Positions 1 through 64,000 of a stretch of DNA of 64,000 bases are shown in pieces. The translations under genes were made by a program, and so were the position numbers. Where the stretch lies: the NCBI GenBank assembly GCA_965140585.1, contig OZ223264.1, positions 224,001 through 288,000 of the forward strand, written 5' to 3'. The notes under the pieces are model-generated. The model was not told the DNA's origin, ran no database searches, and saw only the letters and a program-made list of their open reading frames with translations. Numbering within the stretch: the first letter of the stretch is position 1; every line of letters starts with the position of its first letter. The DNA comes from Spirochaetia bacterium. Its GTDB lineage: Bacteria; Spirochaetota; Spirochaetia; UBA9216.

Positions 1-798
1 GACTTTAATATTTTATCTTTCTTTTCCAGTTTCTTATGTATTGTCTTAATTATCAGTCTTTCCGGTTGTGGGATTATTGCACAATCAATAACTGAAGAGG
101 TTTCTGAAAAAGATACAAAGATAATATCTGCTGTTGAAGAAAACAGAGAAGTAATTCTTGAGTCATTGTTAAGTTCTGAAGGAAGAGGTGATACTGAAAA
201 TGAGGATATCCCCTATGAAGAAATTGAGTATTATCTTAATAATCCTGAAGTTATGATTGAGGAAGTTTCAAAAACAGAGGACGGTCAAGCTGTCTTGGAT
301 CTTATTTATGGTCTTTCTTCCGACTTGCCGGTTGAGGAGTTAATATCAATGGCTGAAGACCTTTTACCAGCCGAAGGCTATGAGGAAGAAATTGAACTAT
401 TTTATGAATATAAAGAAGAAGCATCACGACTAAATACAAATCAAAAATATTTATCCCTCTTTGCTGGTTATGCAGCAGCAGAGTTGGCTGCGGCTATTGT
501 CTATGCCGCAACACCTTGGTACCTTGTAGCAAACAAAACTGCAGCGGCATCAGCTCTAAGTGCTGCGGCGCTTGCTTTGAGTGTGACATTAGTATTAATT
601 GCCGATGATGATATGCCTGATGCTGTTCAGGTAGCGCTCTATTTAGCATCAGGACATTGTGCTGGATATTCTTATAGTGTTGTAGTGGCGCAAATTTGTG
701 GTGCGTTTGGTTTAGGTGGAACCGGCGCAAGTATAATGATGGGAGTTATGTGTGCATATCACGTATGGGCGATAATAAGGATTATTACTGGGATTTAA
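1..798 (+). CDS. Lipoprotein with acidic middle and hydrophobic Ala/Gly-rich C-terminal helices (5' partial)
   Basis: Frame is open from base 1: DFNILSFFSSFLCIVLIISLSGC contains an LSGC lipobox; the ORF-track start at 166 is internal. Confidence 0.7.
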   Translation, partial: DFNILSFFSSFLCIVLIISLSGCGIIAQSITEEVSEKDTKIISAVEENREVILESLLSSEGRGDTENEDIPYEEIEYYLNNPEVMIEEVSKTEDGQAVLDLIYGLSSDLPVEELISMAEDLLPAEGYEEEIELFYEYKEEASRLNTNQKYLSLFAGYAAAELAAAIVYAATPWYLVANKTAAASALSAAALALSVTLVLIADDDMPDAVQVALYLASGHCAGYSYSVVVAQICGAFGLGGTGASIMMGVMCAYHVWAIIRIITGI

Positions 799-801
799 AG
801 T

Positions 802-1287
802 ATGAAGAAAAATATTTTTATTATACTTATACTTTTTTCGACATCAACATTTTTATACTGTCAATCTATTGGAGACTCTTCTGTAGAAGAGTCTCCAATG
901 TTGAGATATCGATTGACTGGATTATATGAATATTTTACCTATGGTGATGAAGAATTAGAGTTTGCTATGATGTATGGTTCAGATAAGGAAGATAGATTAT
1001 TAGATATCTTATCTTCAGATGACAAGGCAGCATTAGAGGTTTTGAAGTATCAAGATGATATGTCCAAAGCCAGGTTATTAATAACAATTTCTAATTCTTT
1101 AATATTAGTTGGAAGTTCTCTGGCATTGGCACCTGAATATGTTGAAGATGTTCCATCCGTGGTGCCAACTATAGGGCTTATAACCATCGGGAGTGGATTA
1201 ATTACTGATGTGGTGGGTTATTTATTTTTGCAGAGTGCAAAAGGAGCTCTTTTTGATTCTGTCTGGGAATTTAATAATAGAAAATGA
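802..1287 (+). CDS. Exported/membrane protein with signal peptide and two C-terminal TM helices
   Basis: MKKNIFIILILF signal; hydrophobic segments LLITISNSLILVGSSLAL and IGLITIGSGLITDVVGYLF. Confidence 0.7.
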   Translation: MKKNIFIILILFSTSTFLYCQSIGDSSVEESPMLRYRLTGLYEYFTYGDEELEFAMMYGSDKEDRLLDILSSDDKAALEVLKYQDDMSKARLLITISNSLILVGSSLALAPEYVEDVPSVVPTIGLITIGSGLITDVVGYLFLQSAKGALFDSVWEFNNRK

Positions 1288-1330
1288 TATATAAATATTA
1301 AATAGTAAATTTCATCTTTACTGTCCCGAT

Positions 1331-1374
1331 ACGCAAGATAACCTTAAACGCTTCGGAGGTTATCTTGCGTTTTC
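1331..1374 (+). terminator. 14-bp perfect stem hairpin with short T tract; also covers the RBS/start of the next ORF
   Basis: acgcaagataacct (1331-1344) / aggttatcttgcgt (1357-1370), followed by ttt. Confidence 0.65.
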
Positions 1375-1535
1375 TCGATTGGCTCGTACAAAACAATCAC
1401 ATCACAAAGAGATTTGCCTACAGACTTGGCTTTGATTCTATTTTACACAACAAAAAAGTAGGAGATGAGCTGGCCTTATACTTACCAAATAAGACTGTGC
1501 ATATATTACTTCAGCAGTGGATAAACGAGGAGTAA
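1365..1535 (+). CDS. Small phage protein, 56 aa (MRFLDWLVQNNHITKRFAYRLG...)
   Basis: GGAGGT at 1355-1360, TTG start, open to TAA 1535; fills the gap before the HNH gene; below the ORF-track cutoff. Confidence 0.55.
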   Translation: MRFLDWLVQNNHITKRFAYRLGFDSILHNKKVGDELALYLPNKTVHILLQQWINEE

Positions 1536-1542
1536 TTATAGA

Positions 1543-1953
1543 TTGCAGTCATTAGATATTAAAAAAGTAAAGAGGAATTACAGACCATACAAGAAGCAGC
1601 AAATCACTCTAAAAGAGTATTACAAGACCATTCATTGGGTCAACTTTAGAAAGCAGTTATTAAATGCAGATGATTGCGAGTGTGAAATTTGTGGCCGGAA
1701 GCGTTGGTCGTTCTACAAGATAGGAGCTAAAAAAGGTCAGAGAAAGAGAACGCCAGAACTGAGATTCAACATACATCACCTCCATTATAAGAGTTTATAT
1801 AAGGAAAAACGGTCTGATGTTCTTGTTCTATGTCAGTTCTGTCATGACTTGTTACATCAATTAGAGAGGGCATCAAAGCTTAATCCAGAGGTCTATGAAT
1901 CAGCGTATCTGATTATGAAATCCAATACAAAATGGGAATATCAGAAACGTTGA
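1543..1953 (+). CDS. HNH endonuclease-like protein
   Basis: CEICG ... HHLHY ... LCQFCH zinc/HNH motifs; GAGGAG SD upstream of TTG. Confidence 0.8.
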   Translation: MQSLDIKKVKRNYRPYKKQQITLKEYYKTIHWVNFRKQLLNADDCECEICGRKRWSFYKIGAKKGQRKRTPELRFNIHHLHYKSLYKEKRSDVLVLCQFCHDLLHQLERASKLNPEVYESAYLIMKSNTKWEYQKR

Positions 1954-2477
1954 AGATTTATCAATTACAAAAAAAATACCTTCAAACACATCAAGAATCT
2001 TACCTCAGTGAGCTATATAAACACATCAAGAAATTACTCTTCTACATCTACAAGACAGAAACATCCAACTTGCCTATTTATCAAATCGAAGACGGAATAG
2101 AAACAATCACATCAAGAACTATTATGCAGATAGCTAACGGTGATGAGATAGAAAACTTTTACAGCTATCTCAAACGTGCTCTTACATTCTGGATAATCCA
2201 GAACAAGACCTACAACAAGAAGTTTGTCTATGATGCTGAGCTGCCATCATCTGAATCAACACCTGATTGGTTAATCACAGATTCAGTAATCAGCACCATA
2301 GACAGATATCTCAAAGATGAACCTATCAAAACCAAGACTCGTATTCTAAACAGAATTATCAAGACTGTTGGTAATAACAGGAATATTAACAATTCATTCT
2401 ATGGTCTTACCATGAGAGAAAGAGCACTTTTATCATTCATATACAGCGAGGTAAAGAAACTATTATGCGGAATCTAA
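1932..2477 (+). CDS. Putative sigma-factor-like / late transcription regulator
   Basis: IEDGIE...IENFYSYLKRAL resembles sigma70/ECF region 2; lies just upstream of the packaging genes. Confidence 0.4.
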   Translation: MGISETLKIYQLQKKYLQTHQESYLSELYKHIKKLLFYIYKTETSNLPIYQIEDGIETITSRTIMQIANGDEIENFYSYLKRALTFWIIQNKTYNKKFVYDAELPSSESTPDWLITDSVISTIDRYLKDEPIKTKTRILNRIIKTVGNNRNINNSFYGLTMRERALLSFIYSEVKKLLCGI

Positions 2478-2549
2478 GTCAGATTGAATATCTGTTGGTA
2501 AAGAAACTGACAGACTTGCAAAAGAGATATATCAAGGAGTCTGAAAAAA

Positions 2550-2906
2550 CTGAGAAGACTGTGCCTAATCCCAAACTGTAATCATCTGTCAGTTGCTAAT
2601 GGTTATTGTAAGGACCACCAATACAAGTATCAAGAGAGGTTAGCACAGAGATTTACAGGCAGAAGAACTGAGTCAGCCAAATGGAATCATTTATATAGAA
2701 CCAAAGAGTGGATTGAGCTACGTCAGAGAATATTAAAAAGAGATTCAAATCAATGCTGCAAGTGCGGAGGCAGGACAGATTTAATAGTCCATCACATTCA
2801 TAGATGGAAGAATGAGTATGAGTTCTTTAATAACGAGTATGAAGTTATATGCCGTTCATGTCATTCAAGAGAGCATCAAAATAATAAAAAAGGTTATAGA
2901 AATTAA
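2550..2906 (+). CDS. HK97 gp74-like packaging HNH endonuclease with non-canonical (CTG) start
   Basis: Frame open 2511-2906: RRLCLIPNCNHLSVANGYCKDH...YRTKEWIELRQRILKRDSNQCCKCG...VHHIH...ICRSCHSREH; AAGGAG at 2534-2539; no ATG/GTG/TTG start, so missed by the ORF track. Confidence 0.85.
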   Translation: MRRLCLIPNCNHLSVANGYCKDHQYKYQERLAQRFTGRRTESAKWNHLYRTKEWIELRQRILKRDSNQCCKCGGRTDLIVHHIHRWKNEYEFFNNEYEVICRSCHSREHQNNKKGYRN

Positions 2907-3045
2907 GATTTGTTATGTGCCTGCATGGTCTTTATATACAGGTAGGCTATGAAAAAACTTGGAAACTATTTTATATATATCACACACCCACAGCCCAACG
3001 TACACAAACAGACAAAAAAGATGTTAAAGCAATCTGGAGTCTATT
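2907..3045. other. Candidate cos/packaging initiation region
   Basis: Non-coding gap between the gp74-like HNH and terS, the usual cos position in HK97-like phages; positional inference only. Confidence 0.4.
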
Positions 3046-3525
3046 ATGGGACGTAGACGAAAACCTGTTGAGGTGATGAAAAAGAAAGGAACATATAAAA
3101 AGCACCGACATGAAAAGTTCCAAGGTCAGCTTAAAGTTCCTGTCGTTGAAAATGTTCCAAGACCAATAATGCCGCTTAATCAATACGGTTTGTATGAATA
3201 TTACAGGTTGTGCAGAGAACTAAAAGAACTTGAGATTCTGGGTGACATTGATTTGTCGCTTGTAGAGATGGCTGCAAATTATTATGGAACGTATGTTGAG
3301 AATTTTAATTACATCATTAACAACTACGGTTCTGTATCAAAATATCTTGTCAATAAAACAAACAATACAGCAATGATTTATACGAGTATGAACAACGCAT
3401 TCAAATCCTATGTAGATGTAGGGTCCCGGTTCGGTATTACACCGACTGCGAGATTGAATCTGCCAAACAAGAATGATGGAGGTGGTGAAGATGAGTTTTC
3501 AAAATTCTTAAATGAGGTTTCATGA
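3046..3525 (+). CDS. terS: Terminase small subunit (P27 family)
   Basis: MGRRRKP N-terminus, C-terminal RFGITPTAR motif; overlaps terL (ATGA). Confidence 0.9.
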   Translation: MGRRRKPVEVMKKKGTYKKHRHEKFQGQLKVPVVENVPRPIMPLNQYGLYEYYRLCRELKELEILGDIDLSLVEMAANYYGTYVENFNYIINNYGSVSKYLVNKTNNTAMIYTSMNNAFKSYVDVGSRFGITPTARLNLPNKNDGGGEDEFSKFLNEVS

Positions 3526-5171
3526 GAGTTGATGATTTAAAAAAGTATTGTAACCATGTAATAGCAGATAACAAAAACTATTGTAAAAACTACCAATTAG
3601 CCTGTAAGCGTTTTTTAAAAGATGTTGAATCAGATAATCAATACTACTTTGATGAGTCTGAATCAGAGAAGTTGTTTCTATTCATTCAGAATCTTAAACA
3701 GTTTGAAGATGTCTTTTTTGATAAACCACTCATATTAGAAGATTGGGAAAAGTTCATCCTTGCTCAAATCTATTGTTGGAAAAAGAAATCGGATAACAAG
3801 AGACGTATAAAAAGAATCTATATCCAAGTTGCCAGAAAGAACGGAAAGACAATTTTAATGTCAGTGATTGCTCTATATTCATTGATTGTTGGTAAGTCTG
3901 AAGAGATTTATTCTCTGGCCTCCAAGAAAGACCAGGCTAAGATTGTATATGACAAGATGTGTGGAATCATCAGGCAAACGGGTCTTGAAAAGTATTACAA
4001 AATCTTTCGTGGTGAGATAAGAAACAAGAGCAACAAGTATGTGTATGTTTCTGCTGACCACAAACTTCAAGACGGAACAAACCCCTCGATTGTTATTGCT
4101 GATGAGTATCATGCCCACCCGACAGATGAACTTCTTAATGTTTATACATCAGGTATGGGAGCACGTTCAGAACCTCTTGTTCTAATCATTACAACTGCCG
4201 GTTTCAATTTGGATGGACCATGTTATGAAGAATATGAGAGAGCAGAGAAAATCTTAAATGGTATTTATGAAGATGAATCATATCTGCCAATAATATTTGA
4301 GCTTGATGAATCAGACAGTTGGGAAGATGAGTGTGTATACAAGAAAGCAAATCCAAACCTTAATGTCAGTGTCGGTCTTGAGTATCTACAGGGACAGAAG
4401 CTTGAAGCTCAACAACGCCCGTCTAAGCGTAGAGACTTTCTAACCAAGAATCTGAATATCTGGGTTGATGGTGCTGAGAGTTGGATTGATTTACAGACAT
4501 GGAGAAAGAATAAAGAGTTTTTTGATGTTAATGAGCTTGAAGGTAGAGATTGTTTCGCTGGTTTAGACTTATCAGCAGTGTCAGACTTAACTGCATATTC
4601 ATTATACTTTCCACCAGATGATAAAGATGAAAAAGTAAAAGTTCTTCATAAATGCTACATACCAGAATCTTCCATAGACAAGAAAGAGAAATTTGAATCA
4701 ATAAAATTCAGAGAGTGGATAGACCAAGGTTATGTTACTCCAACGCCAGGTGAAGTAGTTGATTATTCATATCTTGTTGATGACCTACTTTCAGATGCCA
4801 AACTGTACAACATAAAAGAGATTGCCTTTGACTCTTACCTTTCCAAGAACATTATAAAACCAATCGAAGATGAGCTTGGTGAAGATGTAATGATTGAAAT
4901 GAGACAGGGTTTAATTAACTTCTCTCCATGGACCAAGGAATGGGAGAAAGATGTTTTAGCAAATCGAATAATTGATTTCAATCCTGTTATGGAATGGTGT
5001 ATCTCAAACACTGTTATCAAGACAGACCAGAATGGAAACTATAAACCACTCAAAGAGAAGCCGAATAAAAAGATTGACCTTGTAATCTCATCAATTATGG
5101 CACATGCCAGAATGACCGCCGTTGATAGAGAGGAATTTCGTTCCATCTTTGAAGTGCTGATGTCTGAATAA
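3522..5171 (+). CDS. terL: Terminase large subunit
   Basis: Walker A VARKNGKT, Walker B VIADEYH, ITTAG, nuclease GLDLS and KIDLVIS motifs. Confidence 0.97.
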   Translation: MRVDDLKKYCNHVIADNKNYCKNYQLACKRFLKDVESDNQYYFDESESEKLFLFIQNLKQFEDVFFDKPLILEDWEKFILAQIYCWKKKSDNKRRIKRIYIQVARKNGKTILMSVIALYSLIVGKSEEIYSLASKKDQAKIVYDKMCGIIRQTGLEKYYKIFRGEIRNKSNKYVYVSADHKLQDGTNPSIVIADEYHAHPTDELLNVYTSGMGARSEPLVLIITTAGFNLDGPCYEEYERAEKILNGIYEDESYLPIIFELDESDSWEDECVYKKANPNLNVSVGLEYLQGQKLEAQQRPSKRRDFLTKNLNIWVDGAESWIDLQTWRKNKEFFDVNELEGRDCFAGLDLSAVSDLTAYSLYFPPDDKDEKVKVLHKCYIPESSIDKKEKFESIKFREWIDQGYVTPTPGEVVDYSYLVDDLLSDAKLYNIKEIAFDSYLSKNIIKPIEDELGEDVMIEMRQGLINFSPWTKEWEKDVLANRIIDFNPVMEWCISNTVIKTDQNGNYKPLKEKPNKKIDLVISSIMAHARMTAVDREEFRSIFEVLMSE

Positions 5172-5231
5172 TGTAAACTTTTTCATATCAAATCTCGGTA
5201 GGGCTGCCATATCCATAGTCCTTATCTTTAT

Positions 5232-6461
5232 ATGGCATTATTTAATGTAAGAAGAAAACCGCAGAATGAAACCCGTAAACTGTCCTTGGAAGATTTGTTT
5301 AATTACAGATATTACGGGACGATTGATAAATCTTACATCAATCAGTTATCAGCTTTGGAGAATGAAGCAGTTTATGCCTCAATTAAAATCATAGCTGAAA
5401 CATTGGCTGGTTTTCCGATTCAAACATTCATCAAAAATGGTGATATAAAAACCAAGGATAATTCCTACTTTCTTTATAGAACTCTTAATTATCCGAATGC
5501 CGAATTAGATAAATTCACATTCTGGGAAACTTTCTATACAAACCTTTTAACACATGGAAATGCATACGCCTATATCTATCGGGATAGTTTTAGTTCATAC
5601 GCTCAGTCGCTGTTCATTCTCCCATCCAAGTATGTAAGTGTAAAACGTAATAACGGAAAGTTAGAATACCACTTTAAAGAACCGACTAAAGAATTAAAGA
5701 TATATAAAAAAGAGAATGTCTTCCATATAAAGCTTACTTCATTCGATGGCCTTGTAGGTCTCTCGCCTATGGAGCTGTTCAAGCTTCAAATCCTTGAATC
5801 CATAACCGCTGATAATTATAACTACAATTTCTTTGACAAGGGGATACTCAGTAATATTGCTCTGAACATCCCGAATAATAACAACTATACGAAAGAACAA
5901 ATCAATTACATCAAACAGCAATTCATAAACAGCCATGGTGGATTAAAGAATCAGAATGAACCTATTGTTCTTGATTCAGGCACAGAGATAAAAGAGTTTA
6001 AAGGTTATTCAAATAAAGACAATTCAATTGTTGAGTTAAGAAAAGAAGCGCTCTTAAAGATTGCTCGTGTCTACAGAATACCTCCTCACATGCTTCAGGA
6101 GTTGGGTAATGCTACTTACTCTAACATTGCACAGCAGTCATTGGATTTTTATAAACAGACATTACTTCCTCACATACAGCGTATCGAATGGGGATTGATA
6201 CACCAGTTAATACCATCCAACCACAGAGAGAAGAGGTTTGTAAAACTCAACATCAGTTCAGTTCTTAGAGCTTCTGATAATGAAAGAGCTTCTTACTACG
6301 ACATCATGCAAAAGAACGGAAACCTCTCAATCAATGAAGTCAGACGATTAGAAGATCTCCCGCCTATAGAAGCTGCTGTTGCTGATTACCACTTTAACCA
6401 ACTGAACATGTCTCCAATCGAAGTATGGCAGAACGACAAAGATAAGGATTTAAAAATATGA
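5232..6461 (+). CDS. HK97-family portal protein
   Basis: AVYASIKIIAETLA, LLTHGNAYAYI, GLSP, IARVYRIPPHML, SINEVRRLEDLPP motifs. Confidence 0.96.
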   Translation: MALFNVRRKPQNETRKLSLEDLFNYRYYGTIDKSYINQLSALENEAVYASIKIIAETLAGFPIQTFIKNGDIKTKDNSYFLYRTLNYPNAELDKFTFWETFYTNLLTHGNAYAYIYRDSFSSYAQSLFILPSKYVSVKRNNGKLEYHFKEPTKELKIYKKENVFHIKLTSFDGLVGLSPMELFKLQILESITADNYNYNFFDKGILSNIALNIPNNNNYTKEQINYIKQQFINSHGGLKNQNEPIVLDSGTEIKEFKGYSNKDNSIVELRKEALLKIARVYRIPPHMLQELGNATYSNIAQQSLDFYKQTLLPHIQRIEWGLIHQLIPSNHREKRFVKLNISSVLRASDNERASYYDIMQKNGNLSINEVRRLEDLPPIEAAVADYHFNQLNMSPIEVWQNDKDKDLKI

Positions 6462-7180
6462 GTTATGAAATAAGAAAAATGTCTTTAAAGACGCCTATCA
6501 CAATTACTGAAGATGGTGATGAGAAATATATCGAAGGGATGATTCCATACAACTCTCGTTCAGAGGATATGGGATTTATTGAGGTCATAAAGCCAGGTGC
6601 ATTCAAGAAGTCAATCAAAGATAAGGACATTCGGTGCCTATGGAATCACGTTGACAGATTGATTTTAGGAAAGACCTCAAACGGGAGACTCATCTTTGAA
6701 GATGGTGAAGACGGACTCCACTTCAAAGTCAAAGTTCCAATGACTCGGTCATACGGTCTTGATGCATATGACGTTGTAAAGACAGGTGATGCAGATGGTG
6801 TCTCATTCGGATTCAGAGTTATCAACGACACATGGAAAGAGGGTAACGATGTCAACTTCAGAGAGTTAACTGAAGTTGAACTTAGAGAAGTTTCTATTGG
6901 TGTGACCTTTCCTGCCTATCCAAACTCAAAGGCACAGGCCAGAGCATTTGATGAAGTGACTGGAATTGATTTATCCAAATTTGTTTCAACGCTCGTCAGA
7001 GGCGAGGAGTTGGGTGAACAAGATAAAGCCTACATGAATCAGGTAATAACGCAATTAAGAACTTTAACAGGGGAACTAAAAACAGAGCCGGCAGAAGACC
7101 ACTCTGAAACTGAAATAGAGCCGACGGATGTCACTCTACGAAAGATGCAATTAGAGCTTCTGGCAAAGTCTTTTCAATAA
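6458..7180 (+). CDS. HK97-family prohead protease
   Basis: EVIKPGAF, LWNH, GVSFGF, LREVSIGVTFPAY. Confidence 0.95.
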   Translation: MSYEIRKMSLKTPITITEDGDEKYIEGMIPYNSRSEDMGFIEVIKPGAFKKSIKDKDIRCLWNHVDRLILGKTSNGRLIFEDGEDGLHFKVKVPMTRSYGLDAYDVVKTGDADGVSFGFRVINDTWKEGNDVNFRELTEVELREVSIGVTFPAYPNSKAQARAFDEVTGIDLSKFVSTLVRGEELGEQDKAYMNQVITQLRTLTGELKTEPAEDHSETEIEPTDVTLRKMQLELLAKSFQ

Positions 7181-7201
7181 TTTAAAAAAGGAATTTAAAA
7201 A

Positions 7202-8356
7202 ATGAATATCATAAAGTTAAAGGAAGAGAGAAATACTCTCTTGGAAAAAGCGAATGAAATCCTTGAAGTGGCTGGTAAAGAAATCAGAGCACTTACTGAG
7301 GATGAGAATAAACATTTTGATGAGATAAGAACTCAGATTGATGCTTACACAAATACTATCAATAAAGCTGAAGCATTAGAGAAACCAGAACTTACCCGTT
7401 CAATCGAACTCGATGTTGAAGATAGAGATTCTACTTCAGATGATTTTAGAAACTACCTCATTAAAGGGGAAACTCGTGGATTGGTTGCAGGAACTGATGC
7501 AAGCGGTGGTTATGTAGCACCTGAAAAGTTTTATGAAACTGTATATGAGAATGCTTTCAATCCATTCATGATTCAGTCTCTTGTTAATGTTGTAAAGATT
7601 AAAGGGAATGGTTCAGTCGGTGTTCCTTACATTGACACTGATGCATCTGATGCTGATTGGACAATCGAAGTACCAGCATCTGATATTACTGCCGATTCTA
7701 CATTGGCTTTTGGTAAGAAGACTCTTGAGCCTATCTCTCTTGCAAAATACTTTACTGCATCAAAGCAGTTTCTTAACAAGGCAGCAATCAATGTCGATTC
7801 ATTCGTTGCTGAAAGAATTGGTAGAAAACTATCCAAGGCGATTGAGAATGCAATCTTAAATGGTACAGGAACAGCTCAACCACTTGGTATCTTTGATACT
7901 ACAACTGGTGTTGCTTCTGTGTCTGCTTCTCAGGTATCTACAGGTTCAGCTACTTCAATCAATACCAACGCACTTATTGAGGCATTAACTGAAGTTGAAA
8001 AGTATGGACTTCAAAATCTTACATGGGTATTCCACCCAGACGTGCTTGCAGCAATCAGAAAGTTGAAAGGAACAGACAGATATGAACTTTGGACTCCTGA
8101 ACTTAACGGAAGAAAAACTCTTCTTGGTGTGCCATACGTTCTTTCTGATTTGGCACCAAACACTTTTACAACTGGTTTACCACTCGCTGTTATCGGTGAC
8201 TTCAGCAAGTACATGTTTACAGTTTCTAACGATGTGGAGCTTACAAGACTTAACGAGGTAGCCGCACTTAAAAACAGTGTTGGTTTCCTTGGTTACATGG
8301 AAGGTGATGGAACTCCAATTCTTAGTGATGCTTTCAGAGTAATCATGACAGCATAA
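7202..8356 (+). CDS. HK97-fold major capsid protein with N-terminal delta domain
   Basis: Coiled-coil N-terminus, GGYVAPE, ILNGTGTAQPLGI, LLGVPY, GDFSKY. Confidence 0.96.
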   Translation: MNIIKLKEERNTLLEKANEILEVAGKEIRALTEDENKHFDEIRTQIDAYTNTINKAEALEKPELTRSIELDVEDRDSTSDDFRNYLIKGETRGLVAGTDASGGYVAPEKFYETVYENAFNPFMIQSLVNVVKIKGNGSVGVPYIDTDASDADWTIEVPASDITADSTLAFGKKTLEPISLAKYFTASKQFLNKAAINVDSFVAERIGRKLSKAIENAILNGTGTAQPLGIFDTTTGVASVSASQVSTGSATSINTNALIEALTEVEKYGLQNLTWVFHPDVLAAIRKLKGTDRYELWTPELNGRKTLLGVPYVLSDLAPNTFTTGLPLAVIGDFSKYMFTVSNDVELTRLNEVAALKNSVGFLGYMEGDGTPILSDAFRVIMTA

Positions 8357-8361
8357 TTTAT

Positions 8362-8380
8362 GAGAGGCTTTATGCCTCTC
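8362..8380 (+). terminator. Hairpin after the capsid gene (attenuator/stabiliser)
   Basis: gagaggc-tttat-gcctctc. Confidence 0.5.
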
Positions 8381-8398
8381 TAATTTAAAAAGGTAGTA

Positions 8399-8908
8399 AT
8401 GGCAATAATAACTGAAGAACAATTAAAATCCTATTGTGGAAATTACAACGACGACACTCTCAATTCAATCTATATCAACTCAGCAGTAGAGAGGATAGAA
8501 AAGTATTTAGGCTACGCTGTTGAGGCAATGGATTATTCAATAATCAGAAGTGGTAACGGTGAAAAGTTCTTCGACCTAGGTGTAAAGCAAATCAATTCAG
8601 TCACATCTATTACTGTAAATGAAGAAGAAAAAGATATAACCAATCTGATTATTGATGCTCCGTTTATCTACAGTAAAGATTTCTACTTTAGAGAAGGTGA
8701 TTACAATGTAAATATTACCTTCAATGCCGGTTTTACTTCTATCCCAAACACAATAGCTCTCACAGCATTAAAAATAGCAACTGTATTGAAACTCGAAGAG
8801 GGCGGTAATGTCGCTGTTAAGAGCAAGAGCTTTGAAGATGGATCACGCGAGTTCTTGGAAAAGAAGATTGAAAACTACCTGAAAGATATTGAGGACTACA
8901 GAATATGA
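8399..8908 (+). CDS. Head-tail connector (gp6-like adaptor)
   Basis: ITEEQLKSY..DDTL..YINSAVERIEKYLG; NITFNAGF..IP; follows the capsid gene. Confidence 0.8.
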   Translation: MAIITEEQLKSYCGNYNDDTLNSIYINSAVERIEKYLGYAVEAMDYSIIRSGNGEKFFDLGVKQINSVTSITVNEEEKDITNLIIDAPFIYSKDFYFREGDYNVNITFNAGFTSIPNTIALTALKIATVLKLEEGGNVAVKSKSFEDGSREFLEKKIENYLKDIEDYRI

Positions 8909-9357
8909 AAATGTATGTAACGACTGACATATCTGATGTTCTTCACACATTTAAAAAGAATATCAAGAACAACCCATCAATGCAAAAAAAGATGATAAGA
9001 GGTGTTCTTAATTTGGGTAGGTCTGATGCCAAAAAGAATACGTACAACACAGTTAAAAAGAAATCAGGTGATTTGAAAAACAAGTTCTATACAAAGCTTA
9101 AACCGGATAACAGCGGATATATCGTAAACAGAGCCTCATACGCAGGGAGGCTTGAACATGGCGGAACTGTTGTGTCCAAGAAAAACAGATACATGACTTT
9201 TATTACTGATGATGGCAATTGGGTAAAAGTTCCATCTTTCACTATCAAAGCAAAGTTGGGATTTATAAGGCAGATGGAAAATCTTTATTCATCAGATGCT
9301 CCGCTTAGAAGGATGGAGGAAATATTACAAAAAGAATTGGAGCGTATCTATAAATGA
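8905..9357 (+). CDS. HK97 gp10-like neck/tail completion protein
   Basis: KSGDLK...YAGRLEHGG motif; basic protein. Confidence 0.75.
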   Translation: MKMYVTTDISDVLHTFKKNIKNNPSMQKKMIRGVLNLGRSDAKKNTYNTVKKKSGDLKNKFYTKLKPDNSGYIVNRASYAGRLEHGGTVVSKKNRYMTFITDDGNWVKVPSFTIKAKLGFIRQMENLYSSDAPLRRMEEILQKELERIYK

Positions 9358-9803
9358 TTGAAGAGATATTAGATACCCTTGAAATCTTCATCCTAAATAA
9401 TCTGGGTTCATACCTATCCAAGTACTCAACTGAAGATGTACCGCTCACAGCTCCAATATCTGTAATCAGAGACTATCCTGATTTTGATAAAAACAATACA
9501 GCATTAAGCCTTTATGTTTTGCCTGATTATTTTGAGTTTGAATATTTGGATGTCGGTGGTGAGTATGAGCTGACACTAAGAGTTAATGTGTACTGCTTTG
9601 TAAGAAAGGATTCTACAGCAACCCTACAACTTCAGTCATTCAGGCAGTTAAAGGCAATGACAGAGATGATTAGAGATAACCCGACTTTAGGGGATGGGGT
9701 GCAGGACAGCACTTTGATTGATGGAGATATTTTCAATGATGTTGAAGGAGATGAAAACATAAAGGGCTACAAAATCAGTTTGGATTTAATTGAAATTATT
9801 TAA
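9354..9803 (+). CDS. Putative tail terminator protein
   Basis: Acidic ~150 aa protein directly before the tail tube; IRDNPTLG motif. Confidence 0.6.
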   Translation: MIEEILDTLEIFILNNLGSYLSKYSTEDVPLTAPISVIRDYPDFDKNNTALSLYVLPDYFEFEYLDVGGEYELTLRVNVYCFVRKDSTATLQLQSFRQLKAMTEMIRDNPTLGDGVQDSTLIDGDIFNDVEGDENIKGYKISLDLIEII

Positions 9804-9819
9804 AAAAAGGATTTAAAAA

Positions 9820-10806
9820 ATGAGTTACGCAGGAACAAATACACAGTGCCAATTATCCATTGAATCAGTGTGGGGCACTAACCCAGGAACAGGCGATACC
9901 CTATTAGCAATACTCTCAGAGGGGATGAAATATAACATCGACACAGCGAGTGAAGAAACTCTGCTTGCCGGTAAGACTGTCTCAGGTGTTGATATTATGG
10001 GTGTTGGTGTTGAGGGTGATTTATCACTTTATGTACGGCCATCAACTATAGGATATCTGCTTGCACTTTCATTCGGAGAAGAGGGAACACCTTCTGTTAC
10101 ATCAGGTGGGACGCTCGCTTATGACCACATCTTTACATTGATAGAAGCAGATGCTGCAAGTTCACTTCCTTCTACCACAGTAATAGTTGATAGAAAGGCC
10201 GCAGTTAAAGCATATACCGGTTGTAAAGTTGACAGCATAGAATTCTCAGCGTCTGCAAAAGAGTATCTAAAATGTAAGTTAAACCTCAAAGGTAAGAGTG
10301 AAGAAACAGGAACTATCGATAGCGGATTAAGTAATCCTACATCATATAAGCCATTCAGATTCATTGAAGGAACAGTAAATGTAAATGGTGCTTCTGCTGG
10401 TTATATTACTTCATTCACAACTACTGTTAGCAACAACCTTGATGATGGTGAGCCGGTACTCGGAAGCGGAATATACGGAACAGAAACTGAGGTTCAAGGG
10501 CGTGAGGTAGCACTTACTCTTGAGTGTTTCTATGATGCCAGTTCAGAGTTAATCAGAGAGAATTACTTTAAAACAGGTAATGCAATATCAGTTGATTTGA
10601 TATTTGAATCCACTGCTGAAGCTGAATCAGGTATTCCATATACATTCAAATTGGAACTTCCAAACGTTGTGATATCAGATGCCAATCCACCTGTGTCAGG
10701 TAAAGAGAAAGTCAAAATGACTATAAACGGAACAGGTATTGAGACATCAGGTGAAGAGCCAATCACAGCAACAATAATTGATTTGAAATCAGATGCTTAT
10801 ATTTAA
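9820..10806 (+). CDS. Major tail tube protein
   Basis: ESVWGT N-terminus, YTGCKVDSIEFS, beta-rich; position in the tail module. Confidence 0.85.
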   Translation: MSYAGTNTQCQLSIESVWGTNPGTGDTLLAILSEGMKYNIDTASEETLLAGKTVSGVDIMGVGVEGDLSLYVRPSTIGYLLALSFGEEGTPSVTSGGTLAYDHIFTLIEADAASSLPSTTVIVDRKAAVKAYTGCKVDSIEFSASAKEYLKCKLNLKGKSEETGTIDSGLSNPTSYKPFRFIEGTVNVNGASAGYITSFTTTVSNNLDDGEPVLGSGIYGTETEVQGREVALTLECFYDASSELIRENYFKTGNAISVDLIFESTAEAESGIPYTFKLELPNVVISDANPPVSGKEKVKMTINGTGIETSGEEPITATIIDLKSDAYI

Positions 10807-10817
10807 GAAGGTAAATA

Positions 10818-11159
10818 ATGGAATTAAGTAAACTTAAAAGTTATACAGAGACAGTTGAGATAGTATTAGATGAGTTCTATGAGGGTGAAGATGTAAAAGT
10901 AATCATCAGAGAGCCAAAGCCTGAAGAGTTAAGCATTTTCAATGATGAGCTTAATGATAAGGGTGAAGCCGTTGCTTTAAAGAATCTGTTCTCAAAACTA
11001 ATCACTGAACATGGATTTACTCAGGCAGGAAAGAAGTGCTCAAACAAGGATGTTACAGAAGCCCTGTTTATGAAGATTGATGTATTCAAAGAGATAGGTG
11101 AAGTAATAGGTAAGATTGTTGAAAAAAAAAGCAGGATGAAAGAAACCTCAGAAGAATAG
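10818..11159 (+). CDS. Tail assembly chaperone (gpG-like)
   Basis: Between tail tube and tape measure; slippery A9 run near the 3' end. Confidence 0.8.
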   Translation: MELSKLKSYTETVEIVLDEFYEGEDVKVIIREPKPEELSIFNDELNDKGEAVALKNLFSKLITEHGFTQAGKKCSNKDVTEALFMKIDVFKEIGEVIGKIVEKKSRMKETSEE

Positions 11160-11398
11160 CATCTCACACATTCAGAGGTGAGTATATTGACCAAGATTTA
11201 GCGGATGAGTGGCAATCAGGAAAGTGGTTACCTCTTATCCGTATTTTTTTAGGGATTGTCCATAGACGTTACGGTCACTTTGTTACAATGCCTTTCTCTG
11301 GTGGTTACTGTGAACAGCCTGAAATGTTGATGGTCTATCTTGAAATAATTCAGAATGAGTTCTTTGGATATCTTGAAGAAATAAATAAACAAAATTAG
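11123..11398 (+). CDS. -1 frameshift extension of the tail assembly chaperone (gpGT-like)
   Basis: A AAA AAA at 11123-11129; the -1 frame is open to TAG 11398 and encodes KQDERNLRRIASH...MPFSGGYCEQP... Confidence 0.8.
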   Translation, partial: KKKQDERNLRRIASHTFRGEYIDQDLADEWQSGKWLPLIRIFLGIVHRRYGHFVTMPFSGGYCEQPEMLMVYLEIIQNEFFGYLEEINKQN

Positions 11399-11443
11399 TT
11401 CAAATCATAAAAAGCCTGTGTGGCCGCAATCTTTATCTTATGT

Positions 11444-13573
11444 ATGGCAAAGCAGGCAATTTATCACATTAAAGCCAAAGATGAGACTCAGCAGGGAATA
11501 AACTCTGCAATTACTTCATTACGCAACATGGATAAGTCCATAGGTTCTGTAGGAAAGAATTTATCAGGTCTTATAAAATTTGGTGCGGTTGCTGGCGGTA
11601 TAAAACTTGTAGCCAATCAGATTAAACAAAATGTTACAGCAATTGGCACTCAGCAAAAAGCAGAACTTCAGTTAGCAAGGACGGTTCAAAACTCTCATTT
11701 AATAAATGGTCAGGGATTAAAAAATCTAAAAGCATACGCTTCTCAGCTACAGCAAAACTCAATCTACGGAGATGAGCTTCTTATCGGATTAGAAGCCCAG
11801 TTGGTTGCTCAAGGGAAGACAGAAGAACAGGTTAAGAAGATTATGCAGGCTTCAGTTGACCTGGCTTCTGCTGGTGTAATGCCGCTTGAAAGTGCTGTAA
11901 AGAACATGGCTAAAACCTACAGCGGAATGTCTGGTGAGTTAGGTGAATCAATTCCTGCTATCAAGGAACTTACTTCAGAGCAGATGAAAAACGGTGCTGC
12001 CGTTGAGCTTGTAGCTCAGAAGTATAAAGGGATGGCTGAGACTGTTGCCAGTGGAGTAGAAGGTCAGAAGGTTCAGTTATCAAACATCATTGGGGATATC
12101 AGAGAGAATCTTGGTGATATATGGATAAATGTTGTTGGTGATTTTAATTCAAAGATGTTACCGGTCTTCAGTCGTATCAATGACTGGATTACTGAGCATA
12201 AAGAACGGATTATAAATCTGTTTCTTAACTTTCCTGTTATTGCAAAACGCTCATTTCAGTTTGCCTTTGATTACCTCAAAGAGATATTCAGTCTTGATTA
12301 TCTAACGAGCCTTGGTTCTTTCATGTGGAAGATATATGAGTCTTTCTGTTATTCAACATTCAATACGATAGCCAATTATCTTTCAGCAATCGGAATCACA
12401 ATCTGGGAGCCTCTTAAATATGGATTTGAAATGGTTATCTATGGAATCAAATCTGTATTTGTCGGAGTCATAAACTATTTCATAAATAAACTTAATGCAC
12501 TGGCTGAAGGTGCTCACAATGTTGCTCAAACCATATTACACCCAATAGATAAATCAAAGAGAACCGAGTACACAGGCGGGATTGCAACTCTATCAACTCA
12601 GATTGAGAAGCCACAGAACAATGTAATTAACAATATCAAATCAGCATGGGTAACAGCGACAGAAAAGACAAAATCATCATTGGCTGAAAGTGTTGATTAT
12701 ATAAAAGAAGGGTTTGTAGATTTCAAGGAATCAACCAAGGACCTCTCTGTTATAACAGAAGGTTTTGTTGATGATATAAATGAAACTCTAAACACTCCTA
12801 TTACCTTAAACACAGATGCAATAACACAGGCAATCAGTTCAGGGATAAGTTCTACTGATACACCAGATGATAAAGCCTCAGAGGGTTTTGATAACAGTGC
12901 TGGTAATCTGACACTCTCTTTAATAAATGGGTTTATAACCGGAGATTGGGCACAGCTTATAACATCAGTTAAAGATTTGGTTTTATCAATTGAACCACTT
13001 AACATGGTCTTGGACCCGTTGCTGATAATTGTAAAACAGCTATTAGAAACAATCACACCTTCGATTTCAAATGTCTTAACTCCGCTTATTGGGGTGGTTG
13101 CTGCAGTCGGTGAATTACTTGGAACTTTGGTTGTTCCATTGCTTGATATGCTTGTTCCGGTATTAGACGGAGTTGTTCAGGCGTTTTTACTTTTATATAA
13201 CTACGGTCTTCGGTATCTGTTTGACGGGATTATCTGGGTGTTTAACTTCCTACATAATGTCGTTGTCTATATTGCAAACAGTATCATTGGATTTATAAAT
13301 AAAGTATTCAAGACCAATTATAAAACATACTCATATAAAGACACATCAACTGCCGATTACCTCCCAAAGATTACAGCTGAGTCAATTACAAGCAGCGGAT
13401 CATCCTATGTTTCTGATAACTCATCTTCAGGTGGTAATACAGCCACATATACAGGGGTAAGAGACATCTATGTCTATGTGACTTACAACGTTGGAATCTC
13501 AGCCCAAGACGATAAAGACATTGCTTTAAAGATTAGAGATTTAATAAAAGAACAGGAGAAGCTTGGTTATTAA
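11444..13573 (+). CDS. Tape measure protein
   Basis: ~710 aa helical Ala/Ile-rich; IKAKDET N-terminal motif; follows the chaperones (ATG 11444 preferred over GTG 11420). Confidence 0.9.
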   Translation: MAKQAIYHIKAKDETQQGINSAITSLRNMDKSIGSVGKNLSGLIKFGAVAGGIKLVANQIKQNVTAIGTQQKAELQLARTVQNSHLINGQGLKNLKAYASQLQQNSIYGDELLIGLEAQLVAQGKTEEQVKKIMQASVDLASAGVMPLESAVKNMAKTYSGMSGELGESIPAIKELTSEQMKNGAAVELVAQKYKGMAETVASGVEGQKVQLSNIIGDIRENLGDIWINVVGDFNSKMLPVFSRINDWITEHKERIINLFLNFPVIAKRSFQFAFDYLKEIFSLDYLTSLGSFMWKIYESFCYSTFNTIANYLSAIGITIWEPLKYGFEMVIYGIKSVFVGVINYFINKLNALAEGAHNVAQTILHPIDKSKRTEYTGGIATLSTQIEKPQNNVINNIKSAWVTATEKTKSSLAESVDYIKEGFVDFKESTKDLSVITEGFVDDINETLNTPITLNTDAITQAISSGISSTDTPDDKASEGFDNSAGNLTLSLINGFITGDWAQLITSVKDLVLSIEPLNMVLDPLLIIVKQLLETITPSISNVLTPLIGVVAAVGELLGTLVVPLLDMLVPVLDGVVQAFLLLYNYGLRYLFDGIIWVFNFLHNVVVYIANSIIGFINKVFKTNYKTYSYKDTSTADYLPKITAESITSSGSSYVSDNSSSGGNTATYTGVRDIYVYVTYNVGISAQDDKDIALKIRDLIKEQEKLGY

Positions 13574-16500
13574 TGTTAGCTTACGTTGATTTTGGTTCAG
13601 GTGAATCAAACATTTCAGATTATATAATATCTTCCTCATTCAAGCGGACACTTCAGCTATGTAATGAAGAATTGTGCTATGTAGTTAACAAATGCAGTTT
13701 TGAAATCAAAGGTTCAACGACTCTGAAACTTCAGATTATGAACAGCGATGATACAACAATCCGGATAACTGAAGACGATGGAACAGCGTATTTTAAAGGA
13801 AAGGTAAGAGGAACATTTGAAACCAAAATCAGTTCTCAGGTAGGTAACCTAAAGGTTGAGTTGGTCGATAATCTCGATGACATAACAGCAACTGTTGAGA
13901 CTGTTGATATATGGTCTGGGTATAAGATATGTGACAGTTCAAATACTTCGGCTTCTATACTGCATCAACTCTTTTATTTGGCTGGTTACTCTTCCTCTGA
14001 TTTGAGCCTTGTGGATGTCGATGTGACAATTCCATATTTCTATTTGGAAGAGGATACTGCAGTCATTGATATTATCAGTGATTTAACTTTTCAATACGGT
14101 CAGGTGATTAACTGTGAACTCGATGGAACATTTAAGAATTACAGTATCTACTATGATGATTTAACAACTTCTTCTTATCTCAACAATACCAACATCTATG
14201 GTGAGCTTGGAATCAAGAAAGTTGAAGAGAAGTACAAATCGGTCAAGGTAATATGGAATCCTATCGAGTATGCAGCAGACAAGGTTGTCTTTTCAGATAT
14301 TACAAACGGAACAACTTTATTGCAATGTAATATTGAATTAGAACCTTCTCAGTATTACCAAGATGATGATGAGATATTTGCCAACTATACCTACAATGAT
14401 GAAGAGCTTGTCTATGTAGAAAATGCCTCTTTGGATATCAGCTGTGATGCTGATATTTCCTACTCAATAACTGAGGCTCCTAAGGGGGCTTATCTTTCTA
14501 TTCAGAATACAAACTCAACAATCAATGAGAACATTACAAAACTCGATATCACAGGTGATGTATATTATAAAGGTGCACAGCACACTGAATATTCTTCAAA
14601 CATTAGTGACACCAAAGATATAGAAGAGATTGAAGCCTCTTACATTTTTGAAGAGGCTTATGCTCAGAATCTTGCGAGTTATCATGCTGTTTACTACAAG
14701 TATTCTGATTTCAAATACACTGCCAAATCCAAAGACTATTATCCTATTGGGACACTTGTCCTGATAAACGAAACAGCATTTACCAACCTTGATGTTACTG
14801 GATTTGTCTCTCAGATTGTTGATGATGGAACTGGCTACTATACTTATACAATCTATTCAGTAAGTGAGTTCTCAGCACAGCCTATTACAACCAAAGTAAG
14901 TACAATCTCAAAGACCAACACCCAGATTTCAATTCCTACTATTGTTGAGGAAGTTTCAAATAATATTACCGTTGAAGGTGTTCCGACGTACAATGAGATA
15001 AACACAGGAGCTTCGTTGTTAAATGAAGGTTCTGCAACGACAACAATACCTGATGTGCCGACTGTTGTGGTTGAAGAATATTATAAATCACTCAGGATTG
15101 TTTACGATGTTCAAGACAACCTTTCAAACTTTAGCCACTATGAGATTCAGGTTTCAGCTGATGAATCAAATTGGTATTCATTGGCTTCAGGTTCAAATTG
15201 GAAAGATACTCTTAATGATACTACAGCTACTATTTTCTATTATCATACTCATGCAGGCATTCCTAACTCTGGAACAAGCCAAGAACCTACAGGAACAACT
15301 CTCTCATATAGAGTAAGACGTGTTACTTCTGCCAATGTTGAAAGTGATTGGTCAGATGTAGTAACAGGCACAACCAAGATTATCGAGACAGGTGATGTTG
15401 CTGCATCTTCAATAACTGCGGACAAGATAGAAGCTGGTTCAATCACATCTGATAAGTTATCAACAGACTTATTACAGACACAGATTGCACAGGTCAGCGG
15501 AAGTATCACTATTGATAGTTCTTATGGGTTTGTTGGGGTTGATAATGATACAAAGAGAAGAGTCTACCTCGATACTGATGAAGTGGTCGTCGAACAATAT
15601 AACGAAACAACTGGTGATAGTGTTGTTCAATGTAGAATGGGTGGAAAGATAAAAGGTGCACCTTCATCTTATATAATCGGAAATGGTTTAATTAAAAATG
15701 AAAATGTAGAGATTCCAACAGCAATCCCAGACACTACTTATAAATTCACATTTGAAACAGATTTCTCAGATACGACTGCTACTTATTATTTCTCAAATGA
15801 TACAGAAACAACACCAACTATAGATACATCAAAATATGTTTTTGGGACTCACTCCATGAAGCTTGTTTCAACTAATGGAGAATCTTCTGTTTCCGATTGG
15901 TTTATACCAACATGGACAGGTGGTAATCCATTCTTCTTTGCATCATATTTCTACATTCCTACTGGAACTACAGCTCACTTCTCTTTTCAAGTTGGAGCTG
16001 TGTATATGGATTGTGTGCATTTAGGTATTTCTACACTTTCGGGTTGGGCTGATGGGTATGTTACTAAAGATGGTGTTGATTGTGGTGCAACAGGAACAAT
16101 TGACATTCCATATGATGAATGGTTTCTCTGTGCAATAAGTTATGACCCTGTTTTAGATACATTAAGTGTATCAGTGAATGATAATTATATAACTGCAAGT
16201 ATTGATAATTCAACAGCTTGGGCTGGTTCAACAGATTATATGATGGGAAACATTATTTATTGGAATGATACCAGTGAAAGTATTTACATGGATGAAACTG
16301 TCTTGGATGTTGAAACTTTTATAGATATTAGTGAGGCAATTAAACAATACTCAAGAACTGAGACATGGAACATTGGTGAAGATATAAGTGATAACCTTTA
16401 TTTGATACCAGGAGAAGGCGGTTCTGTAATAATTGGTGGTGACATAACATTCTCAAATGCTTTTACGCTTACGGATGCAGAGATAACAACATTAAATACC

Positions 16501-17127
16501 ACAACGTTGAATTCAACAAATATAAATGGAACTCAAATATGTGCTGGGTATGACCCGAATGTTGATAACTCTGTTAGTTGTTCAAATTGGTTTCGTTCAT
16601 CAGGAAATACTGGGTGGTATAACGCTACTTATGCTGGTGGACTTTATATGGTGGATACAACATATGTTCGGACTTATAACGGAAAGTATTTTTATGCAAA
16701 CAGAGTTTATGGTGCTGTTGGTAATGACTATGCAGATGCCATAGAAATTGATGAAGAGTTGAATGTTGATTTTGGCTATGTCTATGTTAGAACTGCTGAA
16801 GGTAAAACAAGAAAGTCAACCAAATATGCAGAAAAAGGGATCATCGGAATAACTACAAATACCCAGTCTTTTACTGCTCATTCTTATGATGGAGAAAAAG
16901 ACAGATTACCAATTTCAGTTTCAGGATTTGTATTGGCTCATACAGATAGAATTTATAAATCAGGAACACCTCTTACTTCATCAAAAAATGGATTACTTAC
17001 TAAGGCTAGTCTGATTACTCGTGTCTTTAAACCTGAAAGAGTTATAGCAACGTTTTATAAAGAGATAAGTCAAAATACTTGGAATGATGTTGATGTAAAT
17101 AAAAGAAATATAGTGAGAGTTAAATAA
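13573..17127 (+). CDS. Tail tip/central fibre protein (hub + FN3 + LamG-like + fibre motif + C-terminal intramolecular-chaperone-like domain)
   Basis: YRVRRV..SDWS (FN3), SITADKI repeats, WFLCAISYD/YMDE (LamG-like), WFRSSGNTGWYN..GGLYM, GAVGNDYADAIE. Confidence 0.8.
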   Translation: MLAYVDFGSGESNISDYIISSSFKRTLQLCNEELCYVVNKCSFEIKGSTTLKLQIMNSDDTTIRITEDDGTAYFKGKVRGTFETKISSQVGNLKVELVDNLDDITATVETVDIWSGYKICDSSNTSASILHQLFYLAGYSSSDLSLVDVDVTIPYFYLEEDTAVIDIISDLTFQYGQVINCELDGTFKNYSIYYDDLTTSSYLNNTNIYGELGIKKVEEKYKSVKVIWNPIEYAADKVVFSDITNGTTLLQCNIELEPSQYYQDDDEIFANYTYNDEELVYVENASLDISCDADISYSITEAPKGAYLSIQNTNSTINENITKLDITGDVYYKGAQHTEYSSNISDTKDIEEIEASYIFEEAYAQNLASYHAVYYKYSDFKYTAKSKDYYPIGTLVLINETAFTNLDVTGFVSQIVDDGTGYYTYTIYSVSEFSAQPITTKVSTISKTNTQISIPTIVEEVSNNITVEGVPTYNEINTGASLLNEGSATTTIPDVPTVVVEEYYKSLRIVYDVQDNLSNFSHYEIQVSADESNWYSLASGSNWKDTLNDTTATIFYYHTHAGIPNSGTSQEPTGTTLSYRVRRVTSANVESDWSDVVTGTTKIIETGDVAASSITADKIEAGSITSDKLSTDLLQTQIAQVSGSITIDSSYGFVGVDNDTKRRVYLDTDEVVVEQYNETTGDSVVQCRMGGKIKGAPSSYIIGNGLIKNENVEIPTAIPDTTYKFTFETDFSDTTATYYFSNDTETTPTIDTSKYVFGTHSMKLVSTNGESSVSDWFIPTWTGGNPFFFASYFYIPTGTTAHFSFQVGAVYMDCVHLGISTLSGWADGYVTKDGVDCGATGTIDIPYDEWFLCAISYDPVLDTLSVSVNDNYITASIDNSTAWAGSTDYMMGNIIYWNDTSESIYMDETVLDVETFIDISEAIKQYSRTETWNIGEDISDNLYLIPGEGGSVIIGGDITFSNAFTLTDAEITTLNTTTLNSTNINGTQICAGYDPNVDNSVSCSNWFRSSGNTGWYNATYAGGLYMVDTTYVRTYNGKYFYANRVYGAVGNDYADAIEIDEELNVDFGYVYVRTAEGKTRKSTKYAEKGIIGITTNTQSFTAHSYDGEKDRLPISVSGFVLAHTDRIYKSGTPLTSSKNGLLTKASLITRVFKPERVIATFYKEISQNTWNDVDVNKRNIVRVK

Positions 17128-17639
17128 TGTCAGGTGAAACATTGGTTACTGATTCAAAATTCAGTCATTACTCATCCAGTTCATTTTCTGTTGGATCATC
17201 AGCTTATACATACGTACAAAGATTTGGTAGAGGTAATAGAGGTTATATGAATGGAACACCAAGAAGCAATATCTTCACTGATGATAGCTTTATTATGAGA
17301 ATCTATTACTACTCAGGAGGATGGGTTCAATCTGCATCAGCAGTTTGTTCTACTGATGGAACAGCCGTTGGTCTTTATTGTTCTTCAACAGATAGTTATA
17401 GAACCAGATGGTATTTTCTTTGGGATGCAAGGCCGTATGGTGATGGTAAAGCATATTTTGCTGGATATGGCAGAGTGGGGACTGCATACGCAATTAATCA
17501 CTCATCTTATCCTAGAGGAAAAAATCTTGCTTTGTATCGAATCACAAACTTTGGTTGTGATACTTCTAACACTTCAGCAACATCCGATAGTTCAACAGCA
17601 ATAACTACAGCACATTATGTATGTACAAAATATCAATAG
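17127..17639 (+). CDS. Aromatic/Gly/Ser-rich virion protein, possible receptor-binding tip
   Basis: Coupled to the tail gene (TAATG); Y/W/G/S/T rich. Confidence 0.45.
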   Translation: MSGETLVTDSKFSHYSSSSFSVGSSAYTYVQRFGRGNRGYMNGTPRSNIFTDDSFIMRIYYYSGGWVQSASAVCSTDGTAVGLYCSSTDSYRTRWYFLWDARPYGDGKAYFAGYGRVGTAYAINHSSYPRGKNLALYRITNFGCDTSNTSATSDSSTAITTAHYVCTKYQ

Positions 17640-17651
17640 GAGATTTTAAAA

Positions 17652-18089
17652 ATGGCTTTACTCGTAGATTTAAAAGCAGATAGTAATTACTCACAAATAG
17701 ATTTAACTGATGTCTATGTTCGTATAGATAGAGTTCAGATACAACCCAAGTTTGGGATTATGAAAATGACAGTAGAGGGTTATATCAGTCCTGATGTCTC
17801 GTCTGTTATTAGAGGAATTGAACAAGCACAGACAACCTTTGCTTCTAATTTCTTTGAAGAGGTGGGGAGTGATATTATTTCAGGCAGTTTGTATAACTCT
17901 GTCCAAGAAGAACGGAGTATGTTAGAACCACCTCCATTCACACAAGATTATCCAGTAGCACTATTCAATGATGTATTTACTGTAAGGCTAACTGAAGAGA
18001 CTGCTTCAACTTCTGTAGATGACCTTTATCCCATCTTATATGAAATGCTTAAAACAGAAACAAGATTTCAGAATGTCAGGGATGCTTGA
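17652..18089 (+). CDS. Phage protein, possible tail fibre assembly protein
   Basis: AGGAG SD; MAL...VYVRIDRVQI pattern; position after the fibre genes. Confidence 0.45.
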   Translation: MALLVDLKADSNYSQIDLTDVYVRIDRVQIQPKFGIMKMTVEGYISPDVSSVIRGIEQAQTTFASNFFEEVGSDIISGSLYNSVQEERSMLEPPPFTQDYPVALFNDVFTVRLTEETASTSVDDLYPILYEMLKTETRFQNVRDA

Positions 18090-18478
18090 TGGAAGAGGAG
18101 AGAAGAAAAGACAGAATTGATTTTCAAACTTATATGGAGGTTTTGGTGAGCAACGTAAAAGAAACTGTCAAAATAGAACTGACCTCTGTAAAGCAGGAAA
18201 TCAAGAACTTGGAAGAGAAGGTAATTACTCGCATTGACCTTCATGAAAAAGAAAGCGGTAACAAGATAACAAACATTGAAGAAGAGTTGGACTGTCTTAA
18301 AACCAAGGTCTCAAGTATTGAAAACAGAGTTGAAGCTTTGGAGTTGAAACCTATCAAGGATAATTCTGAGACAATAGAAAAGTTTAAATCAACATTCAAA
18401 AAGATTCTGTATACCACATTAGCAGGAGGGATAATCACTTTTATTTTGTATTTAATAAAAATGTTTTTAGGTGTTTAA
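18086..18478 (+). CDS. Coiled-coil protein with C-terminal TM helix (holin/antiholin-like)
   Basis: Heptad-rich body plus ILYTTLAGGIITFILYLI; first gene of the lysis cassette. Confidence 0.55.
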   Translation: MMEEERRKDRIDFQTYMEVLVSNVKETVKIELTSVKQEIKNLEEKVITRIDLHEKESGNKITNIEEELDCLKTKVSSIENRVEALELKPIKDNSETIEKFKSTFKKILYTTLAGGIITFILYLIKMFLGV

Positions 18479-18479
18479 A

Positions 18480-18944
18480 ATGTATATATTTCAAAATCAC
18501 AACGACCTGTATCCAGTTATTCAGGATGTGGGTTGTTACTTTCGGTCATGCCTTCATATTGCCGAGTTAGAAAGTCACAAGATTCTATCACCAACTCAGA
18601 TAAATAGATTATGGGATAAGGCAAATAGTTTAGGACAGATTATTGATTCTAATCTTAAAAAGCCAGGTCCGTTAATTGAACTTGGTTGCAAGGAGCTTGG
18701 ATTAGATAGGACTGCCTTTGATGTCGCAATCTTCAAGTATGGTCAGATTGATTATTATGGTTGGGTTAAATCACATCCTCAATACAAGAATTATAAATAC
18801 CTGATTCAGAAAGTTCAGACTGTAAATGATCATGAACATTATAGGGTTGTAGATGTATTTGGCAATGTAATATTTGACCCATATCATCCATCACCTGAAG
18901 TTAGCTTTATTTATAGTTCTATTCTGTTCTATGTAGGAGCTTGA
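18480..18944 (+). CDS. DUF261-like / C39 papain-fold protein, candidate endolysin
   Basis: Q..L...IQDVGCYF...QIN..W, HEHY, IFDP give a Cys-His-Asp arrangement; lies within the lysis cassette (alternative GTG start 18471). Confidence 0.65.
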   Translation: MYIFQNHNDLYPVIQDVGCYFRSCLHIAELESHKILSPTQINRLWDKANSLGQIIDSNLKKPGPLIELGCKELGLDRTAFDVAIFKYGQIDYYGWVKSHPQYKNYKYLIQKVQTVNDHEHYRVVDVFGNVIFDPYHPSPEVSFIYSSILFYVGA

Positions 18945-19307
18945 ATGGATGGTAAGAAAGTTATTATCAATATTACTTGCACTCTTGTTGTTTCAGCCTG
19001 CCTATACTTGGGCGGATTCTTTACTGCCAGAAGTATCTATAGTCGAGCAGTTGACGAATGTAATATTTCAATTGCAGAAAGTACAGAACGATATAACCAG
19101 TTATCAGAAGCTTATACAAGAATTACAGAAATCAATTCAGACTTACAAGGCAGACTCGATTCAAGCATCTTTGAAGCTGAAAGAGCAACAGGCATTATTA
19201 AATCAATATCAGAAGGACTTGGAAGCACATCAGGAGACATACAATCAATTATTGAATGCCTACAACGAATTGTTGAACAGATTAGAGAATATGAAGGTTG
19301 TGAATAA
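18945..19307 (+). CDS. Spanin-like protein A (N-terminal TM or VSAC lipobox + coiled coil)
   Basis: Hydrophobic N-terminus, heptad pattern, periplasmic Cys residues; AGGAG 5 nt upstream. Confidence 0.6.
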   Translation: MDGKKVIINITCTLVVSACLYLGGFFTARSIYSRAVDECNISIAESTERYNQLSEAYTRITEINSDLQGRLDSSIFEAERATGIIKSISEGLGSTSGDIQSIIECLQRIVEQIREYEGCE

Positions 19308-19380
19308 TATCTTAATCGGGACAACTGTCTCATTTGGCTTATTTGTAATCATTAAAGGTTTTATCATATGGAAAAGTTAA
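18949..19380 (+). CDS. Spanin-like protein B (cleavable signal peptide + coiled coil + C-terminal TM), overlapping A in the +1 frame
   Basis: MVRKLLSILLALLLFQPAYTWA-DS, Gln/Leu heptads, ILIGTTVSFGLFVIIKGFII; same AGGAG 9 nt upstream. Confidence 0.65.
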   Translation: MVRKLLSILLALLLFQPAYTWADSLLPEVSIVEQLTNVIFQLQKVQNDITSYQKLIQELQKSIQTYKADSIQASLKLKEQQALLNQYQKDLEAHQETYNQLLNAYNELLNRLENMKVVNNILIGTTVSFGLFVIIKGFIIWKS

Positions 19381-19541
19381 AAAGCAGAAAATTTATTACA
19401 TGGATTGTAACAACTCTACTTTGCATAATCTCAGTTTTTATAACTAAGACTATATCTCCAGAATTGATAAACTGCTATACAGTGATAACAGTTTTATATA
19501 TTGGAGGGAATACAGTTTCTAAGTATTTTGAGAAACGATAA
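19368..19541 (+). CDS. Holin, 57 aa, two TM helices
   Basis: MEKLKSRKFITWIVTTLLCIISVF...VITVLYIGGNTVSK; SRKF and Y..GN holin-type motifs; below the ORF-track cutoff. Confidence 0.8.
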   Translation: MEKLKSRKFITWIVTTLLCIISVFITKTISPELINCYTVITVLYIGGNTVSKYFEKR

Positions 19542-19544
19542 TGT

Positions 19545-19988
19545 TTAGGGTATCTCGATTGATGTTGAAGAACTTTTTATCCAATTGTCAAGTTGCTCGA
19601 TTACTGATTTAATTTCAGAGGGTTTTTTCTTCTTGATTGCACATTCCCATATTATTGCTATCCGCCAGCCTTTACTTTTTAAATTCCGAATATTTGTACT
19701 ATCTCTTTCTACATTCTCTTGTAATTTTTTTTGCCAAAATTCTGTTCTGGTTTTTGGTAGTACAAAAAGAGGGCAGTTGTGCATATGCCAAAAGCAACCG
19801 TGAACAAAAATGACTACTTTATGTTTGGTTAATACAATATCAGGTTTACCGGGTAATTTTTTTGAATGTAGAGAATATCGATATCCAGAAGCAAATAAAC
19901 CTTTTCGAATTACAAGTTCAGGTTTTGTATTTTTAGCTTTAATACCACTCATCATTTTTGAACGAGTGGCAGGCGATACAATATCCAT
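19545..19988 (-). CDS. vsr: Very short patch repair endonuclease
   Basis: DIVSPATRSKMMSGIK.KNTKPE, LPGKPD, FVHGCFWH, IWEC. Confidence 0.97.
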   Translation of the reverse strand: MDIVSPATRSKMMSGIKAKNTKPELVIRKGLFASGYRYSLHSKKLPGKPDIVLTKHKVVIFVHGCFWHMHNCPLFVLPKTRTEFWQKKLQENVERDSTNIRNLKSKGWRIAIIWECAIKKKKPSEIKSVIEQLDNWIKSSSTSIEIP

Positions 19989-21235
19989 TATTTTACAAGC
20001 ACTAAATCTTCATGCTTTTTCATTGCATTGATAACAATCGGTTTAATAACTTTAGCAACTTCAGAAAAAACAGGGACAACTACACTATTACCAAATTGCT
20101 TATATGCTCTAGTGTCGGAAACCGGAATGTCGAAACTGTCATCAAACCCCATTAATCTGGCACATTCTCTGGGCGTTAGCCGTCTTGGGTTTTTGTTTTT
20201 TTGGTGAACTAAAATTTCTGAACCATCTTTATAATATCTGGCAGATAGAGTTCTGGAAACGTCGTTTTCTTTAACAAGGCCAAATCCAAATCCATTTCCT
20301 TTTGCTCTATGTTTCTCGGCATAGTTTTGTAAATAAGCCCAAAGTTTATCTGTTAAAGTATATTTGTCATGTACCTTGTTATTTTTATGGTCAAAATATT
20401 TATCCTTATCATGTTCAAGGAAAAGTTCAGAACCATCTGTTTTGTGAAGGATGCTACCAATCTTAACTTGCCCTTTTGGTGGATAGTTTAACATATCCCA
20501 GTCAAACTCAGCTTCATTTTTGAATCCAACAATAATTATTCTTTCTCTATGTTGTGGTACCCAATGTTGTCCATCTATTATGTGGGGATAGACATTGTAT
20601 TCTAATTCTTCTCGAAGTGTTCGCATAATTACTTTAAAGGTGTTCCCTTTATCATGTGATTTTAGATTCTTCACATTTTCAAGAACGAAAGCTTCTGGTC
20701 TTTTAGCATCGATTATTCGAGCTACATCGAAGAAAAGAGTTCCTTGTGTTTCATCTTCGAAACCATGCAATCTTCCAAGAGATATTTTTTTTGACACTCC
20801 AGCTATTGAGAATGGCTGGCAAGGGAATCCTGCCAATAATACATTGTGGTCTGGAATCTCTGACACCTCAACTTTTGTTATGTCTCCGTTTAAGAGTTCA
20901 CCATCTCTATAATTTGCAGCATAGGTTTTCTGAGCATATGAATCCCATTCAGAAGTAAAGACACATTCACCACCAGCTTTTTCAAAGGCATTTCTAATCC
21001 CGCCAATTCCTGCAAATAAATCTATAAATTTGAATTCACCATTAGTCTTTTTACCGATAGTTTGTGCTGAAATCAATTTCTGTAATCTATCAACAACATA
21101 ATCTTTTGGTTCAGATTCATTTTTTAACCAACGTGTGACTGTACTTACATTTACATCAAGTTCGTCAGCAATCTCTCGTTTAGTATAATAATTTAATGCA
21201 TTAGACAGATAATCGATAGTTTTGACTGTGCTCAT
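19988..21235 (-). CDS. dcm: DNA cytosine-5 methyltransferase, Dcm/M.EcoRII-like (likely CCWGG), with N-terminal HTH
   Basis: FIDLFAGIGG, AGFPCQPFS, LENVKNL, QHRER, KGNGFGFG, RTLSARYYKDGSEIL, KQFGNSV. Confidence 0.95.
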   Translation of the reverse strand: MSTVKTIDYLSNALNYYTKREIADELDVNVSTVTRWLKNESEPKDYVVDRLQKLISAQTIGKKTNGEFKFIDLFAGIGGIRNAFEKAGGECVFTSEWDSYAQKTYAANYRDGELLNGDITKVEVSEIPDHNVLLAGFPCQPFSIAGVSKKISLGRLHGFEDETQGTLFFDVARIIDAKRPEAFVLENVKNLKSHDKGNTFKVIMRTLREELEYNVYPHIIDGQHWVPQHRERIIIVGFKNEAEFDWDMLNYPPKGQVKIGSILHKTDGSELFLEHDKDKYFDHKNNKVHDKYTLTDKLWAYLQNYAEKHRAKGNGFGFGLVKENDVSRTLSARYYKDGSEILVHQKNKNPRRLTPRECARLMGFDDSFDIPVSDTRAYKQFGNSVVVPVFSEVAKVIKPIVINAMKKHEDLVLVK

Positions 21236-21246
21236 GAAATCCCCTC

Positions 21247-21286
21247 CCTGGGAACATATATTGCATTATGCACTATTTATTCCCAG
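21247..21286 (-). promoter_or_regulatory. Inverted-repeat operator upstream of dcm containing a CCWGG site
   Basis: ctgggaa...ttcccag arms enclosing tgcat-t-atgca; CCTGG at 21247-21251 next to the SD. Confidence 0.5.
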
Positions 21287-21355
21287 ATGAACAGGTTTAT
21301 TTTGAGTTAATTCCTCAGAAATGTCAATTATTATAAAGATTATATATGAATGGAC

Positions 21356-22546
21356 TTATTTCTGCTTTCTATCCCTTAATCTTTCTGTTCTTGAATATAG
21401 TTGAATGAGTTTTTCTTCTTTAACCCTAAAGCAGGTTCCATGATTTCGTTTAGTATGCATCCTAATTTCCATCATAACATCTCCTGATTCAATAAGCTGG
21501 ATAAACTCCTTTATTGAGGGGCCTGAATAATAGGTTAGCTCTACATAATGAAATTCTTCATTCTTATCTTTACCTCTATTTTCGGCACCGATATACGCAC
21601 TTTCTGTAAGCTTTTCATTTAGTCTAAATTGAATGGTCGTAAAATCATATTTTCCTATAGGAGTGTTATTAAAACATAGATATACGTTTTCAGTTTCATT
21701 ATCTACAGAAAGACTTAGATTGTGGGTATTAATGTTAATGGTCGGTGTTGAATACAACGCTTGACGTTGGTTTTCAGCATCAAAATAACCATACCTCTCA
21801 AGTCTCTCATTTTGATTTTTGGAGCCATCAATCCATTCCGGTTCTTTGAGAAATAAATTCATTTTTTCTTTAGATTGATTTTGTTTTAACCTGAAGCATT
21901 TCAGCTCAATACCCTTGAAGTCTGGTCCTGAAGAATTATTCTCTTCTATACCCATTAAAGATTCAAATGTGTATCCTACTCCTGTACTTCCAGAACGAAG
22001 TGTTTTGACATAACCCATTTCTTTAATTTTATCAAATTCCTCTAACAGTATATCGATGCCATTATTTCGCTGTACTGGTTGAATTGATAAGTGCCAATCT
22101 AAATCTAAAAAGAAAGAACCTTGTAAATTTGATAAATTTAGTTCAGAAAGTAATTCGGAATAGTAGATATGGTCAGGCTCAAGAATATGGATTTCATAAG
22201 TTCTTTTATAATCTTTTCTTCTTCCTACAATTATAAGAGTATGTTCAGGTACAGAATTGACTGATGTCTTTAGGCGCGTTATTCGTCTCTCAGGATACCG
22301 ATGGTAATGTTTATAATTACCATCCTTAACTTCAATTGTTCCTGTGTCATTCCAAAGATAGCTAATTTGTTCTGTATAATTTATTGATACATTCGGGATA
22401 AAGTTGGTAATTGCAGGAAAAAGTCTATATGCTTCAACCGGGATAAGAACGCCATGTCTACCAGAATCATCATTTTTAGTTAATATCTTACAGAGGATAC
22501 CATCTACATTTTCATAATTGATAAGAATTTTTGATAATACAGACAT
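21356..22546 (-). CDS. MvaI/BcnI-family restriction endonuclease with EcoRII-N-like N-terminal domain
   Basis: GSTGVGYTFESLMGIEENN..GPDFKGIELK, RNHGTCFR; N-terminal KILTKNDD..HGVLIP. Confidence 0.85.
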   Translation of the reverse strand: MSVLSKILINYENVDGILCKILTKNDDSGRHGVLIPVEAYRLFPAITNFIPNVSINYTEQISYLWNDTGTIEVKDGNYKHYHRYPERRITRLKTSVNSVPEHTLIIVGRRKDYKRTYEIHILEPDHIYYSELLSELNLSNLQGSFFLDLDWHLSIQPVQRNNGIDILLEEFDKIKEMGYVKTLRSGSTGVGYTFESLMGIEENNSSGPDFKGIELKCFRLKQNQSKEKMNLFLKEPEWIDGSKNQNERLERYGYFDAENQRQALYSTPTININTHNLSLSVDNETENVYLCFNNTPIGKYDFTTIQFRLNEKLTESAYIGAENRGKDKNEEFHYVELTYYSGPSIKEFIQLIESGDVMMEIRMHTKRNHGTCFRVKEEKLIQLYSRTERLRDRKQK

Positions 22547-22620
22547 AATAAGTCAGTTTAGATGCAATCTGATTCCATGTCATGCAAAAAAATCAATTTT
22601 GTTAACTCTTCAGAACTGTC

Positions 22621-22642
22621 TATTGAGCCAATTGGCTCAATA
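22621..22642. repeat. Perfect 22-bp palindrome; its 14-bp core recurs at 23297-23310
   Basis: tattgagccaa|ttggctcaata. Confidence 0.8.
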
Positions 22643-22739
22643 TATCTATAAAAGCGCTCCCCGGTATAAAAAGGGCCGTGTACATCCCAAATTCCACCCA
22701 GTACTATGCTTCCAAGATTAACTCAAGGAGGTACAAACT

Positions 22740-23069
22740 ATCGAAGATTGGGAAGTTGTCTTCTCATATTCAAGAGAAGATGCAAAGCGTGATGGGGTAT
22801 TAAAAGACGTAACTTACATTGCTAAAGAGTGTGGGTTCAAGCTTGATACTGTCATTACAGAGACCTTGTGGCACCTCATAGAAGGTGAAGAAGGTGTAAG
22901 GCCATTACTTTTTGATTTGTTGCTGAGAATCAAGATGGCAAAGAAAGACAGTTCTATTCTTGTTTATGATTACAAGTGTAGAAAAGGCATGATTAAGGTC
23001 AGGTCAGAAGTCGGACCTGGCGATGATGCGTATCCGGTTCTAACAATCGGAACAATTTATGATTTCTAA
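22740..23069 (+). CDS. DUF6573-like mobile-element protein with ATC start (or decayed start)
   Basis: AAGGAGG 8 nt before ATC; FSYSREDAKRDGVLKDVT..AKECGF...GPGDDAYPVLTI. Confidence 0.65.
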   Translation: MEDWEVVFSYSREDAKRDGVLKDVTYIAKECGFKLDTVITETLWHLIEGEEGVRPLLFDLLLRIKMAKKDSSILVYDYKCRKGMIKVRSEVGPGDDAYPVLTIGTIYDF

Positions 23070-23077
23070 GGAGTGAA

Positions 23078-23290
23078 ATGATGAGTGTAATGACTAAATT
23101 GATTGAAGTAGAAGCAATGGAAGAAAACGATGTTTATTCTCAGTTTAAGACTGGTAAGAATAATGTAAAGAAGGTGCTAAAAGTCCTGCTATTTGATGAG
23201 TTGAAAGATGAAATGGAGAAAGAAGATAAGCCAATTAGGCAACGTAAGCCTCAAAAGAAAGAAAAGCCGGTTGAGCCGGAAAGAACTTAA
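23078..23290 (+). CDS. Small hypothetical protein
   Basis: AAGGAG SD; followed by a terminator. Confidence 0.6.
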   Translation: MMSVMTKLIEVEAMEENDVYSQFKTGKNNVKKVLKVLLFDELKDEMEKEDKPIRQRKPQKKEKPVEPERT

Positions 23291-23293
23291 ATT

Positions 23294-23319
23294 AAGGAGC
23301 CAATTGGCTCCTTTTTTTT
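23294..23319 (+). terminator. Palindrome + T tract (rho-independent terminator-like)
   Basis: aaggagccaattggctcc followed by T8. Confidence 0.7.
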
Positions 23320-23385
23320 AGGAAAATTTATTGGTCAGTGGCTTTTAGAGGGTGTAATATAGAATAAACTAAAAAAGGATAAAAG

Positions 23386-24006
23386 ATGAAAAAGTCGATT
23401 TTTATTACAATTACGATTCTTACAATAATACAGTTAATTTTCTCCTGTGATAATTTGGCAGGAGTTAACCCTGAAGATATAACTTCAGATGGATCAGATT
23501 CTACTTCAGACGATGGAAGTGATAGTTCAGAAAGTGAAGTAATTGCAAAGAGCATGAAAGCATATGATGCAAACGGTTCTTTTTTAGGTTATTGTACTTA
23601 TGCTTCAGGTTACTTTTTATTTATGTATTCTCAGAATGGATATTTTTACAGTATAAATTGGGATGGTTCGTTCACAGACGGAGGATTGTATTACACAGGG
23701 CAAAATCTAACAGGCACTGCTTTTTATGCGTACTTAGATTCTTATGCCATTAAAGCAAAAACTGTTTTTTCTGTTAATAATGTTTTGTATACCTATGTAG
23801 ATTCAAATAGTGATAGTTTGGCAGATATAAATGCTTCAATCACACAGTATCAAAGTGTTTACAGTGGTGGAACTACAACTAACTATGAAACACCTTATGA
23901 ATTAAGCACATTTGGCTATTCTGCCTTTTCTGTGCAAACAATAACCAAATCCACAGCAGGAATACCGAGTAGCATTACTACTCCTATTTCCTTAGTAAGT
24001 GAGTAG
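23386..24006 (+). CDS. Surface lipoprotein (moron) with Ser/Asp linker and beta-rich domain
   Basis: MKKS...LIFSC spirochaetal-type lipobox; SDGSDSTSDDGSDSS linker. Confidence 0.8.
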   Translation: MKKSIFITITILTIIQLIFSCDNLAGVNPEDITSDGSDSTSDDGSDSSESEVIAKSMKAYDANGSFLGYCTYASGYFLFMYSQNGYFYSINWDGSFTDGGLYYTGQNLTGTAFYAYLDSYAIKAKTVFSVNNVLYTYVDSNSDSLADINASITQYQSVYSGGTTTNYETPYELSTFGYSAFSVQTITKSTAGIPSSITTPISLVSE

Positions 24007-24020
24007 AGCTTTAATAGATA

Positions 24021-24613
24021 ATGGAGCAGGAAATTGAGAATAATGAATTAGTAGAATATTTTAATAGTAAACTTATAAGGGGTCAGTATTCTAAATTATT
24101 TTTAGAACAGATAATAAAAATTGATTCAAACGAACCATTAGTTTTAGGAGCAACTGATTTCTCTGAGTTCCGGCTTTTTAATATTACTGAAACAATATTA
24201 GAGTTAGAAGGTGTGAACAGAACATCAACAAAGAAAGAAAAACAAATGAGAGGGATATTGTCTCAATATTATCATAAGCATATTGAATATTGGTATTCGA
24301 TAGATGAAATATTTAATAAGACTATTGCTAATGAAAACCTGATAAATGAAGCAATTAAGAAGGCGATTAAATATAAGAAAGATAATAATCGAAAAGAAGA
24401 AGTTGTGCAATTGTTACCACATTTTTTAGTAACTGATAGAATTTCTGAAGTATACAAAAATAGAAAAGTAACAGGGGAGTGGTTGGTGTACTATAAACAT
24501 GAATTAGGTAATATATATATCTTACTTTAGCTTCACATGCGGAAGATTATAAAGAAATATTAAAAAGAATTAATAGTTGTGCCATAGAAATGGAAATGAT
24601 TTCAACTTTTTAA
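24021..24613 (+). pseudogene. RelE/YafQ-like ribonuclease-type protein frameshifted at an (AT)5 tract
   Basis: LEG..TK...YHKH...TGEWLVY; stops at 24530, but removing one AT at 24511-24520 gives GNIYLTLASHAEDY... to TAA 24613. Confidence 0.55.
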
Positions 24614-24902
24614 AGAACTCAGTCCATGCATCCTTAACATTGTTTGACTCATCGTCGGGTATATTACTGTGAAAGAGTTCAATAGTCTGGTCACGAACAG
24701 AGTATACTACAATTGAAGGCTGGTCCCATTCTTTAACATTGAAAGCTGAGACTAAAGTTTTGCCAGGTCTTTCAGTTATTGCTTTGATTGTAATGCTGAG
24801 AGGAAAGTTCTTTTTTACAAACTTGTCATCAGTAAGATTTGCATATAGCTCTTTCATGTTGCTTTTAGGGAATTTACCGATTACTTTGATGGTTTTAGCC
24901 AT
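24570..24902 (-). CDS. Hypothetical protein
   Basis: 110-aa ORF with GGAG SD. Confidence 0.55.
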   Translation of the reverse strand: MAKTIKVIGKFPKSNMKELYANLTDDKFVKKNFPLSITIKAITERPGKTLVSAFNVKEWDQPSIVVYSVRDQTIELFHSNIPDDESNNVKDAWTEFFKKLKSFPFLWHNY

Positions 24903-25030
24903 AAGAGATACTCCGAATTATTGTTTGTTTATTAGTATAACACGGTAGGAAAACACTGTTAAGACGAAAAAAGTAGTGTGGATGTCTAAATAAGTGTAAT
25001 ATAGTTATATCCGATGGAGCTGTATTTAAA

Positions 25031-25851
25031 ATGAAAAAAATTCCGATAAACGATCAAATTGCGTATTCTATTTCGAACTTAGTTGATGACTCTCAAGTAG
25101 GACGTAGAGACCCAAGCCATTATGAAATAGAAACGTTGATTAACGAGTGCGCATTATCAAAATATGATCCAAACCAAATCGGGAAAGGCCCTGTTGGGAA
25201 GATGAAACGTATTCGTCATGTACTAATAGGTTCATTAGAAGAAGAAACAGAAAAAGCCGAGGCTTTTGCTTATGGAATTATAAGCTTAATACGTTCTTCT
25301 GGTGGATTCCGAGAATTATCTCCCAATTTTATTGGATGGGAGAATATCCATAATTTGCAAACGGTTTTAAAAGATGAAGGTATTTTGTTGGGTGATGATG
25401 GTACCTTAAGTTATAAGATTTTAGATGATTTATCAAATTCAGAGAAGACCGATGTTTTATATTCATATATTAAAAGAGCCAGGAAAGGTAGTGAAGATGC
25501 TGCTCTGATTGTGGGAACTAGTAAAGATTTGATTGAAGCAGTATCAGCTCATGTGATTTTTTAAAATGTGGAACATATCCTACAACTGCAAATTTCCCAA
25601 CATTACTGGGACAGGCATTTGTTATGTTGGGCATGGCTACCTCTTATGATGAGGAAAAGAAAGATGAACATCCAAGAAAAACGATTGAACGAAACATGTA
25701 TGATTTAGCTTGTTCTATTAATAAATTACGGAATAAACAAGGAACTGGTCACGGTAGACCTTTTCTTCCAGATTTGTCAAAGACAGAGGCTATTGAAGCT
25801 GTACAAGTTATGGGGATTATTGCAGAGAAGATGTTAAATTGTTTGAGTTGA
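25031..25851 (+). pseudogene. Abortive-infection C-terminal (Abi_C, HEPN-like) domain protein split by a frameshift at T6
   Basis: GTSKDLIEAV before the break and LRNKQGTGHGR after it; -1 shift at 25557-25562 joins the two ORFs. Confidence 0.8.
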
Positions 25852-25892
25852 GAAGATTGTGATATTGAACTAAGTGCTTATTTATTGGGGGT

Positions 25893-26375
25893 ATGTTGAA
25901 AAAACAAAAGTTTTCAAAAGCTGAAATTTCTGAACTTGTTATGTATAAGCTCACAGAAGGGGCAGATTTTATTGTTGAGAAGTTATTAGAAATTAATGAG
26001 AAATACCAAATTAGTGAAGATGATAATCAAACTCTTTCAGCTGTGCTGGCTTTTGTTTTTTTCTGTTATGATTTTTCCTTCTTCTCGGTCTATCAAGATT
26101 CTCAAGAATCAATAGATATTAGAGCTCAAATCAAAGAAAATATGCTCAAATTTCCCATGATTTCTCAAGAAAAATTAGAGTGGTATGTTAGAAATCATGG
26201 ACACCTTTTAAGGAAACATAAAAATCATACAAATAGCGATTGGATAGTTGAATTAGTTTCTGTAACTTTTAATTGGCGGGACGATAATGTTTCAGGACTT
26301 TTTCTTTTAGTTTTCTTGCAGACCTATGAATTCGTTGAAGAAATATCAAAAAAAATTAAAATAGTTCTAAGATAA
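25893..26375 (+). CDS. Hypothetical helical protein
   Basis: 160-aa ORF with GGGGG SD. Confidence 0.6.
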   Translation: MLKKQKFSKAEISELVMYKLTEGADFIVEKLLEINEKYQISEDDNQTLSAVLAFVFFCYDFSFFSVYQDSQESIDIRAQIKENMLKFPMISQEKLEWYVRNHGHLLRKHKNHTNSDWIVELVSVTFNWRDDNVSGLFLLVFLQTYEFVEEISKKIKIVLR

Positions 26376-26408
26376 TATACCTGATGCCGAGGTAAAGTAG
26401 TGACGTGA

Positions 26409-26442
26409 GTGGATTGGGCCAAGAGGCTCAGTTAAGAAATGT
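26409..26442 (+). repeat. Degenerate copy of the core of the 92-bp cargo repeat
   Basis: gtggattgggccaagaggctcagtt vs gtgaattgggacaggtgactcagtt (20/25 by manual alignment). Confidence 0.45.
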
Positions 26443-26471
26443 ATGATTATTTATATTGTACTATAAAAATT

Positions 26472-26488
26472 GCCGTCATAATGACGGC
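26472..26488. terminator. Hairpin between convergent genes
   Basis: gccgtcat-a-atgacggc. Confidence 0.5.
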
Positions 26489-26506
26489 TAGAATATCTAT
26501 TTCTAT

Positions 26507-27601
26507 TTATTGCAAAGACATTAATTCCTCAAGAATTATTTTACTAAAATCTGGTGGAAGTCTACTTGAATGTATCATGTATTCTGTAAATAGAAATGCA
26601 AATTTTGTTGCTTGTCTATTAGTTTTTGTAAATAACTTTAAACACTTTCTTTCTTTATCATTTGATAGAATTGACCAAGCTAATTCACGGAGTATTAATG
26701 GCGAGCTATTAATTTCAAATGGAGCCTCTAATGCATGTCTGATTAATTCGATGAATTTCCCCCAATGTGGCAATGATAATTGTTCACCTAAATCAGAACT
26801 TGGTCTTGCATTTTTTAATGCCTCTTCGTAAAGATTATTCTTATATTCATAGGTTTCCCGTCCGCCATATAGTAACATTAACAATGCATCAGAAAGATCT
26901 TCTTTTTTGTCTGGATGAAGATAAAGAGAAAAAATTTTATTAACAATCTCTGCTATAGAAATGAGAAATAAACTAGAATAATCTAATACCAAAGAGAGAT
27001 GCTCTTCTTTTTTAGGATCTAATTCTGGTGCGTTTTTTCTTAATAGAATGAGAGATTTACGACATGATTCCCCAGCATCTTTTATCATCCAAAAACTCGA
27101 ACGAGAGAAACTAATTAATTCGGATAATGTTGGATATTTTTTTCCAATATCAAAATATTTTTCCCATAAATCAATTTTACCTAAATTTGCGTCTGTCAAG
27201 GTTAAAGCTTTTTGTGAAGTCGCATCACAGAATACCTTAAAATCATGCTCGGTCAATAAAGTAACACCTATTTGACCAGCTGAGATGCGATGATCTTTCT
27301 CGATGTTGTCTTTTCGCAAGATGCAAATGCCCATCTCGGCAGACATGTATTTCATTATTCCATTTAACCATAAAGCTCTGTTAATTGGACTTTGCCCCTT
27401 TAAAGTTTTGCAATCAATTATAATTTTTTTATAGCTGATGAAATCACATGGAATATATGCTAGAACGTCCAAGTCGGTAATTTTAATATTTTTATTCTGT
27501 ATGTCTAGGGGACTACAGACATCTACCTCAAGTTGGGGGACCCAACCTTTTGATACAGCATACTTCAATGCTCTTTGTTTTTGTTCACGGTCTTGCATCA
27601 T
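26507..27601 (-). CDS. PD-(D/E)xK nuclease domain + helical C-terminal domain (candidate defence effector)
   Basis: REQK...ITDLDVLAY...IIIDCKT restriction-endonuclease-like motif order. Confidence 0.7.
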   Translation of the reverse strand: MMQDREQKQRALKYAVSKGWVPQLEVDVCSPLDIQNKNIKITDLDVLAYIPCDFISYKKIIIDCKTLKGQSPINRALWLNGIMKYMSAEMGICILRKDNIEKDHRISAGQIGVTLLTEHDFKVFCDATSQKALTLTDANLGKIDLWEKYFDIGKKYPTLSELISFSRSSFWMIKDAGESCRKSLILLRKNAPELDPKKEEHLSLVLDYSSLFLISIAEIVNKIFSLYLHPDKKEDLSDALLMLLYGGRETYEYKNNLYEEALKNARPSSDLGEQLSLPHWGKFIELIRHALEAPFEINSSPLILRELAWSILSNDKERKCLKLFTKTNRQATKFAFLFTEYMIHSSRLPPDFSKIILEELMSLQ

Positions 27602-28893
27602 AGTTTAGCTCCGTACATGATTGAATCTAGTTCATATTGCTTTTCTTCAGACAATGGGATTTCTCCTCTTTTCCTTAGGTTTGTTGCGCTTATTGTTGAC
27701 TCTACATATTCCTTGCTCTGTTCAAACATTTTACATGCCTCTGGGTTAATTTCTAATCCTGAGACAGCCTCGTTAGAAACAAGTGATAATGCAATGCCCA
27801 ATGCTTCCATATTTTCTTCTGTGTCTATGATGTGAAGTTGAGAATACCCGTGAGGAAGTGGCTCTAAATAGCCAACTCGGCATTGCACTAGGTTTTTATA
27901 TTGTTGAGTAGCCTCAGTTGTGCTACTTATTGTCTTTCTATCTCGTAAAGCTCTAATAATCGCTGCCGGTTGTCTTATCCTATGTGCCTTCGGTAAGAAT
28001 TGCCCTTGTCGAACAGAAGAAACAATTGCCATTGCTCGTTCATATATTTCACGTTTTGTTGGCGGTAGGTGTTTTGATGAAGGCGCTGGGGTAAACAGGA
28101 AGTAGTTTTTACCACTATGATCAGTTTCAATAGAGGGTGGTTTCACTATGCCAAATTGTGATAGGTTTAATAATAATTTGAGTTCATCATCTGTGATGTG
28201 GTGTCCGTTTATTTCTTTAGTTTCTTCGACTATTGATAAAGGTATACCCTGAACTGTTTTAATTAGACTTAAAATATTGCTGACAGATTTAGAGCCACTA
28301 CTAGCAACTGCATCTGTAAATATATCAATGTTCTCAGAGAAATAGTGTGGACTGAGTAATATATCTTTTCCTCGGGCTCGGCGATTAATTATAAAGTTTC
28401 CTTTTGTCCCAATATCTACTGCTCTATCAAAGAGAACTTTTTCAGGGCTAAGCTTCTGAAATAGAGAATCACGATTTTCTGGAGATTGAGCAAGGCGTTT
28501 CACCATCTCAATACATAACTGTTCTGATTCGTTAAATGACCCTTCAGACATAGAATAATCACCGATTACATGGTATAGATCTTCATAATAAGGAACATTA
28601 GGTAAAATCCCCTTAATAGTTCTTCCTTCTTGCCTGATCTTTACAAATTCAATATCACCTAAAATTTCTACTATCCCCTTAATCGATGTTGTTGGTATTG
28701 ATAAATAGTGATTTGATACCATTTTCAGAATTTCAAAGTCAATAAAAGGAAGACCTCTGATATGTAATGCTAATCGTACTGCCATGCCTATTTCAACTAA
28801 AAATCCGAACTCTGGAACATCAATTGCTCCTAAATTTAATTGAATTTCATGGCATCTTGCAGCTATTTCAGATGATTCACCTTTTGAACTCAT
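27598..28893 (-). CDS. Uncharacterised 431-aa protein, possibly tandem winged-helix (candidate defence sensor)
   Basis: AGGAGG SD; 4-nt overlap with the nuclease gene; repeated wHTH-like segments (ILGDIEFVKI, LSQFGIVK, LVQCRVGYL). Confidence 0.6.
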   Translation of the reverse strand: MSSKGESSEIAARCHEIQLNLGAIDVPEFGFLVEIGMAVRLALHIRGLPFIDFEILKMVSNHYLSIPTTSIKGIVEILGDIEFVKIRQEGRTIKGILPNVPYYEDLYHVIGDYSMSEGSFNESEQLCIEMVKRLAQSPENRDSLFQKLSPEKVLFDRAVDIGTKGNFIINRRARGKDILLSPHYFSENIDIFTDAVASSGSKSVSNILSLIKTVQGIPLSIVEETKEINGHHITDDELKLLLNLSQFGIVKPPSIETDHSGKNYFLFTPAPSSKHLPPTKREIYERAMAIVSSVRQGQFLPKAHRIRQPAAIIRALRDRKTISSTTEATQQYKNLVQCRVGYLEPLPHGYSQLHIIDTEENMEALGIALSLVSNEAVSGLEINPEACKMFEQSKEYVESTISATNLRKRGEIPLSEEKQYELDSIMYGAKL

Positions 28894-29023
28894 TTTTAAA
28901 TCCTCCTATAAGGACCAATGTATAAATCTAAGAGTTATATGATAATGCTTCTAGACTAAGTATTCAAATATAAATTTTATTCTTTGAAAAAGAATTAAAC
29001 TTCATTCAAAAAAAGTATAATGT

Positions 29024-29115
29024 ATTAAACCTTAGGTAACCCGGAATAACGTGAATTGGGACAGGTGACTCAGTTGAAAATGTTGATGTGCAGTAATCGA
29101 GTTTGTGATATTGTT
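29024..29115 (+). repeat. 92-bp direct repeat, copy 1 (carries a putative promoter)
   Basis: Matches 29595-29686; last 65 bp identical; TTGATG...TGTGATATT. Confidence 0.9.
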
Positions 29116-29121
29116 TTCGTT

Positions 29122-29517
29122 ATGCAAAAAGTGTTAAAGAGGTTAATCCCTTTACTTATAATGCTAATCTTCTTATTTGTTGGATGTGAAAAAGTTGAAC
29201 ATTTTGAAATTTCTGATGTGATTATCTTAACGACATCTGATAATGCACCAATAATGTTTAATTATATAATAGATTATAAAGTTTATGGGTATAACGAGCG
29301 TGAGAGAATTAATAAGCTTGAATGGAAAATTGAATCACTAATTATTCCCGAATTTGTTGATTTTATAAATGAGCAAGTATCGGGATTTTCTAAATCTGAA
29401 ATGATTACTAGTAATAAGATCCTGAATGGCATGAATACAAAAGTTGAAAGTCATTTAAATAAAATAGCGTCTGAATATCATTTCAGGGTTAAAAAAGTTA
29501 CTATAACTGTAAAGTAA
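29122..29517 (+). CDS. Lipoprotein, possibly leaderless
   Basis: MQKVLKRLIPLLIMLIFLFVGC lipobox; ATG 9 nt after the putative -10. Confidence 0.7.
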   Translation: MQKVLKRLIPLLIMLIFLFVGCEKVEHFEISDVIILTTSDNAPIMFNYIIDYKVYGYNERERINKLEWKIESLIIPEFVDFINEQVSGFSKSEMITSNKILNGMNTKVESHLNKIASEYHFRVKKVTITVK

Positions 29518-29594
29518 AAAATTTATTGAATTCTGTTTTAATTTGATATAGGGAAACAATTTATACGTGCTCATAAATTTCGTCCCCTAACCGG

Positions 29595-29686
29595 ATTAAA
29601 CCTTAGGCAACCTGGAACTGTGTGAATTGGGACAGGTGACTCAGTTGAAAATGTTGATGTGCAGTAATCGAGTTTGTGATATTGTT
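29595..29686 (+). repeat. 92-bp direct repeat, copy 2
   Basis: Matches 29024-29115. Confidence 0.9.
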
Positions 29687-29865
29687 GATTGATAGAGGAT
29701 TGAAAGTGTTAAAAAGAGGTTTCGTATTTTTAATCTGTTATTATATTAATAAACTCCATAATTTTGTTTTTAGGATTAATGGAGATGAATTAGAAGTAAT
29801 ATCCCCAACTATGATAATGTTACGATTTAAAAATTTAAGAATGATAGAAAGTGAAGAGGACGTAG

Positions 29866-30627
29866 ATGCAACTGAGTCAATCTCAAGGGCAATATTACTA
29901 CAATGCCAGATGGTATGACCCAAGCATAGGCCGAATCACCACCGAAGACCCCATGCGTGACGGCCTAAACTGGTACGCTTATGCTAATAATAATCCGTTG
30001 AAGTTTGTTGACCCGAGCGGGTTGGCTAACTTGACATCATATACACCTGATAATCCCTATTACTATTATAGCTCCTCAAAAGTGACTGATACGGTTATTA
30101 AATCATTATCGCTTATTCCTTATATAGGTGTAGGTGCAGGAATTGCAGAGTCCATCTCAAACAAATTTGGTTTATTTGAGATTATTGATTTAAATAAACA
30201 AAGCCAAATTGATAAAGCCTCTGGAGGATTATCGTCTGCTGGAACTGTAGCAGGAATTATGAATAAATTGGGGGAAGGTTTTTTTAGTAATGGTTTTTCA
30301 AAAGTTTTAGGCGTTTTATCCACAATCGGAACAATAGTGGGACTTGCAGATTATGCTAATAGTTTCTTATCAGAACCCTCATTAGAAACGGAGAAAGCAG
30401 TAGATGCCTCAGGGGTCGTTCAGGGGAAACATTTAGACACATTAATCCCATTTGCAAAAGAAGTAGAAGAATTAATGTCTGGATATTTAGATAGTGGCGA
30501 TGTTGAAATAATTGAACGAGATGATGGTACTGACACATTGCAATGGAATTCGCAGGCATCTAAAGATGCATTCAATTCAGTTGTAGAAGATTATCAACGA
30601 AATGAAGTGGAAAGAACCGATGAATAA
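29866..30627 (+). CDS. Orphan Rhs core remnant + C-terminal toxin domain (hydrophobic, possibly pore-forming)
   Basis: YYYNARWYDPSIGRITTEDP..DGLNWYAYANNNPLKFVDPSG Rhs core end, then a Gly-rich amphipathic CT. Confidence 0.88.
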   Translation: MQLSQSQGQYYYNARWYDPSIGRITTEDPMRDGLNWYAYANNNPLKFVDPSGLANLTSYTPDNPYYYYSSSKVTDTVIKSLSLIPYIGVGAGIAESISNKFGLFEIIDLNKQSQIDKASGGLSSAGTVAGIMNKLGEGFFSNGFSKVLGVLSTIGTIVGLADYANSFLSEPSLETEKAVDASGVVQGKHLDTLIPFAKEVEELMSGYLDSGDVEIIERDDGTDTLQWNSQASKDAFNSVVEDYQRNEVERTDE

Positions 30628-30793
30628 TATAATTATTCTATTTACAGTATTAGCTGTATTATTCTCTAATTTTAGTATTTGGTTATATTCGAAACAAGCA
30701 AAATTTTCGAAGATTATTAAGATTATTTTGTTTATAGTAGCAGATGGTATTTGGGCTACTTTGTTTGTAATAAAGATAATAGAAATTTTATAA
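30620..30793 (+). CDS. Small two-TM protein, putative immunity protein
   Basis: Overlaps the toxin stop; MNNIIILFTVLAVLF...IILFIVADGIWATLFVI. Confidence 0.6.
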   Translation: MNNIIILFTVLAVLFSNFSIWLYSKQAKFSKIIKIILFIVADGIWATLFVIKIIEIL

Positions 30794-30838
30794 TTCTATA
30801 TAAAGACGTTTTAAACAATTATATATGATTCCATTGGA

Positions 30839-31040
30839 AGTAGTCCCGGAGAACCCGGACTACTCAACAGAGTCTATTCCGATAAATAGAGTTTGTTCGA
30901 AATTTCGGAAATGATTCATCGTCCTACCAATTTCGTCTAACGCGCGTTAGACGAACCCTTTAGGGCGGTGAGGGGAACTGCAGAAGCTCCGCTTCCGTCG
31001 GCAGATTTTGTAACAACGGGCTGTTGTACGAAGTCTGCCG
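30839..31040. repeat. Cluster of hairpins including two attC-like inverted repeats
   Basis: Perfect 24-bp palindrome ttcgtctaacgcgcgttagacgaa (30932-30955); cggcagattttgtaacaac..gttgtacgaagtctgccg (30999-31040); agtagtcc..ggactact (30839-30864). Confidence 0.7.
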
Positions 31041-31167
31041 GTTAACTATATAAACCACCTTACAGTTTTAAGAATATTACACAATCCATTCCCCTCTAAC
31101 GGATTAAACTTCAGACAAACAATAGTGTACTGAAATACCCATATATAATATTATGAAATAAGAGTTC

Positions 31168-31185
31168 CAATTAATGTATTAATTG
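31168..31185. other. Candidate prophage attachment junction (serine-integrase style)
   Basis: CAATTAAT-GT-ATTAATTG at the composition boundary, where ssb-like sequence begins. Confidence 0.6.
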
Positions 31186-31598
31186 AGGGAAACCTGGTCA
31201 GAGATCCGGTTTTAAATGAAACCCCAAAGGGGACTAAAATATGCAATTTCACAATTGCAACCAACAGATACTTTAAGCAGGATGAGGAATATCAAAAAGA
31301 AGTTTCCTTCATCGATGTGGAAGCCTGGTCCAGACTTGGGGTTGTTTGTGATAATGGACTTCAAAAGGGACAGGGGGCCAGAGTTGTAGGTCGTCTGAAA
31401 CAGGACAGGTGGAATGATAAGGAGGGCGCTTTTAAATCAAGACTGAAGATTGTTGCTGAACATGTGGAATTTAAGCCTGTATTCTCGAAGGAAGAGGCCC
31501 AGGCTCGTCAGGAGGCTGAGCAGGTAGATCTATCCCAGGAGGCCGTTGCGAATGTCGTAACGCCGGAACTGGACCCTGTCGCGGATTCAGTGATTTAA
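31170..31598 (+). CDS. ssb: Single-stranded DNA-binding protein lacking its native start codon (5' end interrupted)
   Basis: NVLIEGNLVRDP..TPKGTKICNFTIATNR..EVSFIDVEAW..VVGRLKQDRW..IVAEHVEF; in-frame TAA at 31146 with no ATG/GTG/TTG before the OB fold (ATT at 31170 possible). Confidence 0.9.
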   Translation: MNVLIEGNLVRDPVLNETPKGTKICNFTIATNRYFKQDEEYQKEVSFIDVEAWSRLGVVCDNGLQKGQGARVVGRLKQDRWNDKEGAFKSRLKIVAEHVEFKPVFSKEEAQARQEAEQVDLSQEAVANVVTPELDPVADSVI

Positions 31599-31618
31599 AT
31601 ATTTTAATATGTGATGCG

Positions 31619-31660
31619 GCGGAAGCCCGGAATATCCCGGCTTCCGCTTACCCTTTTTTT
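31619..31660 (+). terminator. Rho-independent terminator
   Basis: gcggaagcc...ggcttccgc followed by a T tract. Confidence 0.7.
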
Positions 31661-31707
31661 CAAAAATACCGGTGGAAATATAGGCTTCAGCAGGGCATAA
31701 TCAGTTT

Positions 31708-32652
31708 ATGATGCGTGAAGATTTGCAGGAAATAATGAATAAAGTTGATCTGTTTTATAAAAACGGCAGGAGCCGTGATGCTGAACCGCTTCTGCAAAAA
31801 AGTGCAGAGGATTTTGAACAAAAGTATGGCAGGAATGAAGGCTATGCTGCTATAGTGAGCGAACTTGGAGCCCTGTACAGGGAATTAAGTGATTACAGCA
31901 GGGCGGAATACTGTTTTTCAGAGGCCGGAGAAACGTTGAAAAGCTGTGCGGGTGAAAATAATCTGGAATATGCCACTATTATTAATAATACTGCCGGGCT
32001 TTACCGGCTCATGGGGAGACATGATGAAGCTGAAGATCTTTTCCGGCAGACTATCAGTCTGTATGAGAAAACAATAGGCCGGGATCATTACCTGTATGCC
32101 AGCAGTCTTAATAATCTTGGCCTTCTGTACCAAGATATGAAACGTTTTGATGAGGCTGTGATTCTGCATGAGGAAGCTCTTGAGATAATCAGGAGGCATG
32201 AGGAACACAGAATTGCGTATGCAACAAGTCTTAACAACCTGTCCGGTGTGTACAGGCAGCTGAACAGACTTAAAGAGGCTGAAACTTCTGTTGTCGAAGC
32301 ATTGCAGTGCTGCCGCAGTATTCTTGGTCCGGAACATCCGCTATATGCTGCAGGTCTTAATACTTATGCCGCCCTTTATTTTGAATTAAATAATTTTAAA
32401 AAGGCGGAAGAGTGCTACATAGAGGCTGCAGGAATCTGCCGCAGACATTACGGAAAAGAGCAGTATGAATATCTTTCAGTTGTAGAAAACCTGTGCAGGC
32501 TGTATGAGAGAACCGGAGATGATGAGAAAGCTCTGCCTTTGCTGCAGGAGCTTGTTTCCGGGTATGGAAAGATATTAGGTGGGGAACACAGGAAAACCCG
32601 GGCTGCTGCTGCAGCTCTGGCAGCGCTTGAAAAAGAGTCTGAAACAAAATAA
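31708..32652 (+). CDS. Tetratricopeptide repeat protein (42-aa TPR type)
   Basis: Repeated YA.SLNNL..LY...G....A. Confidence 0.92.
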   Translation: MMREDLQEIMNKVDLFYKNGRSRDAEPLLQKSAEDFEQKYGRNEGYAAIVSELGALYRELSDYSRAEYCFSEAGETLKSCAGENNLEYATIINNTAGLYRLMGRHDEAEDLFRQTISLYEKTIGRDHYLYASSLNNLGLLYQDMKRFDEAVILHEEALEIIRRHEEHRIAYATSLNNLSGVYRQLNRLKEAETSVVEALQCCRSILGPEHPLYAAGLNTYAALYFELNNFKKAEECYIEAAGICRRHYGKEQYEYLSVVENLCRLYERTGDDEKALPLLQELVSGYGKILGGEHRKTRAAAAALAALEKESETK

Positions 32653-32657
32653 TCCTG

Positions 32658-32702
32658 CGGGGAAAAACTCCCCGAAAAACTACAGCGGGGAAATTTTCCC
32701 CA
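32658..32702. promoter_or_regulatory. Tandem palindromic enhancer (UAS) sites for the NtrC-family regulator
   Basis: cggggaaaaactccccg (32658-32674) and cggggaaattttcccca (32686-32702), ~120-165 bp upstream of a sigma54 promoter. Confidence 0.7.
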
Positions 32703-32821
32703 TGTTTGAACTCCAGCTTTATAAAATTGTTATCAAATCTCATGAAATTAAGGTGTTTTAGAGCAAAAATTCCCTTTTTTTGCTGAAATCATTTAATTAA
32801 ACAGTCTATATAATTTTTTTC

Positions 32822-32838
32822 TTGGCACGCTAATAGCT
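32822..32838 (+). promoter_or_regulatory. Sigma54 -24/-12 promoter
   Basis: TTGGCACGCTAATAGCT with GG-N10-GC spacing. Confidence 0.85.
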
Positions 32839-32872
32839 TTAATGCATATAACCAAGATTAAAGGAGTATGCT

Positions 32873-33472
32873 ATGAAAAAGGCATTAGTGGTTTTAATTA
32901 TGTTAAGTGTGGCTGCAGGTGTTTTTGCAACCGGAGCACAGGAGGCTGATGAGGATGGAATTGTCAGACTCGACCCCAGGGATGTCGCCAGAAACAGTGT
33001 GCTGGACGACTATGAAAAAGTTTCAGTAAAGGGCACAATAAAGTTTGAGAGTGTGGTGCCTGAACTGTCTGCCGGGGGAAAGGAATATGCTCTTACCGCA
33101 CCCGGAGCGAATATGCTTGCATCTTATCTTACAGAAGGTCAGAAGGTAACAGTCAACGGTTATATTGTTGATGAAGATTCCTTTTACGGTCCGCGCGGGA
33201 TGGGGCCTGGAATGATGAATTTTTTAAACCCGGAAGCTTTGAACAACGACATAACACTGTTGGTTGAGTCTGTCGAGATTGATGGACAGCTTTACATGCT
33301 GCCATGGGTTGAAGATGGTTTCGGAACAATGATGCAGGGAAGAAACTTTTCAGATGATTCCAGATTTGGAAATATGCGCGGCGGAACCAGTTCCAGAGGC
33401 GGTTTCTCAAGAAACAACAGCGGTTCATATAACCGACCGTACATGAACTCTGATTTCTGCCCCGTTTACTGA
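32873..33472 (+). CDS. Exported protein with OB-fold-like core and Gly/Met/Arg-rich segments (accessory to the two-component system)
   Basis: Signal peptide ...GVFA-TGAQE; GMGPGMM; sigma54 promoter upstream. Confidence 0.7.
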   Translation: MKKALVVLIMLSVAAGVFATGAQEADEDGIVRLDPRDVARNSVLDDYEKVSVKGTIKFESVVPELSAGGKEYALTAPGANMLASYLTEGQKVTVNGYIVDEDSFYGPRGMGPGMMNFLNPEALNNDITLLVESVEIDGQLYMLPWVEDGFGTMMQGRNFSDDSRFGNMRGGTSSRGGFSRNNSGSYNRPYMNSDFCPVY

Positions 33473-33489
33473 TTAAATAGGAAAATCTG

Positions 33490-33525
33490 AAGAAAGCCGG
33501 CAATTAGAATTGCTGGCTTTCTTTT
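33490..33525 (+). terminator. Rho-independent terminator
   Basis: aagaaagccggcaatt/aattgctggctttctt + T. Confidence 0.7.
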
Positions 33526-33540
33526 ATCCTTTATAGTATT

Positions 33541-34896
33541 GTGATAATAATGATGAACCGAAAGGGTCTAATTGCCATACCTTTTACCGCGCTTATCCTG
33601 CTTTTTACTGTTCTTATATTTCTTCTTATCGATCAGAAACAGAACAGTAATGCTATTATGCTCGAGTACCGGGCCTCAAGAACAATAAACCTGCTGATTG
33701 ATTTATATTTTCAGGAAGATATGCCCAGTCCGGATGAGATCGACAGTGATATCATCGGTTTTGGATTATATGGAATTGATGGAAAGCTGCTCTACCATTA
33801 TGGAACCGCGCCTCAGGATTTTACAGATCTGAACCGGCATGCCGATGTCTACCTCAAAGATTATCTTCCGGCACCCCAGCTTAGAAATATTGATCTTCAG
33901 GGCGGTAGGGTTCTGTTTAATGGCAATGAAAGTATTGCTGTGATCAGACCCCTGATTGGAGATCAGACAAACATGCCTATGGGTTCGATGATGCAGCAGA
34001 TGCCTCCAGCCATAACTGAGCGTGCCCGTGAGTTTCGCCGTCAGGGCGGTGGCATGCCTCAAATGGGAATGAATTCCCAGTTCAGAACTGCGGGTGCGGG
34101 AGTGTATCTCGAATACCGTAACGGAGCCTATTTAAAGCAGCGGAATCTTAATATAGCAATTGTCTCGTTGTCTCTTGCTGTTTTTGCAGTATCGGTGCTT
34201 TTAATTATTTCGTTATACCTTAAAAATAGAAAACTGGAACTTAAATCGGAAAAGGACCGGCAGCTCATTCAGCTTGGTGAGGCTGCCAGAGTTCTTGCTC
34301 ATGAAATCAGGAATCCGCTGGGAGTACTGAAGATACAGCGGGATCTGCTTGTAAAAAAGCTGGGTGAGGGCTACTCGGGAAATCTCGATGTGATAGACCG
34401 TGAACTGAAGCGGCTTAACACTCTGGTGGAGAAAGTCGGTGACTTTCTGAGAAATCCTGCAGGTACAGGGGCTGATATTGATGTTGGAAGCTATCTGAAC
34501 GGTTTATACGGTGACAGGGACAGCATCAATCTGAATGGAATAAACCCCGGAGAATGTTTTATAAGTTTCGATCCTGAACGCTTAAGAACGGTGTTTGACA
34601 ATGTAATTAACAACGCTGTAGAAAGCGGGGGAACAGCTGAACTTGATATTTTTTCTTCCGCCGATTCCGTTGCTGTTGAAATAAAAGATTACGGACGCGG
34701 ATTTTCTTCTGATAATCTGTCGATGGTTTTTGAACCTTTTTTTACAACCAAGACCAGCGGAATGGGGCTTGGACTTTCTGTTGTTAAGAAGTTTATGGAA
34801 GCTTCAGGAGGCCGGGTTATGATTGGTAATCATGAAGCAGGCGGATATGTGCGGCTTGAATTCCGCAGGGGACATGGTCCGGGGAGTACAGGATGA
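33541..34896 (+). CDS. Sensor histidine kinase
   Basis: Two TMs, LAHEIRNPL, NAVES, DYGRG, FFTTK.SGMGLGL. Confidence 0.95.
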   Translation: MIIMMNRKGLIAIPFTALILLFTVLIFLLIDQKQNSNAIMLEYRASRTINLLIDLYFQEDMPSPDEIDSDIIGFGLYGIDGKLLYHYGTAPQDFTDLNRHADVYLKDYLPAPQLRNIDLQGGRVLFNGNESIAVIRPLIGDQTNMPMGSMMQQMPPAITERAREFRRQGGGMPQMGMNSQFRTAGAGVYLEYRNGAYLKQRNLNIAIVSLSLAVFAVSVLLIISLYLKNRKLELKSEKDRQLIQLGEAARVLAHEIRNPLGVLKIQRDLLVKKLGEGYSGNLDVIDRELKRLNTLVEKVGDFLRNPAGTGADIDVGSYLNGLYGDRDSINLNGINPGECFISFDPERLRTVFDNVINNAVESGGTAELDIFSSADSVAVEIKDYGRGFSSDNLSMVFEPFFTTKTSGMGLGLSVVKKFMEASGGRVMIGNHEAGGYVRLEFRRGHGPGSTG

Positions 34897-36206
34897 GGGT
34901 TCTTGTTGCTGATGATGAAAAGGGGTTCAGGGAATCCATTGCCGAATACCTTGAACTTGAAGATATTGAGGTGGATGTAGCTGAAAACGGACTCTCTGCA
35001 ATCAGACGGCTTGAAGATGAAGAATTCGATACTGTTGTTCTTGACTTGAAGATGCCCGGAGCAGATGGGCTGGAAGTCCTGAAATGGATGAAGGAGAATA
35101 CTCCTGGTATACCGGCGCTGATGATATCAGCATTCGGTGAGGTTTCCGATGCTGTAGCCGCAATCAAGCTTGGTGCTGAAGACTATCTGGTAAAGCCCTT
35201 TGAAACTGAAGAACTGCTACTCAAAATACGAAAAGCCGGTGAAAAACGCAAGCTTCAGAGAGAAGTAGAATATCTGAGGAGTACCGGTGCCGTAAGGTTT
35301 AATCTGAAAAGCGGGAGTCCGGCTATGAAGCCGGTAATGGAGCTTGTTCATAAGGCGGCACCCTCTCCGGCAAATATCCTTATTACCGGTGAAAGCGGTA
35401 CAGGAAAAGAGGTTTTTGCCAGATACATACACAGCCTTTCCGGCCGGTCTTCTCAGCCCTTTGTTGCTGTTAATGTGGGAGGTGTTCCCGAAAGTCTTCT
35501 TGAGAGTGAGCTTTTCGGTTATGAGAAAGGAGCTTTTACCGGCGCGGACAGGATGAAAAGCGGACTATTTGAGACAGCATCAGGCGGAACTCTTTTTCTT
35601 GATGAAATAGGCGATATGCCCCTCCATTTGCAGGTAAAGCTGCTTCGGGCCATTCAGGAAAGAAAGATCCAGAGGCTGGGTGCTGTAAGGCAGATAAATC
35701 TTGATGTGCGTATAATTGCAGCTACAAATCGGGATCTTGAAAAATCTGTACAGGAAGGCCTTTTCCGTGAAGATCTTTTTTACAGGCTGAATGTTGTGCG
35801 TGTTCATCTGCCGCCTTTGAGAGAAAGAAAAGAGGATATTCCTGTTTTATGCGCCGGGTTTCTTAAGAATATCAATCATAAGATGGGCCGCAGTATTGAA
35901 GGACTTTCATCGGAGGCTATTGAGCTTTTAAATTCCTACCGTTTTCCGGGTAATATCAGGGAGCTTGAGAATATGCTGGAAAGGGCGGTTATTCTTGCCG
36001 GCGGAACTGAACTGACACCGGAGGACTTCAGTATTGCACCTTCGTCTGTGAAACATAAAGCTCAGGGGACTTTGAAAGATATAGAACGTCTGGCAATAAT
36101 TGATTCACTTGCCAGATGGGAAGGCAGAAAAACCAGAGTCGCAGAAGAACTTGGTATCGATCGAAAGACTCTTTTCAATAAGATAAAAGAATACGGTCTG
36201 GAATAA
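34893..36206 (+). CDS. Sigma54-dependent response regulator (NtrC/AtoC/ZraR family)
   Basis: REC domain, GESGTGKE, GAFTGA, LFLDEIG, Fis-type HTH. Confidence 0.97.
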   Translation: MRVLVADDEKGFRESIAEYLELEDIEVDVAENGLSAIRRLEDEEFDTVVLDLKMPGADGLEVLKWMKENTPGIPALMISAFGEVSDAVAAIKLGAEDYLVKPFETEELLLKIRKAGEKRKLQREVEYLRSTGAVRFNLKSGSPAMKPVMELVHKAAPSPANILITGESGTGKEVFARYIHSLSGRSSQPFVAVNVGGVPESLLESELFGYEKGAFTGADRMKSGLFETASGGTLFLDEIGDMPLHLQVKLLRAIQERKIQRLGAVRQINLDVRIIAATNRDLEKSVQEGLFREDLFYRLNVVRVHLPPLRERKEDIPVLCAGFLKNINHKMGRSIEGLSSEAIELLNSYRFPGNIRELENMLERAVILAGGTELTPEDFSIAPSSVKHKAQGTLKDIERLAIIDSLARWEGRKTRVAEELGIDRKTLFNKIKEYGLE

Positions 36207-36273
36207 AAACAAAATTTGGATTACAGCCTCAGCTTTATTATTATATAATCATACATATATAGGAGATTCGTAA

Positions 36274-37617
36274 ATGAAGTATGTAATAATCGGTGGTGAT
36301 GCTGCAGGTATGAGTGCCGCATCAAGACTTAAAAGAAGAGAACCTGAATCCGAGGTTATTGTTTTCGAAAAGACGATGGATGTTTCGTACAGTGCCTGCG
36401 GAATGCCGTATAATATAGCAAAACCGGAAGCTGCAATTGAAAGGCTGGTTGTGAGATCTGCTGAGGCTTTCAGAGACTCGCAGGGAATAGATCTCAGAAC
36501 CGGTCATGAAGTTACGGCTATCAACCGGAAAGATAAGATTGTATCGGGGAAAAACCATGAATCAGGAGATTTTGAATGCAGCTATGACAAACTGCTGATT
36601 GCAACCGGAGCAAGGGCTGCAATGCTTCCTGTTGAAGGTATAGATCTTGAAGGAGTCTTCAAACTTAAAACCCTTCAGGATGCAAGGGATATTAAATCTT
36701 ATCTTGCGGACGTTGAGGTTAAGACAGCCGTTCTTATAGGAATGGGGTATATAGCTCTTGAGATGGCAGAAGCTCTGCATGCACGAGGTATAAAGGTTGT
36801 TATGGTTAAACGCCGCGAGGGCCTGCTTCCCTGGATGCTCCCTGAACTTTCGGATGTATTAAGAAAATCGCTTACAGAAAAGGGCGTCGAGCTTAATGAC
36901 GGATATCCTGTTGAAAAAATAAGCGGGGAGCGCGGCCGTCTGACAGTTCATGCAGGGGGAAAGTCTTTCAGCGGTGAGATGGTTCTTGTCGCGATCGGAG
37001 TGGTTCCTGAGGCCGAACTTGCGAAGGCTGCCGGTTTGGAACTTGGAGCAGAAGGTGCTGTTTCAATCAATAAGAATATGCAGACCTCGGATCCTGATAT
37101 TTATTCTGCCGGAGACTGTGCAGACTGTCTCAGCATTGTAACAGGAAAGAAGATCTGGCTTCCTCTTGCACTTACTGCAAACAGGGGTGGACGTCTTGCT
37201 GCCGACAATATAATGGGAGAGGATGCTCCTTTTAACGGAATTGCAGGCACTGCGGTTTTTAAGGTCTTTGACTACGAGGTGGCAAAAACCGGAATTACTG
37301 TGGAGCAGGCGAAGGCTGCCGGTTATGATCCGGTTTATAAAGCAATTGTAGCAAAATCAAAGGCTCATGTTTTTGAAGGTGCGGCTGCGATTCATGTGGC
37401 TGTGATTGCCGATAAAGCCAGCGGTAAGATGCTTGGGGCTCAGATGACCGGAACTGATGGTGTAGCCAGACGTATAAACGCTGCTGCTGTTGCGGTGCAG
37501 GCGGGCCTTTCGGTCGCTGAATTTTATGAATCAGACCTTGCCTATGCTCCCCCTTTCAGCCCGGTATGGGATCCGCTGCTTACCGCAGCAAGTATGCTGC
37601 TCAAGAAAAAAGGTTAA
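36274..37617 (+). CDS. CoA-disulfide reductase / NADH oxidase family flavoprotein
   Basis: GGDAAG, SYSACGMPY, ATGA, AGDC, DLAYAPPFS. Confidence 0.93.
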   Translation: MKYVIIGGDAAGMSAASRLKRREPESEVIVFEKTMDVSYSACGMPYNIAKPEAAIERLVVRSAEAFRDSQGIDLRTGHEVTAINRKDKIVSGKNHESGDFECSYDKLLIATGARAAMLPVEGIDLEGVFKLKTLQDARDIKSYLADVEVKTAVLIGMGYIALEMAEALHARGIKVVMVKRREGLLPWMLPELSDVLRKSLTEKGVELNDGYPVEKISGERGRLTVHAGGKSFSGEMVLVAIGVVPEAELAKAAGLELGAEGAVSINKNMQTSDPDIYSAGDCADCLSIVTGKKIWLPLALTANRGGRLAADNIMGEDAPFNGIAGTAVFKVFDYEVAKTGITVEQAKAAGYDPVYKAIVAKSKAHVFEGAAAIHVAVIADKASGKMLGAQMTGTDGVARRINAAAVAVQAGLSVAEFYESDLAYAPPFSPVWDPLLTAASMLLKKKG

Positions 37618-37623
37618 AAACTA

Positions 37624-39129
37624 TTAAATGTTGAAGAACAGCGTTACCGATGTTTCATCCAGGAACAGCTGTCCCTGGAGCTGGTCGGTTAATGCTGTAA
37701 TGATAATGCCGGATTGATCATCCTCGATGATCTTCCGGCAGTGATTGAGAATGTTTCTTGACGTGCGGATTTTCAACTGGGCAATATTATCATTAAGTAA
37801 AAATGTTGTGGATACCGGGCTTGTTTCGCAGCTTAGTTCGTTCTGAATCTTGAGAATTATGGTCAGCAGTTCATTTATCAGCATCGAAACGGCAATGGCC
37901 ACATCTGTATCGAGGTATATATAATCACAGTGTACCTCTATCTTTTGTGCCCAGGGATTTGCTGAATAAGAACTTGTTAAGTGTTTGATAATATCATCCA
38001 GATATGTCTGCATCTTTATCTTGTTTTTACTGTCGATTTTAACCATATTCTGATAAACCAGTGACAGTGTGTAGATCTGAATCTGTATTTCATTCATTAC
38101 AGAGGCAGCCGTTGCATCCTCTGTTGATCCCTGTTTGAGCGAAATAAGACTTGAGAGCATCTGCAGCTTGTTGTTTATCAGATGCTGTACTTCCTGATGT
38201 GCCAGAGCCTTCTCTTCTTCTATGTTGTCTCCTGATGGTTCAAGGCAGTTCTCTTTATTCTTTACAGTGTTTCTTTCTCTGATTATCCCCGCTGATCCCA
38301 GATTCTCAAATCCCGAGTCATTATTCTCCCATGAATGTCCGACTGCCGCCAGTTCGCCGTAGGAGGTAAGAGATACCTCAATACCACCCCCAATAGGAGC
38401 CTTCCTTTTCAGTCTTATTTGAAGGTCCTTTGTCATCCTGGGGCCGGTTCTTCTTTCATCAAACAGCTTGGGGGCTCTGTCATGGCCGGTAACCCGTCCT
38501 CTGAGAATAGGGAGGACCATATCTCTTGATACTTTTGAGACGTCATCAACAAAAAGGATTTCGGAGAAGTGCTTTCCTATCAGTTCCTGAGGCTCCCAGC
38601 CAAGGATCCTTACGGCATTATTTATGAAAGTAAAATTTCCTTCAGAATTAAGCACATATATAATATCGGGAAGGGCCTGTACTAGATGCATGTACTGCTT
38701 TTCGGTATTCTGAAGAAAGTAATTCTGCCGTTCAAGGCTTTCCCTGATGTTCAGTACCTTTTTAACCATGCTCATCAGGTAGCTGGTAAAGCCCGGTGAT
38801 CCGTTTCTAAGTATGAAGGTACTCGATTCATCTGTTATAACGTCATCAACAGGAAACAGATCTTCGGAATCGATCATGAGGATAAATGGTGTCGGCCACA
38901 GGGTGAGCCAGTCTACGAGGCTTCCGTTCTGATAACTGTAATCAGTTATAATAAGGGCAATCGGATATGTTGTGGTCAGTTCATCGAGTTCTTTCAGGCT
39001 CCTGGGGGTGAAAATGCGGTAGGGGAGATGGTTCTTCTCGATATATTCCCGTACTTCGTCCTGTTCTTTTTCAATTGAAGTGGCTAGTATCAGGTTCCTT
39101 TTCTGTTTTGTATCATCTATTTCAAGCAT
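37624..39129 (-). CDS. REC-like + PAS + HisKA_2 signalling protein with degenerate ATPase domain
   Basis: LIITDY; LPDIIYVLN.EG.FTFIN; EVQHLINNKLQMLSSLISL; no DxGxG box seen. Confidence 0.75.
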   Translation of the reverse strand: MLEIDDTKQKRNLILATSIEKEQDEVREYIEKNHLPYRIFTPRSLKELDELTTTYPIALIITDYSYQNGSLVDWLTLWPTPFILMIDSEDLFPVDDVITDESSTFILRNGSPGFTSYLMSMVKKVLNIRESLERQNYFLQNTEKQYMHLVQALPDIIYVLNSEGNFTFINNAVRILGWEPQELIGKHFSEILFVDDVSKVSRDMVLPILRGRVTGHDRAPKLFDERRTGPRMTKDLQIRLKRKAPIGGGIEVSLTSYGELAAVGHSWENNDSGFENLGSAGIIRERNTVKNKENCLEPSGDNIEEEKALAHQEVQHLINNKLQMLSSLISLKQGSTEDATAASVMNEIQIQIYTLSLVYQNMVKIDSKNKIKMQTYLDDIIKHLTSSYSANPWAQKIEVHCDYIYLDTDVAIAVSMLINELLTIILKIQNELSCETSPVSTTFLLNDNIAQLKIRTSRNILNHCRKIIEDDQSGIIITALTDQLQGQLFLDETSVTLFFNI

Positions 39130-39176
39130 TCTGCTTAAATTATCTACAATCAGGAACCCGATATCAATTTATTCAA

Positions 39177-40382
39177 TCAATAAATATAACTAATTCCTGT
39201 ACTTACTGCGATTCTGCTGTATGTTTCGCCGGCTTCTGCAGTGAGCGCCCTGTCCCTTTCCCAGCTGAAGGTATCATCTCCGTCACCGGCGTTACTCAAC
39301 AGGTAGGCGAAGAGGGTAAATCCTTCAAAAACATTCCATCCGACTCCTGCTGTTATTTCTGCTGAGAGGTCTGCAGGGGAGAATACTGATCTGGCTGATA
39401 TGCTTAGAGTATCGCTTGGTGCATACACGATTTCCGGGTAGAGATAGACACCGTAAGCAGGTGCATCAGAGCCTGTTTCCCAGGGGGTCTCTTCAAAGTC
39501 ACCAAAGGGAGAGTAGAGTCCTTCAAGCCGGAAAGTTACAGTACTTATTGAGTTTATCTGCTGCATGTAGAAGATTCCGCCGCTCAAACTGAGGTTGTCT
39601 TTAAAGCTTTCGGTAAGTTCATCGCCTTCAACATCGGAAGATACTGCACTTCCGGCCGTCAGGTACCAGTCGGTGAACAGATTTCCCTGAAAGGAGACGT
39701 AAAACCGGTGTGCAGCATCTGTACTGCTTCCGCTGTAAAGATACCCGGCTTCAGTTTTGATATCCAGTACCTTCGTGTATATTCTGCCTCCGGCGGAAGC
39801 TGCCGCAATATCGCCGTAACTTATTCCGGCAACCGCTCCGGACACAGGATTTGTTATGAGGGAAGTTTCCGGCGTCAGGGCGACAGCTTCAATGAACGAG
39901 AAGCGGCCCAGCGGGACATTGACTGCTGTAAGCCAGGTTGTTTCAGTTCTGAGTTCATCGGCAGTCAAATCGACCGAAGTTCCGGTACTGCCGAACAGAA
40001 GATCTCCGGAATTGAACATGAAACCCTCACCCCAGCTGAGCCGGGTTTTCCCGGCTGTTATTCTGAACAGGGGGAAGCGTGCCTTCACGTAAGCTTTGTC
40101 GAGTGTAACAATCGGAAGGCTGTAGCCGAGGGTTGCCGCAAGCTCAGGGTAGTTGAAACTGAACTGCAGTTCAGACTTAACGTTGCGGTTGCCTTCCGAT
40201 TCAAATGAAAAGCCTCCGGCTCCGCTTGTCATCCAGGCCCAGTAATAATCATCCTCTGCTGCCGTGTCAGGAGTTCTGAATATGAGGTTGTTCACAGCCA
40301 TATCCAGTGTAAGGCTGCCCTCGGCGAAGATTGCCGCGGGCAGTACTAATATCAGAATAATGAAAACTGTTTTTTTTACCAT
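39177..40382 (-). CDS. Putative outer-membrane beta-barrel protein
   Basis: Signal peptide, LDKAYV..ITAGK..SWG, terminal aromatic ISYIY. Confidence 0.7.
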   Translation of the reverse strand: MVKKTVFIILILVLPAAIFAEGSLTLDMAVNNLIFRTPDTAAEDDYYWAWMTSGAGGFSFESEGNRNVKSELQFSFNYPELAATLGYSLPIVTLDKAYVKARFPLFRITAGKTRLSWGEGFMFNSGDLLFGSTGTSVDLTADELRTETTWLTAVNVPLGRFSFIEAVALTPETSLITNPVSGAVAGISYGDIAAASAGGRIYTKVLDIKTEAGYLYSGSSTDAAHRFYVSFQGNLFTDWYLTAGSAVSSDVEGDELTESFKDNLSLSGGIFYMQQINSISTVTFRLEGLYSPFGDFEETPWETGSDAPAYGVYLYPEIVYAPSDTLSISARSVFSPADLSAEITAGVGWNVFEGFTLFAYLLSNAGDGDDTFSWERDRALTAEAGETYSRIAVSTGISYIY

Positions 40383-41119
40383 GAAAGTTCATCCAGTGAA
40401 AAAAGAGCCTGGTCGATATCAACATTAATTCTTATATCGCTTATGCTCATTATCGTTTCTGAATCGCTTTTCATCTTGTCCGAGATTCTTGAGCTGGATA
40501 CTATTTCGCGGCCGCCGACAATTATTGTTTCAAGCACTTCCATTTCCTTGAGCAGACGGCCTGATTTTGTTGAATATTCTCCCTTTCTGACAATATAATT
40601 TGACTTGTCAATCCATATCTTTTCTTTGGGGTAGGGGACTGTCCGGGTTTTCGCCTCAAGGCTTAGAATCCAGCATTTGTGTCCGTTCAGGGTCTCTTCG
40701 CCGATAATAGAGGTTTCGTACTGGGACAGCCGGTCGTTTCCGCCTGTCATATCCTCATAGGAGATGTCAGAACCCATCATCGACTGTCTGAGTGCGGACC
40801 CCTGCATTCTGATTATTTCCTCAGCATCCGGGTAATAGAGATATATTGAATCTTCGGTCTTCAGAATCTTCTGTCCCCGCTCTGCTGTGCTTGTAAACTC
40901 AAGAAGGGTTTCATCTGCACCGTTGGACCAGGCGTTAAAGGTGCTGACCTTTGTTCCGAAGCGGTCCCTTACCTGAATTTCGCCGGACGATACTGAACTT
41001 TCAAATACCTGCCTCCGGTCGGATTCCGCCAGTATTTCATCAGCAGTCTGTGCATAGAGGGCTGAAGAACTTAAGATTATGAATATCAATATAAAAGGTT
41101 TAATAATATTTCTCATCAT
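40376..41119 (-). CDS. Outer-membrane lipoprotein-sorting (LolA-like) protein
   Basis: TADEIL, YLYYP, SMMGSDISYED, KIWIDK, G.LLKEM. Confidence 0.88.
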   Translation of the reverse strand: MMRNIIKPFILIFIILSSSALYAQTADEILAESDRRQVFESSVSSGEIQVRDRFGTKVSTFNAWSNGADETLLEFTSTAERGQKILKTEDSIYLYYPDAEEIIRMQGSALRQSMMGSDISYEDMTGGNDRLSQYETSIIGEETLNGHKCWILSLEAKTRTVPYPKEKIWIDKSNYIVRKGEYSTKSGRLLKEMEVLETIIVGGREIVSSSRISDKMKSDSETIMSISDIRINVDIDQALFSLDELSW

Positions 41120-41140
41120 TTCCTCCTGTAAATAGAGTAT

Positions 41141-42367
41141 TTAAATATACCTGAGTGCTTCCACAGGTTCGATTCTTGCTGCCTTTCTTGATGGAATAAA
41201 AGTGGCAAGGGCCGCGATTACTACAGCATAGAAATATACGAATATAGTTTTAGGTATGCTGAGGACCGGATACAGTACCGAGGATATTTCGAAATCCATT
41301 CCGGACATTGCATCGGTAAAATCAATACCGACCTTCTTGAGGTACAGAGTGACGACTACACCCAGCAGCACACCGACTGCAGACCCTATTGCACTTATGA
41401 ATGTCCCCTCAAGAAAGAATAGCCTGATAAGTTCATTGCCATGCATGCCCATTGCCGACATAGTTCCGATCTCACGCATCCTTTCAAATATAACCATCAT
41501 TGTAGTGTTTATTATTACGGTGCTTCCGAGTAGAAAGAATATGAATGCCATGATGTTGTACACATTCTCAGCCAGCTTAAGAAATCCGTACATATCATTC
41601 ATTTCCAGAAGCGGGCTTATCTCAAAGTCCATTCCGTTCGATTTGTATTGCTGTATAAGTTCTGCCGTTTTTTTCTTCGGGTCAATTCCGTCTTTGAGTT
41701 TTATGATGATATCAAGGCTGTTATGGGGCATCCTAAGAAAATACTGGGCGCGGTCAAGCGGCATCCAGAAATACTTGGCATTCATAGTTGCTACAGGGAA
41801 GGTCGCAATTCCTGTAACTTTCAGTGTAATTGCGTTTGTTCCCCGTGCGGCGGTTGTTGTCATAAGGGTGACCTTGTCGCCGATTTTCAGTTTCATATCG
41901 CGGGCAAGGACCGCGCCTATTATCATTTCATTTTTACCGTATTCCGGAAGGCGTCCCTCATGAACAATAGAGTTGATGTTAAGGTAGTCTTTTTCACGTT
42001 CGAGATCTACGCCTACACCGACTGCTCCGAAGTTTGAGCCGTTGAATGCTGCCGGAAAAGTTGTCCGGGGAGTCCATGCCTGAATATCGGAATCAGCATT
42101 GAGGATATCCTTTACGTCATCTACGTTAACTGTAAGGTGAATCGGATTGTAGCGTTCAAATTCCGCAAAGTCCTTATTTCTGATTCTGATGTCGCCGGTG
42201 TAGAAGGATCTGAGGTTTTCAGACATGTCCGCACTCATTCCGCCTATGAAGGCGAATAATATGACTATACTCATTGCAGCGACAGCAATTGCTGTTCCTG
42301 ACAGTATTGAGCGCCGTTTGTTTCTGCTTATATTCCGGAAGGCTGTTTTTGCAAGTTTCTGATTCAT
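41141..42367 (-). CDS. ABC transporter permease (LolE/FtsX family)
   Basis: RNKRRS, FERMREIGTMSAMG, PSRKAARIEPVEALR. Confidence 0.93.
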   Translation of the reverse strand: MNQKLAKTAFRNISRNKRRSILSGTAIAVAAMSIVILFAFIGGMSADMSENLRSFYTGDIRIRNKDFAEFERYNPIHLTVNVDDVKDILNADSDIQAWTPRTTFPAAFNGSNFGAVGVGVDLEREKDYLNINSIVHEGRLPEYGKNEMIIGAVLARDMKLKIGDKVTLMTTTAARGTNAITLKVTGIATFPVATMNAKYFWMPLDRAQYFLRMPHNSLDIIIKLKDGIDPKKKTAELIQQYKSNGMDFEISPLLEMNDMYGFLKLAENVYNIMAFIFFLLGSTVIINTTMMVIFERMREIGTMSAMGMHGNELIRLFFLEGTFISAIGSAVGVLLGVVVTLYLKKVGIDFTDAMSGMDFEISSVLYPVLSIPKTIFVYFYAVVIAALATFIPSRKAARIEPVEALRYI

Positions 42368-42379
42368 TTCTTCCTCCTT

Positions 42380-43627
42380 CTACTGATGTCTCAGACATGC
42401 GGGGATGTCCATCGACAGGGCCTTTCCGGTGGGAAAGAAGGCAACCAGTGTTGAGATGATTGTGCCTGCAAAGAAGGCTCCAACCATAGTCAGCGGATTC
42501 CAGACCCCCCTCATTACACTCTGAATACGGTAGCCGATATCCATGTCTCTGAGCAGAAATCCAAAGTCAAACCCTATTTCAACAACGTAGATATTCACCA
42601 GGATTCCCAGGATAATTCCGATTACAGAGCCGATAAGACCAATTCCTGCAGCCTCTGTCATGAATGTCATCCGTATTGCCTTGTCGCTCATGCCAAGAGC
42701 CCTCATCATTCCAAGCTCCCTGATGCGCTCAAAGATTGCCATCAGCATTGTGTTTGATATTCCAACAGCCGCTATTATAAATATCAGAAACAGAATCATT
42801 CCTGTTCCCCCTCGTTTGGCTTCGGCAATGGCAAGAAAATCAGCCGCCATCACTTCCCAGTTAAGGGCTGTGTTCCCGCTTCCGGCAATAAGCTGCTGAA
42901 TATCCTTTGTTGCCTGCGCAGTATCGGCATTATCAGGCAGTTTTATGTTGATCTCGGTCACGGCCCCTTCCATCTCAAGATAGTAGTCGGCGGTGGTAAT
43001 GGGCATCATGATGAGCGTGCGGTTTACATTGGGGTTGGGGCAGTTTAAAATTCCGACTATCTCAAGATCTATTGCCTCGTAGAAGCCGCCGTTTCCCCTT
43101 GTTACGATGGTAACCCAGCTGCCCACCTTTGCGTTGATATCTTCGGCAAACCAGGACCCCATAAGTATTGCATCCTCTCCCGGTTCAAGAAAGCGGCCCT
43201 CTACAAGGGTGTCGCTGTAATGAAAGACGTCGTAGTCGTGTTCCGGGTCAATTGCGGTAACCGTTGCCGGCATATTGCCGTCCTCTCCGAAATCCTGGGC
43301 ATTTAAAATCAGATCTCCTGAGAACACGGTCCTTGGTGATGCTGTATAACCTGCTTCATCAAGCTTTTGAAGTATTTCATCAGGGTCTTCTATACTTATA
43401 TCGAGCGGAAGCTGGAACCTGTCTTCCCAGTAATCTTCATCATAGATTCTTACAGAGGAAGTTTCATACCATTTCAGGTTTCGCACCGATTCATATTCCG
43501 CGCCTTTGAGCATTGAATCTACCATTATGAACATCATGATTCCGAATGCTATGGCGCCCGCTGTTATGAGTGTCCTTCTCTTGTATCTTGTAAGGTTTTT
43601 AAATGCGAGTGTTACTATAAAACGCAT
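42380..43627 (-). CDS. ABC transporter permease (LolC/FtsX family)
   Basis: KNLTRYKRRT, FERIRELGMMRALG. Confidence 0.93.
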   Translation of the reverse strand: MRFIVTLAFKNLTRYKRRTLITAGAIAFGIMMFIMVDSMLKGAEYESVRNLKWYETSSVRIYDEDYWEDRFQLPLDISIEDPDEILQKLDEAGYTASPRTVFSGDLILNAQDFGEDGNMPATVTAIDPEHDYDVFHYSDTLVEGRFLEPGEDAILMGSWFAEDINAKVGSWVTIVTRGNGGFYEAIDLEIVGILNCPNPNVNRTLIMMPITTADYYLEMEGAVTEINIKLPDNADTAQATKDIQQLIAGSGNTALNWEVMAADFLAIAEAKRGGTGMILFLIFIIAAVGISNTMLMAIFERIRELGMMRALGMSDKAIRMTFMTEAAGIGLIGSVIGIILGILVNIYVVEIGFDFGFLLRDMDIGYRIQSVMRGVWNPLTMVGAFFAGTIISTLVAFFPTGKALSMDIPACLRHQ

Positions 43628-43630
43628 TTT

Positions 43631-44308
43631 TTACCTCCTTTCGTCGTTCTGAATCTGTCCGTCGTGCAGCAGTACAAGTCTTTTGGCATAATCCATAACC
43701 ATTCTGTCGTGGGTGGAAAAAATAAAGGTTGTATTATATTTCTGATTCATTTCCTGCATCAGTTTAAGAATGTCTTCACCTGTTTCTGAGTCCAGGTTTG
43801 CTGTTGGCTCGTCGGCTAGAATGATTTCAGGGTGTTTGACCAGGGCTCTGGCGATGGCGACACGCTGCTGCTGTCCGCCTGACAGCCGGTCGGGTCTGCG
43901 GTTTTCCATTCCCTTCAGGCCTACTTCTTTGAGAATCCCCATGCTGCGGGATCTAACCTCCTCTTCTTTCAGATCAAGAAGAGAGAGGGCAAAGGCTACA
44001 TTTTCATAGGCTGTCAGGACGGGTATCAGGTTATAGGTTTGAAAGATGAATCCAAGGTTTTTTCGCCGGAATTCGGTCTTTTCCTTCTTGCTCATCCTGG
44101 ATACAGGAACTCCCTTAATTGAGATTTCACCTGAATCGAGGGCGTCTATGCAGCCGATCAGGTTGAGAAGGGTTGTCTTTCCCGAGCCTGACGGGCCTGC
44201 TATTGATATAAATTCACCTGAGTCAATGTTCAGAGAAACGCCCTTAAGCGCCTGAACTTCTGTTTCTCCGGCTTTGTAGGTTCTTACGACTGAATCAATC
44301 TTTATCAT
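43631..44308 (-). CDS. ABC transporter ATP-binding protein (LolD-like)
   Basis: [26 protein letters not shown]. Confidence 0.96.
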
Positions 44309-45363
44309 TTAATTTCTCCTTACTAAGCGCTGCAGTGCCCATTACGGTTCCGAGGTTCATGCTGTCCAAAACCGATGACGGCATCAGCATCATTGAGCTG
44401 TTCTTTCTTAATCCCTCATAAACGATATTCATAGCCCTAAGCTGCAGGGCTTCCGGATTTTCCCTGTATTTTTCAGCAGCCTTCTCGTATCGTTCGGCTA
44501 CTTCGACCTCGGCTTCGGCCAGTATTACCCTTGATTTACGTTCCCTTTCAGCCTGTGCCTGCTTGCTGAGTGAGTCCTCAAGCTCTTTGGGTATGATTAT
44601 GTCGGTAATCTCAATGGATAAAATAGTTACACCCCATGGGTTGGTCTTGTTGTCCAGGATTTTCTGTATTTCCTTTCCAAGCTCATCCCGTTCAGAGAGC
44701 AGTGTTGCAAGATCGTATTTACCTATTGAGTCACGAAGAGCTGTCTGGGCTGACAGAATAACAGCTTCCAGGTAATTTTCCACTTCAAGGATGGCCTGTT
44801 TGGCATCCCAGATCATCCAGAAAGCCAGTGCATCAACGTGGACCGGCACAGTGTCTCTGGTGAGTGTTTTTTCCGCACTGAAGTCGGTGGCTCTGATTCT
44901 TGTATCAACAAAAGCTGCGGTCCGATCAAGCAGCGGCAGAAGCAGGAATAAGCCCGGTCCATGTACCTTCTGGAACCGTCCCATGCGCAGGATAACAACC
45001 TTATCCCACTGATATACAAGTTCTACGGATGCAGAAAGAAGCAGCCCTATGGAAGCTGCGGCGGCTATGGGGTAGAAGCTAATATCGTAAAATGCAATGA
45101 GTCCGATCCAATCTGCGCAAATTACAACTATCACCATTATCCACAGTGGTATAACGGCAATAACTACACCGCTTAAGAGTGCCGCGGATGCGATAAATAC
45201 AATATCCTGCATCAGGGCATCCGGAACTACTTTCAGCTGTATAAGCAGTCCCGCCGTAATTATTATGCCCAGTACCAGAAATGATACAGCACTGTAGCTG
45301 AAGTCTCTTGATATTACGGTTTTACTGAAGTTTTTAATTCGATCAAATTTGGGTTCAAACATG
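44295..45363 (-). CDS. SPFH/stomatin (slipin) family membrane protein
   Basis: LRMGRF...GPGL, LTRDTVPVHVDA, AQTALR, QAQAERE; start at ATG 45363 preceded by AGGAGG. Confidence 0.92.
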
Positions 45364-45777
45364 CTCACCCTCCTTCTCCTTGTTTCCAGCTTCATGAAGC
45401 TGAAGGTATTCAATTATTTCGTTTAATGTGAAGCCATAAGACCCGGCTTTGGATATGAATGATTTGACTATTGATGAAAGGACTTTTTCTCTTCTGATTT
45501 CGTCAAGCTCAACCTTTTTTCCGCTAATGAATGTTCCGGTTCCCTGCTGGGTAGTTACTATTCCCCTTATTTCAAGTTCATTATATGCCCTTGCAACTGT
45601 GTTGGGATTGATACGGAGCTCTACTGCAAGACTGCGTACTGTCGGAAGCTGTTCTCCGGTAACCAGCCTGCCGTCGGCTATTGCCATCTCGATCTGCAGG
45701 ATTACCTGTTTGTAGAACGGAACACCGCTTTTAGGATCAAGGCTGAATTTTATTTTATTAAAACCGCTATCTGCCAC
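45355..45777 (-). CDS. GntR family (YtrA subfamily) regulator
   Basis: PFYKQV, LPTVRSLAVELRINPNTVARAYNELE, QGTGTF. Confidence 0.95.
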   Translation of the reverse strand: MADSGFNKIKFSLDPKSGVPFYKQVILQIEMAIADGRLVTGEQLPTVRSLAVELRINPNTVARAYNELEIRGIVTTQQGTGTFISGKKVELDEIRREKVLSSIVKSFISKAGSYGFTLNEIIEYLQLHEAGNKEKEGEHV

Positions 45778-45798
45778 CTTTATTCCCCGTTAGTAAAA

Positions 45799-45854
45799 AT
45801 TGTATTAAAACCTTAGTACAATAAAACTATAGTTCTTTCAAACATGTCTGTCAA
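45799..45854 (-). promoter_or_regulatory. Sigma70 promoter (TTGACA-17-TATAGT) and YtrA-type operator
   Basis: -35 at 45849-45854, -10 at 45826-45831 on the minus strand; IR attgtatta..tagtacaat 45799-45822. Confidence 0.75.
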
Positions 45855-45906
45855 CAAATTTCAACGATATTTTGATTATCAGCAGTAAATAGGCTATAAT
45901 TCAGCC

Positions 45907-46248
45907 ATGTTATATACATTATTGGTTCCGATTGCGGGAATTTCCCTACTTGTTTTGATGGTTCTGACTGTCCTGTTCGGTCTGAGAGTTATCAAGGTTA
46001 AAATGAAGGTTCACCGGGCCACCGGCTATGCGGTGCTGGTTCTTGCGGCCTTTCATGGAGTTTTTGGATGGCTGACATTTTTTCCCTACTTCCTTCCTAA
46101 CATTATTTCAGGTACGGTTCTGTTTTTACTTATACTCACAAATATCCTTTTATGGAGAGCAAAAAAGATCAAGTTCAAGACTCACCGTCTTCTTGGTATT
46201 ATTTCAATGGTAATTGCTCTGCTGCATGGATTATTCGGAATCCTGTAG
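45907..46248 (+). CDS. Small 4-TM membrane protein with paired His (cytochrome b-like repeat)
   Basis: Internal duplication KVHR..G...FHG / KTHR..G...LHG. Confidence 0.6.
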   Translation: MLYTLLVPIAGISLLVLMVLTVLFGLRVIKVKMKVHRATGYAVLVLAAFHGVFGWLTFFPYFLPNIISGTVLFLLILTNILLWRAKKIKFKTHRLLGIISMVIALLHGLFGIL

Positions 46249-46298
46249 ATTTTTAGGCAGAAATTTAATAGCATAAACATATTTATTCAGGAGATTAT

Positions 46299-46784
46299 AT
46301 GAGCGGATGTCCCTGCGGAAGCGGAAAAAGCTACACAGCATGCTGTGAACCGTATATAAAAGGAAAGTCTTCAGCCCCTACGGCGGAAGCGCTGATGAGA
46401 GCAAGATATACTGCCTATGTTAAACAGGAAATTGATTTTATAGAGGCTACTCACAGCCAGGAGCGCCGAAACCGGCTTGATATTAAAGAAACTGAAAAAT
46501 GGGCCCGTGAGTCTGAATGGCTGGGGCTTGAGATTCTAAAAACTGAGCAGGGGCAGCCCGGTGATGAGACCGGTATTGTTGAGTTTATTGCTAAATTCAG
46601 ACAGGACGGCACTGACTACGATCATCATGAAGTGAGTACTTTTAACAGTGTTGACGGAAAATGGTTTTTCAATGACGGATATACCCCCTCTGCAACTGTT
46701 GTACGGGATTCTCCCAAAGTAGGCAGAAACGATCCCTGTCCCTGCGGCAGCGGAAAGAAATACAAGAAGTGCTGCGGCGCCTGA
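46299..46784 (+). CDS. ychJ: YchJ family SEC-C motif protein
   Basis: [40 protein letters not shown]. Confidence 0.93.
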
Positions 46785-46829
46785 GCCCGGAATAAACACG
46801 GGTATGCCGGGCTGAATATTACTCTTTAT

Positions 46830-47144
46830 TTATAAGAAATTGAGCAGCATCATGTAAACTGCTGTTCCTCCGAAGATACTTACCAGCGGATGCCTGAACA
46901 GCAGGTGTAAAACGGTTACGGCCGCCGCACCGGCCCAGGGCGTCCAGCTGCCGCCTGACAGCATTCCGCTATTAATAGGGAGACTTGTCAGTACAAGAAC
47001 AGTCATTACGGCTCCCGGAATCAGTCTTGCTCCGGAAAGCAGCCACTGCGGAGGCTTCCGTTTTGAGAACAGAAGGAAGGGGAAGGCTCTTGTGAACTGG
47101 GTTGCCGCAGTCATCACAACAATTGCAATAATTATTCTATACAT
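46830..47144 (-). CDS. azlD: AzlD branched-chain amino acid exporter small subunit
   Basis: TRAFPF, SIFGGTAVYM; adjacent to azlC. Confidence 0.88.
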   Translation of the reverse strand: MYRIIIAIVVMTAATQFTRAFPFLLFSKRKPPQWLLSGARLIPGAVMTVLVLTSLPINSGMLSGGSWTPWAGAAAVTVLHLLFRHPLVSIFGGTAVYMMLLNFL

Positions 47145-47841
47145 CTGCGGCCTCTCTGCTTTTTTCAGGCTTTTTTTTCATAAAAAAGCATCCGACTGAG
47201 CTTGTGATAATTCCAAAAAGAAGTGCCTGATCCCTGAATCCCAGAACTATCAGCAGAATCACTGCAGCCCCTGCAAGGATAAATGGCTCCGGCCGCCTCA
47301 GTGTTTTTATCTGCTCTATCATCAGTACAATGAAAAGAGCGGTTAATGCAAAATCAAGTCCCGGAGCATTCCAGCTTATTACAGACCCGAAAGCCGCTCC
47401 CAGCAGTCCTCCGAGTGTCCAGTAGCCCTGGTTAAGCGCTGTTATATAGAAATCAAATCTCTCAGGATCGGTGCCTGCGGGCGGGGTTATTGTTGTGAAC
47501 AGTGCGTATGTTTCATCGGTGAGACCGAAAATAAGATACTTTTTAAATTTTTTAAAAGGGGCAAACCTTTCCAGCAGTGAGAAGCCGTACACCATATGCC
47601 GTGCATTCAGCAGGAATATTGCAAGGCCCATTTCAAAAAGTCCCGCTCCGCTTGTTATAAGGCTGATGGCCATGAACTGGGCGGCACCGGCGAAGATCGT
47701 AAGGCTCATGATAGGTGCCCAATACCACTGCAGCCCCGATTTTACAAGAAGAAAGCCGTATGCAAAGCCGATTGAAATGTATCCGAAGAATACAGGTGCC
47801 GAGGCTTTCAGTGCATGAGGAAAAGTTTTTAACGACTTCAT
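47137..47841 (-). CDS. azlC: AzlC branched-chain amino acid exporter
   Basis: FAGAAQF, NARH..YG, LTDETYA, LDFALTALF. Confidence 0.93.
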   Translation of the reverse strand: MKSLKTFPHALKASAPVFFGYISIGFAYGFLLVKSGLQWYWAPIMSLTIFAGAAQFMAISLITSGAGLFEMGLAIFLLNARHMVYGFSLLERFAPFKKFKKYLIFGLTDETYALFTTITPPAGTDPERFDFYITALNQGYWTLGGLLGAAFGSVISWNAPGLDFALTALFIVLMIEQIKTLRRPEPFILAGAAVILLIVLGFRDQALLFGIITSSVGCFFMKKKPEKSREAADV

Positions 47842-47896
47842 TATTTACCGATAATACCCGAATTGGAATTGCGGGTAAAGGAGGGAATCCTTCGTT

Positions 47897-49123
47897 CTAT
47901 TCTATTCTTCTGAGTTCTTCCGCTTCGCCGGCAGCAAGGTTACTGCATTTTACTGAAGTAAACATATTTCTACCGTTTTCCTTGGAGTAGTAAAGAGCAG
48001 TGTCTGCCAGACTGATAATATTCTCAATCGCTGAGAAGTCCGCGGATGTATGCGGGTGTGCTGTAAATACTCCGCCTGAAATGGTAACATTAATGTTTTT
48101 GCCACCGGCATTAAAGGGTATCTCCGATATTTTTTCTCTTATCCGCTTTACGAAGTCTTTGATAAACTCCTCCCGGGTATGACGAAGAATCAGCATGAAC
48201 TCCTCTCCTCCCCAGCGTATCAGAATGTCATTCGACCTGATAATAGAAACTAATCTTTTGCTGAATTCCTGAAGAACAAGGTCTCCAATTTCATGACCGT
48301 AGGTATCGTTAACTTTCTTAAAGTGGTCGAGATCCAGAAGTAAAACTGCATAGCAGTCGTTTGCACAGCTGTCTGCAGTTCGCTGGACAGGCTCTGATCC
48401 TGCAGGACCTGTGAATTTAATAAAATCAATAATCTCCGGCTTGATTATACTGTCAAAGAAAAGCCTGTTTTTAAGACCTGTAAGATGATCGGTCAATGAT
48501 AATTCCTCAACCTTTTTATGACTCAGAAAGGTTTTTCTATTGGCTTCCTGAATTATGGCTGTTGCCAGGATGCCGATTAACAGCATTGTGACCAGATAGA
48601 TTATTTTGACAAGACTTCGGATCGGATCGTCAACAACGAAGACACTGTCCACAATTATTGCAGAGATTACAACAATCAAACCGGTTATTGTTGCCGGTTT
48701 GATAGGGATTTTTCCTGTTCCAAAAAAGAAAATAAGGATTTGAGTTATCCCGTAAAAGTAAAGTCCTGCATACTCGCTTTCCCGCGCTATGTATTCCATT
48801 GCAATGACAGCCCCGGATGAAATCAGAACTAATATTATAATCAGTAAAAGTGGATGATTCTTAAAATACACTATATAGGTTAGTAAATAGGCTGCCAGAC
48901 AATAAGGAAGGAATATTCCAAGGCGGATAATCAGAAATGATTTAAATAGATTTCCGAATAGCAGAAAATCCAGCGGCAGATATACTGTGAACAGAGCCGC
49001 TCCAATTATTATTATCATCCGTAACTGTTCCGGACTATTGAGCGAACGCCTGAATTCTGTTTCAGTTTTAATATCCTTGAAATGCAGTCCGGTTTTAAAT
49101 TGTTCGCTGAATATTTTCATCAT
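47897..49123 (-). CDS. Membrane-bound diguanylate cyclase
   Basis: TDHLTGLKNR, DLDHFKKVNDTYGH..GD, RWGGEEF, ADTALYYSK..GRN. Confidence 0.95.
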   Translation of the reverse strand: MMKIFSEQFKTGLHFKDIKTETEFRRSLNSPEQLRMIIIIGAALFTVYLPLDFLLFGNLFKSFLIIRLGIFLPYCLAAYLLTYIVYFKNHPLLLIIILVLISSGAVIAMEYIARESEYAGLYFYGITQILIFFFGTGKIPIKPATITGLIVVISAIIVDSVFVVDDPIRSLVKIIYLVTMLLIGILATAIIQEANRKTFLSHKKVEELSLTDHLTGLKNRLFFDSIIKPEIIDFIKFTGPAGSEPVQRTADSCANDCYAVLLLDLDHFKKVNDTYGHEIGDLVLQEFSKRLVSIIRSNDILIRWGGEEFMLILRHTREEFIKDFVKRIREKISEIPFNAGGKNINVTISGGVFTAHPHTSADFSAIENIISLADTALYYSKENGRNMFTSVKCSNLAAGEAEELRRIE

Positions 49124-49236
49124 TTAAGTATATATTAATTGTTCAGACTTTCAACGAAATCAAAATTTTCCATGACTAAAAATCCCTTAGGAGTTATAAT
49201 CAATAAAGAAATATCAGTATTGCAGCAGGTAAAGTA

Positions 49237-49800
49237 ATGGGAAAAGAACAACCGGAGCGGATCTTAGGCGCAAATATCCGCAAATTAAGGAAAAAACGCG
49301 GGATTTCGCTTCAGGATATTGCGGCCAATACCGGAGTATCAAAAAGTTTCATCTCCCAGGTTGAAAACGGAAAGACCCAGCCTTCACTCTCCACCTTGAT
49401 AAGTATAGCTGAATATCTGGATACAAGTATAAATACACTTCTTGATGATCACAGCCCTGAACCCGGCCCCATGGTTAAGGAAGATGAACAGAAAACAGTA
49501 ATATACGCCGACGGCATAGTCATGAATATGCTCACAAAATCAGAAACCTATAAGCAGATTCAGCCTATCCTGTATGAACTTGAGGCCGGGGCGAGCTCCG
49601 GAAAAAAACAGTATCAGCATTTCGGTCAGGAGTTTGTTTATATTATCGAAGGATGTCTTGAGATTGAACTCGGCGGTGAGATTTATAATCTGGAAAAAGG
49701 CGACAGCCTGTACTTCAATTCAACAGTTCCGCATAGTTTCAGAAACAAGTCCTGTGAACTTACCAAAGCTCTCTGGATAGATACCCCGGCAACCCTGTAG
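49237..49800 (+). CDS. XRE-family HTH + cupin regulator (PuuR-like)
   Basis: SKSFISQVENG..PS, HFGQEFVYIIEG, GDSLYF..PH. Confidence 0.93.
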   Translation: MGKEQPERILGANIRKLRKKRGISLQDIAANTGVSKSFISQVENGKTQPSLSTLISIAEYLDTSINTLLDDHSPEPGPMVKEDEQKTVIYADGIVMNMLTKSETYKQIQPILYELEAGASSGKKQYQHFGQEFVYIIEGCLEIELGGEIYNLEKGDSLYFNSTVPHSFRNKSCELTKALWIDTPATL

Positions 49801-49802
49801 TC

Positions 49803-50339
49803 TCAGGATTTAAGCGGTACCTCAGCGATAGGAATATAATTCAGTTTACCATCAACCTTTCGGCTTTCCATGAGATAAAGGGAAGTTATATTTTCGGAGG
49901 GCAGATCAAATCTTGTTTTCTTTAAAATTTTAAGAGTGCTGTAGCTGATCCGGCATCTTCGTATAAGTGTGATGTGCGGCTTCATTGGTTTAAAATCACC
50001 GACTGAACAGTTTTTCCGGATAAAATCGGATATGGATGTAAGCGAGTCTCGTCCGCTTTTAACTTTTACATAGATGAGATCCTCTTTTCCCTGCCTGAAA
50101 GAGCCGAATGAACTCAGGCGGATTGAAAAAGAAGGAAATATAAGGGCTGCTTTTTCAAGAACAGCTTTGAACTCCGGAATCTGCCCGGGTTCCGCCTCTC
50201 CTATGAAATGAAGGGTCAGATGCAGGTTTTCTATATCTGTGTATTTGCCCTGTGCTCGGTGCTCCCGAAGGCTGTTCTGGAGATCTGCGAGCTGGATGCC
50301 TATCACCGGACCCGGGTTAACCGCAAAGAAGAGTCTCAA
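49803..50339 (-). CDS. thpR: RNA 2',3'-cyclic phosphodiesterase (2H)
   Basis: MRLFFA, HLTL and HITL motifs. Confidence 0.92.
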   Translation of the reverse strand: MRLFFAVNPGPVIGIQLADLQNSLREHRAQGKYTDIENLHLTLHFIGEAEPGQIPEFKAVLEKAALIFPSFSIRLSSFGSFRQGKEDLIYVKVKSGRDSLTSISDFIRKNCSVGDFKPMKPHITLIRRCRISYSTLKILKKTRFDLPSENITSLYLMESRKVDGKLNYIPIAEVPLKS

Positions 50340-50785
50340 ACCTCAGCCTCCGATAGTGACTGAATAAGTTTTAAGAGGGTTTGTTTCATTGATGCTATCT
50401 CTTCAAGCTGTATGTCTTCACTTCCAATATCGCCAACCAGTTTGGATGGAATATCAGCTGCTTTCTCGCGCAGAATTCTACCCTTTTCAGTGAGGCTTAC
50501 AATGACTTTTCGTTCATCTTCCGCTGAGCGCTTTCTTATCAAGAGTTCATTCTGCTCCATGCGTTTCAGCAGCGGGGTGATCGTATTAGTATTCAGAATT
50601 AGTTTTTCCGCAATATAGTTTACCGGAAGTCCGTCTGTTTCCCAGAGCACCATCATCACCAGATACTGTGGATAGGTAATTCCAAGAGCATCCAGATGCG
50701 GCTGGTATGCTCTTGTTATTAGTCTTGAAGCTGCATAAACCGGGAAGCAGATCTGGTTTTCAAGTTTTAGTTGTTCGAATGCCAT
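50336..50785 (-). CDS. MarR-family organic hydroperoxide regulator (OhrR-like)
   Basis: LENQICF..YAASR, ITYPQYLVM, TITPLLKRME, R..EDER. Confidence 0.9.
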   Translation of the reverse strand: MAFEQLKLENQICFPVYAASRLITRAYQPHLDALGITYPQYLVMMVLWETDGLPVNYIAEKLILNTNTITPLLKRMEQNELLIRKRSAEDERKVIVSLTEKGRILREKAADIPSKLVGDIGSEDIQLEEIASMKQTLLKLIQSLSEAEV

Positions 50786-50824
50786 TAGACCAAAAATACT
50801 TTATTTTGAGCCGGCCTGCAATAC

Positions 50825-51316
50825 TCAGGCTGACTCGGCCAGAAGCGACTCTACTTTTCCCGCAAGTTTAAGAGGATCTGTAGTCGGAGAAAATCTTTTA
50901 ACGGGATTGCCGTTACGGTCTATCAGAAATTTGGTAAAATTCCATTTAACGCTGTCTCCGATAGCTCCCGGAAGCTGTTTTCGCAGATACTTGAAAACCG
51001 GATGGGCTTCCGCGCCATTCACATTTACCTTACTGAAAAGCGGAAAGTTAACGCCGAAATTCAGACTGCAGAACTGTTTGATGTCGTTATCATCTCCGGG
51101 TTCCTGATGTGCAAACTGATCACAGGGAAAGCCGAGGATTTCCAGTCCGGAATCCTTGTACTTGTCGTAGAGTTCCTGCAGTGATTTGTACTGCGGTGTA
51201 AATCCGCATTTGCTTGCAGTGTTTACTACAAGGACTACCTTGCCCCTGTATTCTTCAAGTACTTTTTCTTTTCCGTCTATGCTCTTTGCTTTAAGGCTGT
51301 AAAAATCGTTATTCAT
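50825..51316 (-). CDS. Glutathione peroxidase family protein (Cys type)
   Basis: VNTASKCGFTPQY, LGFPCDQF..QEPG, KWNFTKFL. Confidence 0.96.
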   Translation of the reverse strand: MNNDFYSLKAKSIDGKEKVLEEYRGKVVLVVNTASKCGFTPQYKSLQELYDKYKDSGLEILGFPCDQFAHQEPGDDNDIKQFCSLNFGVNFPLFSKVNVNGAEAHPVFKYLRKQLPGAIGDSVKWNFTKFLIDRNGNPVKRFSPTTDPLKLAGKVESLLAESA

Positions 51317-51347
51317 AGTTTACTCCAGAAATATTGTATCTACTATG

Positions 51348-51376
51348 AATATATCGTGTGCGATATAAAAAGTCAA
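51348..51376 (-). promoter_or_regulatory. Promoter (TTGACT-17-TATATT) overlapped by a MarR/OhrR-type palindrome
   Basis: tatatcg-tgtg-cgatata at 51350-51367. Confidence 0.7.
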
Positions 51377-51453
51377 GTATGAACAGAAAAATTATCAATA
51401 TTTCCAATCTTGACATCATAAAACAATGAAAGCATAGTTAACCGGGGGTATTA

Positions 51454-52083
51454 ATGAACAGAGAAAGGCTTGTTCTTGCACAGAATATTTTTTATTCAAG
51501 GTATCCTGAAGGATTTGATGATCAGAAAATGCAGGTCATTATGAAAAAGCATAACATTGAGAAAATGCAGGCCCGGGCTGCCGCTCTGCTGTCGGCTGAA
51601 GCCTTTGGTGATCGAAATAATGTTTTTGAATCTGTTAAAAAGATAATAATGCAGTCTTCTCTTGTTTCAGTCTTCGAAAAAATGCGGCTTAGAGATCTTC
51701 TTAAAGATATAAATGTGCACGAGGCCGCAGAACTCATTGACGGTATGTTTGAATATCTGCATGGAAAGCAGGATTCCGGGTTCAGGATTTTAAGCGGATT
51801 TCTGGAACGTTTCGGGCTGGCAAAATGGCCTATTGTGACGGTCTGCGGTCTTTACCATAATCCTGAGCGGGATGTTCTGATAAAACCGACAACTGTTAAG
51901 AGGGTTATCTCCTATTATAAGCTGGAGGAGCTGAAGTATGTCACTAAACCGGATTGGAATTTTTACGACAGTTACCGAAGCCGGTTCATCCAGATGAAAT
52001 CTTTGGTTTCTGCCGGGCTGCAAGTTGATAATGCCGTATTCAGCGGTTTTTTAATGATTGGCATGGAAACTCCGGATGAATAA
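51454..52083 (+). CDS. Hypothetical protein
   Basis: YPEGF, KKH, VSVFEK, LAKWP, IKPTTVK, DNAVFSGFLM; no function assigned. Confidence 0.75.
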   Translation: MNRERLVLAQNIFYSRYPEGFDDQKMQVIMKKHNIEKMQARAAALLSAEAFGDRNNVFESVKKIIMQSSLVSVFEKMRLRDLLKDINVHEAAELIDGMFEYLHGKQDSGFRILSGFLERFGLAKWPIVTVCGLYHNPERDVLIKPTTVKRVISYYKLEELKYVTKPDWNFYDSYRSRFIQMKSLVSAGLQVDNAVFSGFLMIGMETPDE

Positions 52084-52123
52084 GAATAAACTTATAGAAA
52101 GGAAAGGTTATAGGAGGATTGTA

Positions 52124-52510
52124 ATGAACATGAAAAAGCTGTCTCTGCTGCTGGCCCTGTCAGCTGTATTATTTTCATCCTGTACTACTTTCAGGTTCTC
52201 GGGCGCACAGGTTTCAAAAAATCTGCCCAGGTTTGATGTTCTTGGTGAATTTGAGGTTGAGGTCAAAGTTCTAGAACTTCTTGGCGCACCGGGAGGTGCG
52301 AATTTCGGAAACCTGTCGGCAACCAAAATGGATGATGCCATATATGATGCTGTTCTGGAGGAAATTGCATCCAGGAATGGAGATGCCGCTATTGATCTGT
52401 CCATAGAATATAAGGCTCAGCCGGCAGACATTCTGCTGGCGACAATAACGGGGAATATCATTTCTCCTGCTACTGCTTTTGTGTCGGGAACTGTTATATC
52501 TTTCAAATAA
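52124..52510 (+). CDS. Small lipoprotein
   Basis: AGGAGG SD; LFSSC lipobox; GDAAID motif. Confidence 0.75.
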   Translation: MNMKKLSLLLALSAVLFSSCTTFRFSGAQVSKNLPRFDVLGEFEVEVKVLELLGAPGGANFGNLSATKMDDAIYDAVLEEIASRNGDAAIDLSIEYKAQPADILLATITGNIISPATAFVSGTVISFK

Positions 52511-52712
52511 AAAGTTGATTATCAAAGGCTTATGTCCGATACTCTAACAATCAGGGAATTTCACTTTTTGCACTGAAAAAATGGATTTTCGAAACTTAAT
52601 ACGTTATGATATTTATTATCAAAATGGTTCTTTTCTAATTAAATTTAAGTTTATTTGTTGACACTTTTTGCAATATGATTAACTTTGTAGATATTATTTT
52701 ATGTGGACATTT

Positions 52713-53189
52713 ATGAATAAAAGAGTATTTTTGTTTCTTCTGCTTATGATAACAACTGTCAGCGTATACTCCTACGATTATAAGGAACGGGATCTCCTCG
52801 GCCTGGGGTGGACTTATACCTTTGCTCACAGTGAAGATCCAGGTATGTTCGGGCTCAGCCTTCTTTATGCTCCCATGGACTTTTTTACAGGCTTTTCAGC
52901 TCTTGTTCAGAGCGACTTCAAAACAACCGCAGAATTCGGACTTGGACTTGAAAGATATCTTATTCTTATTCCAAGTTCCGTTATAAATCAGAGGCTCTTT
53001 CACCTTTCGGTGGGAGCTCTCGGTACATATACTATTAATCAGGGCTTTGGGTATGACGTGTATTTGACCAGCGGAGTATCGTTCCCGCCTCTTCACGGGT
53101 TGGCGGTGACTCTGCTTTACAATCACATAGAATCCTTTGCATTACGTTTGGAATATTCGGGGGGCGTGTTCCTCGAAAAAAATAGATAG
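52713..53189 (+). CDS. Putative small outer-membrane beta-barrel protein
   Basis: Signal peptide, alternating hydrophobic strands. Confidence 0.55.
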   Translation: MNKRVFLFLLLMITTVSVYSYDYKERDLLGLGWTYTFAHSEDPGMFGLSLLYAPMDFFTGFSALVQSDFKTTAEFGLGLERYLILIPSSVINQRLFHLSVGALGTYTINQGFGYDVYLTSGVSFPPLHGLAVTLLYNHIESFALRLEYSGGVFLEKNR

Positions 53190-53199
53190 GAGGATCTTA

Positions 53200-53556
53200 A
53201 TGAAAAAGATCGCATTAGTAGTACTTGCAGTTCTGGCAATCGTTATGATTTCAGGCTGTGCAACAACTTTCACAACAACAAACGGAAAACTCGCTTACGG
53301 TGACGTAAAGGGTACAGAAGTAGGAGAAGTTTCAGCTGAAGCTAGAATGGTTTACATTATCCACCCTTCACTTCTTTCACTCAAGGCTCCTAACGAAGAG
53401 CTCGACACAATCGTTGAACCTGCAATGGCCGAAGTTGGCGCAACTGCAGTAAAAGATGTAACAATCACAATGGAAAATGACATCATGGCTTTCCTTGCAA
53501 GCTACATCGGTTTCGGTTACCCGCTTGTAAAAGTTGATGGTATTGGCGTTAAATAA
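53200..53556 (+). CDS. Small lipoprotein (Bor/TRL-like)
   Basis: AGGAGG SD; MISGC lipobox; GATAVKDV. Confidence 0.75.
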   Translation: MKKIALVVLAVLAIVMISGCATTFTTTNGKLAYGDVKGTEVGEVSAEARMVYIIHPSLLSLKAPNEELDTIVEPAMAEVGATAVKDVTITMENDIMAFLASYIGFGYPLVKVDGIGVK

Positions 53557-53578
53557 GAATTAATTTCTTTTTAACTGA

Positions 53579-53615
53579 AGGGGTGCCGGCTGTATGGACG
53601 GTGCCCTTTTTTTTT
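53579..53615 (+). terminator. Rho-independent terminator
   Basis: gggtgccg...cggtgccc + T tract. Confidence 0.65.
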
Positions 53616-53654
53616 CCTATAGTTTATATAAACCTTTATAGAATGGAGAAAACT

Positions 53655-53939
53655 ATGAAAATTTTATTAAAAGCTGTTGTTTTACTTTTGCTCGTCGGTG
53701 CACTTTTTTCCTGTGCAAGTCTTAATATGCCTGTAGGTGCAACTTCAAACGAAATCGGACCCCTTGTCGGTCAGTCTTCAGGAACAATCTGGTTTGGAAT
53801 GTTCGGAAATGTTGATGCAGGTGTAAGAGCCGCTGCACAGGACGGTAGAATTGTTAATATATCCACCGTTGATTTCGAAGCAAAATCTGTTCTTTTTGGT
53901 CTTGGAACCAAATTTACCTGTACTGTTACCGGAAAATAA
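53655..53939 (+). CDS. TRL-like family lipoprotein
   Basis: LFSC lipobox; DAGVRAAAQDG.I..ISTVD...CTVTG. Confidence 0.8.
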   Translation: MKILLKAVVLLLLVGALFSCASLNMPVGATSNEIGPLVGQSSGTIWFGMFGNVDAGVRAAAQDGRIVNISTVDFEAKSVLFGLGTKFTCTVTGK

Positions 53940-53947
53940 ACAACAAA

Positions 53948-54493
53948 ATGCTCCGAAATAGACTTCTTGTCCTTGCTGTACTACCGTTAATTCTAATTTC
54001 TTGTGTTTCTGCGCCTAAGGACGATGTTGAAGTCTTTTTTCTGGGAAAAAATTCAGTACAGTACTTTTTTCCTGAAAGAGAATGGGGCTGTACTGAAGAT
54101 TATTTAAAAATAGATGCTGACTGGCTTTACCGGAATTTTGCGCTGGATGACGAACCCGGAAAACCAAGGACAATACTGAACTTTTCTCTATTTTACACAT
54201 CAGGTTTATTCAGAACTGTTCCACGGCAGATAGCATTAACGGCCGGTTCAGAAAAAATAATTATTCCTTCGGAACAAATCGAAATAATATACCGCGACAG
54301 GGGTAAAACCCGTTATACTGCCTGGCTTACTTCTCCGGAGGCTGAAAGCTTTATTAAGGGAGCTTCTGTAAATCAACCGAAACTGTCTCTTGAATATGAT
54401 AAGGCCTACGATTTTTATCCGGACGAAACCTTTAATCAGCATATCGATTATTTTCTCGAGGTTATTCTGGGACTTCCTGCATCTGAAGACTGA
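53948..54493 (+). CDS. Lipoprotein
   Basis: LILISC lipobox. Confidence 0.7.
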   Translation: MLRNRLLVLAVLPLILISCVSAPKDDVEVFFLGKNSVQYFFPEREWGCTEDYLKIDADWLYRNFALDDEPGKPRTILNFSLFYTSGLFRTVPRQIALTAGSEKIIIPSEQIEIIYRDRGKTRYTAWLTSPEAESFIKGASVNQPKLSLEYDKAYDFYPDETFNQHIDYFLEVILGLPASED

Positions 54494-54494
54494 G

Positions 54495-55379
54495 CTATGC
54501 CGGTGATGAAAAAAGAATATTCAGAAAAACAGCGCTGAGGCTGCTGAGATGCTCCTTATTCCATGCAACCAGAAATCGTGCCTGTTTAATCTCCGGCACC
54601 CTGATGAATTTAAAATTCGGATTATTCCAGATAGTGCTACCGTCATCAAGTGCAGATATTCCCATGCCTGCTTCAACCCAGAGTGCGGCCATTCTTAATG
54701 TGGGCGCCAGTCTGACTTTCGGTAAAAAACCCGCCTTTTTGCAGGAACTGTTAAGCAGATCAAGAATGTCATAACTCTCATCTTTTGAAATAGTTATGAA
54801 GGTTTCTTCTGCAAAATCTGCAAGGCTGAGCTTCTTTTCTTCCGCCTTTTTGTGATTTCCCGGAATTGCAAGATAGATTTGAATATTCTTCAATGTCTTG
54901 AAGCCTATCCGATTATGCCGGCTGATATCAAAATCCAGGGTGAATCCGATATCAAGCTGCCGGTTTTCCAGTTTTGTGAGCAGTTCTTTAAGGCCATAAT
55001 ACTCAAGACGTACATCAATATTAGGATATCTTCTGCTTATTTCAGATACTGCAGCTGCAGTTTCAGGACTTACAGTACGCTCCTCGAGATAACCGATCTT
55101 TAAAGTACCGGAAATACTCCGTTCCATCATTTTTGCTCTGTCGACAAGTTCTGTGTGGCTGCGTAATATCGATCTTAATCCCTCAAGATATAGTTTTCCC
55201 GGATCAGAGAGGTATATACGTTTTTTTATCCGCAAAAAAAGCTGAAAGCCAAGTTCTTCTTCCATGGCGGCTATCTGCCTGCTCAATGCCGATTGCGAAA
55301 GATTAAGGGCTTCGGCTGCTTCGGTGAAATTGAGCCGATCTGCCGCTTCAAGAAAGCAGTCTATCTGGGAATCTTTCAT
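54495..55379 (-). CDS. LysR-family regulator
   Basis: LNFTEAAEALNLSQSALSRQIAAMEEELGFQLF. Confidence 0.96.
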   Translation of the reverse strand: MKDSQIDCFLEAADRLNFTEAAEALNLSQSALSRQIAAMEEELGFQLFLRIKKRIYLSDPGKLYLEGLRSILRSHTELVDRAKMMERSISGTLKIGYLEERTVSPETAAAVSEISRRYPNIDVRLEYYGLKELLTKLENRQLDIGFTLDFDISRHNRIGFKTLKNIQIYLAIPGNHKKAEEKKLSLADFAEETFITISKDESYDILDLLNSSCKKAGFLPKVRLAPTLRMAALWVEAGMGISALDDGSTIWNNPNFKFIRVPEIKQARFLVAWNKEHLSSLSAVFLNILFSSPA

Positions 55380-55422
55380 GTGCTTATTGTCCTTTTGTTT
55401 TCAGATTAAGTCAAGATTAGTT

Positions 55423-55437
55423 ATGCAAAAAATGCAT
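55423..55437. promoter_or_regulatory. LysR box (T-N11-A palindrome)
   Basis: atgca-aaaaa-tgcat between the divergent LysR and SDR genes. Confidence 0.6.
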
Positions 55438-55529
55438 GACCTTATCTGAAATCAATATTTCACAAGATTATCATGTGATGTTAAAATTCGCTGATTAAAT
55501 TATATCTAAATTAAAAGAGGATCTGAAAT

Positions 55530-56288
55530 ATGCGATTGAAAGATAAAGTAGCTATAATAACCGGCGGTAATTCCGGAATCGGTAAAGTGACAGCGGAAAT
55601 TTTCGCCAGGGAGGGTGCACTCCTTGTTCTTGCCGCAAGAAGAGAAAAAGAGCTTCAGGAGGTTGTTGATTCAATAAATGCTGCTGGAGGAAAGGCTGTG
55701 GGGGTGACAGGTGATGTAAGTCTGTATACCGATTGTTCAAAGATAGTGAAGGCTGCAGTTGATAATTACGGAAAGATTGACATTCTGGTAAATAACGCAG
55801 GTGTCGCGGATAAACACCGACCTATAACAAGAACTGATGCTGACTGGTGGGACCGTATTATAAAAATTAATCAGGATTCGGTTTTTTACATGTGCAAGGA
55901 AGTTCTTGAGTACATGGAACCTGCCGGAAGCGGCTCTATTATCAATATATCTTCTGTAGGTGCCGTGCGCAGCAACAGCGGAGTCTCATATACCGCTTCA
56001 AAAACTGCAGTCCTGGGAATGACAAAGAATATTGCAATTCAATTTGCCGGAAAAGGAATCAGGTGCAATGCCGTATGTCCCGGACCCACTCCGACTCCGC
56101 TTAATACGCCTGAGCAGATTGCCACATTTGACGGTGAATTTGCCGACCAGTGCAACCGTCATATGGATCTGTCTACTCCTTTTGTAACAGCAGAAGACCA
56201 GGCCATGGCTATCCTTTTCTTTGCTTCGGACGAGTCAAAAGGAATTAATGGTCAGGTCCTTACAGTTGATAACGGAATGAGTGTATAA
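55530..56288 (+). CDS. Short-chain dehydrogenase/reductase
   Basis: TGGNSGIG, NNAG, YTASK, NAVCPG. Confidence 0.96.
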   Translation: MRLKDKVAIITGGNSGIGKVTAEIFAREGALLVLAARREKELQEVVDSINAAGGKAVGVTGDVSLYTDCSKIVKAAVDNYGKIDILVNNAGVADKHRPITRTDADWWDRIIKINQDSVFYMCKEVLEYMEPAGSGSIINISSVGAVRSNSGVSYTASKTAVLGMTKNIAIQFAGKGIRCNAVCPGPTPTPLNTPEQIATFDGEFADQCNRHMDLSTPFVTAEDQAMAILFFASDESKGINGQVLTVDNGMSV

Positions 56289-56296
56289 TACCATTC

Positions 56297-56866
56297 ATGG
56301 ATACCGTATTTTCGAAATATCAGTCAATTGTAGAAAATACGGCAACGATCTGCGATAAACTTTTTGAAAAATACAAAGAAGAAATAACCTGTTTTGCCGG
56401 CTGCGGATACTGCTGCAGCCGGCTGCATCTGCGGCCGGTTGAATTATGGGCGATAAAACGCAGGATGAAGCTTGATGGTTTTACCATACCGGATATGAAT
56501 GATTCAAAGGAATGTCCCTTCATGTCTGATGATTACAGCTGCGGGATCTACATGTACCGGCCTCTTATCTGCCGGATTCACGGTATCCCGATTAAATACA
56601 TGGTGATCGAATATGATATTGATGGAAACCGTGTAATCCATGATCCTCCCGAAATTGAAATTTATTACTGTGAACGAAACTTTGCTGAACGAACCGAGAA
56701 CGATGATTCATTTTTTTCGGTGGAAGGGAACTGTTTTGACATGGAGGCCCTGCAGGACGAGCTTGGCCAGCTGAATGAAGAATTTGTAAAAACCGCGGAA
56801 GGTTCCGAGTTCAGAAATCTCAATGACTGGGATCGTATTCTTCTTTCCGACTTTTTCAGGCCCTGA
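56297..56866 (+). CDS. YkgJ-family CxxCxxCC protein
   Basis: CFAGCGYCC, CPFM, CGIY..RPLICR. Confidence 0.9.
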   Translation: MDTVFSKYQSIVENTATICDKLFEKYKEEITCFAGCGYCCSRLHLRPVELWAIKRRMKLDGFTIPDMNDSKECPFMSDDYSCGIYMYRPLICRIHGIPIKYMVIEYDIDGNRVIHDPPEIEIYYCERNFAERTENDDSFFSVEGNCFDMEALQDELGQLNEEFVKTAEGSEFRNLNDWDRILLSDFFRP

Positions 56867-56977
56867 AAATACAAAAAACAGCAATATTACACTATCGATC
56901 CTGAAACTGCATGACTATAATTTAAATAGATAAAAAAAGGCTTTGAAAAAAAGGTAGATATAGATATATTGCTATAT

Positions 56978-57775
56978 ATGAAATATTACAATAAATTGAC
57001 AATTCGGGACAGTGCGAGTAGCTCTATCTGGACAATATCAGGATACCTTCTTGTCCCGGTTGTCTGGATGGTTATATCCTTTTATAACAGAGAGTTTGCC
57101 GGAAAGCCTTTTCCCTATCCATGGGAGGCCGTCTTTGCAATATTCCATACCGATAAATCGGGAATCAATCTTTTTATTCATACCGGTGCCAGTCTTTTAA
57201 GGTGGGGCGCCGGTTTTGCACTTGCCGCACTCTCGGGTATCTTTTTGGGAATTCTTACTGCATATAACAGAAGATTTGATATTCTTCTTTCGCCGCTTGT
57301 TACCGTGATTCAGCTGATTCCCGGGCTTGCCTGGATTCCTATAGCACTCATCCTTTTCGGCCTTGGGAACTTTTCAACTATTTTCATGATTGCCGTAACC
57401 TCCCTTACCCCGGTGCTGATAAATACTAGAGGCGGGATAACACAGATTGATCCTGTGATAATTAAAGCTATACGGATGATGGAACTGAAGAAAACGGATG
57501 TATTTCGTAAAATTATCATACCGGGAGCTGCGCCTTCGGTGCTCAGCGGATTAAGAGTGGGCGCTGCAAATGGATTCAGGGTTCTTATTTCGGCTGAGAT
57601 GATAGTAGGCAGCGGTCTCGGGCTGGGGTTCAGTCTCTATCAATCGCGCTGGAGTCTTGATTATAATCTGTCTTTTGGGGCCCTTATTCTAATGGCAGCC
57701 ATCGGTCTGATTCTTGAGAGGGCTGTATTTAGCCCGATTGAAAGGCGTGTAAAACGATCACGGGGGCTTGAATAA
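56978..57775 (+). CDS. ABC permease (nitrate/sulfonate/pyrimidine NitT/TauT family)
   Basis: IPGLAWIP, LISAEM; start uncertain. Confidence 0.9.
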   Translation: MKYYNKLTIRDSASSSIWTISGYLLVPVVWMVISFYNREFAGKPFPYPWEAVFAIFHTDKSGINLFIHTGASLLRWGAGFALAALSGIFLGILTAYNRRFDILLSPLVTVIQLIPGLAWIPIALILFGLGNFSTIFMIAVTSLTPVLINTRGGITQIDPVIIKAIRMMELKKTDVFRKIIIPGAAPSVLSGLRVGAANGFRVLISAEMIVGSGLGLGFSLYQSRWSLDYNLSFGALILMAAIGLILERAVFSPIERRVKRSRGLE

Positions 57776-58569
57776 TGCTTCAATTCAGAAATATCAGTCA
57801 CCGGTACAGCGGTAAAAATAATGTGGTTGAAGCACTGGATTGCGTAAATCTAAAAATTAATCAGGGGGAATTTGTTTGTATTCTGGGTCCCTCAGGTTGT
57901 GGAAAGACATCACTTTTAAATATGGCGGCAGGCTTTATAAAACCTTCAGAGGGAATGGTTATGTTCAAAGGAGATGAGGTTAAGGCGCCCGGACGTGACA
58001 GGGCGGTTATGTTTCAGGAATCAGCGCTTGTTCCATGGCTCACAGTCGGGCAGAATATCGAGATAGCCCTTGATGCTGAAAATGCTGTTGAGTCCGGTGA
58101 ATCAAAAACAAGGCTGGTTAATGCAGCACTCGAGACTGTCGGATTGAGAGGTTTCAACCGTGCGATGCCGCATGAACTTTCAGGCGGGATGAAGCAGAAA
58201 GCTGCAATTGCAAGAACCCTAGTCATAGGATCCGAGTTCCTACTGATGGATGAACCTTTTTCAAGTCTTGATGAACAGACAAGGCTCAGGTTGAATCGGG
58301 AACTTGTTGACATCTGGAGAAGCCGGGGTAAAACCGTATTATTTATCACACATTCTATTCAGGAGGCAGTTGTCATGTCGACAAGGATTGTTTTATTAAG
58401 TGCACGACCCGGTAGAATAACCGGAGAATGGGTTCCTGGAGATGACGGACTCAGCGGAAAGGACCGACAGAAAGCAAGGCTTGATTCGGAAAACTTTAAT
58501 CGAATGGCATCCGATATCAGAGGATCGATGGATCTGTGCTGTCCTCCGGAAGGAGAGTGCCGATGCTGA
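57775..58569 (+). CDS. ABC ATP-binding protein (NitT/TauT family)
   Basis: GPSGCGKT, LSGGMKQ, LMDEPFSSLD, FITHSIQEA. Confidence 0.95.
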   Translation: MLQFRNISHRYSGKNNVVEALDCVNLKINQGEFVCILGPSGCGKTSLLNMAAGFIKPSEGMVMFKGDEVKAPGRDRAVMFQESALVPWLTVGQNIEIALDAENAVESGESKTRLVNAALETVGLRGFNRAMPHELSGGMKQKAAIARTLVIGSEFLLMDEPFSSLDEQTRLRLNRELVDIWRSRGKTVLFITHSIQEAVVMSTRIVLLSARPGRITGEWVPGDDGLSGKDRQKARLDSENFNRMASDIRGSMDLCCPPEGECRC

Positions 58570-59501
58570 ACCGGAATAAAAAAATTCTATATTCGGCAAT
58601 TCTGCTGGTTTTTGCCGCTATTCCGGTCCTGGCATCAGGACAGAGTGATCTCCCTGTTTTTGCCTTCCAGGATCGTGTGGGTGATGCTTCGGCTATTCTG
58701 GCAGCTTCAGAGCTTGAGGCTGCCGGGGTTTTTAAAACTATTAGGTTTTCATCAGGAAACCTTTGTGCTGAAGCCCTCATTACCGCAAATGCGGATGCCG
58801 CCACCATGGGTGATGCGGTTGCGGTTAATCTTGCTTCAAGATATCCGAATATGGTTGTTATTCTTGGTGTGCACGGCGAAGGCTCGTCAAGGCACCGGCT
58901 TGTAAGCCATAATACCAATCCGGAAAAGATTGGCGTGAAATTCGGGACGAGTACCCATGCAGCTCTTCTTGCCTGGCTTGAAATAAAAGGGCTATCCGGC
59001 TCATCGCCTGATTACCCTGTCCTGATTGATATGTCTCCGTCTATTCAGATTTCTGCGCTTGAGTCGGGTGAAATTGAAGCCCTTGCAGCAAGTGAACCTA
59101 CGCCCAGCATTGCCGAAGATAAACTCTCGGAACCCGGAGGTCTTTCAGGATATTCCGCAGAGCCTCTGCAGTTGGAAGGGCGCCGCTTTCCGCTTGTTCT
59201 GGTTACTACAAGAAAATCCCTGCAAAGATATCCGGAACAGTTGGCAGAGCTTGAATCTGCGCTATTTTCAAATGGAAATCTTCTTAGCAGGAATTTGAAT
59301 GGGATTTCTTCTGCTCAGGTGGATATACTTCTATCGGTTACCGGGCTCAGCCGATCTCTTCTTGAAAAAACCCTTTCTTTCCATCAATTCGGTTTTTCCG
59401 AATTTTCCGGATACCAGCAGGAAATGTCTGCTCTGGCAGATTTCATGATGTCCGGTGGCAGTATCTCTACAGTACCTGACTGGACAAGGGTATCTGAATA
59501 A
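58563..59501 (+). CDS. ABC substrate-binding protein (NMT1/SsuA-like)
   Basis: Signal peptide ..VLASGQSD; KIGVKFGTSTH, ALESGEIEA. Confidence 0.85.
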   Translation: MLNRNKKILYSAILLVFAAIPVLASGQSDLPVFAFQDRVGDASAILAASELEAAGVFKTIRFSSGNLCAEALITANADAATMGDAVAVNLASRYPNMVVILGVHGEGSSRHRLVSHNTNPEKIGVKFGTSTHAALLAWLEIKGLSGSSPDYPVLIDMSPSIQISALESGEIEALAASEPTPSIAEDKLSEPGGLSGYSAEPLQLEGRRFPLVLVTTRKSLQRYPEQLAELESALFSNGNLLSRNLNGISSAQVDILLSVTGLSRSLLEKTLSFHQFGFSEFSGYQQEMSALADFMMSGGSISTVPDWTRVSE

Positions 59502-59516
59502 TTCGATAATTGAATC

Positions 59517-60464
59517 ATGGAAAAAATTAAAATAGGAATAAGCAGCTGTCTTCTTGGAAATAAAGTCCGTTTTGACGGACAGCATAAACTGGACAGATTC
59601 ATAACCGGTACGCTTGGTAAATGGTGTGAATTCATCCCGGTCTGTCCCGAGGTTGAGTGCGGAATGTCAATTCCCAGAGAGAGTTTGAGGCTGGTTGGAG
59701 ATCCTGAAGATCCGCGGCTTCTAACAGGGAAGACCGGAGTTGATTTTACCCAACAAATGAAGACCTGGGCAGATGAAAGGCTGAAGAAGCTTGAATCTGA
59801 AGATCTTGTAGCCTTTATATTCAAGGCTAAAAGTCCTTCAAGCGGTCTCAGGGCTGTGAAGGTTTACGGAGAATCAGGTAATCCGGTCAGTTACCATGGG
59901 CAGGGTCTTTTTGCTGCCGCTTTTGTCGGGTATTTTCCCGATGTTCCTGTTGAAGATGAAGGGCGGCTTCATGACCCTGGCATCAGGGAGAACTTCATAG
60001 AAACTATCTTTATTCTGCAGCGGTGGCGTGAGCTTGTTGCAGGGGAAGGGCCTTCTGCCCTGGTTGATTTTCACAGCAGGCATAAATATATATTTATGGC
60101 CCACAGTCCGCAGAAACAGAAGGAAATGGGTAAGATTGTCGCCAGAGCGGGGAGCGGAAATCGTTCCGATATCCTTGATGAGTACAGGGCTGTACTTCTG
60201 AAAGCTCTTGAGATACAGAAAAACAGGAAGAAAAACTACAATGTCCTGCTGCACATGGCCGGGTATTTCCGAAAGCTCATCAGTGATGATGAACGTGCTG
60301 AGCTGCTTGAAGCTTCAGAACAGTATTATAACGAACTTGTTCCATTAATCGTTCCGCTGACATTATTCCGTCACTATGTACGAAAATACCGGGAGCCCTA
60401 TCTTGAACTGCAGTACTATCTTTATCCGCATCCGTTTGAAATGGGCCTCCTGAATCATGTCTGA
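59517..60464 (+). CDS. DUF523 + DUF1722 (YbgA; 2-thiouracil desulfurase-like) protein
   Basis: ISSCLLG..VRFDG, VCPEVECG..PRE, KSPSSG, FHSRHK, LLHMAGYF. Confidence 0.92.
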   Translation: MEKIKIGISSCLLGNKVRFDGQHKLDRFITGTLGKWCEFIPVCPEVECGMSIPRESLRLVGDPEDPRLLTGKTGVDFTQQMKTWADERLKKLESEDLVAFIFKAKSPSSGLRAVKVYGESGNPVSYHGQGLFAAAFVGYFPDVPVEDEGRLHDPGIRENFIETIFILQRWRELVAGEGPSALVDFHSRHKYIFMAHSPQKQKEMGKIVARAGSGNRSDILDEYRAVLLKALEIQKNRKKNYNVLLHMAGYFRKLISDDERAELLEASEQYYNELVPLIVPLTLFRHYVRKYREPYLELQYYLYPHPFEMGLLNHV

Positions 60465-60580
60465 AAAATAATATTTCCAGGGGTCATTCTGAAGCATTTA
60501 TACTGTTTAAGAAATATAAAATTCTTAAATCGGTAATCAGGGTTTATACTGCATTAACCGAAAGCTGCAGAGGAGCGGAG

Positions 60581-61342
60581 ATGACCGGAAATATTAAACA
60601 GTACAAAAGCAGAATCCCGAGGAAGCAGAAGGTCAGGCGGACGATTCTCTTGATCTCCTTTATGCTGTTTCCAGTTACAGTGTTTTACTTTTCACCATAT
60701 CTGATTATCATGGGTGCGGCTGAGGGGGCAGTTTCTTTCAGTTTTCTTCTGTTCACCGGGATGTTTGTCTTCTCGATGCTTTTGGGCAGGGGCTTCTGCG
60801 GATGGGTATGTCCTGCCGGCGGACTTCAGGATTGTGCTTCCGCCGGGATAGATAAGCCTGCAAGAGGCGGGAAGGCAAATTTAATCAAGTTTATTCTATG
60901 GGTTCCATGGCTTGCGGTTATTGTTCTTTTTTTTGTTAAAGCAGGCGGAATTAAAACACTTGATCCTTTCATAGGAACCGATTTCGGAATGTCTGTTACC
61001 AGACCGCAGGCTTACATCATCTACATTCCTGTTCTGCTTCTCATACTGATTCCGGCACTGACTGCCGGGAAAAGAAGTTTCTGTCATTATATATGCTGGA
61101 TGGCTCCTTTTATGATTCTGGGAAGGCGGCTGGGGCGGTTTATACGGATACCCTCTATTGGGCTGAAGTCTGATAAAGACTGCTGTGTCAAATGCGGACT
61201 TTGTTCCAGGGCCTGTCCTATGTCACTTGATGTTCTGGCCATGGTTCAGTCGCAGAATATGTTCAACGATGAATGTATACTCTGTGGTGAATGTACCGAT
61301 GTCTGCAATAAGGGAGCTCTCCGGTTTATTTTTAAACGGTAG
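60581..61342 (+). CDS. Membrane 4Fe-4S ferredoxin-type protein (NapH/MauN-like)
   Basis: GRGFCGWVCP, FCHYICW, CVKCGLCSRACP, CILCGECTDVC. Confidence 0.92.
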   Translation: MTGNIKQYKSRIPRKQKVRRTILLISFMLFPVTVFYFSPYLIIMGAAEGAVSFSFLLFTGMFVFSMLLGRGFCGWVCPAGGLQDCASAGIDKPARGGKANLIKFILWVPWLAVIVLFFVKAGGIKTLDPFIGTDFGMSVTRPQAYIIYIPVLLLILIPALTAGKRSFCHYICWMAPFMILGRRLGRFIRIPSIGLKSDKDCCVKCGLCSRACPMSLDVLAMVQSQNMFNDECILCGECTDVCNKGALRFIFKR

Positions 61343-61454
61343 CCGCTCATATTATTGTATTTAAACATATTCCTTTCATAATTCATTTACATTTCCGCTG
61401 TAATAATTCTAATTTCAATTTGCAGCAGGAATAGCAGGCAGAGATTCCATATCA

Positions 61455-61637
61455 ATGATTGTGCTTTTTACCGCAGCCCTGATCGGAGGAGTCTTTTTCT
61501 GCGGCCGGCTTTGGTCAGCCGGTGTGAAAATTGCGGTACATAAGAATGTCCGGAATTTTCAGTGCATCAACTGTTTTAATTGTATAGAAGCATGCCCTGT
61601 GAAAGGCGCTTTAACATATGGTCCTGTTTTAATATGA
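61455..61637 (+). pseudogene. Internally deleted remnant of a similar 4Fe-4S membrane protein
   Basis: GGVFFCG joined directly to CINCFNCIEACP. Confidence 0.55.
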
Positions 61638-61846
61638 AGGAGCAAAAAATGAAGAGTAAATTTTACGTTAGGGTCTTGGTTATTGGAATTGTAATGATGA
61701 GTCTTGTATCAACAAGTGTGTTTGCGTTCAGATCTAAAAACAATTACACCATTCCGGACAGGCTTTTTAGCGTAAATTCTCAAAAAAATATACATATATT
61801 AGATGATTATATTGTAGATAGCTATCTAATATAATATATTATTATC

Positions 61847-63070
61847 ATGAAAAATACAAATATGCTTATGTTTATCTACTCGTTAAACCAGGGAATTCAC
61901 TGGTTTGCAGTCGGTATTGTTGCCCCGGTAATGATTCTGGTGCTACTGGATATGGGTTTTAATATTGCCCAGGTTGGAACAATAATGGCAGTAATGGGAA
62001 CAACTGTAATGGTTCTGGAGCTTCCCACAGGTGGAGTAGCTGATTCAATCGGCAGAAAACGCATATACATGCTTGCTGTAGCGTTTTACATGACCGGATA
62101 TGCAGTGATTCTATTTGCGGAAAGTTTTTATCTGCTTTTTATTTCTGTCTTTCTGCTCGGGGCCGGGCGTGCACTGTCTTCCGGTTCAATGGAAGCCTGG
62201 TTTGTTGACGGATGTAAGCAGGAAGGCATGGATGATTCCTCACTTCAGAAGGCTCTTGCAAAAGCCGGTGTTGTTATACCTGCCGCACTAGGGGCCGGAA
62301 CTCTTGCAGGTGGGTTTATTCCGGATCTTACCGGTTCATACCGCTCGAATATTGCTGTTCTTGTTGGAATTTACGCCTTTCAGATTATACTTACAGGTAT
62401 TCTGGTGAAGGAAGACCGTTCACAATTTTCCGGCCGTGTTCTTGACGGTTTCAGAGCTTTTCCGCATGTTATCAGTTCAGCTGTTCAGTATGGTTTTAAA
62501 AGCAGGAACACTCTTATTATTTTAATCGCGACTTTCGGGCTTGGAATAGGCCTTTCCGGACTTGAACAGCTGTGGCAGCCGAAAATAAGGGCCCTGTCGC
62601 CTGAGTCTGGAAGTTGGCTGCTTGGTGTTGTTTCATCAGGATATTTTGTCTGCGCTGCAGGCGGAAGCGCACTTTCGGTATATATTGTAAAACTGTTTAA
62701 AAACAGGTACGCTCTTGTCTTGTTTGTTTCAAGACTGATCATGTCGGTTATGTATATAGCGCTCTCTTTCATGTTCAGTATTGAAGGTTTCATACCCCTG
62801 TATTTACTGATCATGCTTGCAAACGGAGTAAACGGATCTCCGGAAATGACAGTCTTTAACCGGGATATTCCTTCAGAGCGGCGTTCAACCCTGCTGTCCC
62901 TCAATTCGCTTTTTCTTCAGTCGGGAGGAGCGTTGGGTTCACTTTTAGCCGGTTTTCTTGCTTATAGATCCGGAATAGGAACATCCTGGCTGGTTGCCGG
63001 TTTTGCGCTTGCAGTTCTTTCATTTATTTATCTGTTTCTAAAGGAGAAGCCTGTTGAAGATAGAGTATAA
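61847..63070 (+). CDS. MFS transporter
   Basis: ELPTGGVADSIGRK, RALSSGSMEAW, IPSERRSTLLS; ~12 TMs. Confidence 0.93.
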   Translation: MKNTNMLMFIYSLNQGIHWFAVGIVAPVMILVLLDMGFNIAQVGTIMAVMGTTVMVLELPTGGVADSIGRKRIYMLAVAFYMTGYAVILFAESFYLLFISVFLLGAGRALSSGSMEAWFVDGCKQEGMDDSSLQKALAKAGVVIPAALGAGTLAGGFIPDLTGSYRSNIAVLVGIYAFQIILTGILVKEDRSQFSGRVLDGFRAFPHVISSAVQYGFKSRNTLIILIATFGLGIGLSGLEQLWQPKIRALSPESGSWLLGVVSSGYFVCAAGGSALSVYIVKLFKNRYALVLFVSRLIMSVMYIALSFMFSIEGFIPLYLLIMLANGVNGSPEMTVFNRDIPSERRSTLLSLNSLFLQSGGALGSLLAGFLAYRSGIGTSWLVAGFALAVLSFIYLFLKEKPVEDRV

Positions 63071-64000
63071 CTCCGCTGTAGATCTCTGCTGTGCTATGCT
63101 TCAGTTTGTTCACTGGGATGAGATAAAAGGTTTTGTCCCGGGATATACCTACAGTCCGGAACTTGATGCCTGGTACGAGGAAGTGAATAACGGACTTTCA
63201 GGGGTTATTAAGGCGGATCTGAATTATCTGATTCATGATTTTATCGGTCTGATTTTTCTTCCGGTTGATCTTGCTCTTAACGAGAATATTGTCGAGCCGA
63301 AACAATTGATTCAGAGGCTTGAATCTGCAGATCCTCAGCTGCTCACAGAAAGACTTTTTAATACCTATCTTACCGGAAGGGGCTTTGCTGAGGTAGCGGG
63401 AGATGACGATAAAATTCTCAGCGCTATCCGGCTGGCTGACGGAACAACCAAAAAAAATGAAGCTGAAAAGTTTCTTGATTACACCCGGTCTCCGGACGCC
63501 TACCGCAGCCGGCTTGCAGATACTATGCGGAAATTTCTTGAGGTTGCGTTTGAACCTTTTTCAGAGATTGTTCAGAATGAAATATTCAGACAGATAGAAG
63601 CTGATCAAATGCTGCTGGACTCGGATCCCGACAGATTTTTCAGCGGGTACTGCAGAACTAAGCCGGAAGACGGTCTGGAAACCAGCCGGCTGCTGATAAG
63701 TTTTTTTGATGAGCTGGATATAATCTACATTGATAATCCTTCGACTATAATCTACGGCCGGTGCAGGTTTCTGATGGAGGACAGCGGCAGTATTCCACTT
63801 GAGCAGATTTACAGCCTGCTTGCAGACGAAAGCCGTAGAACAATTCTGCAGATGCTCTGCAGGAAGCCCTGGTTTATCAGGGAGATAGCAGATGAACTGA
63901 ATATAACCTCTGCTACAGTTTCGTACCATATGAGTAAATTATCAGCCCTCGATCTTGTTAGTTATGAACAGGGTGAACGTAAGCGTATATACTATCGTGC
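63054..64000 (+). CDS. ArsR-family regulator with C-terminal HTH (3' partial)
   Basis: AAGGAG + TTG 63054; frame runs off the window edge; LLADESRRTILQML...EIADELNITSATVSYHMSKL. Confidence 0.85.
   Translation, partial: MKIEYNSAVDLCCAMLQFVHWDEIKGFVPGYTYSPELDAWYEEVNNGLSGVIKADLNYLIHDFIGLIFLPVDLALNENIVEPKQLIQRLESADPQLLTERLFNTYLTGRGFAEVAGDDDKILSAIRLADGTTKKNEAEKFLDYTRSPDAYRSRLADTMRKFLEVAFEPFSEIVQNEIFRQIEADQMLLDSDPDRFFSGYCRTKPEDGLETSRLLISFFDELDIIYIDNPSTIIYGRCRFLMEDSGSIPLEQIYSLLADESRRTILQMLCRKPWFIREIADELNITSATVSYHMSKLSALDLVSYEQGERKRIYYR

Follow-up and report, generated by a model that had tools for sequence, protein, structure and literature searches.

Almost fully overlapping genes with twin start codons in Spirochaetota prophage lysis cassettes, a candidate spanin-equivalent pair

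The window, by which we mean the whole stretch of 64,000 nucleotides that was analysed, contains a compact group of lysis-type genes in the order XhlA-like gene, endolysin candidate, two overlapping open reading frames (A and B) and holin candidate, and the same order is found in a viral contig (L077). The features are as follows.

18086..18478, + strand: XhlA-like lysis accessory protein, with a coiled coil and a C-terminal transmembrane (TM) segment; Pfam XhlA match below the cut-off.
18471..18944, + strand: candidate endolysin, 157 aa; weak DUF261 match; TGA stop at 18942-18944, directly before the start of A.
18935-18939, + strand: Shine-Dalgarno sequence (SD) AGGAG, read from the sequence, within the 3'-terminal part of the endolysin candidate.
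18945..19307, + strand: ORF A, 120 aa; ATG at 18945, stop at 19305-19307.
18949..19380, + strand: ORF B, 143 aa, in frame +1 relative to A; ATG at 18949.
18960..19010, + strand: N-terminal hydrophobic stretches of both proteins, coded by the same DNA (anchor of A, residues 6-22; signal-peptide h-region of B, residues 5-16).
19309..19359, + strand: C-terminal TM segment of B, residues 121-137, wholly 3' of the A stop and the sole single-coding part of B.
19368..19541, + strand: holin candidate, 57 aa, two TM segments (MEKLKSRKF...); weak PHROG match; its first 13 nt overlap the end of B.

The preliminary description of this locus had reported one AGGAG followed by ATGGATG with starts in two frames. 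These coordinates were confirmed, with the starts 4 nt apart, a spacing from AGGAG of 5 nt to the start of A and 9 nt to that of B, and an overlap of 359 nt (18949-19307). Matches of the neighbouring genes are weak: the XhlA-like protein reaches 31.3 bits against Pfam XhlA (E 2.3e-7), just below the cut-off of 34.7, the endolysin candidate matches DUF261 at E 0.004, below the cut-off, and the holin candidate matches a holin PHROG at E 0.015. Contigs from two sequencing runs of one study are identical over the covered stretch, the one difference being 11 bases missing at 19434 from an X2 contig of low depth (2.9); the runs therefore offer no informative variation.

Protein B contains two hydrophobic segments (residues 5-16, Kyte-Doolittle 2.62, and 121-137, 1.90) and no Cys. 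Its architecture is a signal peptide (1-22) ending in a type-I signal-peptidase-like site, judged by eye (...AYTWA/DS, where the slash marks the cut), a helix of about 95 residues and a C-terminal TM segment, much as had been described from the sequence at the outset, and B is predicted to be a type I membrane protein, N-out and C-in. The AF2 model has a helix at 2-19, a break and a helix at 27-142 (pLDDT 91.2). A profile built for B matches the window protein at E 3.1e-33 over positions 1-147 of 149, and finds 441 library proteins at E <= 1e-3 and 22 at E <= 1e-10, many of the 441 being 140-160 aa long and matched end to end. These relatives, of about 150 aa, share the signal peptide, long helix and C-terminal TM, with the TM within the last 35 residues in 20 of the 21 B homologues and A-x-A-type signal ends in most (TWA/DS, AYA/DS, SWA/DH). 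They include TP_0222 of Treponema pallidum, which has the same architecture and matches window B in BLASTP at E 1.4e-8, the value given for the L016 homologue. By sequence, B belongs to an unnamed, TP_0222-like family of proteins with a signal peptide, a coiled coil and a C-terminal anchor. In Pfam, PHROG and NCBIfam, B gave only sub-threshold matches, the best to a spanin family being phrog_89 ('Rz-like spanin', E 0.038), and XhlA (PF10779) was not matched at E <= 0.1. The match of B to TIGR04211 (SH3_and_anchor) spans the coiled-coil and anchor part only and reaches 21.4 bits (20-37 in six relatives) with a cut-off of 65.

Protein A has a short basic N-terminus (MDGKK), a single hydrophobic segment (6-22, Kyte-Doolittle 2.19), five Cys and an acidic, Cys-containing C-terminus at the end of one long helix, modelled by AF2 from a 22-row alignment as a single helix over residues 3-119 (pLDDT 94.8). 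The predicted topology is N-in and C-out, like that of an i-spanin. Exactly one hydrophobic segment, at the N-terminus, was found in all 23 A homologues. The hydrophobic segment claimed earlier for A is thus present, but it does not count as independent evidence, since it is largely forced by the codons of the B signal peptide: at 18960..19010 it follows for the most part from Leu and Phe TTN codons of B, and a Kyte-Doolittle value of at least 1.6 was kept there in 88% of within-gene synonymous shuffles (range 44-99.7%), for which reason we dropped it as an independent TM prediction. The possible VSAC lipobox in A looks less convincing on closer inspection. It lies in the middle of a hydrophobic segment of 21 residues that is aligned with Cys-free TM segments of homologues; the segment is probably a TM anchor, and we consider window A unlikely to be a lipoprotein by way of VSAC. 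Lipoboxes located at the end of the anchor do occur in 4 of the 23 A proteins (LFTGC in L046, LFTSC in L049, LSSC in L058 and FPGC in L060). In BLASTP, window A matched none of the other A proteins significantly (E >= 1.4), and in Pfam, PHROG and NCBIfam it gave sub-threshold coiled-coil noise only, with no match to a spanin family.

An overlap of this length is not easily produced by the codons of either gene. When the codons were resampled in 20000 trials with genome or prophage codon usage, frame A was open in 0/20000 with the B protein fixed, and frame B in 0.07% (genome usage) and 0.035% (prophage usage) with the A protein fixed; within-gene synonymous shuffles gave 0/5000 with B fixed and 3/5000 with A fixed. 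The XhlA-like gene of the window, taken as a negative control, has 11 stops in the -1 frame and 15 in the +1 frame. Across the genome there are 1744 gene-like ORFs of 100-250 aa, and in 21 of them another frame on the same strand is open for 80% or more of the ORF, so that this locus alone is only about a 1-in-100 oddity; of the other 20, 15 were inspected and none resembled the A/B pair. The decisive evidence is the conservation of both frames in the sequences of other genomes.

Homologous loci were reached through homologues of the endolysin candidate, which led to L006 and L007, and a search with the B profile then gave 30 loci from 401 genomes of the class. In 22 of these 30 loci the -1 (A) frame runs open over 106-227 codons around the midpoint of B, while the +1 frame, used as control, is open for 1-44 codons. 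The A frame is likewise open in L069 and L076, the two B-like loci that come from outside the class but within the phylum, and in the viral contig L077, and the loci with both frames open belong to 11 families and 18 genera by database codes. That homologues might keep only one frame open was the outcome that would have spoken against the first reading; both frames were open in every B-family locus examined, and the impression that both products are real proteins is borne out by open frames conserved across loci. The relation between the frames is constant (B at +1 from A in 21/21 loci with both starts assigned), and A stops short of the end of B in 20 of the 21 loci with both ends assigned, the exception being L069, where A runs past B. 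For 18 of 20 loci, an A run as long as the observed one arose in no more than 59 of 3000 shuffles of the B codons; in the two others, which are GC-rich, it arose in 230/3000 and 662/3000, and at these loci, taken singly, the open A frame does not reach significance. In negative controls the A frame is closed (3-17 codons), both in the XhlA-like genes of L065 and L067 and in the coiled-coil genes of L061-63 (653-656 aa). Antisense frames are open as well in L006, L007 and L016. Taken together, the A/B overlap is not due to chance.

The start region is conserved too. Twin starts 2-5 nt apart behind one SD were found in 17 of the 19 loci with script-assigned starts, with a B-A offset of -2, +4 or -5 (+4 in the window), while by chance about 17% would have a start codon in one of the four in-frame positions no more than 5 nt away. 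Starts were assigned as those nearest to the hydrophobic segment, and some loci have alternative upstream starts. In most homologous loci one purine-rich SD can be seen before the two starts, and the shared SD first noticed in the window is conserved as well.

The A frame is conserved beyond what conservation of B imposes, to judge from scores against shuffled sequences. Between L007 and L016 the A-frame score is 103, with 43.8 +/- 11.2 in shuffles (0/400 reach it), and between the window and L016 it is 52, with 29.7 +/- 6.2 (1/400); in BLASTP, A' matches A'' at E 1.4e-8. A is clearly the less conserved of the two proteins (76% identity between L006 and L007, 85% for B). Inside the overlap, position 2 of the B codons, which is position 3 of the A codons, changes as much as or more than position 1 in 4 of 5 close-pair comparisons, while in the single-coding tail it changes less than position 1, also in 4 of 5. 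Codon usage in the window is more gene-like for A (0.256 bits/codon; B -0.06; neighbouring genes 0.04-0.53), as is GC by codon position. As window codon usage favours A and protein conservation favours B, neither frame is a mere shadow of the other, and we are confident that both frames are coding and that A and B are real genes.

That only B is a gene, A being a long shadow ORF produced by coiled-coil codon make-up, would fit several observations: it is frame B that the profile search finds across the phylum, B is more conserved than A, the hydrophobic N-terminus of A follows from B codons, and the gene caller took B and not A in this genome. We regard this as very improbable, because shuffling of B codons closes frame A in nearly all trials at 18 of 20 loci, other coiled-coil or TM genes have a closed -1 frame, A-frame start codons stand within 5 nt of the B start in 17 of 19 loci, similarity among A proteins exceeds that given by B conservation, lipoboxes arise in A, window codon usage favours A, and at L017 and L046 the NCBI annotation takes A and not B. 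The converse, A as the only gene and B as its shadow, could appeal to the codon usage and GC pattern of the window, but B has a family of relatives matched by its profile over the full length, its signal-peptidase-type site is conserved, its C-terminal TM is coded beyond the A stop in 20 of 21 loci, and its frame hardly ever stays open when A is fixed, which makes this reading barely credible. A programmed frameshift that joins the frames into one product, for instance the body of A with the C-terminal TM of B, has in its favour the A stop just before the TM-coding tail of B (20/21 loci), since a late +1 shift would there give a protein anchored at both ends; it is equally hard to credit, as each frame has its own start behind the SD and its own N-terminal targeting segment in nearly all loci, and no conserved slippery motif was noticed by eye.

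The genomic context indicates a role in lysis. Homologues of the endolysin candidate (30-39% identity) lie in the lysis cassettes of L006, L007 and L008, where they are followed by proteins of 85-90 aa similar by eye to the holin candidate. In the homologous loci the pair comes directly, or after one small membrane ORF, behind peptidoglycan hydrolases of seven kinds: DUF261-like (window, L006 and L007), VanY (L041), CHAP (L046), M23 (L049), Amidase_2 (L060), M15_4 (L064) and C39_2-like (L077). Phage Mu Gp27 and Gp48, tail chaperone, holin and XhlA genes occur near pair loci. In locus L008 the homologous endolysin and holin are followed, at the position equivalent to that of A/B, by an N-TM protein with weak Rz-like matches (E 1.5e-3) overlapped by a lipoprotein (LTSC); this homologous cassette carries a classical i-/o-spanin pair in place of A/B. 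The cassette of the window contains no other lipoprotein candidate. The earlier placement of the pair in a lysis cassette holds, given the hydrolases upstream in homologous loci and the spanin pair at that place in L008, and we consider a lysis-cassette function highly likely. The pair is best explained as a member of a hitherto unrecognised family of 'twin-start' gene pairs that overlap almost completely and are conserved across the lysis cassettes of Spirochaetota prophages.

The copy in T. pallidum stands apart. It is chromosomal, in a 1.1-Mb genome, beside VanY-type peptidase, STAS and SpoIIE-type genes, and no phage genes were found within the 3.4 kb examined. TP_0222 (Y222_TREPA, uncharacterized protein) is described in PMC10013896 as a hypothetical protein only. 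It resembles window B as a homologue with the same architecture and a -1 frame open over 123-135 aa, and differs in its phage-free neighbourhood; its position next to STAS/SpoIIE-type genes instead of phage genes suggests that the pair can also serve a cellular role.

Among known systems, the Rz/Rz1 spanins of phage lambda are the closest in layout, as two lysis-cassette genes use common DNA in different frames beside an endolysin and a holin, and A, like an i-spanin, has an N-terminal TM segment and a helical periplasmic domain, in an orientation that we infer. They differ in that the overlap of A and B is near-total, with starts at most 5 nt apart behind one SD, and in that B is a signal-peptide, coiled-coil and C-terminal-TM protein of 143 aa, not a short Pro-rich lipoprotein; the small Pro-rich outer membrane lipoprotein with a lipobox Cys that defines the o-spanin Rz1 is not what B is, and neither A nor B significantly matches the curated Rz-like families. 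The spanin survey of Kongari et al. (2018) describes embedded o-spanins in the +1 or -1 frame, about 70% of which start at 0.4-0.5 of the i-spanin length, and names a type-I, C-terminally anchored subunit, the topology that the A/B pair matches, as possible but outside its search (PMC6139136). In the same survey the unimolecular spanin gp11 of phage T1 has a lipoprotein signal, and its periplasmic domain consists mainly of beta strands (PMC6139136). B shares with gp11 a C-terminal TM segment, and differs from it by the absence of Cys, an SPase-I-like site, one long modelled helix and the constant presence of an overlapping partner gene. XhlA (PF10779) of the Bacillus PBSX-type cassettes is likewise a lysis-cassette protein with a coiled coil and a C-terminal TM; B has an N-terminal signal peptide in addition, and the XhlA-like genes of the window, L065 and L067 lack an open -1 frame. 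Two close start codons behind one ribosome-binding site yield two lysis proteins in a set ratio in lambda S105/S107. There, however, the starts are in frame and the proteins nearly identical, while those of A and B are in different frames and the sequences unrelated. No spanins of spirochaete phages were described in the literature searched.

The best explanation as a whole, to which we give a probability of about 0.6, is that A and B are two real proteins of a twin-start family, for which we propose a spanin-equivalent role in lysis. Ribosomes on the single SD would pick either start, so that both subunits are produced jointly and their ratio is fixed. A would span the membrane once, near its N-terminus, and extend into the periplasm as one long helix, with the topology of an i-spanin or, in some lineages, as a lipoprotein. 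B would be exported by its cleavable signal peptide and held in the cytoplasmic membrane by the C-terminal TM coded beyond the A stop, as a type-I, C-terminally anchored partner that replaces the small lipoprotein o-spanin. The two helices, of about 95 residues (~14 nm) each, may pair in the periplasm, and once holin and endolysin have acted, the A-B complex could disrupt the outer membrane. Complex prediction with the periplasmic parts of A and B gave an ipSAE of 0.39 (best of three controls 0.00), a result classed as 'weak support'. At values up to 0.60 such passes are wrong in more cases than they are right, except where the interaction was likely to begin with. At least 87% of contacts are shared between the runs, and the partner pLDDT is at least 80. 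The complex proposed in the preliminary description has thus passed weakly in silico, which does not extend to a SNARE-like binding mechanism. Its oppositely anchored coiled coils are found in the N-terminal anchor of A and the C-terminal anchor of B; the SNARE comparison is pure analogy. We also discarded the PDB profile matches to designed coiled coils, tropomyosin, chemoreceptors and viral fusion heptads, which reflect composition and not homology. One further PDB profile match was to 8qox_B, a 'conserved membrane protein' (E 4.4e-8).

The spanin-equivalent role and mechanism, taken by themselves, we put forward tentatively, at somewhat less than even odds. B is no lipoprotein, and in most lineages both proteins have anchors of the inner-membrane type, which leaves nothing visibly holding the outer membrane. 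The same fact favours the alternative that A and B are real lysis-cassette proteins of another kind: an inner-membrane holin partner or timer, a tether, activator or 'releasin' of the endolysin, or an XhlA-like accessory, with the T. pallidum pair as a regulator of the neighbouring VanY-type peptidase. A peptidoglycan hydrolase is indeed the tightest and most constant neighbour, often with a stop-start overlap, the T. pallidum copy lies beside VanY in a non-phage neighbourhood, and B resembles, below threshold, signal/coiled-coil/C-anchor proteins such as those of TIGR04211. We nevertheless judge such a non-spanin function unlikely. The cassettes already have a separate holin candidate and an XhlA-like gene, the spanin pair of L008 stands exactly where its relatives have A/B, and the association of the pair with seven unrelated hydrolase folds argues against a regulator that binds a specific enzyme. 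An adaptation to the spirochaete envelope is plausible, as the family is found in 11 families of the phylum. It is possible, though on balance doubtful, that the pair represents a new class of outer-membrane-disruption (or membrane-remodelling) machine, a heteromeric two-helix rod with opposite anchors, made by twin-start translation of two frames and conserved across the Spirochaetota.

Among bacteria, long overlaps between genes on the same strand are seldom found and are generally met with doubt. If our reading is right, this one, with more than 20 independent loci that combine about 120 codons open in the second frame with a conserved twin start, would rank with the longest dual-coding regions on one strand, and with the most widely conserved, that are known from bacteria or their phages. 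It would offer a clean natural system in which two helical membrane proteins evolve on one stretch of DNA, and it bears on how one SD divides ribosomes between two frames. The A/B pair is also the obvious spanin candidate for spirochaete phages. Lysis modules are useful parts for phage biology and for genetic work in spirochaetes that resist manipulation.

Searches with the window proteins themselves found little. Among 60 relatives, B found itself and one match (E 0.0067) inside a frame of 587 aa, and A itself and one match (E 0.005) inside a frame of 595 aa. A search of the word-indexed protein collection returned B alone for B and nothing for A, and tblastn against the INPHARED phages gave four records at E >= 0.7 for B, none for A and nothing for the A and B of L046. 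Pattern scans of IMG/VR with the endolysin candidate, A, B, P0022 and P0038 found nothing. The ESM Atlas returned unnamed Spirochaetota and Uroviricota clusters at 0.92-0.94, with recognition below the 2300 mark, to be taken as leads only. Annotation pipelines call A or B at a given locus and never both: in the protein collection B is called and A is not for this genome, and the NCBI annotation has A and not B in the two loci looked up (L017 and L046). One protein per locus is therefore absent from the records, the TP_0222 locus included, and a hidden, unannotated second protein would overlap TP_0222 and the proteins related to it.

The window carries a tailed-phage prophage on its + strand, and the last genes of this prophage are a lysis cassette. 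Within it, the overlapping ORFs A and B form a genuine dual-coding lysis module, conserved and not annotated until now, with two conserved frames, one Shine-Dalgarno (SD) sequence, anchors of opposite polarity, helical products and linkage to endolysins. The sequence details on which the preliminary description relied, namely an AGGAG, the twin starts in ATGGATG and both ORFs, are borne out by the sequence, in which the features are as follows.

3522-5171, +: terminase large subunit
5232-6461, +: portal
9820-10806, +: tail tube
end at 17127, +: fibre-like ORF, 1184 aa
18086-18478, +: XhlA-like coiled-coil/TM protein (Pfam XhlA, E 2.3e-7, just under the cut-off)
18471-18944, +: endolysin candidate, 157 aa (weak DUF261 match only)
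18935-18939, +: SD AGGAG, then CTTGA and ATGGATG
18945-19307, +: ORF A, 120 aa
18949-19380, +: ORF B, 143 aa, in frame A+1, with 359 nt in common with A
19368-19541, +: holin candidate, 57 aa, two TM segments (weak PHROG holin match)

The XhlA-like and endolysin genes overlap by 8 nt (18471-18478), the endolysin stop ends one base ahead of the ATG of A, and B overlaps the holin candidate by 13 nt (19368-19380). As these junctions overlap or abut, they suggest translational coupling along the entire cassette. In an all-frame relaxed lipobox scan of window positions 1-24000, A was the only cassette product that came up as an o-spanin or u-spanin candidate. Right after the last prophage gene, the minus strand of 19545-22546 codes for a Vsr mismatch endonuclease (E 9e-32), a C-5 cytosine methyltransferase (E 7e-88) and an MvaI/BcnI-family restriction endonuclease (E 1e-43), which together make up an entire type II restriction-modification system, along with its Vsr repair partner, at the edge of the prophage.

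At codon positions 1, 2 and 3, the GC content of A is 0.43/0.42/0.215 and that of B 0.39/0.23/0.41. Under a codon model built from 1268 long ORFs of the genome, A scores 0.256 bits/codon, inside the 0.04-0.53 span of the window genes, and B -0.06 bits/codon. With the A protein fixed, redrawing synonymous codons by genome or prophage usage kept frame B open in 0.07% or 0.035%, respectively, of 20000 trials; with the B protein fixed, frame A was open in 0/20000, 6 to 9.5 stops being expected in such trials. The more conservative within-gene codon shuffle left the second frame open in 0/5000 (B fixed) and 3/5000 (A fixed). Among the 1744 gene-like ORFs of 100-250 aa in the genome, 21 have another same-strand frame that stays open across 80% or more of the length, so the window locus taken alone is an oddity of only about 1%; the 15 inspected among the other 20 resemble shadows of other genes and lack the features of A/B.

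Neither A nor B of the window led to useful relatives when searched directly. Homologues of the endolysin candidate occur in 8 of 401 genomes of the class Spirochaetia, three of them strong (L006, L007 and L008), and at L006 and L007 the endolysin homologue is followed by a small membrane ORF and then by a fully overlapping ORF pair with the same architecture and frame relation as A/B. B of the window aligns end to end with B of L007 (E 2e-5), and no significant alignment was obtained between the two A proteins (E 2.0). A three-row B profile led to two further pairs (L016 and L017). A five-row profile, searched against 1.84 billion representatives, matched 441 proteins at E <= 1e-3, 22 at E <= 1e-10 and 4 at E <= 1e-30; many of the 441 are 140-160 aa long and match end to end, and sequences among the matches have a common plan of signal peptide, long heptad region and C-terminal TM. 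PDB chain 8qox_B ("conserved membrane protein," 475 aa) also matches positions 16-145 of the B profile through its own C-terminal residues 334-469 (E 4.4e-8), and could be either a solved coiled-coil-plus-anchor relative or a match of composition alone. The phage family phrog_18860 (141 positions, function unknown) is matched over nearly the whole length by A of the window (E 3e-3) and of L046 (E 1.6e-5), so A-type proteins may already be annotated in some phage genomes.

With a 32-row B profile, 58 of the 401 class genomes gave matches at E <= 1e-5, from which 30 loci were returned. Homologues with a single open frame were the case that the preliminary description held against itself; at 22 of the 30 loci (the window and 21 others), a B-like ORF has its A (-1) frame open for 106-227 codons across the midpoint, with the +1 control frame open for 1-44 codons only. 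In a phylum-level sample, where 18 of 301 genomes matched at E <= 1e-6, L069 and L076, B-like loci in other classes, likewise have an A frame of 161 and 119 codons. The overlapping pair first noticed in the window is thus confirmed and much strengthened by its conservation elsewhere. By taxon codes, the 24 genomic loci represent 11 families and 18 genera, with L039/L040, L046/L049/L058 and L047/L052 being close kin and not independent. When the synonymous codons of B are shuffled, an A-frame run as long as the real one arises in 0-59 of 3000 trials at 18 of 20 loci, and in 230 and 662 of 3000 at the two GC-rich loci; as a control, the XhlA-like gene of the window has 11 stops in its -1 frame. 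In the IMG/VR viral contig L077, a C39_2-like hydrolase gene is followed by a holin-like ORF, A/B with a start spacing of 4 nt, an XhlA-like ORF and then terminase genes.

The other eight returned loci are not family members. Three encode coiled-coil proteins of 653-656 aa, with 3 open codons in the A frame, two encode XhlA-like proteins that lack a signal peptide (7 and 17 codons) and, in DNA of 53-66% GC, two encode tandem-repeat proteins and one a 399-aa protein. The two XhlA-like proteins, at L065 and L067 (genomes G099 and G158), are 153-163 aa long, with near-perfect tandem repeats (DIEHLQKDTIQLKASVNTLDEKIGK) and a C-terminal TM, and their closed -1 frame is a negative control.

Taking as starts those nearest the hydrophobic segments, the B-A offset is -2, +4 (as in the window) or -5 in 17 of the 19 loci with both starts assigned by script, against about 17% expected by chance for a start codon at any of four in-frame positions within 5 nt; the two exceptions have offsets of +13 and +37. 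Offset -2 corresponds to ATGTGG, with B starting from ATG and A from GTG, and +4 to ATGAATG, ATGGATG, ATGAGTG or TTGAATG. By eye, L051 and L054 have offset -5. Most of the loci inspected have a purine-rich SD ahead of their twin starts.

Each of the 23 A products has a single hydrophobic segment, located at the N terminus, and B products have an N-terminal one in 21/21 and a C-terminal one in 20/21. The segment of A survives within-gene shuffles in 44-99.7% of trials and uniform synonymous choice in 2-51%; it is mostly a by-product of that of B and therefore no independent evidence for A. With a Leu/Phe-rich signal peptide written in TTN codons, the -1 frame is hydrophobic too (window 18960-19010 and the equivalents at all homologous loci), so one DNA stretch encodes the membrane-targeting segments of both proteins. 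Similarity of the A frame between loci exceeds what the conservation of the B protein alone yields: it is 103 versus 43.8 +/- 11.2 for L007-L016 (0/400 shuffles) and 52 versus 29.7 +/- 6.2 for window-L016 (reached by 1/400), and is reached by 13-92 of 400 shuffles for the other four pairs. In BLASTP, A of L007 matches A of L016 at E 1.4e-8, comparable to B against B (2.6e-7). At L046, L049, L058 and L060, in at least two independent lineages, A has a lipobox Cys exactly where the TM of other A proteins ends. Inside the overlap, B codon position 2 (A position 3) changes at least as much as B position 1 in 4/5 close-pair comparisons, and in the single-coding tail of B position 2 is the most conserved in 4/5, both from small counts. 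A stops ahead of the B end at 20 of the 21 loci with both ends assigned, and thus the TM of B is single-coding there; at L069, A extends past B. Annotation of these loci is inconsistent: the protein collection holds B of the window and lacks A, in NCBI records the annotated frame is A at L017 and L046 and B in T. pallidum, and an A profile matched only 4 called proteins among 5.8 billion.

Among 96 same-strand neighbour ORFs at 21 loci, Pfam identified Peptidase_M15_4 (2), M23 (2), VanY (1), CHAP (1) and Amidase_2 (1), together with the phage genes Mu Gp27 (3), Mu Gp48, tail assembly chaperone, holin family and XhlA. The hydrolase immediately upstream of A/B is CHAP at L046, M23 at L049, Amidase_2 at L060, M15_4 at L064 and VanY at L041. 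By what is established about lysis cassettes, a partner that stays the same while the hydrolase fold next to it is exchanged shows the mosaic pattern of holins and spanins. AF2 models A as a single helix (3-119, pLDDT 94.8) and B as two helices, the signal (2-19) and a long one (27-142; pLDDT 91.2), separated by a break of low confidence where cleavage is predicted. Co-folding of the periplasmic parts gave an ipSAE of 0.39 versus 0.00 in the best of three controls ("weak support"), passes at or below 0.60 being wrong more often than right unless the guess is likely beforehand; at least 87% of contacts recur between runs, with partner pLDDT of at least 80.

We tentatively consider A/B a spanin equivalent (probability about 0.45). 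The single SD would supply two mutually exclusive starts, giving coupled synthesis at a fixed ratio. A would be N-in, C-out, and B a type-I protein once its signal is cleaved, their helices of about 95 residues each (about 14 nm at 0.15 nm per residue) pairing in a complex that would destroy the outer membrane after holin and endolysin action. With both anchors in the inner membrane, antiparallel pairing is expected, and the tip facing the outer membrane would consist of the new N terminus of B and the acidic C terminus of A. A lipoprotein A could instead be in the outer membrane, parallel to B, as in the classical spanin bridge. Like two-component spanins, the pair stands in a lysis context, shares DNA between frames and has an i-spanin-like subunit, but it has neither the lipoprotein of an o-spanin nor the lipoprotein signal and beta-rich domain of a u-spanin, and no curated spanin, XhlA or TIGR04211 family includes it. 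Another lysis role in the inner membrane appears somewhat unlikely. Kongari et al. (2018, PMC6139136) describe embedded or overlapped o-spanins in +1 or -1 frames, the embedded ones starting mostly at 0.4-0.5 of the i-spanin length. Our full-text searches turned up no description of spirochaete spanins or of the A/B overlap. At L008, an endolysin-homologue cassette with XhlA-like and holin-like genes, the position equivalent to A/B has a 76-aa N-TM protein with weak matches to Rz-like spanin PHROGs (E 1.5e-3 and 3e-3), whose 3' end is overlapped by a 99-aa protein with lipobox LTSC (2228-2678); here a classical overlapped i-/o-spanin pair takes the place of A/B.

The protein collection also names a B-family member as T. 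pallidum "uncharacterized protein TP_0222," which the only relevant paper found (PMC10013896) treats as hypothetical and as a strain marker, and it gives the B homologue at L016 1383-1863 (equal to L041), in a 1.1-Mb genome, as TP_0222. The TP_0222 gene is fully overlapped by an unannotated -1-frame ORF (123-135 aa) whose product has a hydrophobic segment at the N terminus and which starts at a GTG 2 nt past the TP_0222 ATG or at an upstream ATG. This pair lies directly 3' of a VanY-type peptidase gene and near STAS and SpoIIE-type genes, not phage genes, and may be a domesticated lysis module.

Follow-up and report, generated by a model that had tools for sequence, protein, structure and literature searches.

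The start of a second gene for a single-stranded DNA-binding protein (SSB) in a Spirochaetia bacterium is parted from its body by a 39-kb prophage that carries a serine integrase, in what is a clean and fairly ordinary gene-splitting integration. The DNA analyzed, hereafter referred to as the window, is a stretch of 64,000 nucleotides from contig OZ223264.1 (assembly GCA_965140585.1, positions 224,001 to 288,000 of the forward strand). The breakpoint lies exactly at window position 31176, at codon 7 of the SSB paralog. The event was probably a plain, recent, and reversible insertional inactivation of this gene by the prophage. Listed below are the features at the right end of the element.

31133-31149, + strand: 17-nt element AAATACCCATATATAAT, which includes TATAAT, 26 nt left of the probable crossover GT
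31150-31175, + strand: phage half-site (P arm) of attR, holding a weak AAGAG (31160-31164) and an in-frame ATT (31170-31172)
31168-31185, no strand: perfect inverted repeat (8-2-8) that combines the P half-site of the phage with the B' half-site of the host
31176-31180, + strand: GTATT, the sole bases common to attB, attL, and attR in a three-way alignment
31176-31598, + strand: body of the second SSB paralog (codons 7-146 and the stop), with the OB fold and an acidic tail ending in ADSVI, and with no canonical start

The SSB-like frame opens past a TAA at 31146-31148, reads YYEIRVPINVLIEGNLVRDP..., and stops at 31596-31598, its product ending in ...PVADSVI. The original prediction held that there is no ATG, GTG, or TTG ahead of the OB fold, and this is borne out: the first such codon is the GTG at 31317, from which only 93 amino acids would be made with half of the OB fold missing. 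When read from the ATT at 31170, the product matches the Pfam SSB profile PF00436 with an E-value of 3.1e-26 (residues 3-101 against profile positions 4-103 of 104). The OB-fold domain is thus complete, the gene lacking no more than its start codon and a few residues. The break also falls, as had been claimed, at a transition from AT-rich to GC-richer DNA. The GC fraction in 1-kb bins is 0.30-0.39 up to about 31000 and 0.39-0.48 beyond, and the prophage island as a whole has a GC content of 35.7% versus 43.5% and 44.7% in the 20-kb flanks.

The first codons of the gene were expected beyond the other end of the prophage, and it is there that they were found. The missing 5' piece, which comprises the promoter region, a GAGGAG Shine-Dalgarno sequence, the ATG, and the codons for MNSLNS, is located 39,185 bp to the left, beyond the window. 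It forms attL at G000:C1:215973-215995 (G000 being this genome), where GAGGAG, ATG, and MNSLNS-V end in GTATT. The corresponding locus of a genome from the same genus (G001; 96% protein identity) splits in two when aligned to this genome with blastn. Query bases 2-1508 match C1:214491-215995 and bases 1504-3423 match C1:255176-257098, such that five bases overlap. From the three-way alignment, attB reads ...ATGAACAGTCTTAATTCA-GTATT-AGTTGAGGG. The left arm of attB and GTATT, followed by phage DNA, constitute attL, whereas attR consists of phage DNA, GTATT, and then the right arm of attB. The two GT dinucleotides are 39,185 bp apart. When the halves are joined in silico, as excision had been predicted to do, an intact ORF of 146 codons results, and 144 of its 146 residues are identical to those of a database protein that represents an intact 146-residue allele of the paralog.

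The gene is uninterrupted in the prophage-free relatives, namely the same-genus genome, the database protein, and a 13,409-nt contig from a different study. The contig fits positions 31176-32812 with 22 differences in 1637 nt (∼98.7% identical) and diverges exactly at 31176, before which it reads ...GAGGAGAAAAATGAACAGTCTTAATTCA, that is, the empty site. A start of the form ATG-MN[SNP][LIV]N[SD] is present in the loci of 18 of 19 relatives, the nineteenth being cut by a contig end. In these 18 loci the sequence runs ATG-MNSLNS-(V/I)-L-(V/I)-EGNL behind a strong GGAGG-type site. Among the 150 orthologue rows listed from a search of 401 genomes and read by eye, only this genome begins at residue 6. 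That a mis-join or an indel in the assembly, or an error of annotation, masks a normal start codon is highly improbable. A 34,361-nt Logan contig of a run with this DNA bridges positions 29892-34000 with 0 differences and, by spanning attR in this way, excludes a mis-join there. Additionally, both junctions are reciprocal and have a common core, with the integrase at the far end. The sequencing-run evidence comes from Logan assembled contigs of four runs, and assembled contigs drop rare forms.

An integrase had been anticipated at the distant end as well. It proved to be a large serine recombinase of 514 amino acids, which starts 60 bp to the right of the attL core on the same strand. The N-terminus reads MERCGVYCRVSTELQ, including YCRVSTELQ. 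The Resolvase domain (PF00239, E 4.3e-26) extends over residues 8-152, the Recombinase domain (PF07508) matches with an E-value of 1.2e-14, and the zinc ribbon (PF13408) is weak at 22.6 bits, under the cut-off of 25.3. The protein falls into PHROG 95, integrase, with an E-value of 1.7e-85. Its N-terminal resolvase domain, its large C-terminal part, and its length, within the range of 400-700 amino acids, are those of a large serine recombinase. The attachment sites are short, with the identity between attP and attB confined to GTATT and with inverted half-sites in attP. By tblastn and a PDB sequence search, the nearest characterized integrases are those of A118 and U153 (24-25% identity over 92-96% of the length), and SPbeta YokA/SprA displays 23% identity. 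Both Rfam at the gathering threshold and ARAGORN gave 0 hits to tRNA or tmRNA in the whole window, which rules out such a gene as the integration target.

In the rebuilt attP, the motifs TTCCAA and TTGGAG are each 5 nt from the GT, and 9 of the 12 inner positions are symmetric about it. The attB site is near-asymmetric, with 2 of 12 such positions. Within GTATT the only non-palindromic dinucleotides are GT and TT, and the symmetry center of attP picks GT rather than TT; the crossover dinucleotide is probably the GT at 31176-31177. A perfect 8-bp inverted repeat with a central GT had been claimed here, and CAATTAAT-GT-ATTAATTG at 31168-31185 is exact. Taken alone the repeat is weak evidence, given that the window contains six perfect 8-2-8 inverted repeats, four of them in the AT-rich part, as compared to a mean of 1.0 in 20 mononucleotide shuffles. 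It carries weight because it coincides with a junction that was mapped independently. Its host half, ATTAATTG, is native to the lineage, as the intact allele likewise reads V-L-I.

The 17-nt element to the left of the P arm has a second copy at positions 4019-4035 of locus L023, 26 nt to the right of the attL GT and just 5' of the integrase gene. The two copies correspond to AAATACCC[A/T]TATATAAT, are identical at 16 of 17 positions, and are direct rather than inverted on the arms of attP. In the lysogen, the integrase gene and the SSB remnant each have one of the copies in front of them. The element may act as a promoter or operator, and the duplication of this TATAAT-bearing sequence ahead of the integrase gene means that transcription could run outward into the remnant.

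The prophage and its contents are as follows.

1-31175, + strand: right 31.2 kb of the 39,185-bp prophage, delineated by the split blastn alignment, GC content, and phage genes found with Pfam and PHROGs
G000:C1:215991-224000 (locus L023), outside the window: left 8.0 kb of the prophage with attL and the integrase gene
3046-19307, + strand: packaging, head, tail, and lysis module (Pfam, E 1e-9 to 2.5e-78)
3046, 3522, 5232, 6458, and 7202, + strand: TerS, TerL, portal, S78 protease, and capsid, respectively (Pfam)
8399, 9820, 13573, and 18086, + strand: head completion, tail tube, 1184-residue tail protein, and XhlA-like protein, respectively (Pfam)
11420, + strand: tape measure (PHROGs, E 1.2e-8)
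19545-22546, - strand: type II restriction-modification cargo (Pfam, PADLOC)
29866-31071, + strand: cargo adjoining attR, with an Rhs-tip-like ORF (29866-30627), an overlapping small membrane ORF (30602-30793), and a GC-rich block (30930-31071)

The left end encodes, in order, the integrase, a divergent 339-residue ORF, an HTH protein, a C5 methylase, an HNH endonuclease, a radical-SAM protein, and a DnaD/O-like replication initiator. Judged by its gene content, the element looks like a complete, temperate siphovirus-like prophage whose phage modules form a full set. Neither a recombination directionality factor nor a repressor was recognized among the prophage ORFs with Pfam and PHROGs, and activity of the prophage is for this reason an assumption. 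The restriction cargo consists of a Vsr very-short-patch nicking endonuclease, an HTH-fused C5 cytosine methylase, and an MvaI/BcnI-family endonuclease. The prophage encodes another C5 methylase in its early region (L023 7145-8077). Between the restriction set and the Rhs-like cassette there is a two-gene operon on the - strand (26507-28893) that encodes proteins of 431 and 364 amino acids with a 4-nt overlap. It has no match in Pfam, PHROGs, or PADLOC, and its genes are candidate defense or moron genes. Several further cargo ORFs are without a family. A 92-nt direct repeat (29024-29115 and 29595-29686, 93% identical) flanks an ORF at 29056-29517, and a third, partial copy is located at G000:C1:423978-424054.

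In the cargo adjoining attR, PHROG 10385 matches residues 6-53. Blocks at 29887-30026 and 30910-31071 recur with different middles at C7:597647-598920 and C6:1101823-1103424. These bounding blocks, of ∼135 nt and ∼140-160 nt, are 82-87% identical among the copies, and the Rhs-tip-like ORF and small membrane ORF that they enclose are laid out like the swappable polymorphic-toxin/immunity cassettes. The conserved, GC-rich, and hairpin-rich block of 140 nt at 30930-31071 has no Rfam match.

The split gene had been taken to be ssb. It does belong to the SSB family, but it is a second paralog rather than the housekeeping gene. There are only two SSB-family matches in the genome, and the housekeeping ssb is intact on contig 4, in the order rpsF-ssb-rpsR, with an ATG start and a product ending in FEDDIPF. 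The split gene is bordered by an aminotransferase gene and a TPR gene, and its product is ∼33% identical to that of the housekeeping gene. It was rejected as the housekeeping ssb because it has neither the rpsF-ssb-rpsR context nor the DDIPF tip, both of which are found on the contig-4 copy. In a first search the paralog was present in addition to the canonical ssb in 40 of 40 relatives. A match (E<=1e-25) was observed in 282 of 401 genomes of the class, with some families of this sample being without one (none of the 37 genomes of one small-genome family, for instance).

The closest homologues are named "single-stranded DNA-binding protein" and are from Spirochaetales or Spirochaetia bacteria. 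The orthologues contain 127-150 amino acids, start with MN[SNP][LIV]N[SD], and carry acidic tails with a hydrophobic tip (ESVI, EALV, KVPF) that is not DDIPF. An intact orthologue scores 87.7 bits against the general model TIGR00621 (cut-off 53.95), the only one passed, as all of the NCBIfam SSB equivalog models are far under their cut-offs. A divergent class-IV aminotransferase is common to six paralog loci, and a chorismate-binding enzyme is encoded downstream in five others; this context is uninformative for function. Homologues of ComEC and DprA are present in the genome, as they are in non-competent control genomes.

A palindrome, GTTCCGGAAC, is positioned 20-30 nt before the Shine-Dalgarno sequence of the paralog, just past a TATAAA-like box, in many relatives (loci L005-L011; a further example is at positions 1501-1510 of L041). 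In this genome the site (L023 ∼3935) is degenerate, GTTCCGGTGC, as it is in the genus. There are 10 exact copies of GTTCCGGAAC in the genome versus ∼3 expected, and two relatives have 13 and 9 exact sites versus 1 and 5 for the reversed control. A regulon or common regulatory motif built on this sequence was dropped from consideration, since only 2 of the 16 sites examined (of 22) in the two relatives are intergenic, both of them at the paralog. Another sequence, GTTCCAGAAC, occurs as twelve intergenic copies within 40 kb (G000:C6:921923-962300), which may represent a repeated intergenic element of a gene cluster or another mobile element.

The SSB remnant contains no stop and no frameshift. 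It is 96% identical to the gene of the same-genus genome G001, with 30 synonymous and 4 non-synonymous codon differences among 141 codons. All four of the differing residues are shared with the intact allele, and there is no lineage-specific residue. Such an undecayed state fits a recent insertion, and it would fit equally well with continued use, either by low-level expression from the ATT or by periodic restoration. The reading frame left under the host signals at attL is a stub of 11 codons, MNSLNSVLFGA, followed by a stop, and no terminator-like site was found between this stub and the integrase gene.

It is rather unlikely that the gene is functionally rescued, with the phage arm providing transcription and a start at ATT 31170, read as Met, to give MNVLIEGN..., such that the lysogen would continue to produce a paralog that is slightly shortened but has its OB fold complete. 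The TATAAT (31144-31149), the weak AAGAG, and the in-frame ATT on which this reading depends are all present to the left of the remnant, in agreement with the original prediction. The ATT begins 5 nt past the AAGAG, and ATA 31158 is the other near-cognate candidate. In another frame, a minimal ORF consisting of a start, one codon, and a stop (ATG AAA TAA, 31153-31161) is located 9 nt 5' of the ATT at 31170. The product would cover positions 4-103 of the 104 in the Pfam profile, the 17-nt element occurs in the upstream region of the integrase gene as well, and the remnant is without lineage-specific amino acid changes. A scan with the sigma-70 consensus, however, revealed no acceptable -35 for the TATAAT and called no promoter there, and the AAGAG is weak beside the native GAGGAG. 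ATT start codons are rare and inefficient. Half-site recognition by the integrase accounts for the resemblance between the P arm and the host arm (TTAAT).

A role for the prophage as an active-lysogeny switch, excising reversibly or non-lytically in response to a host signal and thereby confining production of the paralog to times of need, is likewise judged unlikely. The integrase gene would then be read from the paralog's own promoter at attL, in the manner of SPbeta in spsM or the Listeria comK phages. The precise restoration of the ORF upon in silico excision, the undecayed remnant, and the position of the integrase gene, on the same strand and 60 bp behind the host promoter, Shine-Dalgarno sequence, and stub with no terminator-like site between, are in keeping with such a role. 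So is the fact that A118/U153 and SPbeta have the nearest characterized integrases, though at just 23-25% identity. Against it, the element is found neither in the same-genus genome nor in the ∼98.7% identical contig nor at any other orthologue locus listed; it is thus not fixed, unlike the usual switch elements. The prophage carries full lytic modules, and neither a loose end at 31176 nor an excised form is seen in the assembled contigs, which cannot show rare forms. Of the properties of a regulatory element, an interrupted and restorable ORF is observed here, but retention across strains or species is not.

A more far-reaching version, regarded as quite unlikely, is that the conserved second SSB of Spirochaetia is specific to DNA uptake or repair, that the phage targets its highly conserved first codons in the way that competence genes are targeted by other serine-integrase elements, and that integration silences the gene and puts the integrase under the host promoter, with a host signal then driving excision and rebuilding of the gene. 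If true, this would constitute a signal-coupled switch that resets itself, of which no example is described in the phylum.

According to the preferred reading, insertional inactivation, a temperate siphovirus-like phage would have integrated via its own large serine recombinase as the 39,185-bp prophage, at an attB located across the opening codons of a second, conserved paralog of SSB. Within GTATT, the non-palindromic GT would be the probable point of crossover, which falls in codon 7. In the resulting lysogen, attL keeps the host promoter region, the GAGGAG, the ATG, and MNSLNS, with the integrase gene behind it on the same strand. The OB-fold body is kept at attR behind phage DNA that offers a weak AAGAG and a near-cognate ATT or ATA, and no ATG, GTG, or TTG. 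The paralog would most likely be silent or strongly reduced, a loss that the cell presumably tolerates because the housekeeping ssb is intact. Restoration would be expected only upon excision of the prophage, as an incidental result of ordinary induction or of curing. The integration is best viewed as recent and polymorphic in the population, and not as a domesticated switch.

Close relatives of the integrase were not found in scans of genome, viral, or metagenome contig collections, and the exact 26-nt P-arm pattern gave 0 matches in viral and metagenome contigs. Integrase matches with E<=1e-30 are present in 8 of 400 other genomes of the class, the best with 31% identity. No fragment of the SSB paralog was found near these eight loci within the DNA examined around them, and recurrent use of the paralog site was not observed across the eight loci of the 400 genomes and the three contig collections.

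Serine-integrase prophages inside ORFs are textbook cases, with comK, spsM, sigK, and groEL1 as targets, and the Listeria phages A118, U153, and phi10403S integrate into comK. The element described here resembles these Listeria phages in that a large serine integrase adjoins attP, the integration is inside an ORF, and excision restores the ORF. The differences are an integrase of just 24-25% identity, a host from another phylum, and another target gene. A serine integrase, a split host gene, and its reconstitution on excision are also features of the Bacillus systems SprA/SprB-spsM of SPbeta and skin-sigK, as outlined in the portion of PMC5499854 considered here. Whereas SPbeta and skin are fixed in their species and excise under a developmental program that acts through a known directionality factor, the present element is strain-variable, and no such factor was recognized in it.

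In the sections drawn on here of the catalogue of large serine recombinase targets by Durrant et al. 2022 (PMC10083194), the SSB family PF00436 appears in 7 of 1069 target gene clusters versus 0 of 908 random genes, with an enrichment p of 0.013 and an FDR of 0.065 (supplement file 1, "Fig. S1B"). There it is listed with ComEC, DprA, ComM-type Mg chelatase, T2SSE, and pilin motifs, and competence genes are strongly enriched among the targets. On the basis of these entries, SSB genes are already on record in bulk as targets of serine integrases. The catalogue, as far as these sections go, is a bulk table in which no case from a spirochaete is described. No ssb-splitting prophage in spirochaetes is described in the open-access literature searched, and the SSB-splitting prophage demonstrates no new mechanism. 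In the parts consulted of PMC3128108 and PMC3616714, SsbB of Bacillus, Streptococcus, and Streptomyces is an additional SSB paralog that is not essential and exists next to the one encoded in rpsF-ssb-rpsR. Like SsbB, the split gene encodes a second paralog; of the models, however, its intact orthologue passes only the general TIGR00621, with the equivalog models far below cut-off.

The locus provides a concrete, inspectable case beside the catalogue-level pattern in which serine-integrase elements hit SSB and competence genes. It also yields a fully resolved set of attB, attP, attL, and attR sites for a spirochaete serine integrase, in which the core measures 5 bp and the GT crossover can be deduced, and the integrase together with these sites could become a genetic tool in a phylum that has few. 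Finally, it points to a widespread and unstudied second SSB paralog of Spirochaetia, and the natural lysogen paired with the empty site represents a ready-made knock-down for probing the role of that paralog.
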